IMG/VR virus record: IMGVR_UViG_3300046786_000121
Location: 1-64,000 of that record
Source of the DNA: a virus
Reading direction: 5' to 3' (one strand)
DNA length: 64,000 bases
Below, in pieces: positions 1 to 64,000 of this stretch. Each line of letters begins with the position of its first letter. Within the stretch, counting starts at the first letter, position 1. The notes beneath the pieces are model-generated. The model searched no databases. It was not told the origin of the DNA and saw nothing but the letters and a program-made list of their open reading frames with translations. The translations under genes and the position numbers were made by a program.

Positions 1-1
1 A

Positions 2-748
2 GAAGCAGGAACTAACGATCAATTAGACGGTGCTACAGATCTAGAAGGTGACGACGGACCTGTTATTCCTTCAGGAATGGATCGTAATGCACCATTGCCA
101 GGATCCGGTGATTGGACAACAGCAGCAGGTGCAGGCGTTCCTGCATACGCACTACGTGGCACATTAATTTCTGATCCAGGCGCCGCTGTAACAACAGTTC
201 CAGGGACACCAGCAAGTGGTTTATATCGTCGCAAATATGTTGGCGAACCATTCGATGGTGCTAACTTAACTGGCACTTACGATATGACATTCTTTGACGA
301 TCCGTTACATGGACCAATTTCTACAGCAGATCATGAAATTGATACCTACATTGGATTTGGCGCACGTACCGATTTGCCTTTCGAAGAAGGTTACGCTTTT
401 GAATGGAAAGGTTACATCAAAGTTCCAGCAAGCGGCAACTACAACACTTTTATCAGTTGTGATGATGATGTAGCGGTATGGTTAGGTTCAGCAGCATTGA
501 GCCCAACTAACTCAAATCAATTCCATAAGCAACCATATGTTAATGCAGATGCATCAGGCGGCTGTACAAATTCAGTAACATTAGATAGTACTAAGTGGTA
601 TCCAATTAGAATTTGGTTCACAGAATTTGGCGGTGCAGAGAGATTCAAGTTCTATATGAACAACTCTGCTAACTCGACACTTTACGGCTACAACGGTACA
701 TCAACAGATCTATTGTGGTCACATAATTCAGTAACCAAGGGATACTAA
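2..748 (+). CDS. Virion protein with C-terminal PA14 (carbohydrate-binding) domain, 5'-truncated by window edge
   Basis: The frame of ORF 77..748 is open back to position 2. PA14-type motifs: FEWKGYIKVPASGNYNTFISCDDDVAVWLG and YPIRIWFTEFGG. Confidence 0.75.
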   Translation, partial: EAGTNDQLDGATDLEGDDGPVIPSGMDRNAPLPGSGDWTTAAGAGVPAYALRGTLISDPGAAVTTVPGTPASGLYRRKYVGEPFDGANLTGTYDMTFFDDPLHGPISTADHEIDTYIGFGARTDLPFEEGYAFEWKGYIKVPASGNYNTFISCDDDVAVWLGSAALSPTNSNQFHKQPYVNADASGGCTNSVTLDSTKWYPIRIWFTEFGGAERFKFYMNNSANSTLYGYNGTSTDLLWSHNSVTKGY

Positions 749-751
749 ATA
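745..751 (+). promoter_or_regulatory. T4-like late promoter (CTAAATA)
   Basis: TAAATA core of the T4 late consensus TATAAATA; the same motif recurs upstream of many structural genes here. Confidence 0.65.
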
Positions 752-754
752 TAC

Positions 755-810
755 AGTCCGACATAGGTCCGGACTTGTGCAGAACCAACTGTACATGACC
801 TAGAACGTCA
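755..810 (+). ncRNA. Candidate structured 5' leader (three contiguous hairpins)
   Basis: Hairpins at 755-775 (AGTCCGAC/GTC-C-GGACT), 776-795 (TGTGCAG/CTGTACA) and 796-810 (TGAC/GTCA), between the late promoter and the SD AAAGGAG. Confidence 0.45.
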
Positions 811-828
811 CTCAAAGGAGAAAAACAA

Positions 829-1347
829 ATGGCAAATAAGTTAAACAACCGATATTTCGGACAAACAGGTACATCTACACCTACAATTCCAGTTAGAGTT
901 TACAACGGCTCTGCAAAAGAAGGTTACATTGTAAATCAAGTAGGCGCACGTAGATTTAAAATTGCAGATGACACTGCAATTCAAGACGAAGACATTGTTG
1001 CAGGCAATCAATACGTTATCGTATCAATTGGCGGCACCGACTTTACACAGTTTGGAGCAGTTGATAATAAAGTTGGAAGATTGTTCACAGCTAAAACAAA
1101 TGGTGCAGCTCTTGGTAACGGTACAGTATATCAAGTAATCACAGCTAAGTTGGTACAAGGCACTAACAGTGATCCAACAGCAGCTAACACAGCTACATTA
1201 GTTGGTATCTTAGCAGGCGCTGGACAGCGTCCAATTACATTGAAAAAAATCAACTACAGAACAGCAGTTGACTTTAGCGGTAATCGTTACAAGTGGTCAT
1301 TAAGTGACGACTCTACACAAACTCTACTAATTTTAACAGCAATCTAA
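829..1347 (+). CDS. Putative virion structural protein
   Basis: 172 aa, strong SD, late promoter upstream, Thr/Gly/Ala-rich composition. Confidence 0.6.
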   Translation: MANKLNNRYFGQTGTSTPTIPVRVYNGSAKEGYIVNQVGARRFKIADDTAIQDEDIVAGNQYVIVSIGGTDFTQFGAVDNKVGRLFTAKTNGAALGNGTVYQVITAKLVQGTNSDPTAANTATLVGILAGAGQRPITLKKINYRTAVDFSGNRYKWSLSDDSTQTLLILTAI

Positions 1348-1361
1348 TTTAGGATTTAAGC

Positions 1362-2351
1362 ATGGGACAGTTTTTTCAAGTTAACGGCGACTACAATATC
1401 AAAGCTGGTGAAGGTGCAACGATTAAGTTGGACACCGGTGAAGGTGTAGGCGAAGTTAGAGTAACTGGTAACTTAGTTGTTGACGGTGATACGTTAACTG
1501 TCTCTGCTGAAAATCTAAATGTACAAGATAACATCATTACTGTTAACTATGGTGAAACTGGTGCCGGGGTAACACTACGTTATTCTGGACTTGAAGTAGC
1601 CAGAGGTACATTAGATAATGCATCATTTACTTGGGACGAAGCAGACGATTCTTGGAACCTAAGAACTGGGTCTGGATATGGAACAAGTAAATTACGATTA
1701 AGAGAAATTCTAACAAATCCTGATACAGATGCCGGAGATTTGATCCTTATAGGAACAGGCACAGGTGTTGCTAAAGTATCAGGTACACTTGATTACGAAT
1801 TGCAGGTTACAGACGACGATGATATTCCTAATAAGAAATACGTCGACGATGCAATTCAAACAAACCCAACATTCCAAATTCTAAGAAGCGACACACGAAC
1901 TGTTGCCTTTGATAGTGGTGCTCCAGTAGCACCTGGATTATTTCCAGTTGGTCCTTATTATGTACAACCGGCAGAAAGTCTTGTGGCGGTCGTTGTCGAT
2001 GACAATATTGTAGCACAGTTTTTTGGAAATAGAGCACAGCTTGCTGGAGTAACTTTCTTTACAGAAGATCCAACCCCAGCAAATCCGTTGATTCCTGATG
2101 CAGCAGTTATTCAAACAATTAATACTAATGCTAACATTAAATTAGAAACAAACGGAACAGGTAAAGTTGAATTTACCTATGCAGCTCAATTTAATAATAT
2201 TGGCACAACTCCTGCAAGTGTAGCAAATTCAAGTTTACTATACGGTGGATCTGTTGGTGTAGGAACAACAGGTTTGTATTATACAAACACTGTTAAGACA
2301 GACGAATTAATAAGCAAAAACAAAGCTCTTGTTTTTAGCATGATATTTTAA
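1362..2351 (+). CDS. Putative fibre/baseplate structural protein
   Basis: 329 aa; VTGNLVVDG fibre-type beta-repeat, PNKKYVDD motif, hydrophobic C-terminus ALVFSMIF. Confidence 0.6.
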   Translation: MGQFFQVNGDYNIKAGEGATIKLDTGEGVGEVRVTGNLVVDGDTLTVSAENLNVQDNIITVNYGETGAGVTLRYSGLEVARGTLDNASFTWDEADDSWNLRTGSGYGTSKLRLREILTNPDTDAGDLILIGTGTGVAKVSGTLDYELQVTDDDDIPNKKYVDDAIQTNPTFQILRSDTRTVAFDSGAPVAPGLFPVGPYYVQPAESLVAVVVDDNIVAQFFGNRAQLAGVTFFTEDPTPANPLIPDAAVIQTINTNANIKLETNGTGKVEFTYAAQFNNIGTTPASVANSSLLYGGSVGVGTTGLYYTNTVKTDELISKNKALVFSMIF

Positions 2352-2361
2352 GAGATAAAAG

Positions 2362-2730
2362 ATGATATACAGCACAAGATTAACTACAACAGGCGATACC
2401 TTAGTTTTCACTAGTTCAACTACTGGTGCAGCAATTGGTGGCGGTGTAACAGGACAAACCAATGCTGTTACTAACATCATCGTTTGTAATACAGGTACTC
2501 CAGATTTAACTGACGAAACAGTTAATTCTACAACACTAACACTTAACTTAGTTTTAAGTGGAGGTGTTAGTTCTGATACAAATACTATTGTTAAAAATTT
2601 AATTGTTCCAGCAGGAGAAACAATTTTCTTTAGCGATGAAAAAATTATTTTAAGTCCCGGCGATCAAATTCGTGCTACATCTAGCACAAGTAATTTGTTA
2701 AGCATTACAGTGAGCAGCTTACAAGTATGA
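2362..2730 (+). CDS. Small virion adaptor-like protein (paralog of 5534 and 20039)
   Basis: 122 aa; shared IIVCN / IVKNLIVPAGET / EKIILSPGD pattern. Confidence 0.55.
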   Translation: MIYSTRLTTTGDTLVFTSSTTGAAIGGGVTGQTNAVTNIIVCNTGTPDLTDETVNSTTLTLNLVLSGGVSSDTNTIVKNLIVPAGETIFFSDEKIILSPGDQIRATSSTSNLLSITVSSLQV

Positions 2731-3227
2731 GATTCCTAAAACAGAAAACTCTCAGCAAATATAGTCCAAGCGATAATTCTTTGTTTACAAATGAATACGG
2801 AAGGGCTGTTATGGATCTATCTGGAGGGCTAAGACTTCCTAAAGGACCAACTTCTGCTCGTCCGCAAACTAGCGGAGTTAGGAACGGTAACGGTGCTAAC
2901 GGGTTTATTAGATACAATACTACAACTAACTCTATCGAAGCATATATTGATGGAGTATGGGAAGTTGTTAGAGCACCGGGTGCAACAGCAATTACAAAAC
3001 AAACTCTAGGTCCTGGAGATTACGTAGAAACAATCTTTGGACCATTGGATCAAAATCCTAGTTCTGAAAATAACATTCTTGTGTTAGTTGAAAACGTTTT
3101 TCAAATTTCAGATACAAACTATAATTTGTTATACAACTACCTAGGGTCGGGCGACACATACATTGAATTTACAGAAGCAGTTCCTTTAGATAAGAACATT
3201 ACTATCTACTTTGGTTTTGCTAACTAA
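2727..3227 (+). CDS. Putative virion structural protein
   Basis: 166 aa; LPKGPTSARP...GFIRYNTTTNSIEAY..G.W motif common in myovirus fibre/baseplate proteins; ATGA overlap with the upstream gene. Confidence 0.6.
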   Translation: MRFLKQKTLSKYSPSDNSLFTNEYGRAVMDLSGGLRLPKGPTSARPQTSGVRNGNGANGFIRYNTTTNSIEAYIDGVWEVVRAPGATAITKQTLGPGDYVETIFGPLDQNPSSENNILVLVENVFQISDTNYNLLYNYLGSGDTYIEFTEAVPLDKNITIYFGFAN

Positions 3228-3235
3228 GGAAAAAT

Positions 3236-4327
3236 ATGTCTGAGCCATTTGTAGCACAACTTGGTAGAATAAGCGGTAAACTACTATCTGCTGATTTAGT
3301 AAGAAACGGTGTTGACTTAACATTTAGAAATGGCCCAACAGATGCAGATTTACTTTATCTAGATGTTACAGACAAGCAATTAGGAATTAACACAACACCG
3401 ACGGTAGCATTAGATGTATCAGGCAACGGTAAAGTTAGTGATTCTGTAATTGTTGACGGTACACAGGCAAAAATTGATAATCTCAAAATTAATACAGATG
3501 GTTCGTTTGGATCAACAGTTGGCCCTATTATCATTGCACCTACTGGAGCAGATGCCTATGTAAGATACGGCAAAGTTCTAAATACAGATTTAGAAATTAA
3601 AGATAATTACATCCAAGCCACTACACTAAACAGCGATTTAGTATTAGATGCTAACGGTACTGGAAAAGTAGAATTTCAAAGCCCTACGGCAATAAACGGA
3701 AACTTAGACATATTCAGTGGAAGCATTAATGCTACCGGTGATGTTGTTCTAAAAGGAAAATTTTTCATCGGTGACAGCCCATTAGATACTGTTACTGTTA
3801 CTCCTGATTTTAAACAAAGTATTATTCCTGGAATAACAACAACATACGATTTAGGTAAATCAACAAAACAATGGGATAAGGTATATCTAACAGATTTAAG
3901 TTATGTAGGATCAGTAACTACTACTGCGGTTACGATTAGCGAACAAACTTTGTTTACAGGCAACACAATTAGTACATTGCAAAGCAATGAAAATCTAGTT
4001 TTAGATTCTGATACTGGAAATATCACCTTGGAATCTTTAAACTTTAATCAAGGAGTAATTACCAATTTACAAAGTACTCCAGTTACACTAAGCCATACCG
4101 GAAGTGGTTATTTAAAAATAACAGACGAATCCGGTTTTGGAATTCCAGCAGGTAATACCAGCGAGAGGGTAGGTGCTGAAGTCGGTGAAACTCGTTGGAA
4201 TAACGAAATTGGTTACATGGAATGTTTTGACGGAAGCGTTTGGCAAGTTGCTACAGGTGGCGGTGTTGTTGTAACATCAACCATCATGGAAGAATTTGGA
4301 AACATTTATACTCTCATCTTTGGTTAA
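3236..4327 (+). CDS. Fibre structural protein (paralog of 4462..5529)
   Basis: 363 aa; GRISGKLL...GVDL.F N-terminus, NGTG.V repeats, C-terminal IPAGNT...RWN...DG.W module. Confidence 0.6.
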   Translation: MSEPFVAQLGRISGKLLSADLVRNGVDLTFRNGPTDADLLYLDVTDKQLGINTTPTVALDVSGNGKVSDSVIVDGTQAKIDNLKINTDGSFGSTVGPIIIAPTGADAYVRYGKVLNTDLEIKDNYIQATTLNSDLVLDANGTGKVEFQSPTAINGNLDIFSGSINATGDVVLKGKFFIGDSPLDTVTVTPDFKQSIIPGITTTYDLGKSTKQWDKVYLTDLSYVGSVTTTAVTISEQTLFTGNTISTLQSNENLVLDSDTGNITLESLNFNQGVITNLQSTPVTLSHTGSGYLKITDESGFGIPAGNTSERVGAEVGETRWNNEIGYMECFDGSVWQVATGGGVVVTSTIMEEFGNIYTLIFG

Positions 4328-4340
4328 TTCTCCAATCTGA

Positions 4341-4347
4341 CTAAATA
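4341..4347 (+). promoter_or_regulatory. T4-like late promoter (CTAAATA)
   Basis: Intergenic TAAATA core. Confidence 0.6.
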
Positions 4348-4354
4348 CTACTAA

Positions 4355-4445
4355 TTGCAGCGAACGACCAATTTTCTGCAAGATTCGACTGTGGTAAACC
4401 AGCAAAGAGCGCAAGCTGAAAATTTGGTTATCGGTGAAACACCGG
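4355..4445 (+). ncRNA. Candidate structured cis-regulatory RNA (pseudoknot or switch)
   Basis: Pairings TTGCAG(4355-60)/CTGCAA(4376-81) and ACCAATTTTC(4367-76)/GAAAATTTGGT(4418-28). Internal hairpins TGG-TAAA-CCA and AGC-GCAA-GCT; CGGTG-AAA-CACCG just before the SD. Confidence 0.55.
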
Positions 4446-4461
4446 GTATTTAGGAGAGCGC

Positions 4462-5529
4462 ATGGCTATTGGTCGTATTTCAGGTCCGCTCTTAAAGTCA
4501 AATCTTATCAGAGATGGTGTAGATTTAGCCTTTGAGACCGACTTACTCTATTTGGATGTTAATAATTCGCGCATCGGTGTTAATACCGGCTCCCCTCAAT
4601 ACGAACTAGATGTAGTAGGAACTACAAAAACAACAGACTTAGAAGTTACTAATCAATTAAACATTGGTAACTTTTCAATCTCCGGTAATACAATTGCCAG
4701 CACTCAACAAACTATTAATTTTACAGCTTCCGGTGGCGAAGTTACAGCATATCATTCTAGACTTCTAGTTAACGATATTGAAATTAATGGTAACACCATA
4801 TCAACAGTTGCATCAAATGCAAATCTAGAACTTCGTCCTAACGGAACTGGCATTGTTGATATTCAAGCACCAGCATCTATAACAGGTAACCTTTCTGTAA
4901 ATGGCAACATTACAGCCGAAGGCGATATTACTATTGGTGGCAATTTAGTTATAGGTGATAGTTTATCTGATGAAATCACAATCAATGCTAGCATTAAGAG
5001 TGACTTAGTTCCAGAGACTGATGCAATTTACGATTTAGGTTCTCCGAGTTATCACTGGAGAAACATATATGCTTCTAGCATTATTGCTAGTAATTTAAGT
5101 TTGAGCAGCTTCACTGTTGGTAGTTTATATCTAACTGATAACACAATTAGCACAACAGGCGGACAAAATTTAGTGCTTGATCCTAACGGTTCCGGTTCAA
5201 TTAGAATTGGAAATTTTGCGATCAAAGACAACACAATCACTAACGTAGTTGCAGGATCGGTAACAGAACTTACACAATCAGGCACTGGTTATTTTAAGAT
5301 TTCCGGAACAAATGGTTTTGTTCCACCAAGAGGTAATACAGCAGCTCGTCCATGGTCCTTATCAAGTGATCCACTTGCCATTGAAGGTATGACTCGTTAC
5401 AACACAGATTCTAAAGCGTTAGAAATCTGGGACGGTAACGTTTGGGCAAGCCCGGCGGGTACTATTGGTGCAGTATCGGAATCTACAGCGATTGAAATCG
5501 CAATTCAATACGCATTGACATTAGGATAA
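4462..5529 (+). CDS. Fibre structural protein (paralog of 3236..4327)
   Basis: 355 aa; GRISGPLLKSNLIRDGVDLAFE, repeated I.GNTIST...NL.L.PNG.G, C-terminal IAIQYALTLG. Confidence 0.65.
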   Translation: MAIGRISGPLLKSNLIRDGVDLAFETDLLYLDVNNSRIGVNTGSPQYELDVVGTTKTTDLEVTNQLNIGNFSISGNTIASTQQTINFTASGGEVTAYHSRLLVNDIEINGNTISTVASNANLELRPNGTGIVDIQAPASITGNLSVNGNITAEGDITIGGNLVIGDSLSDEITINASIKSDLVPETDAIYDLGSPSYHWRNIYASSIIASNLSLSSFTVGSLYLTDNTISTTGGQNLVLDPNGSGSIRIGNFAIKDNTITNVVAGSVTELTQSGTGYFKISGTNGFVPPRGNTAARPWSLSSDPLAIEGMTRYNTDSKALEIWDGNVWASPAGTIGAVSESTAIEIAIQYALTLG

Positions 5530-5533
5530 GAGA

Positions 5534-5866
5534 ATGCCAACCACATTTAAACATACAACTAACGCATCAATTGGAACAACAGCAGTTGATGTACTTGCAG
5601 TAGACACTGGATATAGAGCAACAGTTATTGGGTGTAACCTAGCAAACATTACTGAATATGATACAGTTAACATTGATGTTCTAGTATTTGGAGAAGATAG
5701 TGTTCCTGCTTACTATGTAAAGGGATTAACAATTCCTCCTAACAGTTCAGTAAAGGTTATAACAAACGGCGAAAAATTAATTTTGCCTGCTCAGACAGGA
5801 CTGAGAATTGTTAGCGATACTCCAGATAGCGTTTCGGCAGTTGTAAGTTACGTTGAGATATCTTAA
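5534..5866 (+). CDS. Small virion adaptor-like protein
   Basis: 110 aa; VIGCNLAN / YVKGLTIPPNSS / EKLIL / VSAVVSYVEI pattern. Confidence 0.55.
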   Translation: MPTTFKHTTNASIGTTAVDVLAVDTGYRATVIGCNLANITEYDTVNIDVLVFGEDSVPAYYVKGLTIPPNSSVKVITNGEKLILPAQTGLRIVSDTPDSVSAVVSYVEIS

Positions 5867-5876
5867 GGATTAAACT

Positions 5877-6245
5877 ATGACAACAAATTATTATTTAGGT
5901 ACTGATCCACAAACTAGATTAGGCGATACTCCTAGATTTTTCTATGCCTTAAGAAAAAACGAAAACGGTAGTTTATTTTTACAAAGAAGCGATCAGTTAA
6001 AAACCGACACGAGCATTGAGTTAAATAGAGTCGGGGATGAATCTGGAAATTATACAGATTTTGAAGTAGGCGTTGATTTCTTTGAAGGCATTGATGTTAA
6101 TCATAATGCAGTATTTGAAAATTTAAAGTATCAACAATATCGTTGGGATAATAGACCTATGTTTTATTACATCGACGATGAAGGACAATTAGTAGCAGTT
6201 GTTAACAACGGTCATACCTACGATAACGGTGCATCAGAGGAATAA
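5877..6245 (+). CDS. Hypothetical virion-associated protein
   Basis: 122 aa, SD AAGGA, within the structural operon. Confidence 0.55.
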   Translation: MTTNYYLGTDPQTRLGDTPRFFYALRKNENGSLFLQRSDQLKTDTSIELNRVGDESGNYTDFEVGVDFFEGIDVNHNAVFENLKYQQYRWDNRPMFYYIDDEGQLVAVVNNGHTYDNGASEE

Positions 6246-6249
6246 TTAA

Positions 6250-9200
6250 ATGGCAGAATTTAAACTTGGTAGGTTAAAATATACATGGCAGGGTGCTTGG
6301 TCTGCTCACAGCAGATACAATCCCGATGACGTTGTTAGTTACGGCGGTAAAGTATATACCAGCTTAGAAACTCATATTTCTAATGCAGATTTTTACAACG
6401 ACTTAGAATATTACAACAATGACATTCCTCCATTGTTATCTCCTAAGTGGGAATTAATGACCGAAGGTGTAAGCTGGTTAGGAGAATGGACTCCTGATAC
6501 ATATTACAAGGTAGGCGATATTGTAAAACAAGGTGGTACTGTTTATCTTTGTGCAGTAGCGCACACATCGCAACCAGATGTTTCAACATTTGATTTAGAT
6601 ATTCAACATTGGACTGTTCAGTTAGTTTCTAAAAACTGGGCCGCTGATTGGGCTGTTGAAACTTTTTATACAGTTAATGATGTAGTAAGATACGGTGGTA
6701 GAACTTATAGATGTAATACATCTCATTTATCTGCAGGCGGCATTGCCGAAGGGCTGGAAGCATCATCATCGTATTGGGATGTATTTTCAGTAGCTGATGA
6801 TTGGAAAGGCAATTGGACCATAGCTACAAGATACAAGGCTAATGATGTTGTTAAGTTTGGTGGAAATGTTTACAGATGTGAAGTATCTCATACTTCTGCC
6901 ATATCTGCTGATTTGGGATTAGCTGCTGATCAAGGAAAATGGTCACTTGTATATCAAGGTATTGAGAACGTTGGTTCATGGCAACCTTCTACAGTTTACA
7001 AACTTAACGATGTTGTAAAATACGGATCGTATCTTTACAAAGCAACAGAGTTTCATACTTCCGGACCAACCTTTGCAGTTGCAAAATTTGAAGTATACTG
7101 CCCAGGACAAGAATATGATGTTGTCTGGGACGAATTAACATTATATCAACCAGGCGATGTAGTAAGCTATGGTGGTAATTTATACACATCACAAACAGTA
7201 CACACTGGAGCAATTCCTAGTTCTTCAACAAACACTTGGGTGCTACTATTCCAAGGCGCAAGAATGCGAGGAGACTGGGTACTATCTACCGAATACCGAT
7301 TAGGTGATGTTGTACGCAGAGGCGGCAACATTTATTCTTGCTTATTAGATAATGTTGGGCAAGATCCAGATTTCTTAGATGACGATAGTACAACAAATTC
7401 TACATATTGGGATTTAATTATTCCTGGAATTAAGTGGCGCGGCGTATGGACACCTGGCGAAACTTATTGGGCAGGTGACACTGTTGTTTGGGTATCTAGC
7501 TCTTACAGATGTTTAGACAAACATAGCAGCAATGATGGTAATCGCCCTGACGACGATGGAACTATTGGAGCTACCTTAGAAGGAAGATACTGGGCAAAGA
7601 TTACTGACGGAAACATAATCAACAGATTAAAGAACGTTGGTGATATCAGAACATACGGAGCCACAGAAGACGGTAGCACTATCGGATTTAAGGCTCTATC
7701 AGTTGGCGATCAAGGACAAACTTTAACCAGCGTGTCTGGTGAAAATTCTTGGGAATATTTACAGAATTCTGATAAAGTTTATTATGTTGCAGAATATGGT
7801 GAAGATATTCCAACAGCAGGAACAAGTCCACAAAGCCCGTGGAGAACTATTAGATATGCAACTGAGCAAATTACAGGCTATGCAACAATTTTTGTTAGAA
7901 CAGGAGATTACGAAGAAGTTCTTCCAATCCGTGTCCCAGCATTTGTAGCAGTTGTGGGTGAAGAATTACGTTCTACTACAGTTAAGCCAGTTGAAAATTT
8001 ATTAGATGCAGGTTACATAGAAGTTATTTCTAATGTTGCAGCACAACTAGAATTATTAATCAACCGAGTTATTTTAGAACAACCAGTTGGGGATGAAATC
8101 CTTAACGTACCGGATTTAACTCTATACGGCGAAGTTCCACAAAATTTTGCAGGAACACCTGCAACTACTAGTGAAACAATCTCTGTATCAACATTGTTAG
8201 GTTTGTTTAAAAATAGAATTGACAATCAAATCAATGCAAGCATTACAGGCACACTAGATGCTTCAGCTAATGCCAATGTAATTAATGCTGCTGCTCAAAT
8301 AACAAACAATTTAGATTTTATCAAGAATGAAATTAGATTGTATGCAGAGCAAAACTTTTTTGATTCTACTTTAGCAGCATTGCCTGCAAGATGGGAATCA
8401 GATGTTGAAAGAATTGTAAATGCAATTTCCTACGATTTAACATATCCAGGTAATTATAAAACTGTTGAAGCATCTACATATTTCATTAATGCTTCAACTC
8501 CAGCAAGAAACAAAGCCAGCAACATGTTCTTAATGAGAGACGGTACTGGTCTTCGAAACATGACATTGCTTGGTTTAGAGGGCGAACTGGGAGACATTAA
8601 TTCTCTAGGAACTCGTCGTCCAACAGCTGGCGCATTTGTTAGCCTAGATCCAGGATTTGGTCCTAGCGATACATCAGCGTGGGTAGGTACAAAATCTCCT
8701 TATGTACAAAACGTTACTAACTTTGGTACTGGTTGTATTGGATTTAAAATCGACGGCGACCTGCATGGTGGTGGAAACCAAACTATGGTTTCAAACGATT
8801 TCACACAAGTATTAAGTGACGGTATTGGTGTATGGGCCAATGGTACAGGTAGAACAGAATGCGTTTCTGTGTTTACATACTATAACCATATTGGTTACCT
8901 AGCTACAAACGGTGGTAAGATTCGTGGTACTAACGGAAACTGCTCTTACGGTACATTCGGTGCTGTTTCAGAAAGTTATAATACTGCTGAAACACCAATT
9001 ACAGCTTCAGTTAATAATAGATATTACGAAGCAGATGTTTATCAAGCAATAGTTGGACCAGATGCAGGACTTCAAAAGTTGTTCTTTGGAAATGCAGGTA
9101 CTGGATATAGCACAGGAACAATGACAGTTACTGGTTCTGGTATCAATGCATCGTTAACTATGGACGAATTTAGAGACGGCGGCATTCAAGAAATTAGAAT

Positions 9201-11709
9201 TGCTAACCCCGGCGACAGCTCTGCAGAAGGCGGATCTGGCTATGTATTCGTTACTAACTCGTCACAGGGTGGAGATGCAACTAGAGTTCAGCTTGCTGGC
9301 TCTGATGAAAATACTGCATCCATTTATAGAGGAATGAGACTACTAATTGGTAGAGGAACAGGTACTGGACAATATGGTTATATTGCAGACTACGACTTTA
9401 CCGGAAAGTATGCCTACATTGGTAAAGAGTCAATGCCTCAAGTTACTGTCACGCAGACTGCATCTTCTGGTAATTTATTAACTGTTAGCAGCACTGCTCA
9501 TCTAACAATTAACGATCCTATTATTTTTAGCGGGACAAAGTTTGGTAATATTGCTGATACAACAGTTTATTATGTAAAAACTATTCCAACATCAACTTCG
9601 ATAACAATTAGTGCATCGTCCGGAGGTTCTGTATTTGGATTAATTAACGGAACAGGATCAATGACCCTGCACTCTGTTGGTTGGGAACATTTAGTTGAAG
9701 GCACACCAATTTTAAGTGCCTTGGATAGCAGCAGTAATTATTTTATTGAGCCAAGGATCACAATTAGCAGTCCAGGATTTACAACAACTAGTTCAACAAT
9801 GCCTGCAAATAGGCAGTGGACTAGTGTTGCCGCAGGTCCTGATAGATATGTTGTTGTAGCGTTAGATACTAACGTTATGGCATATTCTATTAACGGTACA
9901 GCGTGGACGCAAGGCACAATGCCTGTGCAGGCATTATGGACAAAAGTAAAATATGTCGGCGGATTGTTTATGGCATTTGCCACAGGCGGTCAGGCAGCAA
10001 GATCCATAGACGGAATTACATGGAACTCAATGACTATGCCAGCATCTACTTCTGATTGGAGAGATGTTACATACGGTGCCGGTAAGTGGGTAGCAGTAGC
10101 AGGTTCTACAAACAAGTCAGCTTATTCCACAGATGGATCAACCTGGACATTATCAACACTTCCAGAAGGTGCAGATTGGAATTCTATCGAATACGGAAAA
10201 GGAAAGTTTGTTGCTACCGCAATGAGCGATTCTTCTGTATCAGGAGCAGCAACAGCGTACAGCACAAATGGAACTGATTGGACATTAGGTAATATCACAC
10301 AAGGAAGTTATTCGTTAGCATACGGTAACGGAAGATTTGTTGCATTGTCCGGCGGCTATGCAGGTGCAACTGAAGTATCGATCAGCTTTGACGGTATTAC
10401 CTGGACTGAAAGTACAATTCAAGCACAGGACTGGAGAGGTATTCAATACGCTCAAGGATTATTTGTAGCGATTTCTACAGGAAGTTCTACAGTTGGTTTG
10501 TCTAAAGATGGTAAAGTTTGGACATATCAGGATCTTGGTGCTACCGGACCATGGTGTACTATTACATTTGCAAACATTAGTAAACCGGGATCATTCTTAG
10601 TAGTTGGAGGTTTAACAGCTAACTCTACAGCCGCAAGATTGATTGCTACAGGTAGAACTGCTGAAGCTAGAGCAACAGTTGTTTCAGGAAGAATGGCACA
10701 AATTAGTATTTGGGAACCAGGTAGCGGATACACAAGTCCACCTGTTATGACAATCACTGATCCTAATAACAGTGTTGAAGTATTCACAAACGTTAGAATT
10801 GCAAATGGTGTTATTGCTAACCCAACAATTTTAGTCGCTGGTGAAGGGTATGAAACTCCAAGTACACGAGTTACTATTGTCGGTAACGGATACAAGGATC
10901 AATACCAAACTGGATCATATCTTGTTGTTGAAAATCTAACTCGTGTTCCAGGTCCTGGCGATAACGTTGAGATTGGTGGAATCAACGATTACACTTATAA
11001 ATTGTTAACTGCTGAAGTATTGAGTGGTACTGCACCGAACATTACAGCAAGACTAACCATTGCTAAAGATCTTGGACGTGAAGAAAGTCCAGAACACGGC
11101 ACACCGATGGTTATTAGACAGTTGTATAGTCAAGTTCGTTTAACAGGACATGATTTCTTAGATATGGGATTGGGTAATTATATTGAAACTAACTATCCAG
11201 ACACATTAAATCCTGTTGGAACTGTCCTTGCTCCAGAAGACGAAGTTAGAGAAAGAAACGGCGGTCGTGTATTCTACACAAGTACTGACCAAGATGGTAA
11301 CTTCCGTGTTGGAGAACTGTTTGCTGTTGAGCAGGCAACAGGAACTGTTACATTGAATGCACAGTTCTTTGAACTAACAGGTTTGGAAGAATTGAGAATT
11401 GGTGGATTTACAGTAGGTGGTTCGGGTGTTGTTATTAGAGAATTTTCAACAGACCCAACATTTACCGCAGATTCAAATAACATTGTACCGACACAACGAG
11501 CAATCAAAGCATATATGAATGCTAGGGTTTCGGGTGGTGGAGCTGATGCGATTACTGGACAGATTACTGCTGGTATTGTACAGATTGGACCAGATACAAT
11601 TACAACCACAACGGGCGAAGAATTAATCTTTGATGCAAAGGTTAATTTTAGAGGTGGTATTGGCGGAACTTGGTTAGCACAGAGCTTGTATCTCTCATCA
11701 GGGGGTTAA
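6250..11709 (+). CDS. Giant modular fibre protein (8 CBM5/12-like repeats, pectin-lyase-like region, helical domain, beta-propeller)
   Basis: 1819 aa; W.G.W....Y...DVV.YGG..Y.C...H repeats, SPYVQNVTNFG...DFTQV beta-helix-type segment, YS.DG.TW propeller blades. Confidence 0.75.
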   Translation: MAEFKLGRLKYTWQGAWSAHSRYNPDDVVSYGGKVYTSLETHISNADFYNDLEYYNNDIPPLLSPKWELMTEGVSWLGEWTPDTYYKVGDIVKQGGTVYLCAVAHTSQPDVSTFDLDIQHWTVQLVSKNWAADWAVETFYTVNDVVRYGGRTYRCNTSHLSAGGIAEGLEASSSYWDVFSVADDWKGNWTIATRYKANDVVKFGGNVYRCEVSHTSAISADLGLAADQGKWSLVYQGIENVGSWQPSTVYKLNDVVKYGSYLYKATEFHTSGPTFAVAKFEVYCPGQEYDVVWDELTLYQPGDVVSYGGNLYTSQTVHTGAIPSSSTNTWVLLFQGARMRGDWVLSTEYRLGDVVRRGGNIYSCLLDNVGQDPDFLDDDSTTNSTYWDLIIPGIKWRGVWTPGETYWAGDTVVWVSSSYRCLDKHSSNDGNRPDDDGTIGATLEGRYWAKITDGNIINRLKNVGDIRTYGATEDGSTIGFKALSVGDQGQTLTSVSGENSWEYLQNSDKVYYVAEYGEDIPTAGTSPQSPWRTIRYATEQITGYATIFVRTGDYEEVLPIRVPAFVAVVGEELRSTTVKPVENLLDAGYIEVISNVAAQLELLINRVILEQPVGDEILNVPDLTLYGEVPQNFAGTPATTSETISVSTLLGLFKNRIDNQINASITGTLDASANANVINAAAQITNNLDFIKNEIRLYAEQNFFDSTLAALPARWESDVERIVNAISYDLTYPGNYKTVEASTYFINASTPARNKASNMFLMRDGTGLRNMTLLGLEGELGDINSLGTRRPTAGAFVSLDPGFGPSDTSAWVGTKSPYVQNVTNFGTGCIGFKIDGDLHGGGNQTMVSNDFTQVLSDGIGVWANGTGRTECVSVFTYYNHIGYLATNGGKIRGTNGNCSYGTFGAVSESYNTAETPITASVNNRYYEADVYQAIVGPDAGLQKLFFGNAGTGYSTGTMTVTGSGINASLTMDEFRDGGIQEIRIANPGDSSAEGGSGYVFVTNSSQGGDATRVQLAGSDENTASIYRGMRLLIGRGTGTGQYGYIADYDFTGKYAYIGKESMPQVTVTQTASSGNLLTVSSTAHLTINDPIIFSGTKFGNIADTTVYYVKTIPTSTSITISASSGGSVFGLINGTGSMTLHSVGWEHLVEGTPILSALDSSSNYFIEPRITISSPGFTTTSSTMPANRQWTSVAAGPDRYVVVALDTNVMAYSINGTAWTQGTMPVQALWTKVKYVGGLFMAFATGGQAARSIDGITWNSMTMPASTSDWRDVTYGAGKWVAVAGSTNKSAYSTDGSTWTLSTLPEGADWNSIEYGKGKFVATAMSDSSVSGAATAYSTNGTDWTLGNITQGSYSLAYGNGRFVALSGGYAGATEVSISFDGITWTESTIQAQDWRGIQYAQGLFVAISTGSSTVGLSKDGKVWTYQDLGATGPWCTITFANISKPGSFLVVGGLTANSTAARLIATGRTAEARATVVSGRMAQISIWEPGSGYTSPPVMTITDPNNSVEVFTNVRIANGVIANPTILVAGEGYETPSTRVTIVGNGYKDQYQTGSYLVVENLTRVPGPGDNVEIGGINDYTYKLLTAEVLSGTAPNITARLTIAKDLGREESPEHGTPMVIRQLYSQVRLTGHDFLDMGLGNYIETNYPDTLNPVGTVLAPEDEVRERNGGRVFYTSTDQDGNFRVGELFAVEQATGTVTLNAQFFELTGLEELRIGGFTVGGSGVVIREFSTDPTFTADSNNIVPTQRAIKAYMNARVSGGGADAITGQITAGIVQIGPDTITTTTGEELIFDAKVNFRGGIGGTWLAQSLYLSSGG
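6283..7600 (+). repeat. 8 tandem CBM5/12-like (chitin-binding type 3-like) repeats
   Basis: Eight W-x-G-x-W...Y..(G/N)D.V..GG units counted in the translation. Confidence 0.65.
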
Positions 11710-11736
11710 GAGTTTAATGCTAATAAAGTTTTTGAA

Positions 11737-11742
11737 TAAATA
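11737..11742 (+). promoter_or_regulatory. T4-like late promoter (TAAATA)
   Basis: Intergenic ATAAATA upstream of the 2750-aa fibre gene. Confidence 0.55.
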
Positions 11743-11771
11743 TGAGTTAATGCTTGAATATGGAGCTATAA

Positions 11772-14700
11772 ATGGCTGAATTTAAACTAGGTAGAATTAA
11801 ATTTGTATGGAAAAACAACTGGGTAACCGGCCAAACATACTATAAAGACGATATCGTCGCATACGGTGGACGCACATACCTTTGCGTGGTAGGACACACC
11901 GCAGCTGGAGATTTCTATACAGACTTGGACAATGTTCCAACTAAGTGGAATCAATTCAGCGATGGCCAAGCCTGGAAGGGCGATTGGACCGGTACTACTC
12001 TGTACAAAGAAAATGACATTGTCAAATACGGTGGATATGTTTACATTTGTAATAATGGACATACATCGTCTGCAACATTAGAAGTCAATCAAGACGATTG
12101 GGATTTATTTGCAGAAAGTTTTGATTGGAAAACCAATTGGGCTACTGGAACTACCTATAAAGTAAATGACCTAGTTAAGTATGGTGGTCTAGTATACCTA
12201 TGTAAAACAGCCCACACATCAGCAGCTACAGCTTCATTGGGTTTAGAGTTAGATCAAAGCAAATGGGATTTATTCTCAAAGGGTGTTGATTGGAAAGGCA
12301 CATGGGGATCTACTACAAGATATAAAGTAGGTGATTTAGTTAAGTACGGCGGAGTTACATATGTTGCTAACGCAGGACATAACAGCCAAACATACTTAGA
12401 AGACGATCAATCTAAGTGGGATTATTTTAATCAAGGTATCGAATTCCAAGGTACCTGGACAGGTACAACACGTTATAAAATTAACGATGTTGTTAAAAAT
12501 GGTGGCGGCACATATATTTGTACAGCTAACCACACAGCAACTACAAGTTTTGTAAGCGACTATTCTAACTGGGCACAGTTTGTCGAAGGCGTTGAGTTTG
12601 AAGGCGATTGGACAAGTGGAAACACTTATCAACCAGGTGACGTTGTACGTTACGGTGGTAATAGTTATATTGCTAAAAATGCACACGTGGCAGGATCTAC
12701 ACCTCCAGCAACACCATTTGATTGGGACTTGTTTACAACTGGTTTCAGATTGCAAGGCGATTGGAGTTCTGTTGTAACCTACAAGGTAGGTGAAATTGTT
12801 CGTAACAAAGGATTTACTTATGTTGCAATTTCAGATAGTACAAACCAAAAACCGCCCAGCGCAGCATGGTCATTATTGAATCAAGGTATTGATTGGGAAG
12901 GTAACTGGACTGCTGCTTCTACCTATGTTTTAGGTGATGCAGTTAAGTATGGACCAAACAGTTATATCTGTGTTCAGGCACATACTGCAACAACTGGAAG
13001 TGATCGTCCTGATAATGATATTACAGGTACATATTGGAATCTATTAACAGCCGGTAATGAAGAAAGCGTACTAACAACTAACGGTGACTTAGTTTACTAT
13101 TCAGGAAGCGGCCCTACTCGTTTACCAATCGGTGACGAAGGACAGGTGTTAACCGTTGAAAGTGGATTGCCTACATGGAAATACTTTGGTAAAGTTAAAA
13201 ATGTATTCTATGTTGCACCTCACGGTACAAATACTCCAGCACCAACATATGGTTCTACAATTGACAAACCATGGGCAAGTGTACGTTATGCTTGCGAACA
13301 AATCGAAAATGGCACAGAATATCCTAACGCAGCATATTTGCTAAAGCAAAACAGAACATTTATTCAGCGTGAAATTTACGAATGGGTAACATGGAACATT
13401 GCTAACCCGTCTGGTATCTGGACAGGCTTTGTAAATGACAACGGTGCATATTGCCAACGCGATATGGGATTAATTGTTGATGCTATCATCCACGATTTAA
13501 CACATACTGGTAACGTTAAGATTATCGAAGCTACACAAACTTATTTCAATGCAGCAGGTACAGCGTTGATCACAGCTATGCAGGACGAAGGTCCACAGTT
13601 AGTAGCTGCCGTTAACTACGGTGTATCGTTAATCAACAGTGTATTGAACAACACAGCACCTGCAAGTAACTATCAGACATTAAATGGTATTGGTAGTCCA
13701 ACAAAACAGATTATTGATTCTAACTACACAGCAGAAACAGACGCTGCTGATGTATGTGAAACATTGGCAGCTATATTAACTGATGCAGTAACAGCAACTA
13801 CTACAGTTGGTTTACCAACTCTCGATTTGCCTAACTACACAATTAATATCAAGACAGGTCAATACTATGAAGTATTGCCTATCCGTGTGCCAGCAAATAC
13901 AGCAATTGTAGGTGACGAATTACGTTCTGCAAGAGTTAGCCCACGTGGTAAAGTTGTTCCAACTAACGACAAAGCAAAAACTATTGCAACACTAACACGT
14001 TTACAGTCTATTACCGATGAAATTATCACTAATACTTCTGTAACTCCTACAAGTGGAAATACTGCAACACAATATACCAGCTTACAAAAGGCAGGTAGTA
14101 CAGGAAGTTCTACAGCAGTTAGCTCAGTTGTTGCTAATGCGGCAGAAATCAAAGATATCGTTACTAACGGACTTGGTTCTGCAGATGCTTATGTGTATCC
14201 TGATCCAACTGGTTACGATACTGGTTATTCTAATGCACGTAGATTGATTCTTGCAAACAAGGCATTCTTAGTTTCAGAAGTTAGTGCATGGATCAATGCA
14301 CAAATTTCTGGTAACATTAGTCCGTTTGTAGGATTCACATACAGCGGAACAAGACAAACAAAGTGCGAACGTGACGTTGGTTACATTGTTGACGCATTAG
14401 TCTATGATTTAACATACGGTGGTAACCTAGCAACTCAAATTGCTGCTCGTTCATATTACAGCTACGGAGTTTTTGTTGAACCTACAGCGGAAAAAGCTCC
14501 AGCACTAGCAGTTCAGGCACGTATTAAAGACATCATTGATAACATTGCTACAGGTAACACAGCAGGTTGGACAAAGACTACTGGTCTATCTCAAGATGTT
14601 AGCGGTACACCAGGATCAGCAGGTGCAGCATCATTTGCACAAGCTCGTATCCAAGAAATGTACGATACTATCGATACTGGTACTGAACCTACTACAATTG

Positions 14701-17700
14701 CTCCAAGTACAGCATGGGTAGCCGCAGCATTAGTAACAGCAAAATCATACTTGGATGCTGCAAAAACAACAGTACAATCAGATGCTGTACAATATATTAA
14801 GAGAGAGTATCCAACTCTAAACTTTAACACTACTACATGTTCGCGTGACGTAGGTTACATGGTTGATGCATTAGGATATGATCTAATGTTTGGTTCAAAC
14901 TTCTTATCCATCCAAAGCGGAATGGCTTATTATAGAGGTTTAGAAAGTACAGGTATTGTTTTAGCATCTCAGAAAACTGAAACAATTGCAATTATTGATT
15001 TTATTTCCAAGAAAGCATCGTATGCTGTTGCTAGTGGCGCAGTAGTACAAGCTGATAATCTATGGACCGATATCATCAATTATGCTAATACTGGAACACG
15101 TCCAATCATTGTTGGTACAAACACTCCTACAACAGATGTTGATATCATCAATGGTGGAAAAATTCTTGAACTTAACAAAGAGTTCATGGTTGCTGAAGCC
15201 ACAGCATATATTGCAAACACATTTAAAGCTACTGTAACAGCATCAACAGGTGCAACTGATACATTTACATGTGGATCACAGACTTGGATGGTTGCAGGAG
15301 ATGCTGTAGTATTCACTGGCACAACATTCGGTGGTGTTAATACAACAACAACCTATTATGTTTTAGCTAGCGGATTAACAGCTACAACATTTAAAGTTTC
15401 GACATCATTAGACAGCACAACACCAGTCGACTTATCAACAGCAACTGGAACAATGACTGTTAAGTATTCTTACAATCAAGCATCTTGCGAAAACGATGTA
15501 AGACATTATGTTGAAGCAATTTCATATGATTTGATGTACACAGGTAATTATCAATCTGTTACAGCAGCACGTTTCTACAGAAATGCCTTAACTGGTTCTA
15601 AACTAGAAGATTTCTACCTAGTAAGAAATGGTTGCGGTGTTCGTAATCAAACATTAACTGGACTAGATGGTACATCCGACGGTGATACCACAGGAGCAGG
15701 AGATGCAGACGGTCTAACTGTAGCAAATGAATATGGAACACAACGTCCATTAGCTGGCTCATATGTTTCATTAGATCCAGGTTGGGGACCAAACGATAAT
15801 AGAGTTTGGGTAACAACACGTTCTACATATGTACAAAACGTAACAACATTTGGTACAAGTTGTGTAGGACAGAAAATCGACGGCTCTTTACACGCAGGCG
15901 GACAAGATTCTATCGTTTCAAACGACTTTACTCAAGTATTGAGTAATGGTATTGGTGCGTGGATCACTAACTTAGGTCGTGCAGAACTTGTTTCTGTGTT
16001 TACATACTACAATCACATCGGCTATTTGGCTGAGAATGGTGGTAAGATTCGTGCTACTAACGGTAACAACTCTTACGGTACCTTTGGTTCTGTATCTGAA
16101 GGTATTGACGTTACAGAAACTGCAATCACTGGGCAGATTAACAATAGAAATACCGAAGCAGATGTTCGCCACGTTATTACAAACGGTAGCAACGTGTTAT
16201 TATACGAATTTGGTAATGCAGGTTCTGAATATGCAAGTGCTACATTTACCACTTCTGGTTCAGGAACAGGTGTTGCCACAGTAGCAAACGAGTTCCGTGA
16301 TGGCGCAGTATTCCAGGTTAGATTAACAGATCCAGGTGATTCATCTGGCCCTGGCGGTACTGGTTATGTTACTGCTGCTAACTTAGCACAAGCAGGAAAC
16401 ACAACTCAAATCACATTAGCTGCTGCTGATACAGCATCTAGCACAGCATATGTTGGAATGAGCATCTATGTTGTATCTGGTACAGGTGCAGGACAATACG
16501 GTTACATTAATACATACAATTCTGGTTCTAAGATTGCTACAGTTTATAAAGAGTCAACAGGAACAGCAGGTTGGGATCATGTAGTTCCAGGAACAGCTAT
16601 TGCTTCAGCACTAGATGTTACTTCTAGTTATGAAATTACACCTCGCTTATCATTCACTGCACCAGGATTTACTAAGTCCTTAGCTGATATGACTGTTAGT
16701 GCAGGATGGAGCAGCGTAGTTTATGGAGACGGTTACGGTGTTTACACTGGACTATCGGCTACTGGCGGATCTGGTTCATTGGCAACATTTAATGTAACAA
16801 GAAGAAATGGTGTTTACACTGTATCTATTCTTGCAGGCGGTGCATTATACACTACTGGAAACACATTAACTATTGTAGGAACTAGCTTAGGCGGAACAAC
16901 ACCAGCTAACGATTTAACAATCACTGTTGGTACAGTTTCTACACCAAGCGGTGCTATTCAAACTATTTCGTCAAGCGGAACAGCGGTTACTCCTAAGTAT
17001 GTTGCTGTTGCAAATGGATCTAGTACAGGTGCATATTCTTTAGATGGCATTACATGGACTACAATGACAATGCCAACAGCATCTGGTGATAAGTGGGTTG
17101 CTGTAACATACGGTGTTTATAATAGCATTGGACGTTATGTAGCAATTGCTAAAGATACGGCAGTTGCAGGTTATTCGTTAGATGGTATTACATGGTCTAC
17201 AGCAAGTGCAGGACAATCTGCAGACTGGGCAGACATTACTTACGGTAATGGTACCTTTGTTGCAGTAGCTACTACAACTTACAGAACAGTATCAAATGAC
17301 GGTGGCGCAACTTGGGCAGCTGGATCAGTTATGTCTGGTGCAAATTATGTTGCATACGGTGGTACACGATTTGTTGCAATTGCTCCTGGATTAACAAATT
17401 CAGCAGCATATAGTACTGCTGGTACATCTTGGACTACAGTAACTTTACCATCGAACGATGATTCGACTACATCCTCATGGAAAGGTCTAGCATACGGTAA
17501 TGGTAGATTTGTTGCAATTTCTGATAACTCTGGAATGGCAGCATATTCGTTAGACGGTGCAACCTGGACTAAGAGTAATCTTCCAGGCATCTACGAATGG
17601 AGCTCAATCGGATACGGTCAAGGTCTGTTCTACGCAACTACCTTAGGCGATATTGCAGCTAGCTCACCAGACGGTGTAACTTGGACAGTTCGTGATGGAT

Positions 17701-20024
17701 CTACAGCATCTATCAGTGTAACAACAACATCCAAAGATAAGATTGATGCCACATACACTGCAAGAACAATGCCAAATACAGCATACTGGACTGATGTGTT
17801 ATGGGATGGTAGCAAGTTTGTTGCAATCGGACACGATAACTCTGCAGGTGCGTTCTCTGCAACAAGTACAGACGGCGATAGCTGGACTGCACGTACATTG
17901 CCGAACGTTTCTGGATTCTACACTTATACAGCAATTGCTTATAACGGTACAAATCAATACATTGCTGCAATCGCTGGCACACGCCATATTGCAACAAGTA
18001 CTAACGGAACAAGCTGGACTGGCACAACTAACGCTGTTGCAACAGCAGGCGATTGGTCTGATGCAGTCTACGGTGGCGGAAAGTATGTATTTGTTAGCGG
18101 TTCGCAAAACAGAACAATGTACTCTACCGATGGCGTAACATGGATTAACGGTACAATTTCTGGATCTTATTCAGAATACACTGGAGTTGCCTACGGTCAA
18201 CCAGCTGCTACTGCTTACTATGTTGTTGTAACAGGTAGCACATCAACAAGTCAAGGTGCAGCTTACTCTACAGACGGTATTACATGGACAGCCGGTAACA
18301 CATTGCCAAGTGCAGATTACTGGAGTTCTGTAGCCTACGGTGGTGGTAGATTCGTAACTGTTGCTGGTAACACTGGTGCAGGAACATCTACAAAGGCAGC
18401 TTATAGCTCGAACGGAACAACATGGTCCGCAGCTACAATGCCAGGAGCAGCAGCTCGCTGGATTAAAGTAGTCTACGGCGGCGGTGGATTCACAGCATTT
18501 GCATATAACAGCAATAGAACTGCTTACTCAGCAGACGGTATTACTTGGGTTGAAGGTCCAACACTTTCATCCACAACTAACTGGTTTGCAGCAGCATATG
18601 GTAATAGCAAGAACGTTGCAATTGCAACAGGCGGAACTCCAGTTGCTGCTAGCGGAACATTTATTCTAAATACAAACTATCTAACAACAGCAAGTACAGC
18701 TTCGTTGAATGTTAACGATAGAATTAGATTTACTGGAACACGTTTCGGCGGTGTTGCTGATAGCACATATTACTTTGTTAAGAGTATTCCAAGCGCAACA
18801 GAGTTTACACTTTCTACATCTGCAGGTGGAAGCACCTTAGTACTAAGTACAGGAAGTGGCACAATGCCAGCGTTAGGAAGTAAGAGCTTCTCAGCTTCGG
18901 CACTTGGTAACTATCAAGGTTCTCCACGTTGGGTAGCAATAGCAACTAACAGCCAGGCAGCTCAGAATATTGTACAAGGTGCAAAAACAAGAGCTCGTGC
19001 TTATGTTAGTTCGAACCAAATTACAGAAATTTGGATTCACGAACCAGGTTCGGGATATTCATCTGCTCCAACTATGACAATCACTGATCCTAACAATACT
19101 GGTGCAGATGCAACTACACAAGTAAGATTAGGTAATGGTGCAATTGCACAACCAATGTTCACAAACAGAGGTGCTAACTATTCAGCAGCGGCTGCTGATA
19201 TTACCGGTGACGGATATGCAGATAACTATCAAGTTAGTGCATATGTTGGATTCAAGAATCTAACAGGTATTCCAAAAGCTGGTTCTAACGTACAACTTGC
19301 AGGAATCGACGATGTATGGTATAGATTGGTTAACGTAACTAACTTGTTACCAAACCAAGATGGTACATACAATGCTACATTGCAGATCAGTCCAGCACTA
19401 GGCGCAGCAGAAGCACCAGAGCATGAAACTGCTACAACAATTAGACGCAGATATAGTCAGGTTCGTTTAACCGGACATGACTTATTAGATATCGGTACAG
19501 GTGACTATGTTACTTCTAACTATCCAGGATTGCCGTTAACAGATCCAATTCCTGCTCAAGAGTATAAACAATCCAATGGTGGTCGTGTGTTCTACACAAG
19601 TACTGACCAAGATGGTAACTTTAGAGTTGGTGGACTGTTCAACGTTGAGCAATCAACTGGTGTTGCAACATTGAATGCTGACGCTTTCAACATTGCAGGT
19701 TTGAACGAGTTGAGTCTAGGTTCTGTTGCATTGGGCGGCGCAGGTGCTACGATTACTGAATTCAGTACAGATCCATTCTTTACACAGGATTCAGATAGCG
19801 TTATTCCTACGCAACGTGCGATTAAAGCGTACATTACCAGCCAAATTGGTGGAGGTGGTTCTAGTTTGAACGTAAATACCCTCACTGCCGGTGTGATTTA
19901 TGTCGCTGGGCAGACAATTGCTACAACTACAAATGTACAAATTAACATAAATACAAAGGTAAACTTCAAGGGCGGCATTGCTGGTGATGCACTTGTATTA
20001 AATTACTTTTTACTAAACAATTGA
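11772..20024 (+). CDS. Giant modular fibre protein, paralog of 6250..11709 with extra helical repeats and a second propeller
   Basis: 2750 aa; same MAEFKLGR start, 8 CBM-like repeats, 4 C-x-(R/N)-D helical repeats, two YS.DG.TW propellers, shared C-terminal GRVFYTSTDQDGNFRVG. Confidence 0.75.
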   Translation: MAEFKLGRIKFVWKNNWVTGQTYYKDDIVAYGGRTYLCVVGHTAAGDFYTDLDNVPTKWNQFSDGQAWKGDWTGTTLYKENDIVKYGGYVYICNNGHTSSATLEVNQDDWDLFAESFDWKTNWATGTTYKVNDLVKYGGLVYLCKTAHTSAATASLGLELDQSKWDLFSKGVDWKGTWGSTTRYKVGDLVKYGGVTYVANAGHNSQTYLEDDQSKWDYFNQGIEFQGTWTGTTRYKINDVVKNGGGTYICTANHTATTSFVSDYSNWAQFVEGVEFEGDWTSGNTYQPGDVVRYGGNSYIAKNAHVAGSTPPATPFDWDLFTTGFRLQGDWSSVVTYKVGEIVRNKGFTYVAISDSTNQKPPSAAWSLLNQGIDWEGNWTAASTYVLGDAVKYGPNSYICVQAHTATTGSDRPDNDITGTYWNLLTAGNEESVLTTNGDLVYYSGSGPTRLPIGDEGQVLTVESGLPTWKYFGKVKNVFYVAPHGTNTPAPTYGSTIDKPWASVRYACEQIENGTEYPNAAYLLKQNRTFIQREIYEWVTWNIANPSGIWTGFVNDNGAYCQRDMGLIVDAIIHDLTHTGNVKIIEATQTYFNAAGTALITAMQDEGPQLVAAVNYGVSLINSVLNNTAPASNYQTLNGIGSPTKQIIDSNYTAETDAADVCETLAAILTDAVTATTTVGLPTLDLPNYTINIKTGQYYEVLPIRVPANTAIVGDELRSARVSPRGKVVPTNDKAKTIATLTRLQSITDEIITNTSVTPTSGNTATQYTSLQKAGSTGSSTAVSSVVANAAEIKDIVTNGLGSADAYVYPDPTGYDTGYSNARRLILANKAFLVSEVSAWINAQISGNISPFVGFTYSGTRQTKCERDVGYIVDALVYDLTYGGNLATQIAARSYYSYGVFVEPTAEKAPALAVQARIKDIIDNIATGNTAGWTKTTGLSQDVSGTPGSAGAASFAQARIQEMYDTIDTGTEPTTIAPSTAWVAAALVTAKSYLDAAKTTVQSDAVQYIKREYPTLNFNTTTCSRDVGYMVDALGYDLMFGSNFLSIQSGMAYYRGLESTGIVLASQKTETIAIIDFISKKASYAVASGAVVQADNLWTDIINYANTGTRPIIVGTNTPTTDVDIINGGKILELNKEFMVAEATAYIANTFKATVTASTGATDTFTCGSQTWMVAGDAVVFTGTTFGGVNTTTTYYVLASGLTATTFKVSTSLDSTTPVDLSTATGTMTVKYSYNQASCENDVRHYVEAISYDLMYTGNYQSVTAARFYRNALTGSKLEDFYLVRNGCGVRNQTLTGLDGTSDGDTTGAGDADGLTVANEYGTQRPLAGSYVSLDPGWGPNDNRVWVTTRSTYVQNVTTFGTSCVGQKIDGSLHAGGQDSIVSNDFTQVLSNGIGAWITNLGRAELVSVFTYYNHIGYLAENGGKIRATNGNNSYGTFGSVSEGIDVTETAITGQINNRNTEADVRHVITNGSNVLLYEFGNAGSEYASATFTTSGSGTGVATVANEFRDGAVFQVRLTDPGDSSGPGGTGYVTAANLAQAGNTTQITLAAADTASSTAYVGMSIYVVSGTGAGQYGYINTYNSGSKIATVYKESTGTAGWDHVVPGTAIASALDVTSSYEITPRLSFTAPGFTKSLADMTVSAGWSSVVYGDGYGVYTGLSATGGSGSLATFNVTRRNGVYTVSILAGGALYTTGNTLTIVGTSLGGTTPANDLTITVGTVSTPSGAIQTISSSGTAVTPKYVAVANGSSTGAYSLDGITWTTMTMPTASGDKWVAVTYGVYNSIGRYVAIAKDTAVAGYSLDGITWSTASAGQSADWADITYGNGTFVAVATTTYRTVSNDGGATWAAGSVMSGANYVAYGGTRFVAIAPGLTNSAAYSTAGTSWTTVTLPSNDDSTTSSWKGLAYGNGRFVAISDNSGMAAYSLDGATWTKSNLPGIYEWSSIGYGQGLFYATTLGDIAASSPDGVTWTVRDGSTASISVTTTSKDKIDATYTARTMPNTAYWTDVLWDGSKFVAIGHDNSAGAFSATSTDGDSWTARTLPNVSGFYTYTAIAYNGTNQYIAAIAGTRHIATSTNGTSWTGTTNAVATAGDWSDAVYGGGKYVFVSGSQNRTMYSTDGVTWINGTISGSYSEYTGVAYGQPAATAYYVVVTGSTSTSQGAAYSTDGITWTAGNTLPSADYWSSVAYGGGRFVTVAGNTGAGTSTKAAYSSNGTTWSAATMPGAAARWIKVVYGGGGFTAFAYNSNRTAYSADGITWVEGPTLSSTTNWFAAAYGNSKNVAIATGGTPVAASGTFILNTNYLTTASTASLNVNDRIRFTGTRFGGVADSTYYFVKSIPSATEFTLSTSAGGSTLVLSTGSGTMPALGSKSFSASALGNYQGSPRWVAIATNSQAAQNIVQGAKTRARAYVSSNQITEIWIHEPGSGYSSAPTMTITDPNNTGADATTQVRLGNGAIAQPMFTNRGANYSAAAADITGDGYADNYQVSAYVGFKNLTGIPKAGSNVQLAGIDDVWYRLVNVTNLLPNQDGTYNATLQISPALGAAEAPEHETATTIRRRYSQVRLTGHDLLDIGTGDYVTSNYPGLPLTDPIPAQEYKQSNGGRVFYTSTDQDGNFRVGGLFNVEQSTGVATLNADAFNIAGLNELSLGSVALGGAGATITEFSTDPFFTQDSDSVIPTQRAIKAYITSQIGGGGSSLNVNTLTAGVIYVAGQTIATTTNVQININTKVNFKGGIAGDALVLNYFLLNN
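11805..13050 (+). repeat. 8 tandem CBM5/12-like repeats
   Basis: Eight W.G.W...Y...D.V.YGG..Y.C...H units. Confidence 0.65.
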
Positions 20025-20038
20025 TGGAGAAAAGATAA

Positions 20039-20359
20039 ATGGCAACAGGATTATTAGGTCAAGCGGCCTTAACAGCAGCAACATATACCACCGTTTATAC
20101 CGTTCCAGTAACTACTTTTACCGTGATGTCTATTTCTGTGTGCAACAGAGGTACAACAACAGCAACGGTAAGAGTAGCACTAGCAGCGTCCGCAACCCCA
20201 ACTAATGCAGAATTCATTGAATATGATGCACCGATTGGATCGAATGGCGTTCTAGAAAGAACCGGTATTATGATGAATGCGGGTAAACTTTTAGTTGTCT
20301 ATACAAATAGTGCTAACGTATCTGTTAGCGCATTTGGTATAGAAACTTCTACAATATAA
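20039..20359 (+). CDS. Small virion adaptor-like protein
   Basis: 106 aa; ISVCNRG / IEYDAPI / TGIMM / VSVSAFGIE pattern. Confidence 0.55.
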   Translation: MATGLLGQAALTAATYTTVYTVPVTTFTVMSISVCNRGTTTATVRVALAASATPTNAEFIEYDAPIGSNGVLERTGIMMNAGKLLVVYTNSANVSVSAFGIETSTI

Positions 20360-20373
20360 GGGAGTAGATAAAA

Positions 20374-20700
20374 ATGGGAAGACAAGTATCATCCTTCGGA
20401 ACTGATAGTGTAACAAATAGAACGCTAACAACCAGTACAACAATTAATGCCGGCGAAAGAATTTTCGCTGACACAACTGCTGGAGCATTCACAATTACAT
20501 TACCAGCCAGTCCAGTAGCAGGTGACACTGTTCAAATTATTGACGTGGCAGGAATTTTTTCCACTAACAACGTAACAATTGGTAGAAATGGAAGCAAAAT
20601 TCAAAACTTGAGCGAAGACTTAATTTTGAATTTGAATAACGCTGCAATCACAATGATTTTTAGCGGTGCAACTTACGGCTGGGTCTTTGTTGGGCCTTAA
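20374..20700 (+). CDS. Tail-fibre domain protein (T4 gp34-type repeat)
   Basis: 108 aa; DTTAGAFTITLPASP.AGD.V.IID..G.F.TNNVTI.RNG...GW motif of T4-like long-fibre repeats. Confidence 0.6.
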   Translation: MGRQVSSFGTDSVTNRTLTTSTTINAGERIFADTTAGAFTITLPASPVAGDTVQIIDVAGIFSTNNVTIGRNGSKIQNLSEDLILNLNNAAITMIFSGATYGWVFVGP

Positions 20701-20713
20701 TTAGGAATATAAA

Positions 20714-21736
20714 ATGGCGAAACTTTCTGATCTACTATCCACTAGAGAGATCACCGCTTATCAGGAAAACTTACAAAAAGGTAAGATTTACACTGTTACG
20801 GGCATGGCAGGTATGTATGCTTGTATCAGATCCGACTCACAATGGTGTTGGAATTCACCGGGATGTGGAATAGCAGTGATAGAAACGTGGGGAGCCTCGG
20901 GTACAGGCTCTTGTAACTGTTGTTGCGGAGCTGGTCTCCCAGGCAACACAGGTGCATACTCAAAGAAAACAATTGCAGTAACACCTTGCAGTAACGTATT
21001 TGGACGTCCAGGCGTTGCATGTAACGGCTCAGGTCCAGGATTTTCCTTTGCAGGATGTTCCGAAGGCACCTGCGTTGTATGGCAAGATGCCAGAGACTTG
21101 CAGGGAAATACCAACGGTTGTATATGTTCACAAGGCGGTGCAGCAGGTAAATCTTGCTGTTTCGACGGTGGCAGTCCATACTGCTGCTTTGCTCTTGCTG
21201 GCTACTGTGCTACATTAATCTGTAACTGCTGCGGTATTATTTGTAATCATTGCCCTGGATTATTCTGGGCATGCGGCTACGGCGGCGACATTAACTGCTG
21301 CGGATGCTTCGGTAAAATGGAATTTAGAGGCGGACAACACATGTGTACATGTTACTTCGTTGAACTAGTACCATATGCACCACACGTCTTCTCAGAAGAA
21401 GGTGGTTGGTTGGCATTCCCGATTGAAAACGATCACGGCAATAGCAACTGGGCAGGAGCCGGAATGGGATCTGCTGCTCACGTATTAAATTCTACTTCTA
21501 AATCTCCTTCCGGTGGCCAACCATGGTCATCATGCTGGAGTGGATCTAGATTCTGTACATGTTACGAATCACATTCTTGTATGAATTTCATGCCATACGG
21601 TGTTGCAGGTACTGCGGCAACAGTATGTCCAGGTGTTAGAGACTCTGGTCGTCGAGGTGGTGCAGGTGCTATTAGAATTACATATAGAGGCACTAACGCA
21701 AACGGCGAAGTTCCACAAAGACTTGGAGACTTTTAA
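20714..21736 (+). CDS. Cys-rich glycine-rich-domain (gp38-adhesin-like) protein, paralog 1
   Basis: 340 aa, 34 Cys counted; IETWGASG ... GGAGAIRITY framing. Confidence 0.6.
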   Translation: MAKLSDLLSTREITAYQENLQKGKIYTVTGMAGMYACIRSDSQWCWNSPGCGIAVIETWGASGTGSCNCCCGAGLPGNTGAYSKKTIAVTPCSNVFGRPGVACNGSGPGFSFAGCSEGTCVVWQDARDLQGNTNGCICSQGGAAGKSCCFDGGSPYCCFALAGYCATLICNCCGIICNHCPGLFWACGYGGDINCCGCFGKMEFRGGQHMCTCYFVELVPYAPHVFSEEGGWLAFPIENDHGNSNWAGAGMGSAAHVLNSTSKSPSGGQPWSSCWSGSRFCTCYESHSCMNFMPYGVAGTAATVCPGVRDSGRRGGAGAIRITYRGTNANGEVPQRLGDF

Positions 21737-21738
21737 TT

Positions 21739-22938
21739 ATGGCATTATTAACACAATTACTGGGAAACAGAGAATTAGCTTGGGAAGACCAGTTAGAAAA
21801 AGGCCGTATTTGGGCTTATGGAGACGGAAACGAATACACACCATTGTGTAATGGTTTTTGTTTTAAGCCGCCTGGATGTGGAAAAGTAATTATTGAAATC
21901 TGGGGACCAGGCGGAAGTTCTGGACGCGGCTGCTGTTGCGGTAATGCTATGCCTAGTAATCCGGGCAGTTACACAAGAAAATGTATCTGCATGTGCCCAA
22001 CTAACTATATTTGTGGTTCGATCGGTCGTGCTTGCGGTGATACTCCTGCATATAGTAGAGGAGATACTGAACCAGTTCAAGTTTGTTGGACAGGTTGCGC
22101 TCCAAACCCATTATACGACGGTGGTTTAAATACTAGAGTTAGTTACAATTCATGGAAAGGAAATAATCCATGGGGTGTTGGCAACGGAGAAACACTAGGC
22201 GGAATCCAACAATGCGAAGCATTAGCTTGGAACAGACGTCCATCTGCAACTGGCGGTACAACTGCTATTTGTTGTGCGGCAGGCGCCCAATGCGGTTGTT
22301 TGTGCGCTCAAGGTGGTAAGTCTGGACAATTCTTATGTACAGACGGTGGTATGAGTACATTTAACTGTATGATGCAGTCTAGATATTGCTCAAAGACTAT
22401 CCATACTAGAAACGTATGTACACTATGGGCATGCGGTATTGTTTGTAACATTTGCGGTGATTCACAAATGCGTTATGACATGTGCGGCGTTAAATGTGCA
22501 TTCGGTGGTGATATGAACTGCTGCGGTTCATTCTCTTGCTTAAGAACATTCCAGTGCGCAAACAATAACCAAAGCTGTATGAATCAATACCAACAGGCAA
22601 CACCTGCAATGATGTATGCTACAGAAGGTGGTGTGTTTACATATCCGCATGATCACGATACTCCGGCATCACCAACATCAGGTGGTCCAGTTTTAGGTCA
22701 ATCATCTGGCTTACAAACACTATCTAGAGCTCCATCGCACATTCAAACAACATGGTGTTGGACTGGTGGTAGAGCATGTGGTTGTTACGAAATGTTTGGT
22801 TGCGTTCCTTGGGCTCCGGCAGGTATGGGCGGCTATCCAGCAAGTTCTTGCAGTGACGTTAGAGATCACGGTGGACGTGGTGGTATGGGCTTTGTAAGAA
22901 TCAAATATGTACCAACAGACGGAGGCAATACGTACTAA
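21739..22938 (+). CDS. Cys-rich glycine-rich-domain protein, paralog 2
   Basis: 399 aa, 38 Cys counted; IEIWGPGG ... GGMGFVRIKY. Confidence 0.6.
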   Translation: MALLTQLLGNRELAWEDQLEKGRIWAYGDGNEYTPLCNGFCFKPPGCGKVIIEIWGPGGSSGRGCCCGNAMPSNPGSYTRKCICMCPTNYICGSIGRACGDTPAYSRGDTEPVQVCWTGCAPNPLYDGGLNTRVSYNSWKGNNPWGVGNGETLGGIQQCEALAWNRRPSATGGTTAICCAAGAQCGCLCAQGGKSGQFLCTDGGMSTFNCMMQSRYCSKTIHTRNVCTLWACGIVCNICGDSQMRYDMCGVKCAFGGDMNCCGSFSCLRTFQCANNNQSCMNQYQQATPAMMYATEGGVFTYPHDHDTPASPTSGGPVLGQSSGLQTLSRAPSHIQTTWCWTGGRACGCYEMFGCVPWAPAGMGGYPASSCSDVRDHGGRGGMGFVRIKYVPTDGGNTY

Positions 22939-22939
22939 T

Positions 22940-23941
22940 ATGGCTAACTTAAAAACATTAGTTGAAACTAAACTCAACCAAATCGATACAGATGAGATCG
23001 GTTTAGAAAAAGGACAAATTACTACATTTGTCCCCTCAGGTTCTGCAGGTACACAATTTTATCCAAGCGGTATATTTTGTTGGGTTGCTCCAGGCACCGG
23101 TAAGGTAATTATCGATGTTTGGGGTGCAGGCGGTTCAAGTCCTTCTATTCGCTGCTGCGGTGTAGGACTTCCTGGCAATCCAGGTGCCTGGGCACGTAAA
23201 TGTATTTGCGTTGTAGCAGGTTGTCAAATCTGCGGACAAGTAGGTATAAGTTGTGGTAACCCAGAAACATTCTGTTTCAAAGGATGTTCTGAACCAACAC
23301 AAGTTTGCTGGACAGGTAAAAACAAAGACACAGGAGCTGCTGCAAACGGTTGTATTTGTGCTCAAGGCGGCCGCGGAGGTACAGCATATTGTGCTCCTGG
23401 TTCTGCTGCGGTATTCTGCTGTTTCCAAAGCGGTAACTTCTGTGTTACTGCATTGTCGAACGGTACTTGCGGTATTGTTTGTAACTACGGTAGCGGTACA
23501 GGATCATGCTGTGCAGAAGCATATGGTGGAGACATTAACAAGCGTGGTGGATTTAGCTGTGCTACATTCTGGACTTGCTACTCTAACTGCCCTTGTTCAA
23601 CACAAGCTCACGTTGCTATTCCTCCGGGCTTATTTGCTTGTGATGGTGCTGTAGTAACACACGGGTTTGAAGGTGATAGTGACTATTCACAGTGGAACGG
23701 ATCTGGATATCACCAGTTCATCTTCCAGTTAAATGCACTAAGTCGCACTCCTCTAAGAGGTCATCCATTAACTAGTTGCTGGGTTTCAAATAAATCATGT
23801 GGTTGCTATCAAATGCAAGCATGTATTCCGTTGTTCCCAACAGGAACTGGCGGCACAATGCCAACACCATGTGGCGATCACTGTAACTTTGGCTGGAGAG
23901 GCGGTTACGGTGCAGTTAGAATTAATTACATTCCGAGGTAA
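22940..23941 (+). CDS. Cys-rich glycine-rich-domain protein, paralog 3
   Basis: Start moved to ATG 22940 (MANLKTLV, matching the paralog N-termini). 333 aa, 32 Cys; IDVWGAGG ... GGYGAVRINY. Confidence 0.6.
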   Translation: MANLKTLVETKLNQIDTDEIGLEKGQITTFVPSGSAGTQFYPSGIFCWVAPGTGKVIIDVWGAGGSSPSIRCCGVGLPGNPGAWARKCICVVAGCQICGQVGISCGNPETFCFKGCSEPTQVCWTGKNKDTGAAANGCICAQGGRGGTAYCAPGSAAVFCCFQSGNFCVTALSNGTCGIVCNYGSGTGSCCAEAYGGDINKRGGFSCATFWTCYSNCPCSTQAHVAIPPGLFACDGAVVTHGFEGDSDYSQWNGSGYHQFIFQLNALSRTPLRGHPLTSCWVSNKSCGCYQMQACIPLFPTGTGGTMPTPCGDHCNFGWRGGYGAVRINYIPR

Positions 23942-23943
23942 AA

Positions 23944-24585
23944 ATGAAAAAGAAATTTGTACATCAATTACCGGATCAACCATATAAGCAATCTGCTAGT
24001 AAGAATATTACAGTAGAATGTGAATATGATGGTCCAAGATATTTGTTGTTAAGAATCAACGAAAAAACTGGTACAGTCTTAATGGCTGAACGCTATAGTA
24101 ATGATGAAGGTTTCTTAGAAACTACTATCGTTGACGACGGCGACGAGTTTGATTTCGTAGTATTAGATACAAACGATCATCCGTGGGAAGCAGCGTATAT
24201 TACGCATAGCTATACTCATGGTGAAGTTGCAGACTACGAAGAAACTCTACCAACAGGTGAAAAATATTCATATACATATCCAGACGGCACTGGCGTTATT
24301 GCAGCATGTCATGCGATTGAAGGATTAAAATATGATAAAAATTTAAAAGTTTATACTAAACCTAAGTTTTTAGTTCATCCAATTACTTCTGTTGATTTTT
24401 GGATTAGTAATGCTAATCAACTAGAGCAAATTGAAAGAGTTCTAGCTGGCGATCTTACTAACTTTACCGATGAAAGAATCACTGAAATTAGATCTTACAG
24501 AGATTATCTAGCAACTTTAAAAACGAAATACAACGGTGTTGATCACTGGAAGATTCCGTCTCCGAAGTATCCAGATCTAGGTTAA
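23944..24585 (+). CDS. Putative tail-fibre assembly chaperone
   Basis: 213 aa; C-terminal YRDYLATL...W.IP.P.YP resembles the YR..LRDLP...WP..P motif of phage tail assembly chaperones. Confidence 0.5.
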   Translation: MKKKFVHQLPDQPYKQSASKNITVECEYDGPRYLLLRINEKTGTVLMAERYSNDEGFLETTIVDDGDEFDFVVLDTNDHPWEAAYITHSYTHGEVADYEETLPTGEKYSYTYPDGTGVIAACHAIEGLKYDKNLKVYTKPKFLVHPITSVDFWISNANQLEQIERVLAGDLTNFTDERITEIRSYRDYLATLKTKYNGVDHWKIPSPKYPDLG

Positions 24586-24602
24586 TTCTTAATTTAACTC
24601 AG

Positions 24603-24656
24603 AATAGGCTTTGTGTTTATATCCGCGAGGATATATAGCAACACAAGGCCTATTTT
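24603..24656 (+). promoter_or_regulatory. Long bulged hairpin with GCGA tetraloop (attenuator, terminator or processing site)
   Basis: About 22-bp stem AATAGGCTTTGTGTTTATATCC / GGATATA-(TAGC)-AACACAAGGCCTATT, followed by a T-tract and the SD GGAG. Confidence 0.55.
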
Positions 24657-24668
24657 ATTGGAGTTTAA

Positions 24669-25604
24669 ATGACAAGATCTAAAGCGTTCTTTATTAACGG
24701 TGGAGCTGGCAGGATGATTTGCTCAATTCCTGCGTTTGAGAAATATGAAGAAGAATCCGGAGATAAGGATTTTATTATTGTATGCGAGGGTGGAACAGAT
24801 GTGTTCAAAGGTCACCCAAAGTTAGACCATAGAGTCTATGATATTTGGCACAAAAATTTGTTCCAAGAAAAGTTAAAAAACATGGATATTGTCACAACAG
24901 AACCTTACAGGATCTGGGAGTACTATACACAACAGTGCTCAATTGGACAAGCATTTGACATCCAACTAAACAATAAAGGTATTAGAGCACTACCTAAACC
25001 AACATTAAGTTTGTCAAAAGACGAATTATTAAATGGTAGATTTGTCATTAGTGAAGTTAAGAAAAAACTAAAAAAAGAAAAAGTTGTTGTGTTTCAACCA
25101 TTTGGCCGTGGTATTGAATACATTGACGAAACGCTTGTTGATAAGACTGGTAGAAGTTTTGAACTTAAAGATATTAAATCAATTATTAAAAAATTGCAAG
25201 ACAACGGTTATGCAGTTATCTTAATGAGTGAATTTAAAGTAGACTTGTCTGATGCCAAACTAAAAGACGAAGTAGCAACTCCTGAAAATACAAATATTAG
25301 AGTTTGGTCCGCAATTATCAAATATGCTGATCATTTCTTAGGCTGCGATAGTCTAGGACAACATCTTGCATATTCTGTAGGTACCCCAACAACAGTAGTA
25401 ACTGGAGCAACATATCCAATCAACGTAAGCTATCCTGATACAGAAGGTGTTGAAGTATTAGATATGGGTGAAGTTGATAGAGAATATAGTCCTATTAGAA
25501 TTACAATGGACGAACGCATCGACAGAAAGAATGAAAAATTAATGACGATGAATGAAGAGATAACTAAATTAATCGTAAATTACGTTTTAGGGAAAAAAGA
25601 ATGA
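24669..25604 (+). CDS. GT-B glycosyltransferase, GT9 (heptosyltransferase)-like
   Basis: 311 aa; GGAGRMICSIPA N-terminus, VVFQPFG, IIKYADHFLGCDSLGQHLAYSVGTPT matching GT9 FIG.DSG..HLA.A.G.P. Confidence 0.7.
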   Translation: MTRSKAFFINGGAGRMICSIPAFEKYEEESGDKDFIIVCEGGTDVFKGHPKLDHRVYDIWHKNLFQEKLKNMDIVTTEPYRIWEYYTQQCSIGQAFDIQLNNKGIRALPKPTLSLSKDELLNGRFVISEVKKKLKKEKVVVFQPFGRGIEYIDETLVDKTGRSFELKDIKSIIKKLQDNGYAVILMSEFKVDLSDAKLKDEVATPENTNIRVWSAIIKYADHFLGCDSLGQHLAYSVGTPTTVVTGATYPINVSYPDTEGVEVLDMGEVDREYSPIRITMDERIDRKNEKLMTMNEEITKLIVNYVLGKKE

Positions 25605-27427
25605 CAGTAACTTCAGTTAAGAAAAATAACAAAAAACCAGTATGGATTGCTGGTATTGCTCGCGGGCATAATGCTGGCATTTGCTTGCTAAAAGACGGAG
25701 AGATTGTTTTCTCTATCGAAGAAGAACGCCTAAGTCGTCAAAAGTATGACGGTGGTCCTCTAGCATCTATGGTTAAGATTCTAGAATATACAGATAAAAT
25801 TGATTATCTAGTAATTGCGCATACACAGTCTATCTACGAAACTGCTGGTAAAGTTGACTATTCTGGAGATGATATGTATACAGCCCTAGCAAGAAAGCTA
25901 GGACTAATTAGCAGAAAAGTAAAAGATCCCCATCGCCATCCGCAGGTAATTGATGTAAGTCACGTTCACCATAAATTACATGCTGCCTGTGCTTTCTATC
26001 GTAGTGGTTGGGAAGATGCAGTTGCTCTAATTGTTGACGGTGCTGGTACATTCTTTCCGTTTAGCGTAAATGAATCTCACGTATGGTATTGGGAAGTAGA
26101 ATCAATTATTGATTGTGCATACCCTGCTGAATTTAAAACAGTTCGTAAACATTACGGTACTAGAGATCCGTTGCCTGCTGCATATTTGCCAGAATTTTCG
26201 TCAGATATGTTAGGTGAACAAGGTAGTACACACGAAGCATGGATGACTGATCGTGCTGGTATTGTTAAAGTCTATGAAGGTGTCACAGAGTACTGTGGCT
26301 TCTCATCCATCGAAGCGGGTAAAACTATGGGACTATTCCCCTACGGTAAACCTAACGACAAGATTCCACCGTTGTTTGATAAAATCGGTGATACGTCTTT
26401 CTCAAATAGAAACTTATTTGTCCCAAGATACCCATCGGGAAGCACTGTTAATACAGCCCTAGTAGAATTTTTAGATACTAATGCTGGGCCAGACGAAGAC
26501 ATTACTTTGTTGGAAAATCGTAGAGATTTAGCATATGCTTGCCAAACACAATCGCAAGATGAAGTTGTAAAACTAATCAAAATGGCTGTAGAAAAGTCTG
26601 GTAAGAAGCGTGTTGTTATCAGTGGCGGCTATGGATTAAACTGTGTTGCTAACTATCATTATTTGAAAGAGTTAGAAGGCACAGGTATTGAGATTTATGT
26701 TGAGCCAATTTCGAATGATGCAGGTACTGCTATGGGTGCAGCATTGATGTTCTGGCATAGCATGTATAACGATAACACCATTAGACCGTATGGTTCACTA
26801 TATCTAGGTCCAGTACATACCTATACAGATTCTCAAATTTCTGAAAAGGTAGCAGCAGTTGAAGGTGCAACTGTAGTTGATGCCACACACAAAGATATTG
26901 TAGCTTTGTTACGCAACAAAAAAATCGTTACAATGTTCCAAGGACGCAGCGAAAATGGACCACGTGCATTGGGTAATCGAAGCGTATTGTTCAATCCTAC
27001 ATACGAAGATGGTAAAGATTACGTAAACGAAGTTAAGCGTAGAGAGTATTTCCGTCCGTTTGCAGGTACAATCTTGCAAGATGATGTCCATGACTGGTTT
27101 GATCTACGTGGTAAAGAAGACAGCCCACACATGATGTATGCTGTAAATTGTAAAGAAGGTGTTGCTGAAAAGATTCCTTCAATTATTCACGTTGACGGAT
27201 CTTGTAGAATTCAAACTGTTACACAAGAACAGAACAAACACTACTACGATTTAATCAAAGCATTTAAGGACGAAACGGGTATTCCGATGTTGTTTAACAC
27301 TAGCTTTAACCTAGGCGGCGAGCCTTTAGTTGAAACGCTAGATGATGCAATTTGGACCCTGGAACAGTCGGATATAGAATACTTGTATTTGCCAGAATAC
27401 GGTAAGCTAATTACGATTCCTAACTAA
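25601..27427 (+). CDS. Carbamoyltransferase, NodU/CmcH/TobZ family
   Basis: 608 aa; EEERLSRQK, HHKLHA, DGAG, GKTMGL.PYG, SGGYGLNCVAN, DAGTAMGAA, GRSENGPRALGNRS, KRRE.FRPFA, HVDGSCRIQTV, NTSFN..GEP. Confidence 0.95.
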   Translation: MTVTSVKKNNKKPVWIAGIARGHNAGICLLKDGEIVFSIEEERLSRQKYDGGPLASMVKILEYTDKIDYLVIAHTQSIYETAGKVDYSGDDMYTALARKLGLISRKVKDPHRHPQVIDVSHVHHKLHAACAFYRSGWEDAVALIVDGAGTFFPFSVNESHVWYWEVESIIDCAYPAEFKTVRKHYGTRDPLPAAYLPEFSSDMLGEQGSTHEAWMTDRAGIVKVYEGVTEYCGFSSIEAGKTMGLFPYGKPNDKIPPLFDKIGDTSFSNRNLFVPRYPSGSTVNTALVEFLDTNAGPDEDITLLENRRDLAYACQTQSQDEVVKLIKMAVEKSGKKRVVISGGYGLNCVANYHYLKELEGTGIEIYVEPISNDAGTAMGAALMFWHSMYNDNTIRPYGSLYLGPVHTYTDSQISEKVAAVEGATVVDATHKDIVALLRNKKIVTMFQGRSENGPRALGNRSVLFNPTYEDGKDYVNEVKRREYFRPFAGTILQDDVHDWFDLRGKEDSPHMMYAVNCKEGVAEKIPSIIHVDGSCRIQTVTQEQNKHYYDLIKAFKDETGIPMLFNTSFNLGGEPLVETLDDAIWTLEQSDIEYLYLPEYGKLITIPN

Positions 27428-27428
27428 T

Positions 27429-27452
27429 AAAAGCCCCATAAGGGGCTTTTTT
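27429..27452 (+). terminator. Rho-independent terminator
   Basis: AAAAGCCCC-ATAA-GGGGCTTTTTT. Confidence 0.85.
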
Positions 27453-27461
27453 ATTTTCTGA

Positions 27462-27467
27462 TAAATA
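27462..27467 (+). promoter_or_regulatory. Late promoter, 7 nt before ATG 27475
   Basis: TAAATA-acttact-ATG, no SD. Confidence 0.6.
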
Positions 27468-27474
27468 ACTTACT

Positions 27475-27912
27475 ATGCTAAATTTTGCTAAATTCTTCTT
27501 CCAAGGTATTAAAAATACTCTCCGTGTACAAAACGGTGTAAACTTTGCCTACAAAGGTCCGTGGCAAAGCGTTATCGGCGACACTGTTATCGACGAGTGG
27601 TACCTGGGCGATTTTATGGCAGCGGAATATACCATAGTAATTGATGTGGGAAACACTAGAAAAGAGATGGTCAAATGTTTGCTGATTGCAGGTCCGGAAC
27701 AAGCAAACGTAACAATCTACGGTAGAACTAACCTCAATGAAAATCTAATAGATCTTACTGCTACAGTAAATGCATCAAAAGTACAACTAGTTGCACATCC
27801 TGCTTCTAGCCCTACAGATAGCACCTACGATAATTCGTCTTTACTCGTAGGATCTAAACTAATATTCAGCGCAAATTACTATCACACGATTAATGATCTC
27901 ACATCATACTAA
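27475..27912 (+). CDS. Putative virion structural protein
   Basis: 145 aa, beta-rich, late promoter upstream. Confidence 0.5.
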   Translation: MLNFAKFFFQGIKNTLRVQNGVNFAYKGPWQSVIGDTVIDEWYLGDFMAAEYTIVIDVGNTRKEMVKCLLIAGPEQANVTIYGRTNLNENLIDLTATVNASKVQLVAHPASSPTDSTYDNSSLLVGSKLIFSANYYHTINDLTSY

Positions 27913-27924
27913 CTTCTTAGCCCG

Positions 27925-27932
27925 TATAAATA
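27925..27932 (+). promoter_or_regulatory. Perfect T4 late promoter TATAAATA
   Basis: Exact consensus in an intergenic region. Confidence 0.7.
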
Positions 27933-27984
27933 TAGATATACAGTCTTTGTAGAAGTCGAAGTTGGAAGAATAGCGGAGATCTAA

Positions 27985-28581
27985 ATGTCAGTCAGATACA
28001 TACCTTTTGAGTCTAAAAGCGGTTTTAAAAGTCCGGGATTCCTAGCGGACGAAGCAGGCAACGTTACAGTGCAGTCGTTAACCGTGGCTGGAGCAAACGG
28101 TGCTATTATTAGAGCTGACGAGCTTTATATTCAAGAAATCCAAATACTAGAAGGATCACATTTAGATTCTTCGTTGGTTGCACTAGGAAGTCAAATTATT
28201 GGAAGTTCTCTAAAAATATTAGGAGAATTAGATTTTTTAAATGTTGCAGGAGACACTCGTCTTGGCAATGTCCTAAGCCCTTCTATAACTATTGTTGACG
28301 GACAAGTTACTGTTAATAGTATTGAAGTCGGTTCTATAGATAATGTAGATATTGGTTTACAAACTCCCGGAGCAGCAGCATTTACAACAGCGGATGTTGG
28401 TGTCGGTGGTTTAAATGTAGAAGGTGATGTAGATGTTACGTTAGACTTGACAGTTGGCGGAACAACTACAATGGGCGGCGATTTAGCATTGGCAAATACT
28501 CCAACTGCTAGCAATCACGCTACTAGAAAAGATTATGTTGACGCAAGAGTTAGTGCGTTTGCAATTGCGTTCGGCGCATAA
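27985..28581 (+). CDS. Fibre-type structural protein
   Basis: 198 aa; PTASNHATRKDYVD motif; C-terminal AFAIAFGA. Confidence 0.6.
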   Translation: MSVRYIPFESKSGFKSPGFLADEAGNVTVQSLTVAGANGAIIRADELYIQEIQILEGSHLDSSLVALGSQIIGSSLKILGELDFLNVAGDTRLGNVLSPSITIVDGQVTVNSIEVGSIDNVDIGLQTPGAAAFTTADVGVGGLNVEGDVDVTLDLTVGGTTTMGGDLALANTPTASNHATRKDYVDARVSAFAIAFGA

Positions 28582-28593
28582 GGAAAAAGATAA

Positions 28594-31500
28594 ATGGCTA
28601 AGAAACAGATAAAAAAATATGTATTTGAACCCGGTGTTAGTAAAGATGATAATTTACTACCGAATGCCGTTGCATTATTGATTGCTAACAAAGCATTCTT
28701 GCAAGCACAGGTTGTAGCATTTATCAATGATCAGATTGCTAACGATATTGCACCGTATGAGGGATATACATATGCATCGTCTAAATGTTCTAGAGATGTT
28801 GGGTATTTCATTGATGCTGTTATAAACGACTTACGTTATGGCGGTAATGTTAAATGTAGACAAGTTGCAGATTACTTTTGGATCGACGGTGAACCGCAAA
28901 TTAGAGGAGATGTTAGTCCAGAAATTACAGGACAAGCATATCTAAGAGATGTCATTAATAATTTTATCTTTACTAATACAACAGTAACACCAGCATATGG
29001 ACAGGTTGCAATTCAACAAGTAAAGTATGTAGGATCTGATGCAGAACCAACTGCATCAAGCAGAAACACTTCATTGTGGAGTGTGTTTAGTACAGTTATC
29101 TCTCAAGGCACACCATATATGCCTGCAAAGATTCCTGGAGTCAGTTCTTTAAGATTGATTGGTAAATATGATCCTACTGAAATTTTGTTAATTACTAACA
29201 CAAATACAGGACAAATTCTTTACAATTTTGCTGACGAAAATAATTCGTTAACAGTTGAATATAAAACAGGACGTAGTAGCGGTGACGGTGAATTATTAAG
29301 TGATGTTGATTTTGTTCACTGGTGGCATACTTCCGATACTATCACTACAGTTAAACTTTCTGTAGATACTAGCACATTACAATCATCCGCTGATATTCAA
29401 ATATTCGTTGAAGAACCAAGCCAACAAATTCGTCCATGGGAATTTGGAACGGACGCTATTGAACGTATGCGTGTTGCACAGCCACAGGCCATGCTTGACG
29501 CGGACTTTGAATACGGACTACAGCCAACTAAGTGGCAAGCTCTTGGTTTGATTCGCGGATATCCAAGTATCTTTGAAATTCCAGGTACTGATTTATCTGT
29601 AGTTTCTATTACTACTGATGCATCTTCTAACACAGGTTACTTTGGTTCTTCTTTAATTACTGTTACAACTTCTGGTACACACGGATTTTCAGCACAACAA
29701 CCGATTACAGTTAAAGGCTTATCTGCCTCAGTTGGAGGATTTGCAAGAGCTGAAGGTTCTTTCTTAGTCTATAGTGTTCCTAGTTCAGTAAGTTTTACAT
29801 ATTACGCCAGTGCTAAAGTTGGAACATTAGCAGGTGAAAGTTTATATACATCGTTTGTACAAGTTAGACAGGCTGGATTTTATACCGGTGCATCAATTGG
29901 ACAGCCAACATTTTCTGTGTACAGCAATGGAACAAATTTAAACATTCTATCGAAATTTGATACTACAGTTGGTGCGTTTACTATTGCATTTGATGGTACA
30001 GCCCCAACACCGGGTAGTCCTATTTCTGGTAGTCCTGCGTTTACAGCAGGTACATCTGTATCTGGTGTTGTTGGTACTACTACTGTATCTGCACACGTTA
30101 AGAATACTGTTGAATCAGCAACAGACACTTCTATTACTGTAGTTGACACTACTGGTATTCAGCAGTCTATGGCATTAGAAAGTTATACAGGAACTGCACT
30201 ATTCGTTAACTCATTAGCTGGTAATACATTATATTTGTCCGGACAATTGGGTCAAACCTTTGTAGGAGCCAACGGTACTAATACTGGGGTAAGCGGAACG
30301 AATATTCAAGGTACTGGAGTTGGGGCAACATTCAATGTTTCTAGATCTGCAGGAGCATATACGATTACTGATTCCGGAGATAGTGCATCAAACGGACAAA
30401 ACTACGCAGTTGGTGACAGAATCGTAATTGCTGGTACTGATCTTGGCGGAGCTTCACCTACTAATGATGTTATTCTTGCTGTTACAGGAGTTGACAGCGG
30501 TGGATCTATCACTGCATTTAACCATACTGGGACTTCGATTACCGGTGGCGGAACATATACAGCAGTACCACAATCACTTAGTGATAACATCGGTATTGGC
30601 GCAACCATAACTGTTGTTCGAGAAGGTGGAACAGGTGCTTATACTATTTCATTAGTTGATGGTGGTAGTGATCATGCTCAAGGTGATACTGTAACATGGT
30701 ATGGTACTAGCTTTGGTGGTTCAAGTCCAGCAAATGATATTGTTATTCAAGTTGATGGCGTAACAGCCGGAGCAATTGTTGATTATACTATTATTGGCAC
30801 ACCAGTCGGCGATACTGGCAATGCGGCATATACATCGGTTGCAGGTACAAATCAAACAGTATCAGGAACATCTGCGGTATTTACAGTTACAAGAACAGAT
30901 GGTTTATATTCAGCAGTTGCTACATCGGGTGGCACTGGTTATCAAACTGGTAATAGAATTTTAATCTCTGGAAATGATCTTGATGGAACATCGCCAATCA
31001 ATGATTGTATTTTAACAGTAACCGGAACTAATGGCGATGCTATTAATTTACTTACTGCTTCTGGAACACCTTACGACGGTGATACAATAACTGTATACCC
31101 TACACTAACAATCAGTGAAGCATTAAACACTTCGTTGGCAGATGGATCTACACTAAACGTTGGTGCTATTCCGACAATTCAAGTAGACTTTAATTCTAAT
31201 CACGGTCTAGTACCGGGCACCACAATATTAACAAGTATCTCATCTACCCCAGCACCGGGCTTCACAGCAACAAATCGAACATTATCAGCAACTGGTTCTT
31301 GGACTGGTGTGTCTTTTGCAGGTGGAACATGGGTTGCTGTAAAATCAGGTAGCACTGATTCTGCTAGATCGATTGACGGACAAACTTGGTCCGCTGGAGG
31401 TGCATTACCATCTAGTACAACATGGACATCAACAGCATCTGGATCAATAGGCGGTACTGTTTATCATGTTGCTATCGCAAGTGGCGGTACAGCAGCAGCA

Positions 31501-34500
31501 TATAGTATAAATGGTGGACAAGTATGGACCGCAGCGACATTACCGTCGAGCTCAACATGGTCTTCAGTTACATATTATAACGAAGCATTTGTTGCTATCG
31601 CTAGTGGTGGTACAGCAGCAGCATACAGCTTGAACGGAACAACATGGACAGCGGCTACACTACCTTCTAGTGGAACATGGTCTGATGTAACTGGCGGATT
31701 GATCGGTACTTCGGCATACTTTGTAGCGGTTGCTAGTGGTGGTACAGCAGCCGCATACTCTGTTGATAACGGAGCTACTTGGACAGCTACAGGCGCATTG
31801 CCTGCAAGTACAACTTGGAGCACTATTGCATTTGGAAATAATAGATTCTTAGCTGTGGCAAGAGCAACTACTACTGCTGCATATAGCACAAACGGAACAA
31901 CATGGACTTCTGTAGCACTTCCTACTAGTGCTAACTGGAACTGTTCAGCGTTTGGTGATGATTCATTCCTTATTATTGCAGACGGTGGTACACAGGCATT
32001 AACATCATTTAGTGGTGAGACAGGAAGTTGGGTTGACAGAACACTATCTGCAACATCTACTTGGGAAGAAGTTGCCTATGGTAACTTATCAGGAATTGGT
32101 AGATTTGCAGTAGTTGGAGCAACTAACGCAGCTATGAGCATTGATTTACAATCAGCAAACCATCAGCTAGCAACTGGTCCACACGTAGTTACACAAGTAC
32201 CAAGCGCAACAAGTATTAGATATCCTGCAAGAACAACGGGAACAATTAATACTACCGCAGGTCTAACCGGAGTATTATATGCCCGTCCAGATAGCTTCTT
32301 TACACATAGACCATTTGACGGTGGTGTACAATTAGGCACAGGTAATCCAAGTCATGGTGCTCAAGCAATTCGTCAAAGTAAAAAGTATATTCGTTACCAA
32401 TCTGGTAAAGGTATGATGTATACAACAGGCGGATTATTTGCACCTAGCTATAATTTATCATCTGCAATTGCATTAAACACAGAAGTTAATAGTATTATTA
32501 CATTTACATGTGATGATACTGATCACGGATTACAACCAGGAGCAGAAATCGAAATTATCGGAATGGTTTCGTTTGAATTTAACGGTGATTACATAGTTGA
32601 AAGCATTGTGGATGCTAGAAGTTTCCGAGTAAGATCACATAGTGTCTTAAGCAGTACATCTGGATCATTAGGTACAGATTCTAAAGTAGTTCTAAAACGT
32701 TGGCATGGAGCCACTGTTCGCATTGGAGCATTTGACGAACAAAACGGATTATTCTATCAATATGATGGACAAGAGATGGCTGTTGTTAAACGTAGTAGTA
32801 CAAATCAATTGTCTGGAACTGTATCGGTTAATATAGAAAGCAATGCAGTTACTGGCATAGGTACAAGGTTCCAAGATCAATTAAAGGTCGGCGATAAAGT
32901 TGTATTACGCGGTATGAGTCATATTGTTACTAGTATCTTAAACCAAACACAACTAACATTTGCACCTGATTGGCGCGGTGCTAACAGTATTGTTGGCGCA
33001 AGATTGTGTATAACTCAAGACTTGATTATTAAACAAAGTGACTGGAACATGGATCCAATTGATGGAACAGGTCCAAGCGGGTATAACATGCTTCCATGGC
33101 GCATGCAGATGTTGGGTATGCAGTATTCTTGGTACGCGGCTGGTTTTATTGAATGGATGTTGAGAGGTCCAGACGGTAAGTTTGTATTCCTACATAGACT
33201 TCGTAACTCAAACGTTAACACAGAAGCATATATGCGTACTGCTAACTTACCAGTACGTTATGAAGTTGAAAATGCTAGTGCAAAAAGCAAATTAGTTGCA
33301 CAGATGTCCGCTGGACAAAATACTATGTCATTAACAGATGCTAGTAGATTCCCAACTACAGGCATTGTTTATGTTGATAATGAATTAATTTCTTACTCTG
33401 GAAAAACTGGAAACACATTAACTGGTTGTACTAGAGCAGCTTCTATGACTGCTTTTACAGCAGGACAGAACAGAACATTTACCGCAGGATCACCAAGCAT
33501 ACACTTAGTTAACAGCGGAGTTTCTTTAGTTAGCTGTACCACAAGTCCAACAATTAGTCACTGGGGTAGTGCGTTATTAATTGACGGTATGTTTGATTCA
33601 GATCGTGGTTACATCTTTAACTACGCTGGTACTGGTTTAAGTATTAGTACATCTAAACAAACAGCATTTATGATTCGACTAGCTCCTAGTGTTTCAAACG
33701 CACTTGTTGGTGATTTAGGTGAGAGAGATTTGTTAAACAGAGCGCAGCTATTGTTAAATGAAATTGGATTAACAGCAGACAGTGGTACAGGTGCTATTGT
33801 TGTTGAAGGTATTTTAAATCCTAAGAATTATCCAACTGATCCAACAAAGATTACATGGACTGGATTAAGCTCACAAGCTGCTGGTGGACAACCTAGCTTT
33901 GCACAAATTGCACTAGGTGGTTCTATTAACTGGGGTGGTGTTGGAGCTACAACTTCAACTGCAACAGTGCAAGGTGCATTAACAACTAGTTTAGTTGCTA
34001 GATCGTTTAGTACAGTAACTAATAACGTTACAGCGGTTGCTAACCCTTCTGGAGTATCCGGTTATGCGTTAGCTATTCAAAGCGGTAGAAGTGATTTCTT
34101 AATTACAAATGCACAATACGATGCATTACTGTCAACAACACCAATGCGTGTTGGTGATAGTTTAGCAGCAACAACATATATTACTGGTGGACAAACTATT
34201 ACTTCTATTACTAGAGCATATCAATCGTCTAATTTTACACAGATTGTTATGAGTTCACCTGCTAACGTGTCTACTCCTCCAGGAAATACTGGCACTGTTG
34301 CAGTAAGTGCAAGTACTTCTATATCCTATGCTAGAGCATTCAGCGTAGGTAGAAACGACTTCTTGGTAACAGATTCGGATTATGTAGCAAGTTACGCAGC
34401 AAACGGCGATTCGATCTCCGTTGGAAGTTACCTTGTTGCAGGACAAACTATTGTAAGTTCATCTCCGGGATATGCACTTGTATCGGGTGTTTCTTATACT

Positions 34501-35049
34501 CGTGTTGTTGTAAGCACAGCGGCCAATGCAACTAGCAACGCAGGAAGTGGTAACAACGTGACAACTACAGTTACAGCATCTGGAACTGCATCGTCATACG
34601 CTAGCACCAACTATCTGTTCTTTAATAGTGCATCATGGAATGCTTCGGGTGCATCTGTCGGTACTCGAGTAGCTACCAGCTTTACACAGTTTCCGGCGGG
34701 TACTGCGGTGAGTGCAGTAACGACACGAAGACTAGGAACTACAACAGTTATTAGAGCAACGTTTACTCAGAACTCTAATGCAACAATCGCTGCCGCAGCA
34801 ACAGCTACATTCCAATTTGGTGATCCGCAGTATGCGTTACCGGGCGAACAGGTATTTTCTTTCGTAGCTAACCCTGGTAACACAACAAGTTTGGATTTAA
34901 CAGAATTGAAAGAATTGACTACAACTGCGATCGGTGGACGTGGTGCGTTCCCGAATGGACCTGACGTATTAGCTATTAATATCTATAAGGTAACAGGAAC
35001 AGCAACACCGGGTTCAGTTATTCTTCGTTGGGGAGAGGCGCAGGCTTAA
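28594..35049 (+). CDS. Giant modular virion/fibre protein
   Basis: 2151 aa; KCSRDVGY helical domain, three GATF.V.R..G.Y...GG.SP.ND repeats, a propeller of AAYS.NG.TW blades. Confidence 0.7.
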   Translation: MAKKQIKKYVFEPGVSKDDNLLPNAVALLIANKAFLQAQVVAFINDQIANDIAPYEGYTYASSKCSRDVGYFIDAVINDLRYGGNVKCRQVADYFWIDGEPQIRGDVSPEITGQAYLRDVINNFIFTNTTVTPAYGQVAIQQVKYVGSDAEPTASSRNTSLWSVFSTVISQGTPYMPAKIPGVSSLRLIGKYDPTEILLITNTNTGQILYNFADENNSLTVEYKTGRSSGDGELLSDVDFVHWWHTSDTITTVKLSVDTSTLQSSADIQIFVEEPSQQIRPWEFGTDAIERMRVAQPQAMLDADFEYGLQPTKWQALGLIRGYPSIFEIPGTDLSVVSITTDASSNTGYFGSSLITVTTSGTHGFSAQQPITVKGLSASVGGFARAEGSFLVYSVPSSVSFTYYASAKVGTLAGESLYTSFVQVRQAGFYTGASIGQPTFSVYSNGTNLNILSKFDTTVGAFTIAFDGTAPTPGSPISGSPAFTAGTSVSGVVGTTTVSAHVKNTVESATDTSITVVDTTGIQQSMALESYTGTALFVNSLAGNTLYLSGQLGQTFVGANGTNTGVSGTNIQGTGVGATFNVSRSAGAYTITDSGDSASNGQNYAVGDRIVIAGTDLGGASPTNDVILAVTGVDSGGSITAFNHTGTSITGGGTYTAVPQSLSDNIGIGATITVVREGGTGAYTISLVDGGSDHAQGDTVTWYGTSFGGSSPANDIVIQVDGVTAGAIVDYTIIGTPVGDTGNAAYTSVAGTNQTVSGTSAVFTVTRTDGLYSAVATSGGTGYQTGNRILISGNDLDGTSPINDCILTVTGTNGDAINLLTASGTPYDGDTITVYPTLTISEALNTSLADGSTLNVGAIPTIQVDFNSNHGLVPGTTILTSISSTPAPGFTATNRTLSATGSWTGVSFAGGTWVAVKSGSTDSARSIDGQTWSAGGALPSSTTWTSTASGSIGGTVYHVAIASGGTAAAYSINGGQVWTAATLPSSSTWSSVTYYNEAFVAIASGGTAAAYSLNGTTWTAATLPSSGTWSDVTGGLIGTSAYFVAVASGGTAAAYSVDNGATWTATGALPASTTWSTIAFGNNRFLAVARATTTAAYSTNGTTWTSVALPTSANWNCSAFGDDSFLIIADGGTQALTSFSGETGSWVDRTLSATSTWEEVAYGNLSGIGRFAVVGATNAAMSIDLQSANHQLATGPHVVTQVPSATSIRYPARTTGTINTTAGLTGVLYARPDSFFTHRPFDGGVQLGTGNPSHGAQAIRQSKKYIRYQSGKGMMYTTGGLFAPSYNLSSAIALNTEVNSIITFTCDDTDHGLQPGAEIEIIGMVSFEFNGDYIVESIVDARSFRVRSHSVLSSTSGSLGTDSKVVLKRWHGATVRIGAFDEQNGLFYQYDGQEMAVVKRSSTNQLSGTVSVNIESNAVTGIGTRFQDQLKVGDKVVLRGMSHIVTSILNQTQLTFAPDWRGANSIVGARLCITQDLIIKQSDWNMDPIDGTGPSGYNMLPWRMQMLGMQYSWYAAGFIEWMLRGPDGKFVFLHRLRNSNVNTEAYMRTANLPVRYEVENASAKSKLVAQMSAGQNTMSLTDASRFPTTGIVYVDNELISYSGKTGNTLTGCTRAASMTAFTAGQNRTFTAGSPSIHLVNSGVSLVSCTTSPTISHWGSALLIDGMFDSDRGYIFNYAGTGLSISTSKQTAFMIRLAPSVSNALVGDLGERDLLNRAQLLLNEIGLTADSGTGAIVVEGILNPKNYPTDPTKITWTGLSSQAAGGQPSFAQIALGGSINWGGVGATTSTATVQGALTTSLVARSFSTVTNNVTAVANPSGVSGYALAIQSGRSDFLITNAQYDALLSTTPMRVGDSLAATTYITGGQTITSITRAYQSSNFTQIVMSSPANVSTPPGNTGTVAVSASTSISYARAFSVGRNDFLVTDSDYVASYAANGDSISVGSYLVAGQTIVSSSPGYALVSGVSYTRVVVSTAANATSNAGSGNNVTTTVTASGTASSYASTNYLFFNSASWNASGASVGTRVATSFTQFPAGTAVSAVTTRRLGTTTVIRATFTQNSNATIAAAATATFQFGDPQYALPGEQVFSFVANPGNTTSLDLTELKELTTTAIGGRGAFPNGPDVLAINIYKVTGTATPGSVILRWGEAQA

Positions 35050-35332
35050 CAATATATTTGGATCGTTCCCAGTTGGAAATTTTCGAATCCAACGATTTCT
35101 TAATAGAAATAATGTTAGTTCGAATATCACCAATTTCCGTTGGGATCCTTCCAGATATTAGAAGCTGTTCGTGATTTCGATCAATATAGCCGACTTGTTC
35201 TTTTAATCTTAAAAGAAGGTCGGCTAATTCTTTTTGTAAACTAGAATCTTCAATCTTAGAAATCTTTTCTTGATAATTTCTATAGTCTTCTAAGAATTTT
35301 TTATTTGTTTGTAGGGTAGGAATCATTTTCAA
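35018..35332 (-). CDS. Hypothetical helical protein
   Basis: 104 aa, coupled to the upstream minus-strand genes, coiled-coil-like composition. Confidence 0.5.
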   Translation of the reverse strand: MKMIPTLQTNKKFLEDYRNYQEKISKIEDSSLQKELADLLLRLKEQVGYIDRNHEQLLISGRIPTEIGDIRTNIISIKKSLDSKISNWERSKYIVKPAPLPNEE

Positions 35333-35696
35333 GCACCAATATAGTATCTAATTTTGCGCGAATTAGTTGATTATTTAAGGTTGTTTTTAAACCAGTATGC
35401 AAATTTTTTGGAAGCGAATCTAGTTGCGCCCAACATATAGTTTGATCTTTATTTGCTAGGAATTCTTGATCAACTAAGCATACATAAGTTCCGTACTCAA
35501 ATCCTCTATCTTCACTAAGATAAAGTTCAATAGGAAGTATCCTACCGCTTGAGTATTGTTGTAAGAGTGGCTGAACATCTTCTAGCAAAGAATTAGTCCT
35601 AGCAAAAGTAGGAACTGTCCATTTTTCTTGTTCTAATAACAAGAAAATTCTACCACTATGTTTGTCTAAAAATAATAATCCGGCACGCTGTTGCAT
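35301..35696 (-). CDS. Degenerate Nudix-fold protein
   Basis: AGLLF...GRIFLLL...W and Y..YVC.V..EF...W...LP..LH.G flanks are Nudix-like, but there is no REx2EE box. Start at 35696 lies 5 nt after TAAGTA. Confidence 0.4.
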   Translation of the reverse strand: MQQRAGLLFLDKHSGRIFLLLEQEKWTVPTFARTNSLLEDVQPLLQQYSSGRILPIELYLSEDRGFEYGTYVCLVDQEFLANKDQTICWAQLDSLPKNLHTGLKTTLNNQLIRAKLDTILVLENDSYPTNK

Positions 35697-35704
35697 GCAC
35701 ATAC

Positions 35705-37327
35705 TTATACCGGATCTAGAGCTAGTCTCCAGTAACCTGATGCGTATTCGCCCTCAAAGCTCTTATACCATTGTCCACCATCGGCCCAACGATATTGTAT
35801 TCCTGTTTTTAAATTTTGGAATATTAAACTTGTAGGTGTAAATTTACTATTATCTGAAGGAATTATTGTATTATCAAGCTCGCTGATATCTGCATTAGCT
35901 TTATAAGCAACACCGTCATAGATAACTATTTCTCCAGTTGCATAAACAATACCGCTACCGACTGGATAAGTTGATAATTCCCACATCGGTAATAAATCAA
36001 TCCACGCAGAGCCGTTCCATTCTACAATAGTATTTGCACGAATTACAGGATCAGAGTTGTTGTCATTTTTCCAGGCATCCGGGCCGTCATAATTGTAATA
36101 TGTTGGCCTGTCAATAGTTGTTCCATTATTGCTGCTATTGTTAACATCATCTAATACTAGATATCGTGTACCGGCAGCAATTGTTTGATCTGACTCTTCT
36201 TTATTTGGGCGTTTAGGATTAAACTTGTAAGGATCTACGATTGCATCGATCGTTGTTCTTCCACTAGGATATGTTTCGCTAATGATAACAGTATTAGAAG
36301 GTTTATCTTCGATAGTAACTAACATGAATGTAGGATCTACTTCGTTGACTGTAAATGTTCCGCCAATTTCGCTACCATCTGGTTGTAAGAAATAAATCTT
36401 GCTGATGCCAGGAACATATCCGCCATACAGATCTAAGATTTTAGACCAATCAATCCTATCACCTTGTTTTGATGGAACTGATAACCCAGTAGCTTCAACT
36501 ACTTCACTTGGACTCACTATTGATAAATCATAATCGTTTGTCTGACCGTTTGAACTCTTAAGTAAAAGCACACGCCAGTTACCTTCAACTTGTGGTAATC
36601 TAGCAGTAGCATCGCCGCCATATACTAAATCGTCAAGACTCATTACATCACCAGACTCGGCAAATACATTCATTACTAAATTTCTAACAACACCTAGTTT
36701 CTTAACCTTAGTCGGTGGACTAATGTATATAGGCATATCAAACTCTAAGCTACATATATCAATCTCACTTTCTGTTCCTACAGGAATTGTTCTAGAACTA
36801 AAATTAAGAGATGAAAGATTTAAAACACTTAGACTGGTCCAGTCGATATAATTGTCTGTGGTTTGGATTTCTAAACTAGGATTAAACAATACAAGAATTT
36901 GTTCAGTTAATTGTAACTTTTGATCAGTATTACTAGTCCAAATGTCAGCCTTCATTTTTAATTTGAAAGGAGTTGGCATTAGACGTTCAACGGTGTATCC
37001 ACCACCCTGATAATTTTTATAATCAACGCCGTCTGGTGTACTTTCCCAAGCACGTTCTCTAATGTTTAGCTTGCTAACAAAACTAGAATCGGATAATCTC
37101 GAAGTGTCCATTTCTAATCCAGTTATATAACAACTAATTTTAGGAACACTTGGCATTTTATTTTCAGAGTTTTCTCTAATAATTGCAGCAACTTGCCTAG
37201 TCATGTCTCCGTATGTAACAGGTACAGTCTTGAGTGTACCGTCACCTGCTTGATATTTGAAGCCCATGAACACACGCATAAACTGTGTTACATATCTTCT
37301 TATCTGCCCATCATAAAAGAAATCCAT
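35705..37327 (-). CDS. gp15: Tail sheath stabilizer / tail terminator with C-terminal extension
   Basis: FFYDGQIRRY.TQF..VF, VPVTYG, PTPF.L.M..DIWT....LQ..EQIL..FNP match the T4 gp15 family. Confidence 0.8.
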   Translation of the reverse strand: MDFFYDGQIRRYVTQFMRVFMGFKYQAGDGTLKTVPVTYGDMTRQVAAIIRENSENKMPSVPKISCYITGLEMDTSRLSDSSFVSKLNIRERAWESTPDGVDYKNYQGGGYTVERLMPTPFKLKMKADIWTSNTDQKLQLTEQILVLFNPSLEIQTTDNYIDWTSLSVLNLSSLNFSSRTIPVGTESEIDICSLEFDMPIYISPPTKVKKLGVVRNLVMNVFAESGDVMSLDDLVYGGDATARLPQVEGNWRVLLLKSSNGQTNDYDLSIVSPSEVVEATGLSVPSKQGDRIDWSKILDLYGGYVPGISKIYFLQPDGSEIGGTFTVNEVDPTFMLVTIEDKPSNTVIISETYPSGRTTIDAIVDPYKFNPKRPNKEESDQTIAAGTRYLVLDDVNNSSNNGTTIDRPTYYNYDGPDAWKNDNNSDPVIRANTIVEWNGSAWIDLLPMWELSTYPVGSGIVYATGEIVIYDGVAYKANADISELDNTIIPSDNSKFTPTSLIFQNLKTGIQYRWADGGQWYKSFEGEYASGYWRLALDPV

Positions 37328-38709
37328 TATTCGTCCGCCTGTGGTCTAAGGGCTTTGCTCAAGCTCTGTTTCTCTTTCACTTGATGTCCGTTAATTGTAT
37401 TAACATTATTGTTATTAATAAACGAAGTCTTGTGAGTCATTCTAATTTCACCCCATACTGTTGGGTGTGTTTCTGGATTAGTATTTGTATTAGCAGATCT
37501 TGCAACATAAACAATTCCTGCATATGTAACCCTATCATTGATTACATATTCTGCAGAAGTAGTCCATGCTCCTTTATCTGTAGTTTTGTCGTAACCTTCA
37601 TTGTTACTCATAGTCATTCTAGTCACATCTTCTACCTTCATCCATCTTGTACCATTAAATCTAAACAAACGTCTAGGCAAATAATCTGTACGGAGATGAT
37701 ATTGTCCTTCGGTTGGCTGTAACGGGAATGCAATTCCTGAAGTAAACGGAGCACCATTGGGAGGAATTCCATCTCCGTCACCTGTCATAGGTCCATCATA
37801 ATTTGGACTTTGATAAACCGTAGATGCTGTAGATCCTACATAAATTGGATCTCCGTTACTATCAAATAACGGATTGCCGTTACCATCAGTTGCTTGTGTT
37901 TGCACACTTGCATCTAACACAGAATTATCAGCAGTTACAAGTTCAACAGCACCGTCTGCATCTCGTTGAAGCATGTAATGTTTAGTTGTGTCATAACCAC
38001 TCTTCGGAGCATCGAGTTCTGCTTGATCCAATACAGCTTGTGTAATCTGCATTTCTTTTTCGTATGTAGAAACAATATCTCTAAGAGTTGTTCCGTTTGG
38101 ATCTGGATCACCGTTAGCATCTGTTTGCACTTGATCAAGAATATCTTTGAATTCTTGGCTATCAACTAGCGGTTTACATTTTGCACGATATAGGTGTGGA
38201 TACCAAGTTACAGAAAATCCTTCTGCTGCACGATTAACTTCTTCAACAACATAATATCGTTTTAACGCATATTGCAAATCATTATAAGCATACTCATCTT
38301 TTAAGTGAGGTAATTCGATTACATCACCACTCATAATCTTACGACCAAGTTTTTCTACTGTATCGTTGATATGAAATGTGATAAAAATTGTATCATTTTG
38401 CAAGAATAAACCGAACTGACTCAAGTTAAAATCAATATCTGTTAGACTATAAACTCCACGTAGTAGGTATATGTCCGGATCATATTTGCGATCTCTATTC
38501 TCAAGAAACAACATATCTTGTATCTGAAAAGGATCGGTAGAATTATAAGTAGGAGTCGTAGGAGTATTGCCCTGTACAGAGCTTCCTGGTCCTAGGTACT
38601 TGTGTACAAATACATCAGTACCCCCAATCTGGAACATCTCCCAAACGGATTTATCGATGAATTTAAAGTCATTTCCCTTTTGGGGACGGTATAGGCTTAA
38701 TCTTGGCAT
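37327..38709 (-). CDS. gp14: Neck protein (gp14-like) with C-terminal extension
   Basis: LSQFGLFLQNDT..ITF...GDVIELP matches gp14; lies next to gp13 and gp15. Start MPRLSLY at 38709 follows a late promoter. Confidence 0.65.
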   Translation of the reverse strand: MPRLSLYRPQKGNDFKFIDKSVWEMFQIGGTDVFVHKYLGPGSSVQGNTPTTPTYNSTDPFQIQDMLFLENRDRKYDPDIYLLRGVYSLTDIDFNLSQFGLFLQNDTIFITFHINDTVEKLGRKIMSGDVIELPHLKDEYAYNDLQYALKRYYVVEEVNRAAEGFSVTWYPHLYRAKCKPLVDSQEFKDILDQVQTDANGDPDPNGTTLRDIVSTYEKEMQITQAVLDQAELDAPKSGYDTTKHYMLQRDADGAVELVTADNSVLDASVQTQATDGNGNPLFDSNGDPIYVGSTASTVYQSPNYDGPMTGDGDGIPPNGAPFTSGIAFPLQPTEGQYHLRTDYLPRRLFRFNGTRWMKVEDVTRMTMSNNEGYDKTTDKGAWTTSAEYVINDRVTYAGIVYVARSANTNTNPETHPTVWGEIRMTHKTSFINNNNVNTINGHQVKEKQSLSKALRPQADE

Positions 38710-38716
38710 AGTCATA

Positions 38717-38737
38717 TATTTAGCGGTGCGATAAATA
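38717..38737. promoter_or_regulatory. Back-to-back late promoters (CTAAATA minus 38717-23; ATAAATA plus 38731-37)
   Basis: Divergent TAAATA boxes, 7 and 5 nt from the gp14 and gp13 ATGs. Confidence 0.7.
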
Positions 38738-38742
38738 ACAGT

Positions 38743-39501
38743 ATGAGCCAAATAGATCAATCCAGAGAACAGGTATACACTTACTGCAAAACCATGCTGG
38801 GCGACGGCATGATTGATGTAGAGCTAGACCCTATACATTATCAAACCGCGCTAGATCGTTCTCTAGCAGTATTTCGTCAACGCAGCGATAACGCTGTTGA
38901 GGAAAGCTATGCGTTTTTGACCCTTAATCAGGACCAAAACGAGTATATTCTTCCAAAAGAAATACAACAAGTTCGACAGATTTTTAGACGTAGTATTGGT
39001 TCTAGAACCGGTAATGGCTCTGGTGGTACTGTTTTTGAACCATTTAACTTAGCCTATACAAACACTTATTTGTTAAGCTCAACCAACATGGGTGGATTAT
39101 TAACCTACGAATTGTTCAGCCAATATCAGGAACTTGTTGGAAAAATGTTTGGTAGTTTTATTAACTTTACTTGGCAACCTCAAAGCCGTAAGTTAATGAT
39201 TCAGCAGCGTCCTCGAGGTGGTGAAGAAGTTATGCTTTGGGTCTATAATACAAAACCTGACTTTGCTATTATCGAAGATACCTATGCAGGACAATGGATT
39301 AAAGACTACACACTTGCAAATTGCAAGATGATGGTAGGACAAGCTCGTGAAAAGTTTGCACAACTAGCAGGGCCACAGGGCGGATCTAGCTTAAATGGCG
39401 CACAAATGAAATCTGAAGCTACAGCAGATTTAGAAAGATTAACCAAAGAACTTGAAACCTATATTCCGGGCGGTACAGGATATAGCTGGATTATTGGTTA
39501 A
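38743..39501 (+). CDS. gp13: Neck protein
   Basis: LG..MIDVELD...Q, WIKDY.LA..K...GQ...KF..L.GPQGG..LNG match T4 gp13. Confidence 0.85.
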   Translation: MSQIDQSREQVYTYCKTMLGDGMIDVELDPIHYQTALDRSLAVFRQRSDNAVEESYAFLTLNQDQNEYILPKEIQQVRQIFRRSIGSRTGNGSGGTVFEPFNLAYTNTYLLSSTNMGGLLTYELFSQYQELVGKMFGSFINFTWQPQSRKLMIQQRPRGGEEVMLWVYNTKPDFAIIEDTYAGQWIKDYTLANCKMMVGQAREKFAQLAGPQGGSSLNGAQMKSEATADLERLTKELETYIPGGTGYSWIIG

Positions 39502-39508
39502 TTATTCG

Positions 39509-39537
39509 TTGACTTCTATTCTCTAATACTTTACACT
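39509..39537 (+). promoter_or_regulatory. Sigma70-type early/middle promoter
   Basis: TTGACT-17 nt-TACACT upstream of the dNMP kinase SD GAGGAG. Confidence 0.55.
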
Positions 39538-39557
39538 ATATCTAGTGAGGAGACATT

Positions 39558-40214
39558 ATGATTATAGGAGTCTGCGGATTTATAGGCAGCGGTAAAGATA
39601 CTATTGCTGATTACCTAGTTAATTTCCATGAATTTAGAAGAGAAAGTTTTGCATCTACTCTAAAAGATGCAGTAGCAGCAGTGTTCGGCTGGGATAGAAC
39701 AATGCTAGAAGGGCGCACTAAAGAAGCCCGGGAGTGGAGAGAGCAAGTCGATCCGTGGTGGGCAGCTAGACTAGATATGCCTACATTAACTCCTAGATGG
39801 ATCCTACAATACTGGGGTACTGAAGTTTGTCGTAAAGCATTTCACGATGATATTTGGATTGCTAGTTTAGAAAACAAACTTCGCACAAGTAAAGATAACG
39901 TGGTTGTAAGTGACTGTCGTTTTCCTAACGAAATTGCAGCAATTAAAGCACAGGGCGGAAAGATTGTTTGGGTTCAACGAGGTAATTTGCCCGAGTGGTA
40001 TGATATTGCTGTGCAGGCAAATTTAGGGCATAATTGGGCAGTGCAAGAGCTCAAAATGAAGAAGATCCATGCTAGTGAAACAAGTTGGGTTGGAACAGAC
40101 TTTGATGCTATAGTTGATAACAACGGAACCATTGACGATTTGTATAAGCAGTCCGCAGCTCTAATAGTCAGCAGTGAGGTCTCCCTGACGCCAAGTAATA
40201 CCTTCTTTGCCTAG
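39558..40214 (+). CDS. gp1: Deoxynucleoside monophosphate kinase
   Basis: IIGVCGFIGSGKDT P-loop, FA..LKD, TPR.ILQ.WGTE, SDCRF.NE, HASE. Confidence 0.9.
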   Translation: MIIGVCGFIGSGKDTIADYLVNFHEFRRESFASTLKDAVAAVFGWDRTMLEGRTKEAREWREQVDPWWAARLDMPTLTPRWILQYWGTEVCRKAFHDDIWIASLENKLRTSKDNVVVSDCRFPNEIAAIKAQGGKIVWVQRGNLPEWYDIAVQANLGHNWAVQELKMKKIHASETSWVGTDFDAIVDNNGTIDDLYKQSAALIVSSEVSLTPSNTFFA

Positions 40215-40496
40215 TATTTGAGCACAATTACTGCATACAGTTTTTAAATTTGTAGTTCGGCAATTATCCAAATTGCCGTCTACATGAAACACTTTGAATA
40301 CTTCTTTGTGTGGACTCTTAAACCCACACTTATCGCATTGTAGTTTGAGCTTGTATCCTGCCCTTGCCCATCTTGGAATTCCGTGATACAAACCATGGGC
40401 TGAGCAGACTTCACACAAACTTCTATAGTAAGTTCGTCCGTTTTTCTTATAATTTACAGCACGGGGGCGTTGTTCGCACCTACAAAGCGGTCTCAT
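40161..40496 (-). CDS. Zn-finger HNH endonuclease-like protein
   Basis: CxC / CxxC / CxxC, FHVDGN..N....NL..VCxNC; TAAATA 5 nt upstream of the ATG. Confidence 0.65.
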   Translation of the reverse strand: MRPLCRCEQRPRAVNYKKNGRTYYRSLCEVCSAHGLYHGIPRWARAGYKLKLQCDKCGFKSPHKEVFKVFHVDGNLDNCRTTNLKTVCSNCAQILGKEGITWRQGDLTADY

Positions 40497-40563
40497 ACTA
40501 ATATTTACACCTTTTCAATCCCTTTTCCGAACGGTATAACAAGCCAATTTTAGCAGATACCGC

Positions 40564-40569
40564 TAAATA
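40564..40569 (+). promoter_or_regulatory. Late promoter for the sheath/tube operon
   Basis: CTAAATA, followed by SD AGGAG. Confidence 0.65.
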
Positions 40570-40600
40570 ATATGAGCAACTATTACCAGGAGATTAGGGA

Positions 40601-43600
40601 ATGGCACTAACATCACCAGGCGTACAAGTTACGGTAATCGACGAGAGTTTTTATACACCAGCTGAACCTGGAACTACTCCGTTAATCGTAATTGCAACAG
40701 CCGAGAATAAATCTAATGCAGCAGGCACAGGCACTGCTGCTGGAACAACACAGGCTAATGCAGCCAAAGTGTTTAAAGTTACAAGTCAAAGAGAATTGGT
40801 TGACACCTTTGGTGTTCCGTTCTTTGAAAAGACTGCAAGTTCAACACCTATCCATGGTAGTGAACGAAATGAATACGGTTTACTAGCAGCATACAGCTTC
40901 CTAGGCGTAAGCAATTCAGCATTCATTATGAGAGCTGACGTTGACTTAAACGAACTTGAACCTCAGACTACCGCCCCGGGAGCAGAACCAACAGACGGTA
41001 CATGGTGGGTAGATACACAATCTACTGCATGGGGTATCCAAGAGTGGAATGCAGCATCTGCACAAACTACAGGCGGTCAAAAGTTTGCTGCTAAAACTCC
41101 TATCGTATTAACTAACGACGATACATCTAAAATTTCAAATAACAAGCCAAAGGATTCAGTTGGTGTTATTGGAGATTACGCAGTTGTTATCGAAACTGGT
41201 TCTATATTCACAGAAGCAGCTAAGGTTTATTACAAGAGAAACGCAACACTATTAGGTGGCGACACTTGGGTTGAAGTTGGTAGCAGTGATTGGGCATTAA
41301 GCAACCCAACAGTTACTGGTGCTAAAATTACAGCAGTTGTATCTTCTGCTAACTCCGGTGATTTTAAAATTAACGAAACTACTGTAGCAGTTGTTGAAAA
41401 CGATACATTAACAAACGTTGCTTCTACAATTAACGGTTTAAACATCGATGGTGTTGTAGCAATTGTTGACGGTTCGTACTTAAAACTATACGCTGATCAA
41501 ACAGCAGCATCTAATGGTGTTGACGCAGACGGAATTATTAATATTTCTGTTGCAGGCGCAGCTACTAACGTTGACGTAGCCGACATTGTTGTTGGTAAGA
41601 GTTACAAAATTAAAACAGTTGGCACAAGTACAGATTGGGCAACAATAACTGGCGAAGCTGGTCCGTTTGTCGTTGGATATGAATTCATTGCAGAAGCAGC
41701 AGATTCAGGCGGTGACGGTACTGTTGATATTGACGTTGCTGTACTTTCTGGTATTGGTTTAACTGCCGGTGATTACTACTGCCCAGCACTACAACAAACT
41801 CCACACACAAATGTTCCTAACTTTAAGAGTACAGGAACTACTCCACGTCCAACAGGTTCTGTATGGATCAAGACAACTGAGCCAAATCAAGGTGCTCGTT
41901 GGAGAGTAAAGCGTTGGAATTCTGCTACAAAATCTTGGATTGAGTACAGTGCTCCGATCTATTCTAGCACACACGCTGCACTATACTACCTAGATCGTAG
42001 TGGTGGCGGTGTTAACCTTGCCGTAGATACATTGTTTATTCAATCAAACTCTACAGAAGGAACACCAGAAACAGCAAACTTTAGACTATGGAAGAGAGCA
42101 GCATCTGGTAATACAGTTATTACTTCTGGTGTTGTTACTGGCGATACATTTGCAACAAACAACACTTTCTTTATCAATGAGTTTGATAAAGGTTCTTTAT
42201 CGCTACACGGCGATGTAGAAGTTAGCTTCGAAGCTAACGGTGATGCAGAAGATGCTGATTTGTTTGCAGCAGCAGTTAACGCATTGAATTTACATCATGT
42301 TGAAGCAGTTGTAACTGTTGATAATAAGATTCAATTGATCCACAAAACTGGTGGTGATATTAGATTATCCGACGATGTAGGCGGAACAATTGCTAGCTTG
42401 TTTACACCATACAATATTGTTACTGGTGTAGGCACAGCAAACTTCTATGAAATAGCAAGTGGTTATTTGGCTAGTAACTGGAAGCCATTGGCAGCTGACG
42501 GATTTACAGCAGCTGGTGATCCTCCATTAGCAGAAGCACAAGACGGACAACTATGGTACAATCCTAACTTCGGTGAAGTTGATATTATGTACCACAACGG
42601 TAATACATGGGTTGGCTATAGACATTCTACAGCATTCCCTAGTACCGACGAAAACGGTCCAGTTGTAAGTGCAAGCCAACCAGCAAGTACATACGAAATT
42701 AACGGTCAGTTATGGATTAGCACAGCAGATTTAGAAAACTTCCCAACAATGTATCGTTGGAACGCTGATGCCAGCGAGTGGCAATTAATTGACAAGACAG
42801 ATCAAACAACTGAAGAAGGTGTATTGTTTGCAGACGCACGTTGGAACACTGACGGCGCAGCAGGTGATGCAACTATCGGAGAGTTGGCATTAAGCAATTT
42901 CTTAGATACAGATGCTCCTGATCCAGCACTATATCCAAAAGGTATGTTGTTATGGAACCTACGTAGAAGTGGTGGTAACGTCAAACGTTATGCTAACAAC
43001 TATGTTGACCTAGCAGCAGACAATGCAAGATATGACAACAACAATTCACCAGCAGGTGATGTGTATGTTGCAGGTGAAGGTCAAGCTCTTTACGCAACTG
43101 ATCGTTGGGTAACAGCAAGTCCTAACAACGAAGATGGTTCTGGTAGCTTTGGACGTAAAGCTCAACGTGCTTTAGTTGTACAAAAGATTAAGAGTGCAAT
43201 CGATACAAGTTCAGAAGCAAGAGATGAAGAGCGTAGAAACTTCAACCTAATTGCAGCTCCTGGTTATCCAGAAGCATACAGCAATTTAATCAACTTGAAC
43301 TTAGATCGCGGTATGACAGCATTCGTAGTTGGTGACACACCATTACGCTTGCCAGCTGATGCAACTAGCTTAACAGCTTGGGGTACTAACGCCAATGGCG
43401 CACTAGATAACGGCGATACAGGTATTGTTAGTTATGATGAGTACTCAGCAGTTTACTATCCAAACGGATTTACAACTGACCTAGGCGGTGCTAATGCAGT
43501 TGTTCCAGCATCACACATGATGTTGCGCACAATTGCTCTAAGCGATCAAGTTAGCTATCCATGGTTTGCACCAGCAGGTACAAGACGTGGCGGCATTACT

Positions 43601-44086
43601 AACGCTACAGCAGTAGGTTACATCGATGCAGCAACAGGCGAATTCCAAAGTGTTGCATTGAACGAAGGACAACGTGATACATTGTATGACTTGAAAGTTA
43701 ACCCAATTCCATTCTTTGTTGGAGTAGGTTTAGTTGCATACGGTCAAAAGACTCGTGCAAGAAACGCAAGTGCATTGGATCGTATCAACGTAGCTCGTTT
43801 AGTAGTATATCTACGTAGCCAGTTGAACAAACTAGCTCGCCCATACATCTTCGAACCTAACGATAAGATCACAAGAGACGAAATTAGAGGCGCAGTAGAA
43901 AGTCTATTGCTAGAATTGGTAGGATTGAGAGCATTGTACGACTTCGCAGTTGTATGTGACGAGTCTAACAACACCAACGCTAGAATTGATCGTAATGAAT
44001 TGTATGTAGACATTGCGATTGAACCAACTAAAGCAGTTGAATTCATCTACATTCCATTGCGTATCAAGAATACAGGAGAGATTTAA
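40601..44086 (+). CDS. gp18: Contractile tail sheath protein (enlarged by inserted domains)
   Basis: SPGVQVTVIDES N-terminus; PWFAPAG.RRG, LY..KVNPI, YGQKT, ALDRINVARL, FEPND..TR, VCDESNN, IDRNEL.VDI.I.P.K..EFI.I. Confidence 0.95.
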   Translation: MALTSPGVQVTVIDESFYTPAEPGTTPLIVIATAENKSNAAGTGTAAGTTQANAAKVFKVTSQRELVDTFGVPFFEKTASSTPIHGSERNEYGLLAAYSFLGVSNSAFIMRADVDLNELEPQTTAPGAEPTDGTWWVDTQSTAWGIQEWNAASAQTTGGQKFAAKTPIVLTNDDTSKISNNKPKDSVGVIGDYAVVIETGSIFTEAAKVYYKRNATLLGGDTWVEVGSSDWALSNPTVTGAKITAVVSSANSGDFKINETTVAVVENDTLTNVASTINGLNIDGVVAIVDGSYLKLYADQTAASNGVDADGIINISVAGAATNVDVADIVVGKSYKIKTVGTSTDWATITGEAGPFVVGYEFIAEAADSGGDGTVDIDVAVLSGIGLTAGDYYCPALQQTPHTNVPNFKSTGTTPRPTGSVWIKTTEPNQGARWRVKRWNSATKSWIEYSAPIYSSTHAALYYLDRSGGGVNLAVDTLFIQSNSTEGTPETANFRLWKRAASGNTVITSGVVTGDTFATNNTFFINEFDKGSLSLHGDVEVSFEANGDAEDADLFAAAVNALNLHHVEAVVTVDNKIQLIHKTGGDIRLSDDVGGTIASLFTPYNIVTGVGTANFYEIASGYLASNWKPLAADGFTAAGDPPLAEAQDGQLWYNPNFGEVDIMYHNGNTWVGYRHSTAFPSTDENGPVVSASQPASTYEINGQLWISTADLENFPTMYRWNADASEWQLIDKTDQTTEEGVLFADARWNTDGAAGDATIGELALSNFLDTDAPDPALYPKGMLLWNLRRSGGNVKRYANNYVDLAADNARYDNNNSPAGDVYVAGEGQALYATDRWVTASPNNEDGSGSFGRKAQRALVVQKIKSAIDTSSEARDEERRNFNLIAAPGYPEAYSNLINLNLDRGMTAFVVGDTPLRLPADATSLTAWGTNANGALDNGDTGIVSYDEYSAVYYPNGFTTDLGGANAVVPASHMMLRTIALSDQVSYPWFAPAGTRRGGITNATAVGYIDAATGEFQSVALNEGQRDTLYDLKVNPIPFFVGVGLVAYGQKTRARNASALDRINVARLVVYLRSQLNKLARPYIFEPNDKITRDEIRGAVESLLLELVGLRALYDFAVVCDESNNTNARIDRNELYVDIAIEPTKAVEFIYIPLRIKNTGEI

Positions 44087-44088
44087 AA

Positions 44089-44721
44089 ATGGCACTAACT
44101 TCATTAAATAGGATTTCAGTTCCACCAGCAGGCGGTAACTCTGGTACCGCTCTGCTAATGCCTAAACTCAAGTATCGCTTTAGAGTGATTCTTTTGGGTT
44201 TTGGAGTTGAAGCCAGCACTGAGCTTACTAAACAAGTTGCGGACGTTAAGCGTCCAAACGTTTCGTTTGAAGAAATGGCAATCGACATTTATAACTCGAA
44301 GATTAAATTAGCAGGCAAACCAAGTTGGGAAGATGTTACTCTCAACTTGCGTGACGATGCTAACGGACAGATTCAGAAACTTGTCGGTCAACAAATTCAG
44401 AAACAATACGATTTCATGGAACAAGCTTCTGCACGTTCTGGTATCGACTACAAGTTCCAGATGAATATCGAAACTTTAGACGGTGGTAACGGTGCATTAG
44501 AGCCTAGCGTATTAGAAAAGTGGGAACTATATGGTTGCTTCTTATCTGGTGTTGACTACGGTGAAGCTAACTATGCTACAAACGAGCCAATGACAGTTGC
44601 TCTAACAATCAAGTACGATAATGCTGTTCAATTCTCTGGTGCTAACGGCACTGGTATTGAGCGTGGCGTTGGTGCATTGGTTGGCAGAACAATCGGCGAG
44701 GCAGTAACTGGTCGTAGCTAA
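44089..44721 (+). CDS. gp19: Tail tube protein
   Basis: Directly follows the sheath; PKLKYRFRV, LAGK..W..VTL..RDD, WELYGCF, YDNA. Confidence 0.85.
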   Translation: MALTSLNRISVPPAGGNSGTALLMPKLKYRFRVILLGFGVEASTELTKQVADVKRPNVSFEEMAIDIYNSKIKLAGKPSWEDVTLNLRDDANGQIQKLVGQQIQKQYDFMEQASARSGIDYKFQMNIETLDGGNGALEPSVLEKWELYGCFLSGVDYGEANYATNEPMTVALTIKYDNAVQFSGANGTGIERGVGALVGRTIGEAVTGRS

Positions 44722-44741
44722 TCACTAAAATGATTCAAAAG

Positions 44742-44767
44742 AGCCCAAGTTAAACTTGGGTTTTTTT
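44742..44767 (+). terminator. Rho-independent terminator
   Basis: CCCAAGT-TAA-ACTTGGG-T7. Confidence 0.85.
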
Positions 44768-44783
44768 GTGACATAAATATTGT

Positions 44784-45905
44784 ATGGCAGATAAATTCAC
44801 AAGATTCCTCGGCGGCATTGGCAGCGGACTTACTAATCCTAAAGGCGGATTAGCAGACTGGCGCCACGCCTCAAAAATATTCCTACCTAACTATTATAGA
44901 CTTGCTCCTAGAACCAAGTTTATGTTTTATGTTAGGTTTGAAATTGACAAATCGGTCTTAACATCAAACGTGTTTACTAATAGACATGCTGACGAAGTTG
45001 GTTATCTGATTAAGACTACAGATTTACCAAAATATAAATTTGATACTGTTACAAAAAATCAATATAACAGAAAGCATATTATCTATAAAAACTTCCAATA
45101 TGAAAGTCTAGCAATGACTTTCAGAGATGATAGTGCAGGTATTATGAATGCTATGTGGGCATTGTATATGAGCACATACGTTCAAGATAGATTAAATCCC
45201 GAGTTAGCTTTCTCTAAAACTAACCTAAGACAGTCCGGTGAAAGTCGTGATGCATTTAGATACGGTTTGGATAAACAAGGAAAATCCGCAGACTTCTTTA
45301 AGTCAATCAGCATTTATACAATGAGTAGACGTAGATTTATTGGCTACACATTAATTAATCCAAAAATAACAAACTGGTCTCATGGTAGCTCTGATTACTC
45401 AGCTAGTGAGTTTAATGATATGTCAATGAATATTGAATACGAATCTGTACAATATTCAGCAGGCGAAGTTACACAAGGTACACCTAAAGGATTTGCTACA
45501 TTATATTACGATAGTGTACCAAGTCCATTAACTATTGCAGGCGGTGGCGTTGCTAATGTTTTCGGTGAAGGTGGCGTATTAGATGGAGTTGAGAGTGTCT
45601 TTGGTGACATTGCAAATGGTTCTGCATTTAGCAGCGCAGGCGGATTCTTAAGTACAGCTATTAAGGCAGTTAACACAGCAAAGAATTTTGGTAGATTAAG
45701 TAGTGCAGGCATTAAGGCAGAACTTACAGGTTTAATTACTAGCCCAGCGGCTGTTAGCGGAATTGTGAATACTGTTGGCGGAATTGTTGGCGCAGCATTT
45801 CCAAAAAATAATGGAGGCAATGCTAATACCGAAGCCACCCAAAAAACAGTAGTTCCGGTATTTAAACTATCTGAAACAAGTAACCCAAGCAACTTCCAGC
45901 AGTAA
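44784..45905 (+). CDS. Tail-tube-fold baseplate/tube initiator (gp54/gp48-like)
   Basis: KTTDLPKY.FDT...NQYNRK...Y..L.MTF.DD tube-family pattern; TAAATA 4 nt before the ATG. Confidence 0.6.
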   Translation: MADKFTRFLGGIGSGLTNPKGGLADWRHASKIFLPNYYRLAPRTKFMFYVRFEIDKSVLTSNVFTNRHADEVGYLIKTTDLPKYKFDTVTKNQYNRKHIIYKNFQYESLAMTFRDDSAGIMNAMWALYMSTYVQDRLNPELAFSKTNLRQSGESRDAFRYGLDKQGKSADFFKSISIYTMSRRRFIGYTLINPKITNWSHGSSDYSASEFNDMSMNIEYESVQYSAGEVTQGTPKGFATLYYDSVPSPLTIAGGGVANVFGEGGVLDGVESVFGDIANGSAFSSAGGFLSTAIKAVNTAKNFGRLSSAGIKAELTGLITSPAAVSGIVNTVGGIVGAAFPKNNGGNANTEATQKTVVPVFKLSETSNPSNFQQ

Positions 45906-45918
45906 TACAAGGTATAAT

Positions 45919-46284
45919 ATGTCAAACTTACCAACACCTCCAAAAGACGATAGCGGCGCTGCTACTAAACTATTTTTTGATACCTACGGAAAAGATCCGT
46001 TACAGTTCAATGCCAACGAAGTAGATGCTGCAATTGGTTTCTTTACTTCTAGAGGATTTGACAGCGATGCAGCTTCTGCAACAGCGGCAGTTTTGCTTAA
46101 ACAAGCAAAGATAGACAGTATACCTGTTTTCAAGCTGCTTGATACCCTTAAAACGCTTACAGGCATACAGCTAAGTGCATTGGTTGGGGAAATTTTAAAT
46201 AATAATCGTAGTCCTATTAGCACATTAGGATTTAGAGTAGTTGGTGTTGAAAAACAAAACCAAACTAGAAACATCTTTGCATAA
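45919..46284 (+). CDS. Hypothetical protein
   Basis: 121 aa ORF in the operon, TAATG-coupled to gp4. Confidence 0.55.
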   Translation: MSNLPTPPKDDSGAATKLFFDTYGKDPLQFNANEVDAAIGFFTSRGFDSDAASATAAVLLKQAKIDSIPVFKLLDTLKTLTGIQLSALVGEILNNNRSPISTLGFRVVGVEKQNQTRNIFA

Positions 46285-46724
46285 TGGTAAAATTCGCACA
46301 AGGTAAATTTGAAATGAAAAACCCTACAAAATATGTAGGGAAGAAAACCCCAATGGCTCGTAGCAGTTGGGAATTTGTCTTTATGAGAATGCTTGATGAA
46401 CATCAAGGGGTTCAAAGTTGGGCAAGCGAAAGTATACAGATACCTTATAGAGACCCGTTGTCTGGAAAATATACAATTTATGTTCCTGATTTCTTTATTG
46501 TGTATGTTGATAAGAACGGAAGTAAACATGCAGAAGTGGTTGAAGTAAAACCAGAAAGTCAAACCAAATTAGAAGCGGTGGGCAAGAGTCGTTACAATCA
46601 AGAACAATACGTAAAGAACATGGCTAAATGGGAAGCCGCCAGTAAATGGTGTAAGCAGCAAGGAGTAAAATTCCGTGTTGTAAACGAAGGTGATATTTTC
46701 CATCAAGGTTCAAAACGTAGATAA
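46284..46724 (+). CDS. gp4: Head completion nuclease (TnsA-like PD-(D/E)xK)
   Basis: RSSWE, W.SE.I.IPY, YVPDF, EVKP, N.AKW.AA..WC. Confidence 0.85.
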   Translation: MVKFAQGKFEMKNPTKYVGKKTPMARSSWEFVFMRMLDEHQGVQSWASESIQIPYRDPLSGKYTIYVPDFFIVYVDKNGSKHAEVVEVKPESQTKLEAVGKSRYNQEQYVKNMAKWEAASKWCKQQGVKFRVVNEGDIFHQGSKRR

Positions 46725-46731
46725 GTAGTGT

Positions 46732-47211
46732 ATGACTAAAAAACTAGAAGAACTTTTTAATTTGGATGACAAGAAGACTAAAGATCTTCCTACAAAACCA
46801 CCAATTAAAGAAGCTAGCGAAGTTGCTGATATGGATCAAAGCTATGCAGCAGTTGAAGCAATCACTAAAACACTACCTCAAATTCAAGAGTTAGATAATC
46901 TTGACGAAGCTGAACTTGATAATCTAGCAAGTAAAGCCGAAGCAGCCTACGACGATTTAATGGATCTCGGAATGAACGTTGAAGTTCGTTATTCGGGTCG
47001 TATCTTTGAAGTTGCAGGGACAATGCTAGGGCATGCTATCACAGCTAAATCTAACAAGATTGAAAAGAAGCTCAAAGCTATTGACATTCAATTAAAGAAG
47101 TACAAGATTGACAAAGATAACAACGAAGATCCAAACGATGTTATTAATGGACAAGGATACATTGTTACAGACCGCAATGAGTTACTCAAGAGATTGGGCA
47201 AAAAGGACTAA
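46732..47211 (+). CDS. Putative terminase small subunit (gp16-like)
   Basis: Helical, with RIFEVAGTML (cf. gp16 PR..EV...L) and C-terminal RNELLK; upstream of gp17. Confidence 0.55.
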   Translation: MTKKLEELFNLDDKKTKDLPTKPPIKEASEVADMDQSYAAVEAITKTLPQIQELDNLDEAELDNLASKAEAAYDDLMDLGMNVEVRYSGRIFEVAGTMLGHAITAKSNKIEKKLKAIDIQLKKYKIDKDNNEDPNDVINGQGYIVTDRNELLKRLGKKD

Positions 47212-47219
47212 ATATACGT

Positions 47220-47771
47220 ATGAAAACTTTTAAAGAATATCTCACCGAAAGTAAAAAAGTCTATGACTTTAAGATTAAAGTAGCGGGTGAACTACCAGAA
47301 TCTTTCCAAGAAAACCTAAAAACAAGTTTGGGTCGTTGTGGAGTCTCTAAATTAGAGAAAGTAGCAACTACTCCAATTCAAGCTGTACCTTTAGATTTTC
47401 CTAACCACCCAAATACAGAAGTACATATTTTTGAAGTTGTCTGTGATTACCCAGTAACAGCACCTGAAATTGTTACAGATATTAGAGCATTGGGCTTAGA
47501 TGAAGCATGCTTTAAAGTTAGGGGTGCTAATGAAGATAGTGAAAGCCCAATGGTTGAACCAAAAGCTACATCACTATTAACTGACTCACAATACACAGAA
47601 GCAGAGAAAGTTAAGCAAAAAGATTACTTTGGAGACGACTTCAATAAAGGTTTCTTAAAAGATTTAGAAAAAGCATCTAAGGCTCGCAAAAAAGAAAACG
47701 AGCAAGGTGAATACAAACTGCCTAAGGGCAAAACTGATAAAGCAGGCACCAAGAGTGCCCTAGGGAGTTAA
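47220..47771 (+). CDS. Putative internal head protein with capsid-targeting-like N-terminus
   Basis: Begins MKTFKEYLTES; late promoter 5 nt upstream. Confidence 0.5.
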   Translation: MKTFKEYLTESKKVYDFKIKVAGELPESFQENLKTSLGRCGVSKLEKVATTPIQAVPLDFPNHPNTEVHIFEVVCDYPVTAPEIVTDIRALGLDEACFKVRGANEDSESPMVEPKATSLLTDSQYTEAEKVKQKDYFGDDFNKGFLKDLEKASKARKKENEQGEYKLPKGKTDKAGTKSALGS

Positions 47772-47776
47772 TACAA

Positions 47777-48760
47777 ATGGATTTTAATCAACTAATGGCA
47801 AAGATGCGTGAATTGGATGCTCCAGTTCAAGCAGCACCGCAAGCAGCAGTACAAGAATGTGGAGATCCGATGGGGATGCCTAGCGCAATGCCTCCGTCTA
47901 TGAATGATCAACCACCTCCAGCACATCCTAGCATGAGTGTTAATTTAAACGCACAAGGCATGGACAATATCGAAAGTTTACTAAAGTTAATGACTAAGGT
48001 AAACCCAGACATGATCAATCAACCAACTGGTATGGCACCTCCATTACCTGGTTTAACTGCTGAGCCTAATGTTTTAAGCATTAAGCCTCCAATGCCGAGT
48101 CTAGGCAATTTAGACTCTGGTCCGTTAAAGATGTTACCAGACTTTGATAAAGAAGAACCACATTCGGAACCAGATGCTGATAACTTTGGCGGTCCAAGCG
48201 ATAATGATGCAGATAACATGCCAGGCCCTGGTGATTTAGATCATGATGAACCGGATGCTGATAACATGGGCGGTCCAAGCGACATGGATGCTGATAATGA
48301 TATCGACAACATTCAAAAGTCTATGGGCGACAACGACGGCGATGGCGATCATGACATGCACGATCACGAGATTGAAAAGAAAGACGACGATGAAAAAGAA
48401 AAAGATGAGTCGTGGGGCAACGGAGTTCAAGGTCGTGATAACGTTGATATCAAAGGTATCGACGCAGCAATTCCAAGCGGCGACGATCTAAACAAGCCTA
48501 AACAAACATTCCCTAAAGTTGCAGGCGGCGACAATCCGATGCAACGTAACGAAAGCAAAGAAGCTCTACGTGCAAGTATTCGTGCAGAACTTCTAAGCAG
48601 ATTAAACGAAACTAGTGATGCAAAATTGAAGCGTTACAGTGACGCAGCATCTAAGTCAGTTGCAAAGTCTGCAACAGGAGATGATGATGGCAAGATGGGT
48701 AAGAGATTAGCAGGTGTAGAAAAAGCCCAGGCTAGATTAGATAAGAAGGGAGCCAAATAA
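47777..48760 (+). CDS. Low-complexity acidic Pro/Met/Asp-rich protein (prohead core/scaffold-like)
   Basis: 327 aa, disorder-like composition, internal 17-aa repeat, LNE site. Confidence 0.5.
   Translation: MDFNQLMAKMRELDAPVQAAPQAAVQECGDPMGMPSAMPPSMNDQPPPAHPSMSVNLNAQGMDNIESLLKLMTKVNPDMINQPTGMAPPLPGLTAEPNVLSIKPPMPSLGNLDSGPLKMLPDFDKEEPHSEPDADNFGGPSDNDADNMPGPGDLDHDEPDADNMGGPSDMDADNDIDNIQKSMGDNDGDGDHDMHDHEIEKKDDDEKEKDESWGNGVQGRDNVDIKGIDAAIPSGDDLNKPKQTFPKVAGGDNPMQRNESKEALRASIRAELLSRLNETSDAKLKRYSDAASKSVAKSATGDDDGKMGKRLAGVEKAQARLDKKGAK
48167..48298 (+). repeat. Direct repeat, 2 x 51 nt (EPDADN.GGPSD.DADN)
   Basis: Copies at 48167-48217 and 48248-48298. Confidence 0.8.
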
Positions 48761-49116
48761 TGAGCGCAGTAACAAGAGTAAACGGTTTAAGAAATACCGT
48801 TGGTACATTATACATGGACAATTGCAATATGTTTGTAATTCAAGTCCAGAACGCTGCCAACAGTAACAGAGATCTACGTGCAGAAGATGATGCAGTTGAC
48901 GAAGCAGTAGAATATATTGTTAAAGAATTAAATCCTTTGGCATTCTTCGTAGTTGATGCTGCTACTGGACTTATCTATGTTGTTATGGATAAGAACATCA
49001 ATAGTGCTAGCGAATTACAAACACGTATTCGTAACATGGGTACAGCAGTTGGTGCTAACAGCATCGATGTTACAGGTACTGACGTTACTTTAGCAACAGC
49101 ATTAACATTATCTTAA
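48760..49116 (+). CDS. Hypothetical virion protein
   Basis: 118 aa, TAATG-coupled, followed by a terminator. Confidence 0.55.
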   Translation: MSAVTRVNGLRNTVGTLYMDNCNMFVIQVQNAANSNRDLRAEDDAVDEAVEYIVKELNPLAFFVVDAATGLIYVVMDKNINSASELQTRIRNMGTAVGANSIDVTGTDVTLATALTLS

Positions 49117-49132
49117 TTTTTAAATTAAAACC

Positions 49133-49160
49133 AAATAGGCTCTTCGGAGCCTATTTTTTT
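49133..49160 (+). terminator. Rho-independent terminator with C(UUCG)G loop
   Basis: AAATAGGCTC-TTCG-GAGCCTATTTTTTT. Confidence 0.9.
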
Positions 49161-49173
49161 CAGTAAATACAAT

Positions 49174-50760
49174 ATGGCAAAAAGTTTAGACGGCAATTTA
49201 ATTAAGAAAGCTCATGCGCAACAAAGGTATACCCTTGAAGAAGTAGAGCATCTAGAAAAGTGTATGGACCCAGTAACAGGACCATTATACTTTGCTAAAA
49301 ATTTCTTAAAAATTCAACATCCTACTAGAGGATCAATTCCCTTTGAACCTTTTGAGTATCAAGAAAGACTAATTCAAGCCTATCACGAAAACAAGCAATG
49401 TATTGCGATGTTACCTCGTCAGATGGGTAAGACAACATGTGCTTGTGCATACTTGTTATGGTACACTATGTTTGTACCTGAAGCACAAGTACTGATCGCT
49501 GCTCACAAATATGAAGGTGCGCAGGATATTATGAACCGTTACCGTTTTGGTTACGAGAACTTGCCAGACTTTATTCGTGCTGGTGTTTACTCGTACAACA
49601 GAAACACAATTGAATATGATAACGGATCACGTATTCAAGCAGTAACGACTACAGAGAACACTGGTCGTGGTAAATCTCTTTCACTAATTTATTGCGATGA
49701 GTTTGCATTCGTGCAACCGCCAGAGAAAGCCAAAGAGTTCTGGACTGCTTTGTCACCAACATTGTCAACTGGTGGTAAGTGTATTATTACATCTACTCCA
49801 AACTCAGACGAAGATCAATTTGCGTTAATTTGGACCGAAGCTAATAAACGCTTTGATGAGTTTGGAAATGAACAAGCATTAGGCACTAACGGATTCCATA
49901 GTTTCTTTGCACACTGGAATGAACACCCAGATAGAGATGAGACGTGGGCACAAACAGAACGTGCTAAAATTGGTGATGAACGTTTCCGTCGTGAATTTGA
50001 TTGTGAATTCTTGATTTTTGATGAAACGCTAATCAACGCAGTACGTCTTGCAGAGATTAAGGGTGTAGATCCTAAAATGACAATGGGTCAAACACGCTGG
50101 TATAAAGATATCGATCCACGATGTACATATCTAGTAGCATTAGATCCTAGTTTAGGTACAGGTGGAGACTATGGTGCTATTCAAGTATTTGAAATGCCTA
50201 GTATGACACAGGTAGCAGAATGGCATCATAACATGACTCCTATACAGAATCAAGTTAAGCACCTTCGAGAAATTTGCAAGTACATACACGATCGTGGACA
50301 AGAAAAGGGCGGAAATCCTCAAGTATACTTTAGTGTTGAAAATAACAACGTTGGTGAAAGTGCATTAATTTGTATTACAAATATGGGCGAAGAAAATATC
50401 CCCGGATTATTCCTAAGTGAACCAATTCGTAAGGGTCATGTTCGTAGATTCCGAAAAGGTTTCAACACTACACACAAAACAAAGATTGCTTCTTGCAGCC
50501 AATTTAAGCATATGTTAGAAACAGGTAAAATGATAATATATTCTAAACCCCTAGTTTCTGAGCTTAAAACCTTCGTAGCACACGGAGTAAGTTTTGGTGC
50601 TAAAACAGGCGAGCATGACGATTTAGTTAGTGCTACATTGCTGATTATTAGAATGGCAGAGATCCTAGCAGACTGGGATCCAAAGATTTACGAGAAAATG
50701 ACCGACAAGTTGACAGAAGAACAGCTACCAATGCCTATATTTGTCAGCAGCGGTTTTTGA
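49174..50760 (+). CDS. gp17: Terminase large subunit
   Basis: PRQMGKTT Walker A, LIYCDEFAF Walker B, ITSTPN, ALDPS.G, HDDLV nuclease motif. Confidence 0.95.
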   Translation: MAKSLDGNLIKKAHAQQRYTLEEVEHLEKCMDPVTGPLYFAKNFLKIQHPTRGSIPFEPFEYQERLIQAYHENKQCIAMLPRQMGKTTCACAYLLWYTMFVPEAQVLIAAHKYEGAQDIMNRYRFGYENLPDFIRAGVYSYNRNTIEYDNGSRIQAVTTTENTGRGKSLSLIYCDEFAFVQPPEKAKEFWTALSPTLSTGGKCIITSTPNSDEDQFALIWTEANKRFDEFGNEQALGTNGFHSFFAHWNEHPDRDETWAQTERAKIGDERFRREFDCEFLIFDETLINAVRLAEIKGVDPKMTMGQTRWYKDIDPRCTYLVALDPSLGTGGDYGAIQVFEMPSMTQVAEWHHNMTPIQNQVKHLREICKYIHDRGQEKGGNPQVYFSVENNNVGESALICITNMGEENIPGLFLSEPIRKGHVRRFRKGFNTTHKTKIASCSQFKHMLETGKMIIYSKPLVSELKTFVAHGVSFGAKTGEHDDLVSATLLIIRMAEILADWDPKIYEKMTDKLTEEQLPMPIFVSSGF

Positions 50761-50771
50761 TAAATATAACT

Positions 50772-52958
50772 ATGGACGCAACAAACAACATCGCCACCGA
50801 TTTATTCTACAAAGTTAGAAGCAGATTCCAAGGGCTAAAACTTGGCAACGAACTCGGTGAAATTACAATCAACCCAGAAGAAGCACGTTTCTTCGACTTT
50901 GACTACATGGAAGGTGAAAATCCTATTGGACATGTTAGTATTAGTCTTGCTGAAGCAAACTCTATGAAAGTCTATTTTAGTTCAGGCATTACAGAATCAA
51001 TGGACGATGGACAAAAGAATAGTTGGTATGGATTTTTGAAAGAATTAAGAATGTTTGCCAAGCGTAGATTAATGGCATTTGACACTAGAGATATTGCCAA
51101 AGATAATTTAGATAAAAGAGATTATGCGTTTTTGAGTCAACAAAATCAGCCTCAAAAACAAACTGTTAATTCTGTAGTAACCCCAGTTGGAGAATCAATT
51201 ATGAGTGAAAGTGCATTATATGGTAGCAAGACAATGAGCTATCAGAAACTAATGGACACTAGATTAATCATCAAACACAGCCATGCTGTTATGGATGACG
51301 CTGCACCTGGTGCAAGAAGCAGAAACATTAGTGCATTGTTTGTTGAAAATCAAGATGGCGAAAGATTTAAGTACCCTTTCATTCATCTAGCAGGTGCTCG
51401 TGCTATGCAACGTCACGTTGCTAATGGTGGTGTACCATACGATGAAATTGGTGAAAGTATTATTAAGATGAGCGAAGAAATTGCTCAACTAAAGAGTTTT
51501 GGTAACTATGTTAATCGTAATGATTTAATGAACAGCAGTACCAATAACATTGTTGAAAGAAGCACAGCACAACTAAACAACTTACGCGAAACCCTAGCAA
51601 AACTTGCAAAGCAAGGACACTATGAGGCTTATAAAGAATCTTTCCAGGCACAACCGCAAATGGAAGTTCCAGACGAAGTTGTAGAAGACTTTACAGAGAA
51701 ATTCACAGTCAGAAATTTTAAAGAAGATATCAAATCTGTATTCCCAGTTCTGTATAGACTGATGAAGGAATCAGAAATAGGCTACTCCGACATAGTCGCA
51801 ATGACCACACAACAGTCTATTAATAATGATGAAGAAATTGCTGAGAACAGTGCTTTTGATCGTTTTGAATCATGGGTAATGGGTCTCGGCGAATCCAGTG
51901 CTATTACTAGTCAAGAACCAGAAGAACAACAAGCTGCATTAAAGAGCCTACAAGAATTAGTAGGACAACATTTCCCAGCAGGTGTAGACGGCAGCAATGC
52001 TATCGAAAGCCTAAAAGGTATTATTGAAGACCCTGAACTATACAAAAGAATTAAGGCACAAGCCAGTGAAGATCCAGATAGCTGTGTACGCGGTTTAGTT
52101 AAGGATTGGTTAAGTTTAAATGCACCTGAGGTATTGGAGCAATTAGACTTCGGCGATTTTGTAGAAGAGCCGGTAGCAGCTGAAGTTCCAGCACCAGAAG
52201 CTGTTCCTCAAGAAAATGTTGAAGAAGCAGCAGCTACTACTGGGGATTACGAAATTGACGGCGATATGGCAACTGTGGAATTTGAAAGAGACGAAAATGG
52301 TATTCCTAGAGTAACTAAAGTTATGGTCGGAAGTACTGATATTACTGCTATTGAAAACTTAGAAGAAATTGCAAGTAATATCGACGAAGGCGAAGAATCT
52401 CCAATTGAAGATTATTATTTAATTTTAAGCATTGATATTGAAAGTGAATATAATGCAGCTGAGAGAGGATCGAGAGAATACGGATCTGGAATGCAATTAG
52501 AACCAGACTACGATGCGTATACTGAAGTTACTGGAATTACAGCATATGGCAACGGTAAAAAGGTTGCAATATACACTGACGATTTACCAGAAAGCACTCA
52601 AGAACAAGTTCAAAAAATTGCAGACGAACAACACACTGACGACGATTATGACGAACCAGATGATTACTATGATGATCGTTACGAAGGCAAAGAAGAACCC
52701 GCTGAACAAAAAAATCACGGTATTAACGTACAAGAACTTGCAGAATTTATTCACACATTCTACGATAGAGAATCAGGCACATTCCCTAAAGGCCCAGAAG
52801 GCGTTTGTACAATGGTAGGCAAAAAGTATGGCCCTCAGGCAGAACAAGTTGCTCGCAAATTTGTAGAAAGAATGGCTCCACAACAACAAGATCCACAATT
52901 GGCTGAATTGACTCGAATGAAACAACTATCGGGTATTAGTCAAGGCATTGGAATGTAA
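50772..52958 (+). CDS. Large acidic late protein, probably head-associated
   Basis: Start MDATNN at 50772, 5 nt after TAAATA; several E-S/E-A sites; Glu/Asp-rich C-terminal half. Confidence 0.55.
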   Translation: MDATNNIATDLFYKVRSRFQGLKLGNELGEITINPEEARFFDFDYMEGENPIGHVSISLAEANSMKVYFSSGITESMDDGQKNSWYGFLKELRMFAKRRLMAFDTRDIAKDNLDKRDYAFLSQQNQPQKQTVNSVVTPVGESIMSESALYGSKTMSYQKLMDTRLIIKHSHAVMDDAAPGARSRNISALFVENQDGERFKYPFIHLAGARAMQRHVANGGVPYDEIGESIIKMSEEIAQLKSFGNYVNRNDLMNSSTNNIVERSTAQLNNLRETLAKLAKQGHYEAYKESFQAQPQMEVPDEVVEDFTEKFTVRNFKEDIKSVFPVLYRLMKESEIGYSDIVAMTTQQSINNDEEIAENSAFDRFESWVMGLGESSAITSQEPEEQQAALKSLQELVGQHFPAGVDGSNAIESLKGIIEDPELYKRIKAQASEDPDSCVRGLVKDWLSLNAPEVLEQLDFGDFVEEPVAAEVPAPEAVPQENVEEAAATTGDYEIDGDMATVEFERDENGIPRVTKVMVGSTDITAIENLEEIASNIDEGEESPIEDYYLILSIDIESEYNAAERGSREYGSGMQLEPDYDAYTEVTGITAYGNGKKVAIYTDDLPESTQEQVQKIADEQHTDDDYDEPDDYYDDRYEGKEEPAEQKNHGINVQELAEFIHTFYDRESGTFPKGPEGVCTMVGKKYGPQAEQVARKFVERMAPQQQDPQLAELTRMKQLSGISQGIGM

Positions 52959-52998
52959 AGTTTCGTCAGCAGTTGGTGTGATTAAGACACCATAGATT

Positions 52999-53022
52999 GG
53001 GCACTTAGGTGCCCTTTCTTTT
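52999..53022 (+). terminator. Rho-independent terminator
   Basis: GGGCAC-TTAG-GTGCCC-TTTCTTTT. Confidence 0.8.
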
Positions 53023-53085
53023 GACTTGATGTAAACTTTATTCTTGGCTAGCACGTTATATGTATATGCTAGGAGGCATTTATGT

Positions 53086-53391
53086 ATGAAACGTTTAGCT
53101 ATTACTCTGATTGCGAGTCTGACACTTCTAAGTGGAACAAGCCAAGCAAATCCGCACCATATGAACCGACATGGTCATTATCACAATGTTCATCGTGCAG
53201 ATTGGATTGCTCCTCTTGTGATAGGAAGCGTAGTAACGTATGCTCTAACAAGGCCCGCACCGCAGCCAGTAATAGTACAACAACCTCAGCAAGTGTATCC
53301 TAACATACCGCCAGCACCTATTGGCTACCATTATGAAAATATTTTGGATGCTAACTGTAATTGTTACAGGCTGGTTCTTGTTTCAAACTAA
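53086..53391 (+). CDS. Small exported/membrane protein (signal peptide, His-rich, Pro/Gln-rich)
   Basis: SD AGGAGG; MKRLAITLIASLTLLSGTSQA signal peptide; second hydrophobic stretch; C-terminal CNC. Confidence 0.6.
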   Translation: MKRLAITLIASLTLLSGTSQANPHHMNRHGHYHNVHRADWIAPLVIGSVVTYALTRPAPQPVIVQQPQQVYPNIPPAPIGYHYENILDANCNCYRLVLVSN

Positions 53392-53407
53392 CCTTAAAGG
53401 AAATATC

Positions 53408-53635
53408 ATGAAACTAATCGCAACTTTAATCGCATCAGCATTTGCAGTATCAGCATTTGCCGCAGAACCAGCTAAGGCTCCTGCAACACCTGCTCCGGCA
53501 GCAACAGCAACAGCTCCAGCTAAGGCAGAAGTTAAGAAAGAAGACGAACTTAAGAAAGGGGCAAAGCCTGCAAAAAGTACTCCTGCCAAGGACGAAAAGG
53601 CAGCAGCACCAGCTACTAAGCCAGCGTCCAAGTAA
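53408..53635 (+). CDS. Small exported Ala/Lys/Pro-rich protein (acid-shock-protein-like composition)
   Basis: SD AAGGA; MKLIATLIASAFAVSAFA signal peptide. Confidence 0.7.
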   Translation: MKLIATLIASAFAVSAFAAEPAKAPATPAPAATATAPAKAEVKKEDELKKGAKPAKSTPAKDEKAAAPATKPASK

Positions 53636-53828
53636 TTTAGGGTTAAACGAATCGGACGACGATTCGTGCAGCGAAGTTGATCTTCATGTTGCGTATCGCC
53701 GTCCGCAAGTTGTCACAGAAGAATACAATCTCATTGACGATGATTCAGAATTACCAAAACACATTACAGACAGACTAGCTCAAATAAGAGCGTTGGCACT
53801 GGAAAAATATAAAGAAGTCCATGGTTGA
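53636..53828 (+). CDS. Probable coding segment in the +1 frame with no clear start of its own
   Basis: Protein-like sequence (DDDSELPKHITDRLAQIRALALEKYKEVHG) whose stop lies within the terminator; the only upstream start is TTG 53442 inside the previous gene. Confidence 0.4.
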
Positions 53829-53843
53829 TACCTGGACTTTTTT
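53815..53843 (+). terminator. Rho-independent terminator
   Basis: AAGTCCA...TGGACTT followed by a T-tract. Confidence 0.65.
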
Positions 53844-53878
53844 ATTGGAAAAATAATCATTTTATCTGTGGCTTTTTG

Positions 53879-53907
53879 TTGACTCTGCTAAATAAATCGT
53901 GCATAAT
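53879..53907 (+). promoter_or_regulatory. Sigma70-type promoter with an embedded late box, upstream of gene 32
   Basis: TTGACT-17 nt-CATAAT; TAAATA at 53889-53894. Confidence 0.6.
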
Positions 53908-53966
53908 AGTTACTATGCACATTAAGGCATACAAGCATTTTAAGGCATATATAGGAGGCATATAAA

Positions 53967-54977
53967 ATGGCTACATTAGCAGAAATCCGTGCGAAACTTC
54001 AAGAAGCACAATCAAAGTCCACAGGACAATCCACCGGCGGTGGAGACAACGCAATTTACCCACATTGGAACATGGCCGAAGGCAAAGAAGCAGTAATTCG
54101 CTTGCTACCTGACGGTAATCCAAATAACACATTCTTCTGGGTAGAACGTGCAATGATCAAATTGCCGTTCGCAGGTATCAAAGGTGAAACAGATAGTCGT
54201 CCAGTTCAAGTGCAAGTTCCTTGCGTTGAAATGTACAACGACGGTTCAGTTTGCCCAATCCTTTCTGAAGTACGTGGTTGGTTCAAAGATAAGTCTTTGG
54301 AAGAAATGGGTCGTAAGTATTGGAAAAAGCGTAGTTATATTTTCCAAGGTTTTGTTGTTGAAGATCCTATCGGTGAAGACAAGAAGCCAGAAAACCCAAT
54401 CCGTCGATTCATTATCGGCCCACAAATCTATCAAATCATTCGTAGTGCTTTGATGGATCCAGAGTTGGATGAACTACCAACAGATTACATGAAAGGTGTT
54501 GACTTCCGTATTGCTAAAACTAGCAAGGGTGGTTTCGCTGATTATTCTACTAGTAAGTGGAGTCGTCGTGAACGTGCTCTAAGCGAAGTTGAAACAGCGG
54601 CTTTGGCATCTAACGAATTATTCAACTTGTCAGACTTCTTGCCAAAGAAGCCAACTGATGTTGAGTTGAAAGTTATGAAAGAAATGTTTGAAGCATCTGT
54701 TGACGGCGAGCCATATGATATGGAACGTTGGGGTCAATACTTCAAGCCAGCAGGCATGGGCGGTGGCGGTACTGCAACCGGTTCCACAACACAACGCTCT
54801 GCTCCTACCCAGGCAGCATCTGCTCCAGCAGATGAAGATGATGCGCCATTCGATACAACTCCAGTGGCTCCTGTAAAAGGTGTTAACCTAGCAGATGCAG
54901 CATCACCTGCAGGTGGTGAAGGTGCAAGTCGTGCGCAAGATATCCTTGCCATGATTCGTAACCGTCAAAAGCAATAA
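53967..54977 (+). CDS. gp32: Single-stranded DNA-binding protein
   Basis: AVIRLLP, CxxMY...CPI, YWKKRSY, G.DFRI.K...GG.ADYS.SKW; upstream of uvsX. Confidence 0.85.
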   Translation: MATLAEIRAKLQEAQSKSTGQSTGGGDNAIYPHWNMAEGKEAVIRLLPDGNPNNTFFWVERAMIKLPFAGIKGETDSRPVQVQVPCVEMYNDGSVCPILSEVRGWFKDKSLEEMGRKYWKKRSYIFQGFVVEDPIGEDKKPENPIRRFIIGPQIYQIIRSALMDPELDELPTDYMKGVDFRIAKTSKGGFADYSTSKWSRRERALSEVETAALASNELFNLSDFLPKKPTDVELKVMKEMFEASVDGEPYDMERWGQYFKPAGMGGGGTATGSTTQRSAPTQAASAPADEDDAPFDTTPVAPVKGVNLADAASPAGGEGASRAQDILAMIRNRQKQ

Positions 54978-54987
54978 AGCTAAACTA

Positions 54988-55018
54988 AAGAGTGTGCAGG
55001 GTAAGCCTGCACTCTCTT
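54988..55018 (+). other. Intergenic hairpin without U-tract (stabilising or processing)
   Basis: AAGAG-T-GTGCAGG-GTAAG-CCTGCAC-T-CTCTT. Confidence 0.5.
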
Positions 55019-55039
55019 ACCACCTAGGAGAATAAGAAT

Positions 55040-55252
55040 ATGGCAACAAACAAAACAGTATCTAAACTTGGCGACAAGTTAACAAAAGTAAACGAATCGT
55101 TTACTGTTAATATGTACGACAACGGCTTTATGGTAGAAGCTGGTGGTCGTAACAAAAAAGGTGATTACGTTAGTGCTAAAATTATGTGTACAACTGTAGA
55201 CGATGTTTTATCACTAGTACGTGAAGCATGCGAAATGGATAGGGACGTTTAA
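55040..55252 (+). CDS. Hypothetical protein
   Basis: 70 aa with SD AGGAG. Confidence 0.65.
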   Translation: MATNKTVSKLGDKLTKVNESFTVNMYDNGFMVEAGGRNKKGDYVSAKIMCTTVDDVLSLVREACEMDRDV

Positions 55253-55253
55253 T

Positions 55254-56333
55254 ATGGCAAAGGCATTTGATATTTCAAAATTTAGAAAATCGATTACTAA
55301 GTCTATTGAAGGTTTAAGTATCGGTTTCAATGACCCAACTGATTGGGTTTCAACAAACAACTACGCATTAAATTATCTTATCAGTGGTGACTTTAAGAAA
55401 GGTATTCCGCTAGGTAAGGTAACAGTATTTGCTGGTGAATCAGGCGCAGGCAAATCATTTATCTGTTCAGGCAATCTAGTTGCTAACGCACAGAAGCAAG
55501 GTATCTATCCTATCTTGATTGACACAGAAAACGCACTTGATGAAGATTGGTTAAAAGCATTAGATGTTGATACTAGTCCAGATAAGTTGTTAAAACTTAA
55601 CATGGCTATGATTGACGATGTTGCAAAAACTATCAATGAATTCATTGCAGAATATAAACAAATGCCAGAAGAAGATCGTCCTAAGGTTTTGTTTGTAATT
55701 GATTCGTTAGGTATGTTATTAACTCCAACAGATGTTAATCAATTCCAAGCAGGCGATTTAAAAGGTGACATGGGCCGTAAACCTAAGGCACTAACAGCAC
55801 TTGTTCGTAATTGTGTTAACATGTTTGGAAGTTACAATATCGGTATGGTTTGTACAAATCATACATATGCTAGTCAGGATATGTTTGACCCAGATGATAA
55901 GATTAGCGGTGGACAAGGTTTCATCTATGCCAGCTCAATCGTTGTTGCTATGCGTAAATTGAAGTTGAAAGAAGACGAGGACGGTAATAAAGTTTCAGAA
56001 GTAAACGGTATTAGAGCCGCTTGTAAGATTATGAAGACACGTTATGCAAAGCCGTTTGAAAGTGTACAAGTTAAGATTCCTTACGAAACAGGTATGAATC
56101 CATATAGTGGACTGGTCGACTTGTTTGAAGCTAAAGGGATGCTCAAGAAAGAAGGCAATAGTCTTGTTTACACTACCGCAGATGGCGAAGTTATCAAACA
56201 ATTCCGCAAGGCTTGGGAAAAGAATGAGAAGAACGGCCTTGACATTGCAATGGATGATATTTCAAAACACGGCGAAAAAACCGAATCAGTGATAACTAAT
56301 AATGTTGAACCTGAAACGGAGATTACCGAATGA
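55254..56333 (+). CDS. uvsX: RecA-like recombinase
   Basis: AGESGAGKS Walker A, IDTENA, VIDSLG, NHTY, SGGQG..YASS; start MAKAFD at 55254. Confidence 0.92.
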   Translation: MAKAFDISKFRKSITKSIEGLSIGFNDPTDWVSTNNYALNYLISGDFKKGIPLGKVTVFAGESGAGKSFICSGNLVANAQKQGIYPILIDTENALDEDWLKALDVDTSPDKLLKLNMAMIDDVAKTINEFIAEYKQMPEEDRPKVLFVIDSLGMLLTPTDVNQFQAGDLKGDMGRKPKALTALVRNCVNMFGSYNIGMVCTNHTYASQDMFDPDDKISGGQGFIYASSIVVAMRKLKLKEDEDGNKVSEVNGIRAACKIMKTRYAKPFESVQVKIPYETGMNPYSGLVDLFEAKGMLKKEGNSLVYTTADGEVIKQFRKAWEKNEKNGLDIAMDDISKHGEKTESVITNNVEPETEITE

Positions 56334-56563
56334 AAGAAGATTTAATTGCAGATATCTGGACACTTGTTATTGAACACATTCCAGAAAAACACAGAAAGGA
56401 TCTGGCAGCAGACTTTGTTAATACACTATTAGATTATGGTATTAAAGAAAGTGTTCTCCAGGGTCTGCAAGGTGTTGATGGCTATCTCGACGATGCAATT
56501 TCATATGCAATCGATGGAGAAGAAATCGAAGACGAAGATGATTATTACGAAGATGAGGAATAA
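56330..56563 (+). CDS. Small acidic hypothetical protein
   Basis: 77 aa, ATGA-coupled to uvsX. Confidence 0.6.
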   Translation: MKEDLIADIWTLVIEHIPEKHRKDLAADFVNTLLDYGIKESVLQGLQGVDGYLDDAISYAIDGEEIEDEDDYYEDEE

Positions 56564-57019
56564 ATGAATTGGTACGATCGGGTTTCTAAGGATATTTCAA
56601 ACATTCCTGATGCTGTGGCTTATTATGAAGCCGAATTACTGGCAGCAAAAGCAGATACTCGCATAGCGGGAAATTTAGAAAGGGCTGCTGCCAATATGCC
56701 CGGTATTGTTGAAAACCGATTTAATCAACTTCAAGAAATCGAAGGTATCTTAGAATATCTAAACATCGAACTAAGACGCCTTCGTAGTCAACATTTTCGT
56801 AAGTATCTTGAAAACTACCAACGTTCTTTAAGTTCTAGAGACTGTGAAAAGTTTGTAGAAGGTGAAGCAGACGTTGTAGATTTTGAGAAAATCATTAATG
56901 ATTTTGCCTTGCTACGTAACAAGTGGCTTGGCATTATCAAAGCATTAGACATTAAACAATGGCAGGTATCAAACATTGTTAAACTTAGAACTGCCGGATT
57001 AGAAGACGCAACATTATGA
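56564..57019 (+). CDS. uvsY: Recombination mediator
   Basis: 151 aa, helical; EKFVEGE.D..., IIKALD.K.WQ..NIVKL..AG; close to uvsX. Confidence 0.7.
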   Translation: MNWYDRVSKDISNIPDAVAYYEAELLAAKADTRIAGNLERAAANMPGIVENRFNQLQEIEGILEYLNIELRRLRSQHFRKYLENYQRSLSSRDCEKFVEGEADVVDFEKIINDFALLRNKWLGIIKALDIKQWQVSNIVKLRTAGLEDATL

Positions 57020-57975
57020 AGATTTTAGTTACAGGCGGGTTAGGGCTAATTGGCCATCACGTTGTTAAAAAGTTAGAAGACTTAAATCACGAAGTTGTCA
57101 TTGTAGATAGTAAAACCGATTATGGAATTATTCCAGAGCTTGAGTTAAACTATCTAATGGAAGAACGTCTTAAATCTATTAAGACATCTAAGATTTATAC
57201 TATGGACATTTCCGGAGAGGTAATGGACTGGTTATTCGATCAAGTAAAACCTCAAGCGGTAATACATCTAGCAAGTTTTCCAAGACAAAAAGTAGTTAAT
57301 GCTAATCCTGCATTAGGTGCTAGAACTATGAGTGAAGGACTTTTAAATCTCTTAGAGATGTCAAAGAAATATAAAGTTTCTAGATTCTTCTATGCCAGCA
57401 GCAGTATGGTCTATGGAGATTTTACAGACTTTGTAACAGAAGATGCGGTTTGCCGTCCACAAGGACAATACGGTATTATGAAACTAGCAGGAGAGTGGTT
57501 AGTTAAAGATTACCAAAAGCACGGCATCGATTACACTATTTTTAGACCTAGTGCAGTCTACGGTCCATTAGATGTAGAAGATAGAGTTATTAGTAAATTT
57601 CTATTAACCGCAATGCGTGGTGGAGTTCTAAAAGTAAATGGAGTTAACGAAACTCTAGACTTTACCTATGTAGATGATGCTGCTACAGGAATCGTAGATG
57701 CTGTTTTAAGTGAAAACACAAGAAACAAGACATACAATATTACTAAAAGTCATAGTAAAACATTACTTGCCGCAGCAGAATTAGCTGTTAAATTAGCAGG
57801 TAAAGGTACCATTGAAGTCAGAGAAAAGGATGCAGACTTTCCAAGTCGTGGCGCACTAAATGTAGATGCTGCACGTAAAGATTTTGGCTTTGATCCTAAA
57901 GTAGATATCGAAGAAGGCTTTGAAATCTATTATGAGTGGTTAAAAAATTCTGAATACTGGCAAAAGAATCTTTAA
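57016..57975 (+). CDS. NAD-dependent nucleotide-sugar epimerase/dehydratase (extended SDR)
   Basis: ILVTGGLGLIG, SSSMVYG, YGIMK catalytic YxxxK, DFTYVDD. Confidence 0.92.
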   Translation: MKILVTGGLGLIGHHVVKKLEDLNHEVVIVDSKTDYGIIPELELNYLMEERLKSIKTSKIYTMDISGEVMDWLFDQVKPQAVIHLASFPRQKVVNANPALGARTMSEGLLNLLEMSKKYKVSRFFYASSSMVYGDFTDFVTEDAVCRPQGQYGIMKLAGEWLVKDYQKHGIDYTIFRPSAVYGPLDVEDRVISKFLLTAMRGGVLKVNGVNETLDFTYVDDAATGIVDAVLSENTRNKTYNITKSHSKTLLAAAELAVKLAGKGTIEVREKDADFPSRGALNVDAARKDFGFDPKVDIEEGFEIYYEWLKNSEYWQKNL

Positions 57976-58820
57976 GGAGTTAGTCCTTGACTCCATAGTC
58001 CTGGATATTGTTTTGCAATGTCGTAGAGTTTAAGATCAAATCCTGATCTTTCTTCTACTTTAATAGCTCTCATCTTTTTCTTCTTGGCAACAGAATTCCA
58101 ATTTCCATTAAATACCGATTGTGAAATTTCTTCAGAAGTTTTTTGGATCTTCTTCTCCCATCCCGGACCTTCTCTTTTAGCAGAAATTTGTTCACCCTTC
58201 ATTTGCTGACTGCCCATCATAGTAAGATGCCATCCACCTTCGAGAACTCCATCACCGTAGTGTCTTGCAGTTTTATTTTTAGAACAATATAGCTCTGTAG
58301 TAGGAGTTGGCATAATATCAACTCGTGTTGTTTTAGTTCCTGGCCATTTTCCGAGAGTCATTTGCCAATCGAAGAAGCATGTTCTAACATCTTGTGCCCA
58401 AAACATTTTTCCATATTTGTCAACTAATTTTTTTGATTCGTTGATTAATCTAGGATCCCAAATTTCGTCTAGGTCACTCATCATCATCCAATCATCTGAC
58501 GAAACACTTCTAATTAAATCGGATAATGTGTCTCTCATTGATACTTCAACAATTCTACTATTAGATTTAAAGTCTGGATTATCGGTATTTCCAGAATAGT
58601 CTAGTTTTGATTTATCTATTTCTAAATATTGATAGACTATCTTGTTCTTTATGTCTTCTGGCAGCGTACTATAAATTTTATCAAATTGTGCCGGATGATG
58701 TTGCAGACTAAATGTAGTATCTGTTTCAACTATTACAAACTTATCTACATGTGGATTAAGATATTCTAATCTCACTCTAAGTAAATCAGTTTCGTTAAAG
58801 TATAAAAAGCTATCGATCAT
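57972..58820 (-). CDS. Glycosyltransferase, family 17-like
   Basis: DSFLYFNE.DLL..RL..L...VDKFVIVE, SDLDEI, GGWHL. Confidence 0.8.
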   Translation of the reverse strand: MIDSFLYFNETDLLRVRLEYLNPHVDKFVIVETDTTFSLQHHPAQFDKIYSTLPEDIKNKIVYQYLEIDKSKLDYSGNTDNPDFKSNSRIVEVSMRDTLSDLIRSVSSDDWMMMSDLDEIWDPRLINESKKLVDKYGKMFWAQDVRTCFFDWQMTLGKWPGTKTTRVDIMPTPTTELYCSKNKTARHYGDGVLEGGWHLTMMGSQQMKGEQISAKREGPGWEKKIQKTSEEISQSVFNGNWNSVAKKKKMRAIKVEERSGFDLKLYDIAKQYPGLWSQGLTP

Positions 58821-58837
58821 AAGTATCCTATTTTAAA

Positions 58838-58866
58838 TATTTAGCAATTATATGCGCAGATAAATA
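58838..58866. promoter_or_regulatory. Divergent late promoters (minus 58838-44; plus 58861-66)
   Basis: TATTTAG and ATAAATA between the GT17-like and FkbM genes. Confidence 0.55.
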
Positions 58867-58891
58867 TATCACAATAAAACGGTAACTTACA

Positions 58892-59512
58892 ATGAAACAA
58901 CCTAGAATTAGTTATACTTTTTTCAATGATGTATGGAAAAGTAACAAACCTGGTTTCTATGTCGAAATTGGTGCATGGGATGGTAGAAAGAAGAACAGCA
59001 CCATTGTGTTAGAAAAGGCAGGATGGGATGGCGTTGCTATTGAAGCAAGTCCTCCGAGTTTTGAATTATTAAAAAACAATAGACGATGTAGATGTCTAAA
59101 TGTTGCAGTTTATGATCACGATGGAGAAGTCGAGTTTGCAATGTTTCCAGATCGCCCAGAGTGGAATGGTATCATTGAAACATATGGAGATTCACATAAG
59201 GAATTACTAAACAGTGCTAATCCTTCTATAGGTTCTAGATCATCGGCTCCTGCAAGCATAATTAAAATTCCTTGTAAAAAATGGTCAAGTTTAGAATTAC
59301 CGAGTCACATTGATTATCTACAGGTTGATGTTGAAGGCGCAGAATTATCTATATTAAATTGTATCGATTGGGATACTACCACTATATCCTACATATGTTT
59401 AGAAGATAACAATTACGAAAAGGGAGATATGACCTATACTAGGTATATGGAGTCCTTAGGTTATGAATCTATTGCAAGACAAAATGTAGATTTTCTTTGG
59501 AAGAAAAAATGA
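58892..59512 (+). CDS. FkbM-family methyltransferase
   Basis: FYVEIGAWDG, GW.G.AIEAS, IDYLQVDVEGAEL.IL. Confidence 0.88.
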   Translation: MKQPRISYTFFNDVWKSNKPGFYVEIGAWDGRKKNSTIVLEKAGWDGVAIEASPPSFELLKNNRRCRCLNVAVYDHDGEVEFAMFPDRPEWNGIIETYGDSHKELLNSANPSIGSRSSAPASIIKIPCKKWSSLELPSHIDYLQVDVEGAELSILNCIDWDTTTISYICLEDNNYEKGDMTYTRYMESLGYESIARQNVDFLWKKK

Positions 59513-60276
59513 AAAAGGTTGTTTTAGTTACAGGCGGATTTGACCCTATACATTCAGGGCACATTGCTTACATTAAAGAAGCGAAGAAATTAGGCGACAT
59601 ACTCGTTGTTGGTGCTAATTCGGATCAGTGGTTACGTGATAAGAAGGGCAGAGAATTTATGCCTTGGGAAGAACGTGCAACTGTGTTAAGTGCAATTTCT
59701 GAAGTTAGTAGAGTTATTAACTTTGATGATGCTGACGGTAGTGCCAAAGATGCTATTAGAAAAGTTAGACAACTTTATCCCTATGAGCAAATAGTTTTTG
59801 CTAACGGTGGGGATAGAACTAAAACTAATATACCAGAAATGGATTTGCTAGATTCGATGTTGCATTTAGAATTTGTGTTTGGTGTAGGAGGTGAACACAA
59901 AATGAATTCTAGTAGTTGGATTCTGCAAGAATGGAAAGCGCCTAAGACAGAACGCCCCTGGGGTTATTATCGTGTATTACACGAAGTATCTGGCATGAAA
60001 GTTAAAGAGCTTACTGTTAATCCTGGATGCAGCTTATCGATGCAACGTCATCAAAATCGTGCAGAATATTGGATTGTAAGTCATGGTGCCTGTGTTGTTA
60101 ATTCTATGATGGCAGGTGGATATGCACTGCCTCCTACGCTGTTAAAAGAACATTTAGAATATAAAGTTCCAGTTGGGGAATGGCATCAATTAACAAATCC
60201 GTACGATGTTCCTTGTAAGATTGTTGAAATACAATACGGTGAAAAGTGCGTCGAAGAGGACATTGAAAGAAAATGA
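59509..60276 (+). CDS. Cytidyltransferase-like (HxGH) domain fused to a mannose-6-P isomerase-type cupin
   Basis: TGGFDPIHSGH, ANGGDR, SSS; RPWGYYRVL, LS.QRH..RAEYW, EIQYG. Start MKKVVLV at 59509 overlaps the FkbM stop (ATGA). Confidence 0.85.
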   Translation: MKKVVLVTGGFDPIHSGHIAYIKEAKKLGDILVVGANSDQWLRDKKGREFMPWEERATVLSAISEVSRVINFDDADGSAKDAIRKVRQLYPYEQIVFANGGDRTKTNIPEMDLLDSMLHLEFVFGVGGEHKMNSSSWILQEWKAPKTERPWGYYRVLHEVSGMKVKELTVNPGCSLSMQRHQNRAEYWIVSHGACVVNSMMAGGYALPPTLLKEHLEYKVPVGEWHQLTNPYDVPCKIVEIQYGEKCVEEDIERK

Positions 60277-61076
60277 ACAACTGGATATTTTTAAGTAAAG
60301 ATGGTCAGGACCAATATATTAATATGTTTGCCATTGGTTCGGGCGGTAGAGTTATTAATTCAGCTGATTTTAATTTTTATGATAGCGAAGATCCTATTGT
60401 AATGAGAGGAATCTTAAAACATAAATTAATGAAAAGATGTTGGCTTGAGGGCCGAGACTTTTATTTTATGGACACTGGTTATCTCGGAAATCAAAAAGGA
60501 CCGTTGAATCCTATGGGATGGAAATATTATCATAGGATTGTTAAAAATGATTTACAACACGATAAAATTGTTCCACGTCCAGACGACAGATTCAAAAAGC
60601 TAGCCATACCTATTCACAACTGGAAGAAGGGTGGTAAGAAAATATTAATAGCGAAACCAGACGAGAAACCTTGTATTTTCTATGATGTAGATCTAGAGCA
60701 ATGGGTACAGGAAACTGTCGAAACCTTGAAGAAGTATACTGACCGTCCTATTGAAGTTAGAGAACGTGTTAAAAGTAGAACTGATAGAGTTATACACAAT
60801 ACACTTAAAGAAGCACTAGATGATGACGTGCATGCCTTAGTTACATTTAATAGTAACGCTGCAACTGAAGCAATCATGTATGGTTATCCAGCATTTACTC
60901 TAGCACCAACACATGCTGCAAAACCTGTATCATTACAGGATCTAAGCAAAATAGAAACACCATACTACCCAGAACTAGATAAAGTCCATGCTTGGGCTAA
61001 TCACTTAGCGTATGGACAGTTTCACGTAAATGAATTAAAAGATGGCACTGCCTGGAGAATTTTAAATGAGCAATGA
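60273..61076 (+). CDS. Capsule-polysaccharide-synthesis-like GT-B protein
   Basis: L.KYTDRPI.VR, ALVTFNSNAATEAI..G.P, W...LAY.QF. Confidence 0.6.
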   Translation: MNNWIFLSKDGQDQYINMFAIGSGGRVINSADFNFYDSEDPIVMRGILKHKLMKRCWLEGRDFYFMDTGYLGNQKGPLNPMGWKYYHRIVKNDLQHDKIVPRPDDRFKKLAIPIHNWKKGGKKILIAKPDEKPCIFYDVDLEQWVQETVETLKKYTDRPIEVRERVKSRTDRVIHNTLKEALDDDVHALVTFNSNAATEAIMYGYPAFTLAPTHAAKPVSLQDLSKIETPYYPELDKVHAWANHLAYGQFHVNELKDGTAWRILNEQ

Positions 61077-62532
61077 TTTAATGTCAATATATGTTGGATA
61101 TGATCCAAGAGAAGATATTGCATATAAGGTCTGTGAGTATTCGATTTATAAACATACGCCTGGTGCAAGTGTTAAACCGTTAAAACAAGATCAATTAAGA
61201 AGAGAAGGGTACTATACACGCCCTGTTGATAACCTAGGAGCCACAGAATTTACATTTACAAGATTTTTAATTCCTGCATTACAAAATTATAAAGGATGGG
61301 CATTGTTTTGTGATTGCGACTTTGTATGGACAGAAGACATTGAAGAACTGTTTAAAAAAGCTGATGACAAATATGCAGTAATGGTAGTGAAGCACGATCA
61401 TAAACCAACTAATGCTGTTAAGATGGATGGAAAACCTCAGACGCAATATCCTAGAAAGAACTGGAGTTCGATGATCTTATGGAATTGCGGACATCCTAGC
61501 AATAAGAGACTAACACCAGAAGAAGTTAACTCTCGTCCAGGTTCTTTCTTACATAGATTTGAATGGTTAGCAGACAGCGAAATTGGTTCTGTAGAAACAA
61601 AATACAATTTCTTAGTAGGTTGGAACAACGAAAGCAAAGATGGTACTCCGGTAGCATACCACTGGACTGAAGGTGGTCCTTGGTTCCCTGCATATATGGA
61701 TTGTCCATATAAGAATGTATGGTATCAATACCTTATAGAATATGCAGATGAAGCAGGCAGAAATAACAACAGTGTACAGACTTCTATTACATGGGTTACC
61801 TGTCTTTCTAGAGAATATTATAACTATGCAGCAAACATTACAATGCCGTCGTGGACTAATTTACCAGGGGATGTTGTGTTTGTATGGGACGATAAGCCTG
61901 TTGATCTAGGATTTGGAACAATTTATAACTTCTGGAAAGAAGTTGTATCGCCGGAAGATCCTTGGCTCAAAGAAGGCATGGGTGGTTCCAAAGCAGATAG
62001 GTTCTGGAAGAAGAGTCGAACACAGGTTTGGGCTGCACGTAAGTTTAAAGGTCTAGTTGTCTGGATAGATGCTGATATTCATGTATCGCAACCATTGACT
62101 AGAACAAAGGCTATGGAATTATTACATCCTAATCCTCGTATCTGGGCTAGTTTAGATTGTGGACAAGAGTGGCCACTAGCAGGTGATTGTCCAATTGATA
62201 CCGGACTGGTTGCATTTAATACAAAGCACCAAGACTTTGATAGATTTATTAGAGATTACTCTACTACATGGTACAACGGAGACATCTTTAAACTACCACA
62301 GCCTTATGATCATCATGCAGCAAATAAAGTTCGTGAAAAATGGCCAATGAAATCATTTACACCTAACTATAAACAATGGTCTAATCAACCTACAGAATTT
62401 ATCAGCAGATTTGCCATGGAAAATAGTTACGTGAAAGATTATTTTATACATTATCTTGGTATTGATAAAAAAGAACAACTAACTAACACAGTTGGCAATA
62501 AGGCTGATAAAAAAGAGAAAAAATCTAAATGA
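61066..62532 (+). CDS. Two-domain GT-A glycosyltransferase fusion
   Basis: N-domain IYVGYD.RE, TEFTFTRF, FCDCDF, YPRKNWSS, HWTEGGPW; C-domain WIDAD. Confidence 0.8.
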   Translation: MSNDLMSIYVGYDPREDIAYKVCEYSIYKHTPGASVKPLKQDQLRREGYYTRPVDNLGATEFTFTRFLIPALQNYKGWALFCDCDFVWTEDIEELFKKADDKYAVMVVKHDHKPTNAVKMDGKPQTQYPRKNWSSMILWNCGHPSNKRLTPEEVNSRPGSFLHRFEWLADSEIGSVETKYNFLVGWNNESKDGTPVAYHWTEGGPWFPAYMDCPYKNVWYQYLIEYADEAGRNNNSVQTSITWVTCLSREYYNYAANITMPSWTNLPGDVVFVWDDKPVDLGFGTIYNFWKEVVSPEDPWLKEGMGGSKADRFWKKSRTQVWAARKFKGLVVWIDADIHVSQPLTRTKAMELLHPNPRIWASLDCGQEWPLAGDCPIDTGLVAFNTKHQDFDRFIRDYSTTWYNGDIFKLPQPYDHHAANKVREKWPMKSFTPNYKQWSNQPTEFISRFAMENSYVKDYFIHYLGIDKKEQLTNTVGNKADKKEKKSK

Positions 62533-63464
62533 AATTTGTGTCATATCTAGCTTGCCTTCCACCAAACAACAAGAATGTTGAAAAGGGGCAAATATTATCT
62601 AAGTTTGCACTTGGTGTTGGCTACATCGGTGACGAGTTAATCATTCATAATGATAGAACTCTTGTCGATGCTGATGTTGCAATGATGATAGGCTGGGTTC
62701 ATGAGGACTCTAAGACTACACAACATCTTATTTTTAGAAAACAGATTATTGATAGACAAAAAAGTCTAGGTAAACGAGTATTGCTTGCAGATAGTAACTT
62801 GTTTTTATATAAAGATAAAGCTAATCCTCAACATTATCTTCGTTACAGCTTTGACGGAGTCTTTCCTAACACTGGCGAGTACTGCGATAAGGATATTGAC
62901 CCAACTCGCTGGCAAAAACTGTCTGCTAATCTAAATGTTCCCATTAAAGACTACAGAGATAACGGAAATCATATTTTATTATGCCTGCAACGTAACGGCG
63001 GATGGAGTATGGGCGGGTATGATGTCATAGATTGGACCGCATCGACTATTAAAGAACTAAGAAAATATACTGATAGGGATATTATTATTAGAGCACATCC
63101 TGGAGACAGAAGTTCTAAAGAATATTTGCATCCTAGAAACCTAATGAAGAAAATTGGACTTCTAAAAGGTGTAAGATTGTCAAAACCAGATGCTGAATTG
63201 TCACAAGATTTAAAAAATTGTTGGGCGGTAGTAAACTACAATTCAAGCCCAACTGTGGGAGCTGCTATCGAAGGCTATCCTATTTTTGTAACTGATCCAG
63301 AACGTAGTCAATGTCGAGAAATTGCAAATTTAAATCTTGCAGATATCGAAAATCCTGTTTTATTCGACAGGCAATCATGGGCCGAACGCCTAGCAATGTT
63401 CCATTGGAACTTCGATGAAATAGAAAGTGGTGAGTGCTGGTCACACATGAGAAAATATGTATGA
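62529..63464 (+). CDS. Capsule-polysaccharide-synthesis-like GT-B protein (paralog of 60273)
   Basis: LRKYTDR.IIIR.HPG, AVVNYNSSP..GAAIEG.P. Confidence 0.6.
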   Translation: MKFVSYLACLPPNNKNVEKGQILSKFALGVGYIGDELIIHNDRTLVDADVAMMIGWVHEDSKTTQHLIFRKQIIDRQKSLGKRVLLADSNLFLYKDKANPQHYLRYSFDGVFPNTGEYCDKDIDPTRWQKLSANLNVPIKDYRDNGNHILLCLQRNGGWSMGGYDVIDWTASTIKELRKYTDRDIIIRAHPGDRSSKEYLHPRNLMKKIGLLKGVRLSKPDAELSQDLKNCWAVVNYNSSPTVGAAIEGYPIFVTDPERSQCREIANLNLADIENPVLFDRQSWAERLAMFHWNFDEIESGECWSHMRKYV

Positions 63465-64000
63465 AGTTAGAAGTAATTACAAGTTTTAATAACGCCTATT
63501 ATGATTTGATTGGTAAAGACTGTGTGGAAACATGGTTAAAGTACTGGCCATCAGATTTACAGTTAACATGCTATGTTGAAGAATTTGCACTGCCGGAACA
63601 TTCTCGACTAAAGCAAATATCATTTGATGAATTTAAACCAGAGTACTACGAATTTCAATCAACTGCTGACAAGCAAGTTAAAAAATTTGCCAAGAAGGCA
63701 TGGAGTTTCATTCATGCCATGGAAAATTCAAAAGCAGATTGGATTATCTGGGTAGATGCTGATGTATTGACTACAGCACACATTGAAACATCACTAATTC
63801 AGTCAGTATTGCCACAACATGTTCTAAGTACGCACATGGGTGTTACATATACCGAATCTAAAGACGGAACTCCAGGAAGATGGTTTGTGCCGGAGACGGG
63901 ATTTTTTGCAATCAATACACAACACGAGCAATTTCAAAATTTTAGAAGTGAATACAAACGTCACTATGTTGAAAGAGATACAAAACATCTCAGAAGATTC
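63461..64000 (+). CDS. GT-A glycosyltransferase, 3'-truncated by window edge
   Basis: ATG 63461 open to the window end: MKLEVITSFN...KKFAKK...IIWVDADV...ETGFFAIN. Confidence 0.7.
   Translation, partial: MKLEVITSFNNAYYDLIGKDCVETWLKYWPSDLQLTCYVEEFALPEHSRLKQISFDEFKPEYYEFQSTADKQVKKFAKKAWSFIHAMENSKADWIIWVDADVLTTAHIETSLIQSVLPQHVLSTHMGVTYTESKDGTPGRWFVPETGFFAINTQHEQFQNFRSEYKRHYVERDTKHLRRF

Follow-up and report, generated by a model that had tools for sequence, protein, structure and literature searches.

The genes at 20039-27450 of the window analysed here (64,000 nucleotides, positions 1 to 64,000 of IMG/VR record IMGVR_UViG_3300046786_000121), which belong to a giant uncultured aquatic phage, appear to form a distal tail-fibre module together with its own dedicated tailoring enzymes. 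A glycosyltransferase (GT) and a carbamoyltransferase (CT) sit behind Cys-rich tip proteins in every scorable relative, so that the phage probably attaches a modified sugar to the fibres with which it recognises its host. The reading preferred here, to which enzyme family, gene linkage and precedent lead us to give a probability of about 0.5, is that one enzyme adds heptose to a protein of the fibre module and the other then O-carbamoylates the sugar. A preliminary description of the sequence had proposed that the phage glycosylates and carbamoylates its own receptor-binding tips, on an added sugar or on Cys. The tip fold, the synteny, the enclosure of the genes between a late-promoter-like box and a terminator and a heptose-nucleotide pathway in relatives all agree with a putative self-modification of the tips, whilst carbamoylation of Cys is disfavoured.

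The locus and its borders

The genes and signals of the block and of its two flanks lie on the + strand. The block sits between two giant genes, as had been described, with a 2750-aa tail-fibre protein upstream (11772-20024; phrog_9851 tail fiber protein, E 5.1e-186), with its own upstream ATAAATA box at 11736, and a 2151-aa virion structural protein downstream (28594-35049; phrog_5838, E 1.5e-234). A single late-promoter-like ATAAATA box (19947-19953), ~86 nt 5' of the first cassette gene, and a single clean intrinsic terminator (27429-27450; a 9-bp stem with 5 GC pairs, a 4-nt loop and a TTATTTT tail) enclose the fibre and enzyme genes. Eight ATAAATA boxes occur in the window, where chance alone would give 22.9; each stands on the + strand just upstream of a gene start, a pattern which suggests that they are late promoters. 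Past the terminator are two conserved small fibre-module genes, p145 and p198 (27475-28581), each with its own box (27461 and 27926) and in some relatives fused to larger proteins. Every element of the preliminary description was found where it had been placed, including the terminator and a separate glycan cluster ~30 kb downstream at 57016-64000.

Adaptor, tip and chaperone-type genes

By fold and homology the first two genes encode small adaptor domains of the fibre module. p106 (20039-20359) matches phrog_11338 tail fiber (E 1.2e-9) and is 50-54% identical to 106-aa genes in the same position in S-CAM1, S-CAM3 and P-SSM2. S-CAM1 and P-SSM2 also have a 'tail fiber protein' (380-504 aa) inside which the p106 domain is repeated. 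p108 (20374-20700) is the gp34-type domain that had been noted, a gp34/gp10-type adaptor. Its matches span 17 PHROG families, drawn from tail, fibre and baseplate-connector proteins, and one of these, at E 2.9e-13, is phrog_972 ('tail fiber protein proximal subunit'). The domain is free-standing here and fused to the C-terminus of a 1477-aa fibre in S-SSM7 and Sf-FS3, where the blastp match covers residues 1386-1472.

The three Cys-rich paralogs follow, of 340 aa with 34 Cys (20714-21736; phrog_4205), 399 aa with 38 Cys and a ~60-aa insertion (21739-22938), and 333 aa with 32 Cys (22940-23941). For the third, homology points to the start at 22940; its longest ORF begins at 22907. They contain 9.5-10% Cys and 16% Gly. 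Identity is 35-43% among themselves and with the copies in relatives, many Cys columns being invariant, and in the family tree the orthologues of the first group into separate clades. The AlphaFold model of the third paralog (pLDDT 88.4) has an N-terminal helix leading into a TNF-like and glycine-rich-domain fold. Over 191 residues it superposes on the Pam3 fibre 7ypx with an rmsd of 3.2 A (VIA Z 14.9), it also resembles the Bxb1 tail tip (Z 11.8) and the glycine-rich domains of ALK/LTK (Z 8-10), and its BFVD matches are glycine-rich-domain and collagen-like viral proteins. On this modelled fold and on homology the trio are Pam3-gp24-like fibre-tip proteins of the receptor-binding type, in keeping with the role first suggested for them, and would consist of an N-terminal docking helix, a TNF-like sandwich and a glycine-rich lattice with Cys in place of many of its Gly residues.

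The gene that had been called chaperone-like is real, as is its position: it encodes a 213-aa protein (23944-24585; phrog_9740, function unknown), lies always 3' of the Cys-rich genes, and in relatives its copy number follows that of Cys-rich and chaperone-like gene pairs. No match to it was found in the PDB, and its identity as a fibre-tip assembly chaperone is suggested by this position, with weak leads toward tail-assembly chaperone families.

Pam3 gp24 (PDB 7ypx, 7yfw) is a receptor-binding fibre with its chaperone gene, gp25, directly downstream (PMC9608196), and the likeness extends to the helix, the fold, the small gene directly 3' and the distal receptor-binding role. The two systems differ in that here much of the Gly has given way to ~10% Cys, that the glycine-rich profile PF21722 misses the Cys-rich proteins, and that there are three conserved paralogs rather than one gene. 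No similarity could be detected between the 213-aa protein and gp25, and in Pam3 neither a GT nor a CT is linked to the fibre genes.

The enzyme pair

Between the structural genes and the enzymes lies a conserved hairpin (24596-24665) that contains a TATATA(A/G) box; after it come a U-tract and the Shine-Dalgarno of the GT. It folds at -33.2 kcal/mol (z -8.6), the region reaches -28 kcal/mol or lower in 32 of 34 distinct relatives, and compensatory changes are found at 10 of 14 consensus pairs. It would most likely act as a partial terminator, or as a processing site, that separates structural from enzyme genes.

The GT (24669-25604; phrog_8954, E 8e-138) has a GT9 (GT-B) fold, as was thought, although it is a divergent one. 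The best Foldseek matches to its AlphaFold model (pLDDT 80) are all GT9 enzymes (3tov, WaaF 1psw, TibC 4rap, WaaC), with 4rb4 also among the fold matches. It carries the motif GCDSLGQHLA at residues 225-234, and some relatives 80% identical to it carry PF01075 and are named 'ADP-heptose:LPS heptosyltransferase'. Against the curated GT9, RfaQ and TibC profiles it falls below every threshold, with 17 bits for Pfam GT9 where the cut-off is 22, and at the N-terminal motif it has G-R in place of the G-D that holds the catalytic Asp of GT9 enzymes. Its activity and donor are for these reasons assumed, the donor presumably being ADP-heptose.

The CT (25601-27427) is joined to the GT by an ATGA overlap at 25601-25604, the coupling that had been remarked on. 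It belongs to the NodU/CmcH/TobZ family, with Carbam_trans_C (PF16861, E 3.2e-58) and Carbam_trans_N (PF02543, E 7.7e-29) far above the Pfam cut-offs, a match to phrog_1601 (E 2e-166), and the signature motifs HHKLH, VDGAG, NDAG, GPRALGNRS and NTSFN intact. HypF was rejected as its identity, TIGR00143 giving 21 bits against a cut-off of 466.

Linkage across relatives

The arrangement is far from chance. The same gene order recurs in all scorable relatives, and the synteny expected of the Cys-rich trio and the enzyme pair is strong in both directions. Of the GT-anchored IMG/VR loci, all 51 that extend far enough upstream have the three Cys-rich genes and the 213-aa gene, and all 55 scorable for CT have it, these loci being phylogenetically non-independent and amounting to ~22 GT clusters at 85% identity. 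Anchoring on the Cys-rich genes instead, GT is present in 52 of 69 scorable loci. The 17 'solo' copies all fall in one clade, in which the cassette lies 22-26 kb away in all five loci with a long enough contig. The GT family is also carried, at identities down to 37%, by nine phage contigs mis-binned into MAGs; a Cys-rich gene is beside the GT9-CT pair in seven of the nine and in a partial eighth, and in one of the contigs it is a single 1257-aa protein with 10% Cys. Against a functional reading of this synteny, genes in a conserved structural region may keep their order simply through inheritance as one block.

The cassette is homologous to and collinear with T4-GC 296-308 of P-SSM2 and S-SSM7, some of which Sullivan et al. 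2010 (PMC3037559) labelled 'LPS genes', and the same block occurs in S-CAM1, S-CAM3 and Sf-FS3. In these five cyanophage isolates, of different Kyanoviridae genera, the order is fibre, p106, p108, two or three Cys-rich proteins, a ~230-aa protein, GT and CT, with 43-55% identity to the GT of this phage and 48-61% to its CT. This phage differs in its ~350-kb genome, in relatives that lack psbA, and in a GT without the ~70-aa C-terminal tail. It differs also in the location of the ADP-heptose synthesis genes (in relatives a PfkB kinase, a cytidylyltransferase-like adenylyltransferase, a HAD phosphatase, a cupin and an epimerase), which lie directly 3' of CT in the isolates and have been relocated in this lineage, 12 kb away in three related genomes (G002-G004) and 96 kb away in a fourth (G001), with GT and CT remaining by the tips. 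None was found on the 95.8-kb fragment of this phage.

Candidate substrates of the enzymes

On the preferred reading, the 213-aa protein would aid the folding or trimerisation of the tips, as gp25 does for Pam3 gp24, and the GT would transfer heptose from a phage-made ADP-heptose-type sugar nucleotide to a fibre-module protein, most simply the adjacent tips, in the cytoplasm late in infection. The CT would then O-carbamoylate a hydroxyl of the heptose, using carbamoyl phosphate and ATP, and the hairpin and U-tract would probably hold enzyme transcripts below structural ones.

Both the chemistry and the biology have precedents. TibC and AAH, which share the GT9 fold, are cytoplasmic ADP-heptose-dependent enzymes that heptosylate the adhesins encoded beside them, TibA and AIDA-I, much as the phage GT lies beside its putative acceptor. 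The phage system adds a CT, and its GT scores 15 bits against the TIGR04414 cut-off of 200, with no sign of the iron-finger or dodecamer. In Pseudomonas a GT9 heptosyltransferase (WaaC/WaaF) is paired with a NodU-family CT, WapO (PA5005), the 7-O-carbamoyltransferase of Hep II of the core (PMC8005017). The pairing predicts a carbamoyl-heptose product for the phage enzymes, similar to the 7-O-carbamoyl-heptose of that core, although the Pseudomonas acceptor is the lipid A-Kdo core whereas the phage genes are part of a virion fibre operon and no orthologue of their GT was found in cells. Mycobacteriophages use their own GTs to decorate their virion proteins (Freeman et al. 2023, cited in PMC12619734); there, capsid and tail-tube C-termini are modified by other GT families, without heptose, carbamoylation or a link to receptor-binding tips. 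We found no virion proteome of a cassette-bearing phage in the published literature. It may be speculated that such decoration would alter the receptor-binding surface, or would shield it from proteases, aggregation on debris or host decoys.

A serious rival, which we consider possible though rather unlikely, is that the pair remodels the host envelope by adding carbamoyl-heptose to the LPS core or another surface glycan of the infected cell, which could block superinfection or keep progeny off debris, with the position beside the fibre genes then historical. The closest chemistry, Hep II and WapO, is LPS chemistry, characterised cellular GT9 enzymes other than TibC/AAH all act on LPS cores, and the heptose genes T4-GC 304-308 were classed as LPS genes (Sullivan et al. 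2010, PMC3037559) and are present in S-SM2 without this GT or CT. The separate glycan clusters of the window and of HTVC008M also fit this view. Against it, the GT-CT pair is never apart from the fibre-tip genes in scorable loci whilst the sugar-nucleotide genes do relocate, and it lies within a late-promoter-to-terminator block with structural genes. For the GT family no homologue was found in cells, all nine 'genome' matches being the mis-binned phage contigs, and LPS changes made late would probably be slow to reach the surface of a lytic host.

It is also conceivable, if improbable, that the CT carbamoylates protein directly, on tip Cys thiols or on hydroxyls made by an oxygenase, with the GT in a separate role. 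The CT adjoins a glycine-rich-domain fibre protein in two architectures, one of which lacks the GT9 gene. In the GT-less cyanophages P-RSM4, S-TIM4, S-SSM5, S-CAM8 and S-MS29, all 12 of 12 records show a gene for a glycine-rich fibre protein (PF21722) convergent with the orthologous CT, so that a GT9-added sugar is not needed by the CT in every case. Oxygenases of the 2OG-Fe(II)/P4H-like type often accompany it, in or beside the cassette of S-SSM7, Sf-FS3 and L107 and, four or five in number, beside the CT of GT-less phages, but the cassette of this window has none. Those GT-less fibre proteins have 0-2 Cys, so that thiol carbamoylation cannot be the shared function of the CT and cysteine is disfavoured as its general target; the match to HypF, too, is negligible. 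Known family members carbamoylate sugar hydroxyls (NodU, NolO, CmcH, TobZ) or, in the case of the 5hmC enzyme, a hydroxymethyl group, and are not known to act on proteins.

That the CT makes 5-carbamoyloxymethylcytosine-type bases in DNA or nucleotides, as does a phage enzyme of the same Pfam family found by MetaGPA that carbamoylates 5hmC in DNA and dCTP (PMC8670742), is very improbable, since the ThyA-like hydroxymethylase (PF00303) with which that system co-occurs (PMC8670742) is absent from relatives 98% and 100% complete and from three partial ones, whilst control genomes match; CTs on unmodified contigs in the same study were flanked by glycosyltransferases, and within the fibre operon here, CT translation is coupled to that of a GT9-fold enzyme. 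More distant CT paralogs, as a point against the preferred reading, do occur elsewhere, by a capsid gene, within a glycan cluster and, as split genes in S-RIM44, S-SCSM1 and Sf-FP1, beside thymidylate synthase, the last being a point in favour of DNA modification.

The source phage and its fibre module

The window takes in the first 64 kb of a 95.8-kb source record, which is 27% complete as estimated by CheckV. Relatives bearing the cassette extend to 353 and 364 kb at 98-100% completeness, so that the source is a T4-like aquatic jumbo phage of ~350 kb; the T4 hallmarks gp32, UvsX/RecA, gp15 and dNMP kinase are found within the window. As psbA is absent from the near-complete relatives G001 and G002 (353 and 364 kb), the source is not called a cyanophage. 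The host of the lineage is thus not evidently a cyanobacterium, despite a cyanomyovirus-like fibre module that is clearly homologous to that of the marine Kyanoviridae.

Every gene named in the preliminary description is present in the window. Upstream of the cassette is a giant tail fibre of 2750 aa (phrog_9851, E 5e-186) and downstream a second giant of 2151 aa, a virion structural protein (phrog_5838). For the cassette genes p106 and p108 the PHROG matches are to tail-fibre and baseplate-connector families, and p108 can be assigned to the distal fibre end, since the same domain forms the C-terminal end of a 1477-aa fibre in the cyanophages S-SSM7 and Sf-FS3. Three cysteine-rich paralogs (20714-21736, 21739-22938 and 22940-23941) and a gene for a protein of 213 aa (23944-24585) precede a GT9-like glycosyltransferase (GT, 24669-25604) and a carbamoyltransferase of the NodU/CmcH/TobZ family (CT, 25601-27427), the last two genes sharing an ATGA overlap, and a terminator with a 9-bp stem lies 3' of CT at 27429-27450.

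The layout looks like that of a single late unit. ATAAATA boxes are depleted within the window (8 observed against 22.9 expected), all eight are on the + strand and all are just upstream of gene starts (11736, 19947, 27461, 27926, 38731, 44773, 50760 and 58860), which is consistent with T4-type late promoters. The box at 19947 precedes the cassette and the next two, at 27461 and 27926, come after the terminator, therefore 20039-27427 is apparently transcribed as one unit.

Within this unit 83 nt separate the 213-aa gene from GT, and they fold into a long hairpin (24596-24665, MFE -33.2 kcal/mol, z -8.6). Its sequence turns over, yet 32 of 34 distinct relatives retain the hairpin, with compensatory changes at 10 of the 14 consensus pairs. 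The 3' internal loop contains a conserved TATATAAT-like box, and after the hairpin come a U-tract and the ribosome-binding site (Shine-Dalgarno) of GT. Some of the transcript is probably terminated or processed at the hairpin, and so less of the enzymes than of the structural proteins may be made.

Elsewhere in the window, on the - strand at 35705-38760, a gp15-like tail-sheath stabiliser (540 aa) adjoins a 477-aa protein, and both have weak C-terminal matches to CBM_5/12 carbohydrate-binding domains.

The cysteine-rich fibre-tip proteins

The three paralogs contain 34, 38 and 32 cysteines (9.5-10%) and 16% glycine, with numerous invariant Cys and Gly columns. Sequence searches of Pfam and the PDB gave no match, none of 15 family members had a Pfam match at E <= 1, and a HMMER search of 1.84 billion representatives found only 229 relatives, nearly all of them stand-alone proteins of 320-350 aa. 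It is the predicted structure that identifies them. An AlphaFold model made from 83 family sequences (pLDDT 88.4) matches the Pam3 cyanophage fibre gp24 (7ypx_A; Z 14.9, rmsd 3.2 A over 191 residues), the tail-tip protein of mycobacteriophage Bxb1 (Z 11.8) and the glycine-rich domains of ALK/LTK (Z 8-10), with all remaining structures at Z < 4.3, and in BFVD it matches viral proteins of glycine-rich-domain and collagen-like type, amongst them the S-CAM3/P-SSM2 orthologues and Syn9 gp38.

Pam3 gp24 consists of an N-terminal docking helix and a TNF-like/glycine-rich receptor-binding head, and is folded by the chaperone gp25, the gene for which is directly downstream of that for gp24 (PMC9608196). 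The proteins of the window have the same layout, including a predicted N-terminal helix (residues 4-15), and by fold they belong with the gp24-type tips, having a TNF-like and glycine-rich lattice fold with the docking helix. By this fold and layout they are fibre tips with Cys in much of the glycine lattice. They do not fall within PF21722 (Gly_rich_2) by sequence profile, and hhalign found no similarity (probability 0.2) between them and the PF21722-positive cyanophage proteins that neighbour CT in phages without GT; judged by sequence, this is a separate family of 229 representatives. A glycine-rich-domain fold rebuilt with ~10% Cys is of structural interest of its own. In the family tree positions 1, 2 and 3 are mostly orthologous throughout the large-phage lineage; the three are ancient, non-redundant copies, which could assemble either as a single heterotrimer or as three distinct tips.

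The 213-aa protein has no family in the PDB, Pfam, NCBIfam or by PHROG function, and its profile has no match in the PDB. Caudo_TAP matches 1 of 26 family members weakly (E 0.018), and the ESM Atlas leads, again weakly (scores < 0.9), toward tail-assembly chaperone families. Divergent relatives have the gene layouts cys-chap-cys-cys-chap or cys-chap-cys-chap, and these layouts together with its position suggest that it is a dedicated partner, presumably a chaperone, of the tips.

The glycosyltransferase and carbamoyltransferase

The AlphaFold model of GT (pLDDT 80, pTM 0.84) has the two-Rossmann GT-B fold, and Foldseek places GT9 structures at ranks 1-17 and at rank 29 (rank 25 being the unrelated chain 9grx), amongst them 3tov (Veillonella, E 1e-10), 1psw (WaaF), 4rap/4rb4 (TibC), 2h1f/2gt1 (WaaC) and 6dfe; by fold GT is thus closest to the solved GT9 enzymes. 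Against Pfam PF01075 it scores 17.0 bits, with a gathering threshold of 22 and only residues 171-252 aligned, and PF01075 is precomputed for some relatives at ~80% identity. It is far below the equivalog cut-offs of RfaQ, heptosyltransferase III and TibC, with 15 bits against TIGR04414 (TibC/AAH, cut-off 200), so any likeness to the TibC/AAH protein O-heptosyltransferases is at the level of fold only (TM ~0.58). A search of the PDB with the GT profile gave two chance matches only, and the family assignment therefore rests on the fold. GCDSLGQHLA at residues 225-234, invariant in 23 relatives, may correspond to the C-terminal nucleotide-sugar motif of GT9 (WaaC/WaaF), D(S/T)GxxH(L/I)A. The N-terminal motif is NGGAGR with a nearly invariant Arg15, which would occupy the place where GT9 enzymes have G-D with the catalytic Asp. 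GT is ~70 C-terminal residues shorter than its orthologues in cultured isolates, and a search of public metagenomes found 3187 homologues at E <= 0.001. It is presumed to be active with ADP-heptose.

CT matches both the Kae1-like N domain PF02543 (101.6 bits, cut-off 24) and the YrdC-like C domain PF16861 (196.5 bits, cut-off 27), and its translation holds HHKLH, VDGAG, NDAGTA, GPRALGNRS and NTSFN, the metal- and nucleotide-binding signatures of TobZ-type enzymes. It is thus a full-length NodU/CmcH/TobZ-family enzyme with intact signature motifs; at 153.9 bits against the NodU equivalog NF041651 (cut-off 1000) it is a member of the family and no NodU orthologue. Against HypF (TIGR00143) it scores 20.8 bits, with a cut-off of 466 and only the Kae1-like subdomain aligned, and in our reading it is without the HypF-specific acylphosphatase and Zn-finger domains.

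Conservation of the cassette

Relatives of the cassette are not found by every route, as megablast of the 8-kb region against the phage collection gave no match and neither did tblastn with a Cys-rich protein, for which the low-complexity filter is probably to blame; those in the collection were located by local blastp/HMMs and pattern scans. From IMG/VR, 58 loci were gathered with GT as anchor (60-86% identity, ~22 clusters at 85%), and gene order is identical across them, with the Cys-rich trio and the 213-aa gene present in all 51 with enough upstream DNA and CT immediately downstream of GT in all 55 that could be scored. Anchoring instead on the Cys-rich family, with an alignment of 15 sequences, gave 80 loci, of which 52 have GT, 11 are too short to tell and 17 hold a solo copy. 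The solo copy, of 318 aa, belongs to one marine clade, where it is directly upstream of two further giant fibre genes (L128:10001-10957, and also L126, L122 and 14 further loci); in the family tree it is a duplicate of paralog 1, and the full cassette is 22-26 kb away in 5/5 of those loci whose contig reaches far enough. The proposal that Cys-rich genes, GT and CT would co-occur in synteny is therefore borne out by 51/51 and 55/55 loci from the enzyme side and by 52 of the 69 that could be scored from the other.

The synteny, tight in both directions, extends to distant phages. The isolates S-CAM1, S-CAM3, P-SSM2, S-SSM7 and Sf-FS3, from different genera of Kyanoviridae, have a collinear cassette with two or three proteins at 8-12% Cys. 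No cellular orthologue of GT was found among 185,579 prokaryote genomes, the scan of which gave nine GT matches, each on a phage contig of the cassette family mis-binned into a MAG; in seven and a partial eighth GT9-CT has a Cys-rich gene as its neighbour, and the ninth, of 894 bp, has parts of GT and CT only. The MAGs bear names such as Neomarinimicrobiota (a 335-kb contig), Methanobacteriota, Chitinophagales, Crocinitomicaceae, Flavobacterium, Yoonia and Polynucleobacter, a placement that is almost certainly binning error rather than evidence of host. In the contig binned as Polynucleobacter (L165, GT identity 37%) the place of the tips is taken by a 1257-aa protein (4115-7888 of that locus) with 126 Cys (10%) along its full length and a glycine-rich-domain C-terminus, its gene being followed directly by GT9-CT and a convergent RfaE-like heptose operon. 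Papers that deal with aquatic jumbo phages and with a cyanomyovirus of broad host range are silent on this module, which is real, widespread and uncharacterised.

Genes for a heptose-nucleotide pathway accompany the cassette in relatives. In the isolates those directly after CT encode an HldE-type adenylyltransferase, a PfkB kinase, GmhA, a cupin and an epimerase. In three large relatives (G002-G004) the genes for kinase, adenylyltransferase, cupin, HAD phosphatase and epimerase are ~12 kb downstream, and in the closest complete relative, G001, they are at a distance of 96 kb; with the block broken in this way, GT and CT stay with the tips whilst the sugar-nucleotide genes move. Such genes were not found on the 95.8-kb source fragment, which fits this spacing, as it would put them beyond the fragment end. 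P-SSM2 GmhA as query had no match in the source record or the four relatives, and in the large-phage lineages a cupin and HAD phosphatase are found in place of GmhA.

A second and independent architecture occurs in phages without GT. P-RSM4, S-TIM4, S-SSM5, S-CAM8 and S-MS29 carry an orthologous, full-length CT (37-39% identity) that runs convergently toward the gene for a 387-393-aa protein ending the fibre module and overlaps that gene at its 3' end (in P-RSM4 L154:5995-8769; also L153 of S-CAM8 and L156 of S-MS29). This partner has 30-33% Gly and 0-2 Cys and is above the cut-off of PF21722, its family is found in exactly 12 records, those with CT beside it, and four or five 2OG-Fe(II) oxygenases are on the other flank of CT. 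That a second architecture pairs CT with a PF21722 protein strengthens the link between CT and fibre proteins with glycine-rich domains, and since CT is kept beside a fibre protein here it is not in every case dependent on a sugar added by a GT9 enzyme.

Possible function of the module

The reading we favour, at roughly even odds (about 0.5), is that the phage decorates its own fibre. GT would transfer heptose from ADP-heptose onto a protein of the fibre module, CT would carbamoylate the sugar that GT added, and the 213-aa protein would act as a chaperone. The preliminary description had also allowed for carbamoylation of Cys itself, and this was rejected as a general mechanism: CT is not HypF-like (20.8 against 466 bits), and with 0-2 Cys in the partner proteins of the GT-less phages Cys is not the common target.

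A plausible rival, though less likely, is that GT and CT instead modify a glycan of the host envelope. GT9 enzymes are mostly LPS enzymes, the nearest chemistry is that of the Pseudomonas Hep II and WapO pair (PMC8005017), and the heptose genes beside the cassette have been classed in the literature as LPS genes, without a known use (PMC3037559); yet the association of GT and CT with fibre tips is unbroken, both are in a late structural operon, and a cellular orthologue of GT was not seen. Direct carbamoylation of the protein by CT, to which the GT-less architecture and its accompanying oxygenases point, is improbable, being without precedent in the enzyme family. More doubtful still is the reading that the strict pairing of GT with Cys-rich tips, against Cys-free tips where GT is absent, reflects chemistry and not common descent, in which GT, with Arg where GT9 enzymes have the catalytic Asp, would S-heptosylate Cys of the receptor-binding lattice and the sugar would then be carbamoylated; if true, the virion adhesin would be coated in S-linked carbamoyl-heptose. 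Hardly any credence can be given to DNA as the substrate, for although a phage enzyme of CT's family makes 5-carbamoyloxymethylcytosine, that system is tied to a ThyA-like dCMP hydroxymethylase (PF00303) (PMC8670742), and PF00303, which matches 10 of 14 control genomes, has no match in the source record or the four relatives, two of them 98-100% complete, so that the dCMP hydroxymethylase named at the outset as evidence for CT acting on 5-hydroxymethylcytosine DNA is not seen.

Returning to decoration of the fibre, we would class the module with phage virion-glycosylation systems, as a variant joined to a new, Cys-rich form of glycine-rich-domain fibre tips. If the tips are the target, this would be a phage-encoded enzymatic modification of receptor-binding proteins, by heptosylation and O-carbamoylation, adding to host-range determination and to virion protection a layer invisible to sequence-based host prediction. 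The cassette is abundant, occurs in marine cyanomyoviruses and ~350-kb aquatic phages, and reassigns genes long called 'LPS genes' or 'hypothetical'. The virion proteomics of Sullivan 2010 covers S-SM1, S-PM2 and Syn9 only and is of no help, as the cassette was not seen in these phages; cultured phages that bear it do exist, namely S-CAM1, S-CAM3, P-SSM2, S-SSM7 and Sf-FS3.

Other contexts and variants

The CT family as a whole is not fibre-specific, since distant paralogs adjoin thymidylate synthase in S-RIM44, S-SCSM1 and Sf-FP1, lie in a glycan cluster in HTVC008M, and in ACG-2014d (L168:4497-5996, 499 aa) have the major capsid protein gene on one side and gp3 on the other, which is a further virion-module context for the family. 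Amongst loci with the cassette, six (L051, L055, L148, L150, L151 and L158) have a second GT9 paralog 3' of CT, three (L106, L127 and L140) have a 287-aa gene without assignment between GT and CT, and in L107 a 2OG-Fe(II) oxygenase is directly 3' of CT.

What the first reader, a model, noticed from the sequence alone, without database searches (positions are those of the whole stretch)
53408..53843. +1 overlapping ORF without a good start: possible programmed frameshift or dual coding
Seen: after the TAA (53633-35) of the exported Ala/Lys/Pro protein, about 190 nt remain before the terminator. The +1 frame is open from 53442 to 53828 and ends in protein-like sequence (acidic stretch, then HITDRLAQIRALALEKYKEVHG). 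After 53635 it has no ATG or GTG; the only upstream start is an SD-less TTG at 53442. Possible slip sites: AAA-GGG-G and AAA-A. Inference: a frameshift-extended isoform or an overprinted gene.
Basis: partly seen in the sequence, partly recalled or inferred. Interest (0 to 1): 0.55.

Follow-up and report, generated by a model that had tools for sequence, protein, structure and literature searches.

The report
Conserved +1 frameshift in jumbo-phage gene
A small export-signal gene of an uncultured giant lake phage can reach its conserved second half only if the ribosome skips one base at a fixed AAA-AGT spot, a layout kept in dozens of related phages and absent from annotation.

Summary
The ORF at 53408-53635 encodes a signal peptide plus an Ala/Lys/Pro tail (here "AKP"). 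A conserved C-terminal module lies in its +1 frame and ends at TGA 53826-28.

- **Layout:** of 161 sources, 120 carry the module. It is +1 behind an AKP ORF in 112, in frame with its own signal peptide in 3, cut in 5, and never -1.
- **Site:** all 76 distinct +1 loci have exactly one zero-frame AAA AGY, in 35 different contexts. None of 6 AKP genes without the module has it.
- **In-frame relatives:** a profile search found 378 relatives, many about 130 aa long with their own signal peptide. An HMM of 50 of these prefers a junction at AAA_A over one at the stop in 75 of 76 loci, by 10 bits on average.
- **Not an artefact:** independent DNA contigs and RNA-library contigs show no indel here.

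Best reading is a programmed +1 ribosomal frameshift at 53573-53578, giving the 75-aa protein and a 139-aa fusion. No stimulator was found, AGY is not rare, and no protein data exist. One earlier scan note (e1-5904702) may describe something similar, but I could not link it by sequence.

The parts
53397..53401 (+). Shine-Dalgarno-like AAGGA, 6 nt before the ATG
   Evidence: Read directly.
53408..53635 (+). Zero-frame ORF ('AKP'), 75 aa including the TAA: signal peptide plus an Ala/Lys/Pro/Glu-rich tail. This is the product of standard decoding.
   Evidence: Homologous ORFs occur in 76 distinct loci. The gene also stands alone in 6 distinct loci. No Pfam or PHROG family matches.
53408..53461 (+). 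Sec-type signal peptide MKLIATLIASAFAVSAFA, with a likely cut after AFA
   Evidence: By inspection (n-region MK, hydrophobic core, A-x-A). No signal-peptide predictor was available.
53573..53578 (+). Proposed +1 shift site AAA AGT. Peptidyl-tRNA-Lys would slip from AAA 53573-75 to AAA 53574-76, and the next codon read would be GTA 53577-79.
   Evidence: Exactly one zero-frame AAA AGY occurs in 76 of 76 distinct +1 loci, within 35 different 12-nt contexts, and in 0 of 6 AKP-only genes. A +1-frame stop lies 0 codons upstream in 2 loci and 3 codons upstream in 2 loci. The HMM junction optimum is at -3 to +2 codons overall and 0 to +2 in the window's group.
53574..53635 (+). Dual-coding overlap. 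The zero frame reads KSTPAKDEKAAAPATKPASK*, and the +1 frame reads KVLLPRTKRQQHQLLSQRPSN.
   Evidence: The +1 text matches the linker of in-frame family members (P0072, P0054, P0076). In the window's group, nucleotide identity rises from 0.67 to 0.90 across the site, and zero-frame third-position entropy falls from 0.75 to 0.28.
53574..53828 (+). +1-frame coding part of the fusion product (84 codons plus TGA): basic linker, acidic stretch, Y-R-R-P motif and C-terminal helix
   Evidence: 378 relatives at E<=1e-3. The window's product with the junction at AAA_A scores 78.7 bits against the in-frame-family HMM, versus 67.0 bits with the junction at the stop.
53757..53822 (+). Conserved C-terminal amphipathic helix (PKHITDRLAQIRALALEKYKEV)
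   Evidence: AlphaFold2 on alignment A2 gives helix 62-83 with block pLDDT 94-98. The rest is largely unstructured. L and R are invariant, and R, A and A are near-invariant.
53809..53845 (+). Intrinsic terminator hairpin plus T run. The ORF2 stop TGA lies in its loop.
   Evidence: dG -18.2 kcal/mol, z -5.51, and 0 of 200 shuffles fold as well.

Best explanation
This is one gene that makes two secreted proteins by a programmed +1 ribosomal frameshift.

Translation starts at ATG 53408. Most or some ribosomes read on to TAA 53633 and make the 75-aa AKP protein, which is a signal peptide plus an Ala/Lys/Pro tail.

At AAA AGT (53573-78), a fraction of ribosomes carrying peptidyl-tRNA-Lys on AAA move one base forward onto the overlapping AAA. 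They then read GTA and continue in the +1 frame to TGA 53826. The result is a 139-aa precursor made of:
- the same signal peptide and first 38 mature residues;
- a basic linker (VLLPRTKRQQ...);
- an acidic, disordered stretch;
- a conserved C-terminal amphipathic helix.

The 20 codons between the shift site and the TAA are read in both frames.

What is shown: the layout, its conservation, the site-specific nucleotide conservation, the homology of the +1 text to in-frame proteins, and the absence of an indel in DNA and RNA-library contigs.

What is inferred: that the event is ribosomal, that it is a P-site slip of tRNA-Lys, its efficiency, and the export and function of the products.
For: 1. 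**The layout is conserved.** 120 of 161 sources carry the module. It is +1 behind an AKP ORF in 112, in frame with its own signal peptide in 3, cut at the 5' end in 5, and -1 in 0. There are 76 distinct +1 loci.
2. **There is no start for the module.** Starts were listed for part of the set only. There, at least nine loci have no ATG, GTG or TTG anywhere in the open +1 frame before the final helix.
3. **The module normally carries an export signal.** A profile search gave 378 relatives at E<=1e-3. Many are 108-196 aa long with their own N-terminal signal peptide in frame. The predicted fusions have a median of 133 aa, against 128 aa for the 50 in-frame proteins.
4. **The site is specific to the frameshift layout.** Exactly one zero-frame AAA AGY occurs in 76 of 76 loci despite 35 different flanks. 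Elsewhere in these ORFs, Lys is AAA 287 times and AAG 222 times (on 34 loci). None of the 6 AKP genes without a downstream module has AAA AGY, yet all 6 end in AAG AAG TAA. The invariant AAG before the stop therefore belongs to AKP, not to the shift.
5. **The 5' limit is pinned.** A +1-frame TAA abuts the +1 AAA in L018 and L103, and a TGA lies 3 codons upstream in L113 and L114.
6. **The 3' limit is pinned.** An HMM of 50 in-frame proteins scores the AAA_A junction above the stop junction in 75 of 76 loci, with 1 tie and a mean gain of 10.1 bits. In a junction scan the score peaks at -3 to +2 codons and falls by 8 bits from +13 onward. The window's group peaks at 0 to +2.
7. **Dual-coding signature.** Nucleotide identity rises across the site from 0.67 to 0.90 in group C and from 0.73 to 0.86 in group A. 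That exceeds the identity of the conserved helix.
8. **It is not an error or dominant editing.** A DNA contig (X4 record 14) spans the whole stretch with 2 substitutions, both at zero-frame third positions. RNA-library contigs X5 record 16, X10 record 5 and X11 record 11 cover the site with 0 differences and 0 gaps.
9. **AAA_A is under-used elsewhere in this phage.** AAA is followed by an A-initial codon in 227 of 840 cases, against 218 of 524 for AAG. K-S dipeptides are encoded as AAA-AGY 15 times where 25.8 are expected.
Against: - There is no protein-level evidence of any kind.
- AGT and AGC are common codons in this phage (20.3 and 13.5 per 1000). In-frame AAA-AGY occurs 15 times in its other long ORFs. 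There is therefore no 'hungry' A-site codon, and the motif alone cannot give efficient shifting.
- No conserved stimulator was found. No SD-like element is kept upstream. The 48 nt downstream of the site fold no better than codon shuffles (mean z 0.07; 11 of 76 below -2).
- Zero-frame third positions remain the most variable ones right up to the stop. This fits dual coding, but it would also fit a shift at the stop.
- In group B the HMM plateau runs from -2 to +5 codons. 24 of its 40 loci have a run of 6 or more A in the overlap, so a second or alternative site there is not excluded for 8 of them.
- P0138, seen on one 576-nt contig, joins the AKP zero frame to the module at the stop position without the linker motif.
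- The loci are phylogenetically related, so counts such as 76 of 76 are not independent trials.
- RNA contigs cannot show rare slippage products, and an RNA library may contain DNA.
Confidence: 0.72

Rival explanations
1. The +1 shift happens at the end of the zero frame, on AAG with the stop codon TAA in the A site. This would be a 'shifty stop' like prfB or the Listeria phage tsh genes. The fusion would then carry the whole AKP tail and lack the basic linker.
For: AAG is the last sense codon in 76 of 76 loci, and the stop is TAA in 72 of 76. The module's own stop varies (TGA 37, TAA 37, TAG 2). Zero-frame third-position variation continues to the stop. P0138 is such a fusion.
Against: All 6 AKP genes without any downstream module also end in AAG AAG TAA, so that ending is a feature of AKP itself. 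The +1 text upstream of the stop (KPKLLRSNP, LPRTKRQQ) is homologous to the linker of in-frame family members. The stop junction scores lower in 75 of 76 loci, by 10.1 bits on average. tRNA-Lys would have to re-pair with AGU. 4 of 76 loci use TGA. P0138 was seen on a single 576-nt contig.
Confidence: 0.1
2. The module is an independent, overprinted gene. It would be started at a non-canonical codon (CTG, ATT and the like) or at the scattered TTG/GTG codons of the +1 frame, with no frameshift.
For: Some loci have a GTG directly after the +1 AAA (AAA AGT G..) or an ATG just before it, and gene callers used these (P0008, P0022). The window has TTG at 53442 and 53457.
Against: These starts are not conserved: AGC variants have GCG in place of GTG, and at least nine loci have no canonical start before the final helix. 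No SD precedes them. The product would lack a signal peptide, whereas the in-frame relatives I examined carry one. This model does not explain why AAA AGY is present in 76 of 76 +1 loci and 0 of 6 AKP-only genes.
Confidence: 0.06
3. The frame change is made at the RNA level, by RNA-polymerase slippage on the A run (53572-76), or it reflects DNA heterogeneity. It would not be made by the ribosome.
For: Slippage on A or T runs is a known route to trans-frame proteins (review PMC5009743, passages read). RNA contigs cannot exclude a minority of slipped transcripts.
Against: The run is only 5 A in the window and 4 A in many loci (ACC AAA AGC, GTC AAA AGC). By recall, this is far shorter than the runs of about 8-9 or more known to slip. 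Three RNA-library contigs and one independent DNA contig are identical across the site with no indel.
Confidence: 0.06
4. The downstream frame is a decaying remnant of a once in-frame gene and is not expressed.
For: No direct expression data exist for the protein.
Against: The frame is kept open, without a start, in 76 distinct loci whose module sequences are only 17-64% identical to the window's. The motifs and the helix are conserved. Variation in the module concentrates at +1-frame third positions. No +1-frame stop occurs downstream of the site in any of these loci (by construction of the set; none of the 120 sources showed a broken module).
Confidence: 0.02

Closest known systems
Listeria phages PSA, A118 and A500: +1 frameshifting in the tsh gene, and in the cps gene of PSA (review PMC5009743, passages read)
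   Same: A tailed-phage gene yields a short and a C-terminally extended protein by a +1 shift of the P-site tRNA on a run of identical bases.
   Different: Those sites are CCC_UGA or ACA_CCC with a pseudoknot or a stop codon as the pausing element, and the genes are structural (capsid, tail). Here the site is AAA_AGY with a sense codon in the A site, no stimulator was found, and the gene encodes a small secreted protein.
Bacterial prfB (RF2) autoregulatory +1 frameshift (passages in PMC5009743, and PMC10885494)
   Same: An obligatory +1 shift reaches the main conserved part of the protein, and the arrangement is conserved widely.
   Different: prfB uses CUU_U with UGA in the A site and an SD-like element 3 nt upstream. 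Here a stop-codon site is disfavoured and no SD-like element is conserved.
Yeast Ty3 (GCG_AGU_U) +1 frameshift (PMC5009743, passage)
   Same: AGU is the zero-frame A-site codon at the shift.
   Different: This is a eukaryotic retroelement in which AGU is slow to decode and the P-site tRNA does not slip. Here AGY is a common codon and the P-site AAA can re-pair perfectly in +1.
[quoted passage not shown]
   Same: They rely on the slipperiness of the single tRNA-Lys(UUU) on A runs and make two products from one gene. Near-complete relatives of this phage encode only a UUU-anticodon Lys tRNA.
   Different: dnaX is a -1 tandem slip with stimulators (a downstream stem-loop and upstream SD, by recall); the passages I read gave no direction or stimulators for the Mg-chelatase case. 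Here the direction is +1 and only four A are required.
Lambda G/GT-type tail assembly chaperone frameshift
   Same: It is the textbook case of a conserved phage frameshift giving a fixed ratio of short and extended protein (recalled; mentioned in PMC10885494).
   Different: It is a -1 shift in a tail assembly gene, unrelated in sequence and in function.
Lambda Rz/Rz1 embedded +1-frame gene pair (recalled, not tested)
   Same: Two exported phage proteins are read from overlapping frames, with the second in +1.
   Different: Rz1 has its own start codon and lipoprotein signal. Here the +1 part has no start and no signal of its own.

Membership tests
Programmed +1 ribosomal frameshifting (recoding) | Two overlapping ORFs, with the downstream one in +1 and lacking its own initiation signal | tested here: met
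   The window has no ATG or GTG after 53635. Among the loci whose starts were listed, at least nine have no canonical start before the final helix.
Programmed +1 ribosomal frameshifting (recoding) | The arrangement is conserved across diverged homologs, so it is not a recent indel or an error | tested here: met
   112 of 120 sources, 76 of them distinct, have the +1 layout and none has -1. Independent DNA and RNA-library contigs are identical.
Programmed +1 ribosomal frameshifting (recoding) | A conserved shift-prone site inside the overlap that allows P-site re-pairing in +1 | tested here: met
   AAA AGY occurs in 76 of 76 +1 loci and 0 of 6 AKP-only genes. The shift from AAA to AAA re-pairs perfectly.
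Programmed +1 ribosomal frameshifting (recoding) | A slowly decoded zero-frame A-site codon (rare sense codon or stop) | tested here: not met
   AGT is used 20.3 and AGC 13.5 times per 1000 codons in 66 long ORFs of the same phage. Host tRNA levels are unknown.
Programmed +1 ribosomal frameshifting (recoding) | A stimulatory element (upstream SD-like sequence or 3' structure) | tested here: not met
   No conserved upstream element. Downstream folding has mean z 0.07, with 11 of 76 loci below -2. Such elements are not obligatory for +1 sites (PMC10885494, passage).
Programmed +1 ribosomal frameshifting (recoding) | A trans-frame protein with the predicted junction is made | not testable with these tools
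   This needs a reporter assay or mass spectrometry.
Shifty-stop +1 sites (prfB, PSA tsh type) | The shift occurs on the codon 5' of an in-frame stop | tested here: not met
   The stop junction scores lower in 75 of 76 loci. The AAG TAA ending is also present in all 6 AKP-only genes.
Overprinted independent gene (Rz/Rz1 type) | The embedded frame has its own start codon and ribosome-binding site | tested here: not met
Secreted small-protein family with the conserved C-terminal helix (unnamed; 378 relatives) | N-terminal signal peptide, basic linker motif, acidic stretch, [GA]YRRP, and a helix ...RL..AR..A...Y | tested here: met
   These features are met only by the frameshift product. The window's fusion scores 78.7 bits against the HMM of 50 in-frame members. 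See also alignments A1 and A2. The family has no Pfam or PHROG entry.
Pfam DUF3619 (PF12279) | Score at or above the gathering threshold of 22.2 bits | tested here: not met
   Scores are 14.4-15.3 bits, E 0.03-0.05, for the window helix and for P0047, P0054 and P0063.

The most novel reading that the evidence does not exclude
The shift is not a fixed-ratio device. It is read out by the phage's own tRNA supply.

In two near-complete relatives (343 kb and 316 kb) the same frameshift gene sits inside the phage tRNA array, between tRNA-Ile(GAU) and tRNA-Ala(UGC) and next to a phage tmRNA. The only Lys tRNA encoded is UUU. Ala (GCN) or Val (GUN) is the first +1-frame codon read after the shift.

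A stimulator-free AAA_AGY site could then work as a sensor. As phage tRNA-Lys, tRNA-Val and tRNA-Ala rise relative to tRNA-Ser(GCU), more ribosomes would enter the +1 frame. Output would switch from the short AKP peptide to the helix-bearing fusion during takeover of host translation.
Probability: 0.1. Interest if true: 0.8.

Novelty: new variant of a known kind. Interest (0 to 1): 0.64.

Why it matters
By my recollection, utilised +1 frameshifts in bacteria and their viruses are few. The examples in the passages I read are prfB and the Listeria phage genes, and these rely on a stop codon or, for PSA cps, a 3' pseudoknot. This locus differs in three ways:
- The site is on a sense-sense pair (AAA_AGY).
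- No recognisable stimulator accompanies it.
- The gene is non-structural and encodes an exported protein, in a large group of uncultured freshwater giant phages.

The locus comes with a natural control set of the same module in frame and the same upstream gene without the module. That makes the site assignment directly testable with a short reporter cassette.

Practically, current gene callers split or truncate this gene. About two thirds of the 150 best database relatives start at spurious codons inside the +1 frame. The real 130-140-aa secreted protein is therefore missing from annotation.

The case also shows one way two secreted-protein genes can merge: by overprinting, so that they share one start and one signal peptide.

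Tried and rejected
- **Shift at AAG-TAA.** This was my first reading, based on the invariant hexamer. I rejected it after the AKP-only control, the in-frame-family homology and the HMM tests.
- **Long-range bypassing from AAG.** Rejected because the +1 frame shows coding-type variation immediately after the stop.
- **AAA-GGG-G at 53555.** It is not conserved.
- **A-run sites in the overlap.** A run of 6 or more A is present in only 25 of 76 loci. It scores worse than AAA_AGY in 24 of those 25.
- **Downstream stimulatory structure.** None is general.
- **Phage tRNA with an odd anticodon loop.** There are no tRNA genes in the window or in the 95.8-kb record, which is 27% complete.
- **Isolate relatives.** blastn of 53000-54000 and tblastn of the module and of P0001 against 50,697 phage records found no match. 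The SSB gene is at best 45.7% identical to the Pseudomonas phage PA5oct group.
- **Function.** Pfam and PHROGs gave no family, and the ESM Atlas gave no usable hit. The AlphaFold model is mostly disordered with one helix, so I ran no fold search.
- **Natural in-frame AKP-module fusions (P0012, P0031, P0138).** Each exact fused sequence was seen on one short contig. They may be errors, so I do not use them as support.
- **Earlier scan notes.** Sequence look-ups with two module sequences found no look-alike stretch. A word search returned note e1-5904702, which describes a -1 slip on seven A in a secreted jumbo-phage gene. I could not link it to this family. None of my 120 module-bearing sources has a -1 layout, and only 2 of 76 loci have a run of 7 or more A.
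- **Literature.** Four searches found no description of this gene or of an AAA_AGY +1 site. So did term look-ups in the first 300,000 characters of PMC5009743, where 'AAA AGU' and 'AAA AGC' each occur 0 times.
Full report
**What is there.**
The window belongs to a 95.8-kb fragment of an uncultured phage, estimated 27% complete. Downstream of the finding lie a gp32-type single-strand DNA-binding protein (53967-54977; phrog_1192 E 5e-60, PF08804) and an ORF that I take, by eye only, for a UvsX/RecA-like recombinase (no family search was run on it). The closest cultured relatives by the SSB protein are jumbo phages:
- the Pseudomonas PA5oct group, at 45.7% identity;
- Sinorhizobium phage Phosso;
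- Klebsiella phage RaK2.

Between a terminator at 52999-53014 and one at 53809-53845 lie two small genes:
- ORF101 (53086-53391), with a signal peptide and a His-rich segment;
- the gene in question.

Its zero frame starts at ATG 53408, which follows AAGGA, and ends at TAA 53633-35. It encodes a 75-aa protein: a Sec-type signal peptide followed by an Ala/Lys/Pro/Glu tail, called AKP here. The +1 frame is open from 53430 to TGA 53826-28. After the TAA it has no ATG or GTG.

**Is it conserved?**
I fetched 80 loci through the SSB gene (at least 600 stretches matched and 80 were kept). I fetched 80 more through an alignment of the +1-frame module (128 relatives, 80 kept). Of the 161 sources (160 loci plus the window), 120 carry the module:

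| Layout | Sources |
|---|---|
| +1 frame behind an AKP-type signal-peptide ORF | 112 |
| In frame with a different signal peptide of its own (L021, L138, L161) | 3 |
| Cut by a contig end | 5 |
| -1 frame | 0 |

After removing identical sequences, 76 distinct +1 loci remain. Their module sequences are 17-64% identical to the window's. Canonical starts were listed for only part of the set. There, at least nine loci have no ATG, GTG or TTG in the open +1 frame before the last helix.

An independent DNA contig spans the whole stretch with two substitutions, both at zero-frame third positions. Three RNA-library contigs cover 53300-53754, 53493-53808 and 53492-53802 with no difference and no gap. 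Sequencing error, a recent indel and dominant RNA editing are therefore excluded. Minority slippage products cannot be seen in contigs, and an RNA library may contain DNA.

**The module normally has an export signal.**
A profile of the module found 378 proteins at E<=1e-3 among 1.84 billion cluster representatives. I read the best 150. A crude test classed 49 as having a genuine N-terminal signal peptide in frame with the module, and several more were visibly missed. Most of the rest begin at L, V or M inside a Gln/Leu/Lys/Arg-rich text, which is the +1 reading of an AKP tail. These are truncated or spurious gene calls of the frameshift type.

In L021 and L161 the phage has both genes separately: an AKP gene ending in AAG AAG TAA, and a signal-peptide-plus-module gene. 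In the window type, the only way to put the module behind an export signal is to join it to the AKP start. The predicted fusions have a median of 133 aa, against 128 aa for the 50 in-frame proteins.

**Where is the shift?**
Two candidates emerged.

*(a) The end of the zero frame.* AAG is the last codon in 76 of 76 loci and the stop is TAA in 72 of 76.

*(b) A zero-frame AAA AGY, 11-25 codons before the stop.* It occurs exactly once in 76 of 76 loci, although its flanks differ (35 distinct 12-nt contexts). Elsewhere in these ORFs Lys is AAA 287 times and AAG 222 times (on 34 loci).

Five results favour (b):
1. All 6 distinct AKP genes that have no module behind them still end in AAG AAG TAA. 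None of them has AAA AGY. The ending belongs to AKP, and the AAA AGY belongs to the frameshift layout.
2. The +1 text upstream of the stop is homologous to the linker of in-frame members. In the window, KVLLPRTKRQQHQLLSQRPSN compares with KNLLPRTKRKQLSLLTQAPVSN in P0072 and LSRTKRQQVQILTQ in P0054. In other groups, KKPKLLRSNP compares with PKPKLFRSNP.
3. An HMM of 50 in-frame proteins, none with an AKP-type signal, scores the product joined at AAA_A above the product joined at the stop. This holds in 75 of 76 loci, with one tie and a mean gain of 10.1 bits. Sliding the junction gives a plateau at -3 to +2 codons around the AAA, a loss of 3 bits at -14, and a loss of 8 bits from +13 onward. In the window's group the optimum is at 0 to +2 codons.
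4. In L018 and L103 a +1-frame TAA directly abuts the +1 AAA (GTA AAA AGT). In L113 and L114 a TGA lies three codons upstream. In these phages the shift cannot be further 5'.
5. Nucleotide identity jumps across the site, from 0.67 to 0.90 in the window's group (14 loci) and from 0.73 to 0.86 in group A (22 loci). This exceeds the identity of the conserved helix, and zero-frame third-position entropy falls. Two overlapping frames under selection from that point would give this pattern. The diverse group B (40 loci) shows no such jump (0.45 against 0.46), probably because indels spoil the ungapped comparison.

**Mechanism, and its weak points.**
The simplest mechanism is a P-site slip. Peptidyl-tRNA-Lys on AAA (53573-75) re-pairs with AAA (53574-76). 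The A site then reads GTA (Val), or in other loci GTG, GTC or GCN, instead of AGY. Four A are enough: many loci have ACC AAA AGC or GTC AAA AGC. This argues against RNA-polymerase slippage and against a -2 shift.

A tool paper states that no general motif is known for forward shifts, and that three or four identical bases are plausible sites (PMC10885494, passages read). The large review I searched has no 'AAA AGU' or 'AAA AGC' in the part held (PMC5009743).

Against a strong site:
- AGT and AGC are common codons here (20.3 and 13.5 per 1000).
- In-frame AAA-AGY occurs 15 times in the phage's other 66 long ORFs.
- I found no conserved SD-like element.
- I found no downstream structure (mean z 0.07).

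There is mild avoidance of the motif. K-S is encoded as AAA-AGY 15 times where 25.8 are expected. AAA is followed by an A-initial codon in 27.0% of cases, against 41.6% for AAG. Efficiency may therefore be low, or it may depend on something not visible in the sequence, such as the nascent Lys/Pro-rich peptide, tRNA balance or a phage factor.

In group B, 24 of 40 loci also have a run of 6 or more A in the overlap. The HMM prefers AAA_AGY in 24 of the 25 loci with such a run, but only by 2.4 bits. An additional site there is not excluded.

**What the products are.**
AKP is a short, exported, low-complexity basic peptide. It exists as a free-standing gene in relatives.

The fusion adds a basic linker, an acidic stretch, a [GA]YRRP motif and a 22-residue amphipathic helix. 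In AlphaFold2 on a 107-sequence alignment, the helix has block pLDDT 94-98. The rest is predicted to be largely unstructured (mean pLDDT 74.9, pTM 0.35).

No Pfam or PHROG family, isolate phage or Atlas cluster matches. Sub-threshold hits of the helix to DUF3619 recur in 4 proteins but remain below the cut-off. I infer a periplasmic protein whose helix docks on a partner or a membrane. This inference is weak.

**Context in complete relatives.**
In two near-complete relatives (343.6 kb, 99% complete; 315.8 kb, 91% complete) the same frameshift gene lies inside an array of 31 and 26 tRNA genes. It sits between tRNA-Ile(GAU) and tRNA-Ala(UGC), next to a phage tmRNA. The only Lys tRNA encoded is UUU. 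This suggests, but does not show, a link between the shift and the phage's own tRNA supply.

**Comparison and novelty.**
The locus works like the known phage and bacterial +1 frameshifts (Listeria phage PSA/A118/A500 tsh and cps; prfB). It differs in several ways:
- The site is a sense-sense pair on a Lys A run.
- No stop codon, rare codon, SD or structure is involved.
- The gene is a non-structural secreted protein.
- The phages are freshwater giant phages.

Four literature searches gave no description. One earlier scan note (e1-5904702) reports a -1 slip on seven A in a secreted jumbo-phage gene of another genome. Sequence look-ups did not connect it to this family, and none of my loci has a -1 layout.

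I rate this a new variant of a known kind. The comparative evidence is strong. Bench evidence is entirely missing.

Noticed in passing
L027:937-994, and the same place in 21 other group-A loci (alignment A3): A 10-bp RNA hairpin lies inside the +1-frame coding region, about 17 nt after the zero-frame stop. 6 of its 10 pairs are kept through changes on both sides. For example, TTC/GAA changes to CTC/GAG, which couples a Phe/Leu change to a synonymous Glu change. It is too far from AAA AGY (about 75-85 nt) to stimulate the shift, and its role is unknown. The window's group has no conserved counterpart; the hairpin at 53649-53667 is specific to the window.
   Followed up: partly
L168:900-2530 (G002) and L172:880-2410 (G003): In two near-complete relatives the frameshift gene is nested in the phage tRNA array, between tRNA-Ile(GAU) and tRNA-Ala(UGC). 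A phage-encoded permuted tmRNA follows (tag ANDEVYALAA or ANDELYALAA). These phages carry 31 and 26 tRNA genes.
   Followed up: partly
L163:802-876 (G002): ARAGORN calls a tRNA with anticodon CUA and labels it 'Pyl'. This is a possible amber-suppressor tRNA in a 343-kb relative. It may point to TAG recoding in part of that phage's genes.
   Followed up: no
window 53086-53391: ORF101 is a second small exported protein: a signal peptide ending in TSQA, a His-rich segment (HHMNRHGHYHNVH), a hydrophobic stretch and a Pro/Gln-rich tail. It is conserved in L019, L042, L060 and, more distantly, L021. Its signal peptide resembles that of the in-frame module genes (MKRLA...TSQAN).
   Followed up: partly
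window 53757-53822; P0047, P0054, P0063: Sub-threshold matches (14.4-15.3 bits against a cut-off of 22.2) recur between the C-terminal helix and positions 9-41 of Pfam DUF3619, a family of unknown function.
   Followed up: no
P0012, P0031, P0138 (database proteins): Three proteins join an AKP-type N-terminus in frame to the module at three different points. Each exact fused sequence was seen on one short contig (576-1176 nt). They are either natural one-base indel variants that dispense with the frameshift, or assembly errors.
   Followed up: partly
window 53383-53631, minus strand: An 82-aa antisense ORF lies across the Ala-rich region. It is a composition artefact of GCN-rich codons, with no support as a gene.
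   Followed up: no
window 50757-52958: A 733-aa protein with an acidic, variable C-terminal half matches phrog_13484 (virion structural protein, E 3e-14). It is syntenic upstream of the small genes in most related loci.
   Followed up: no
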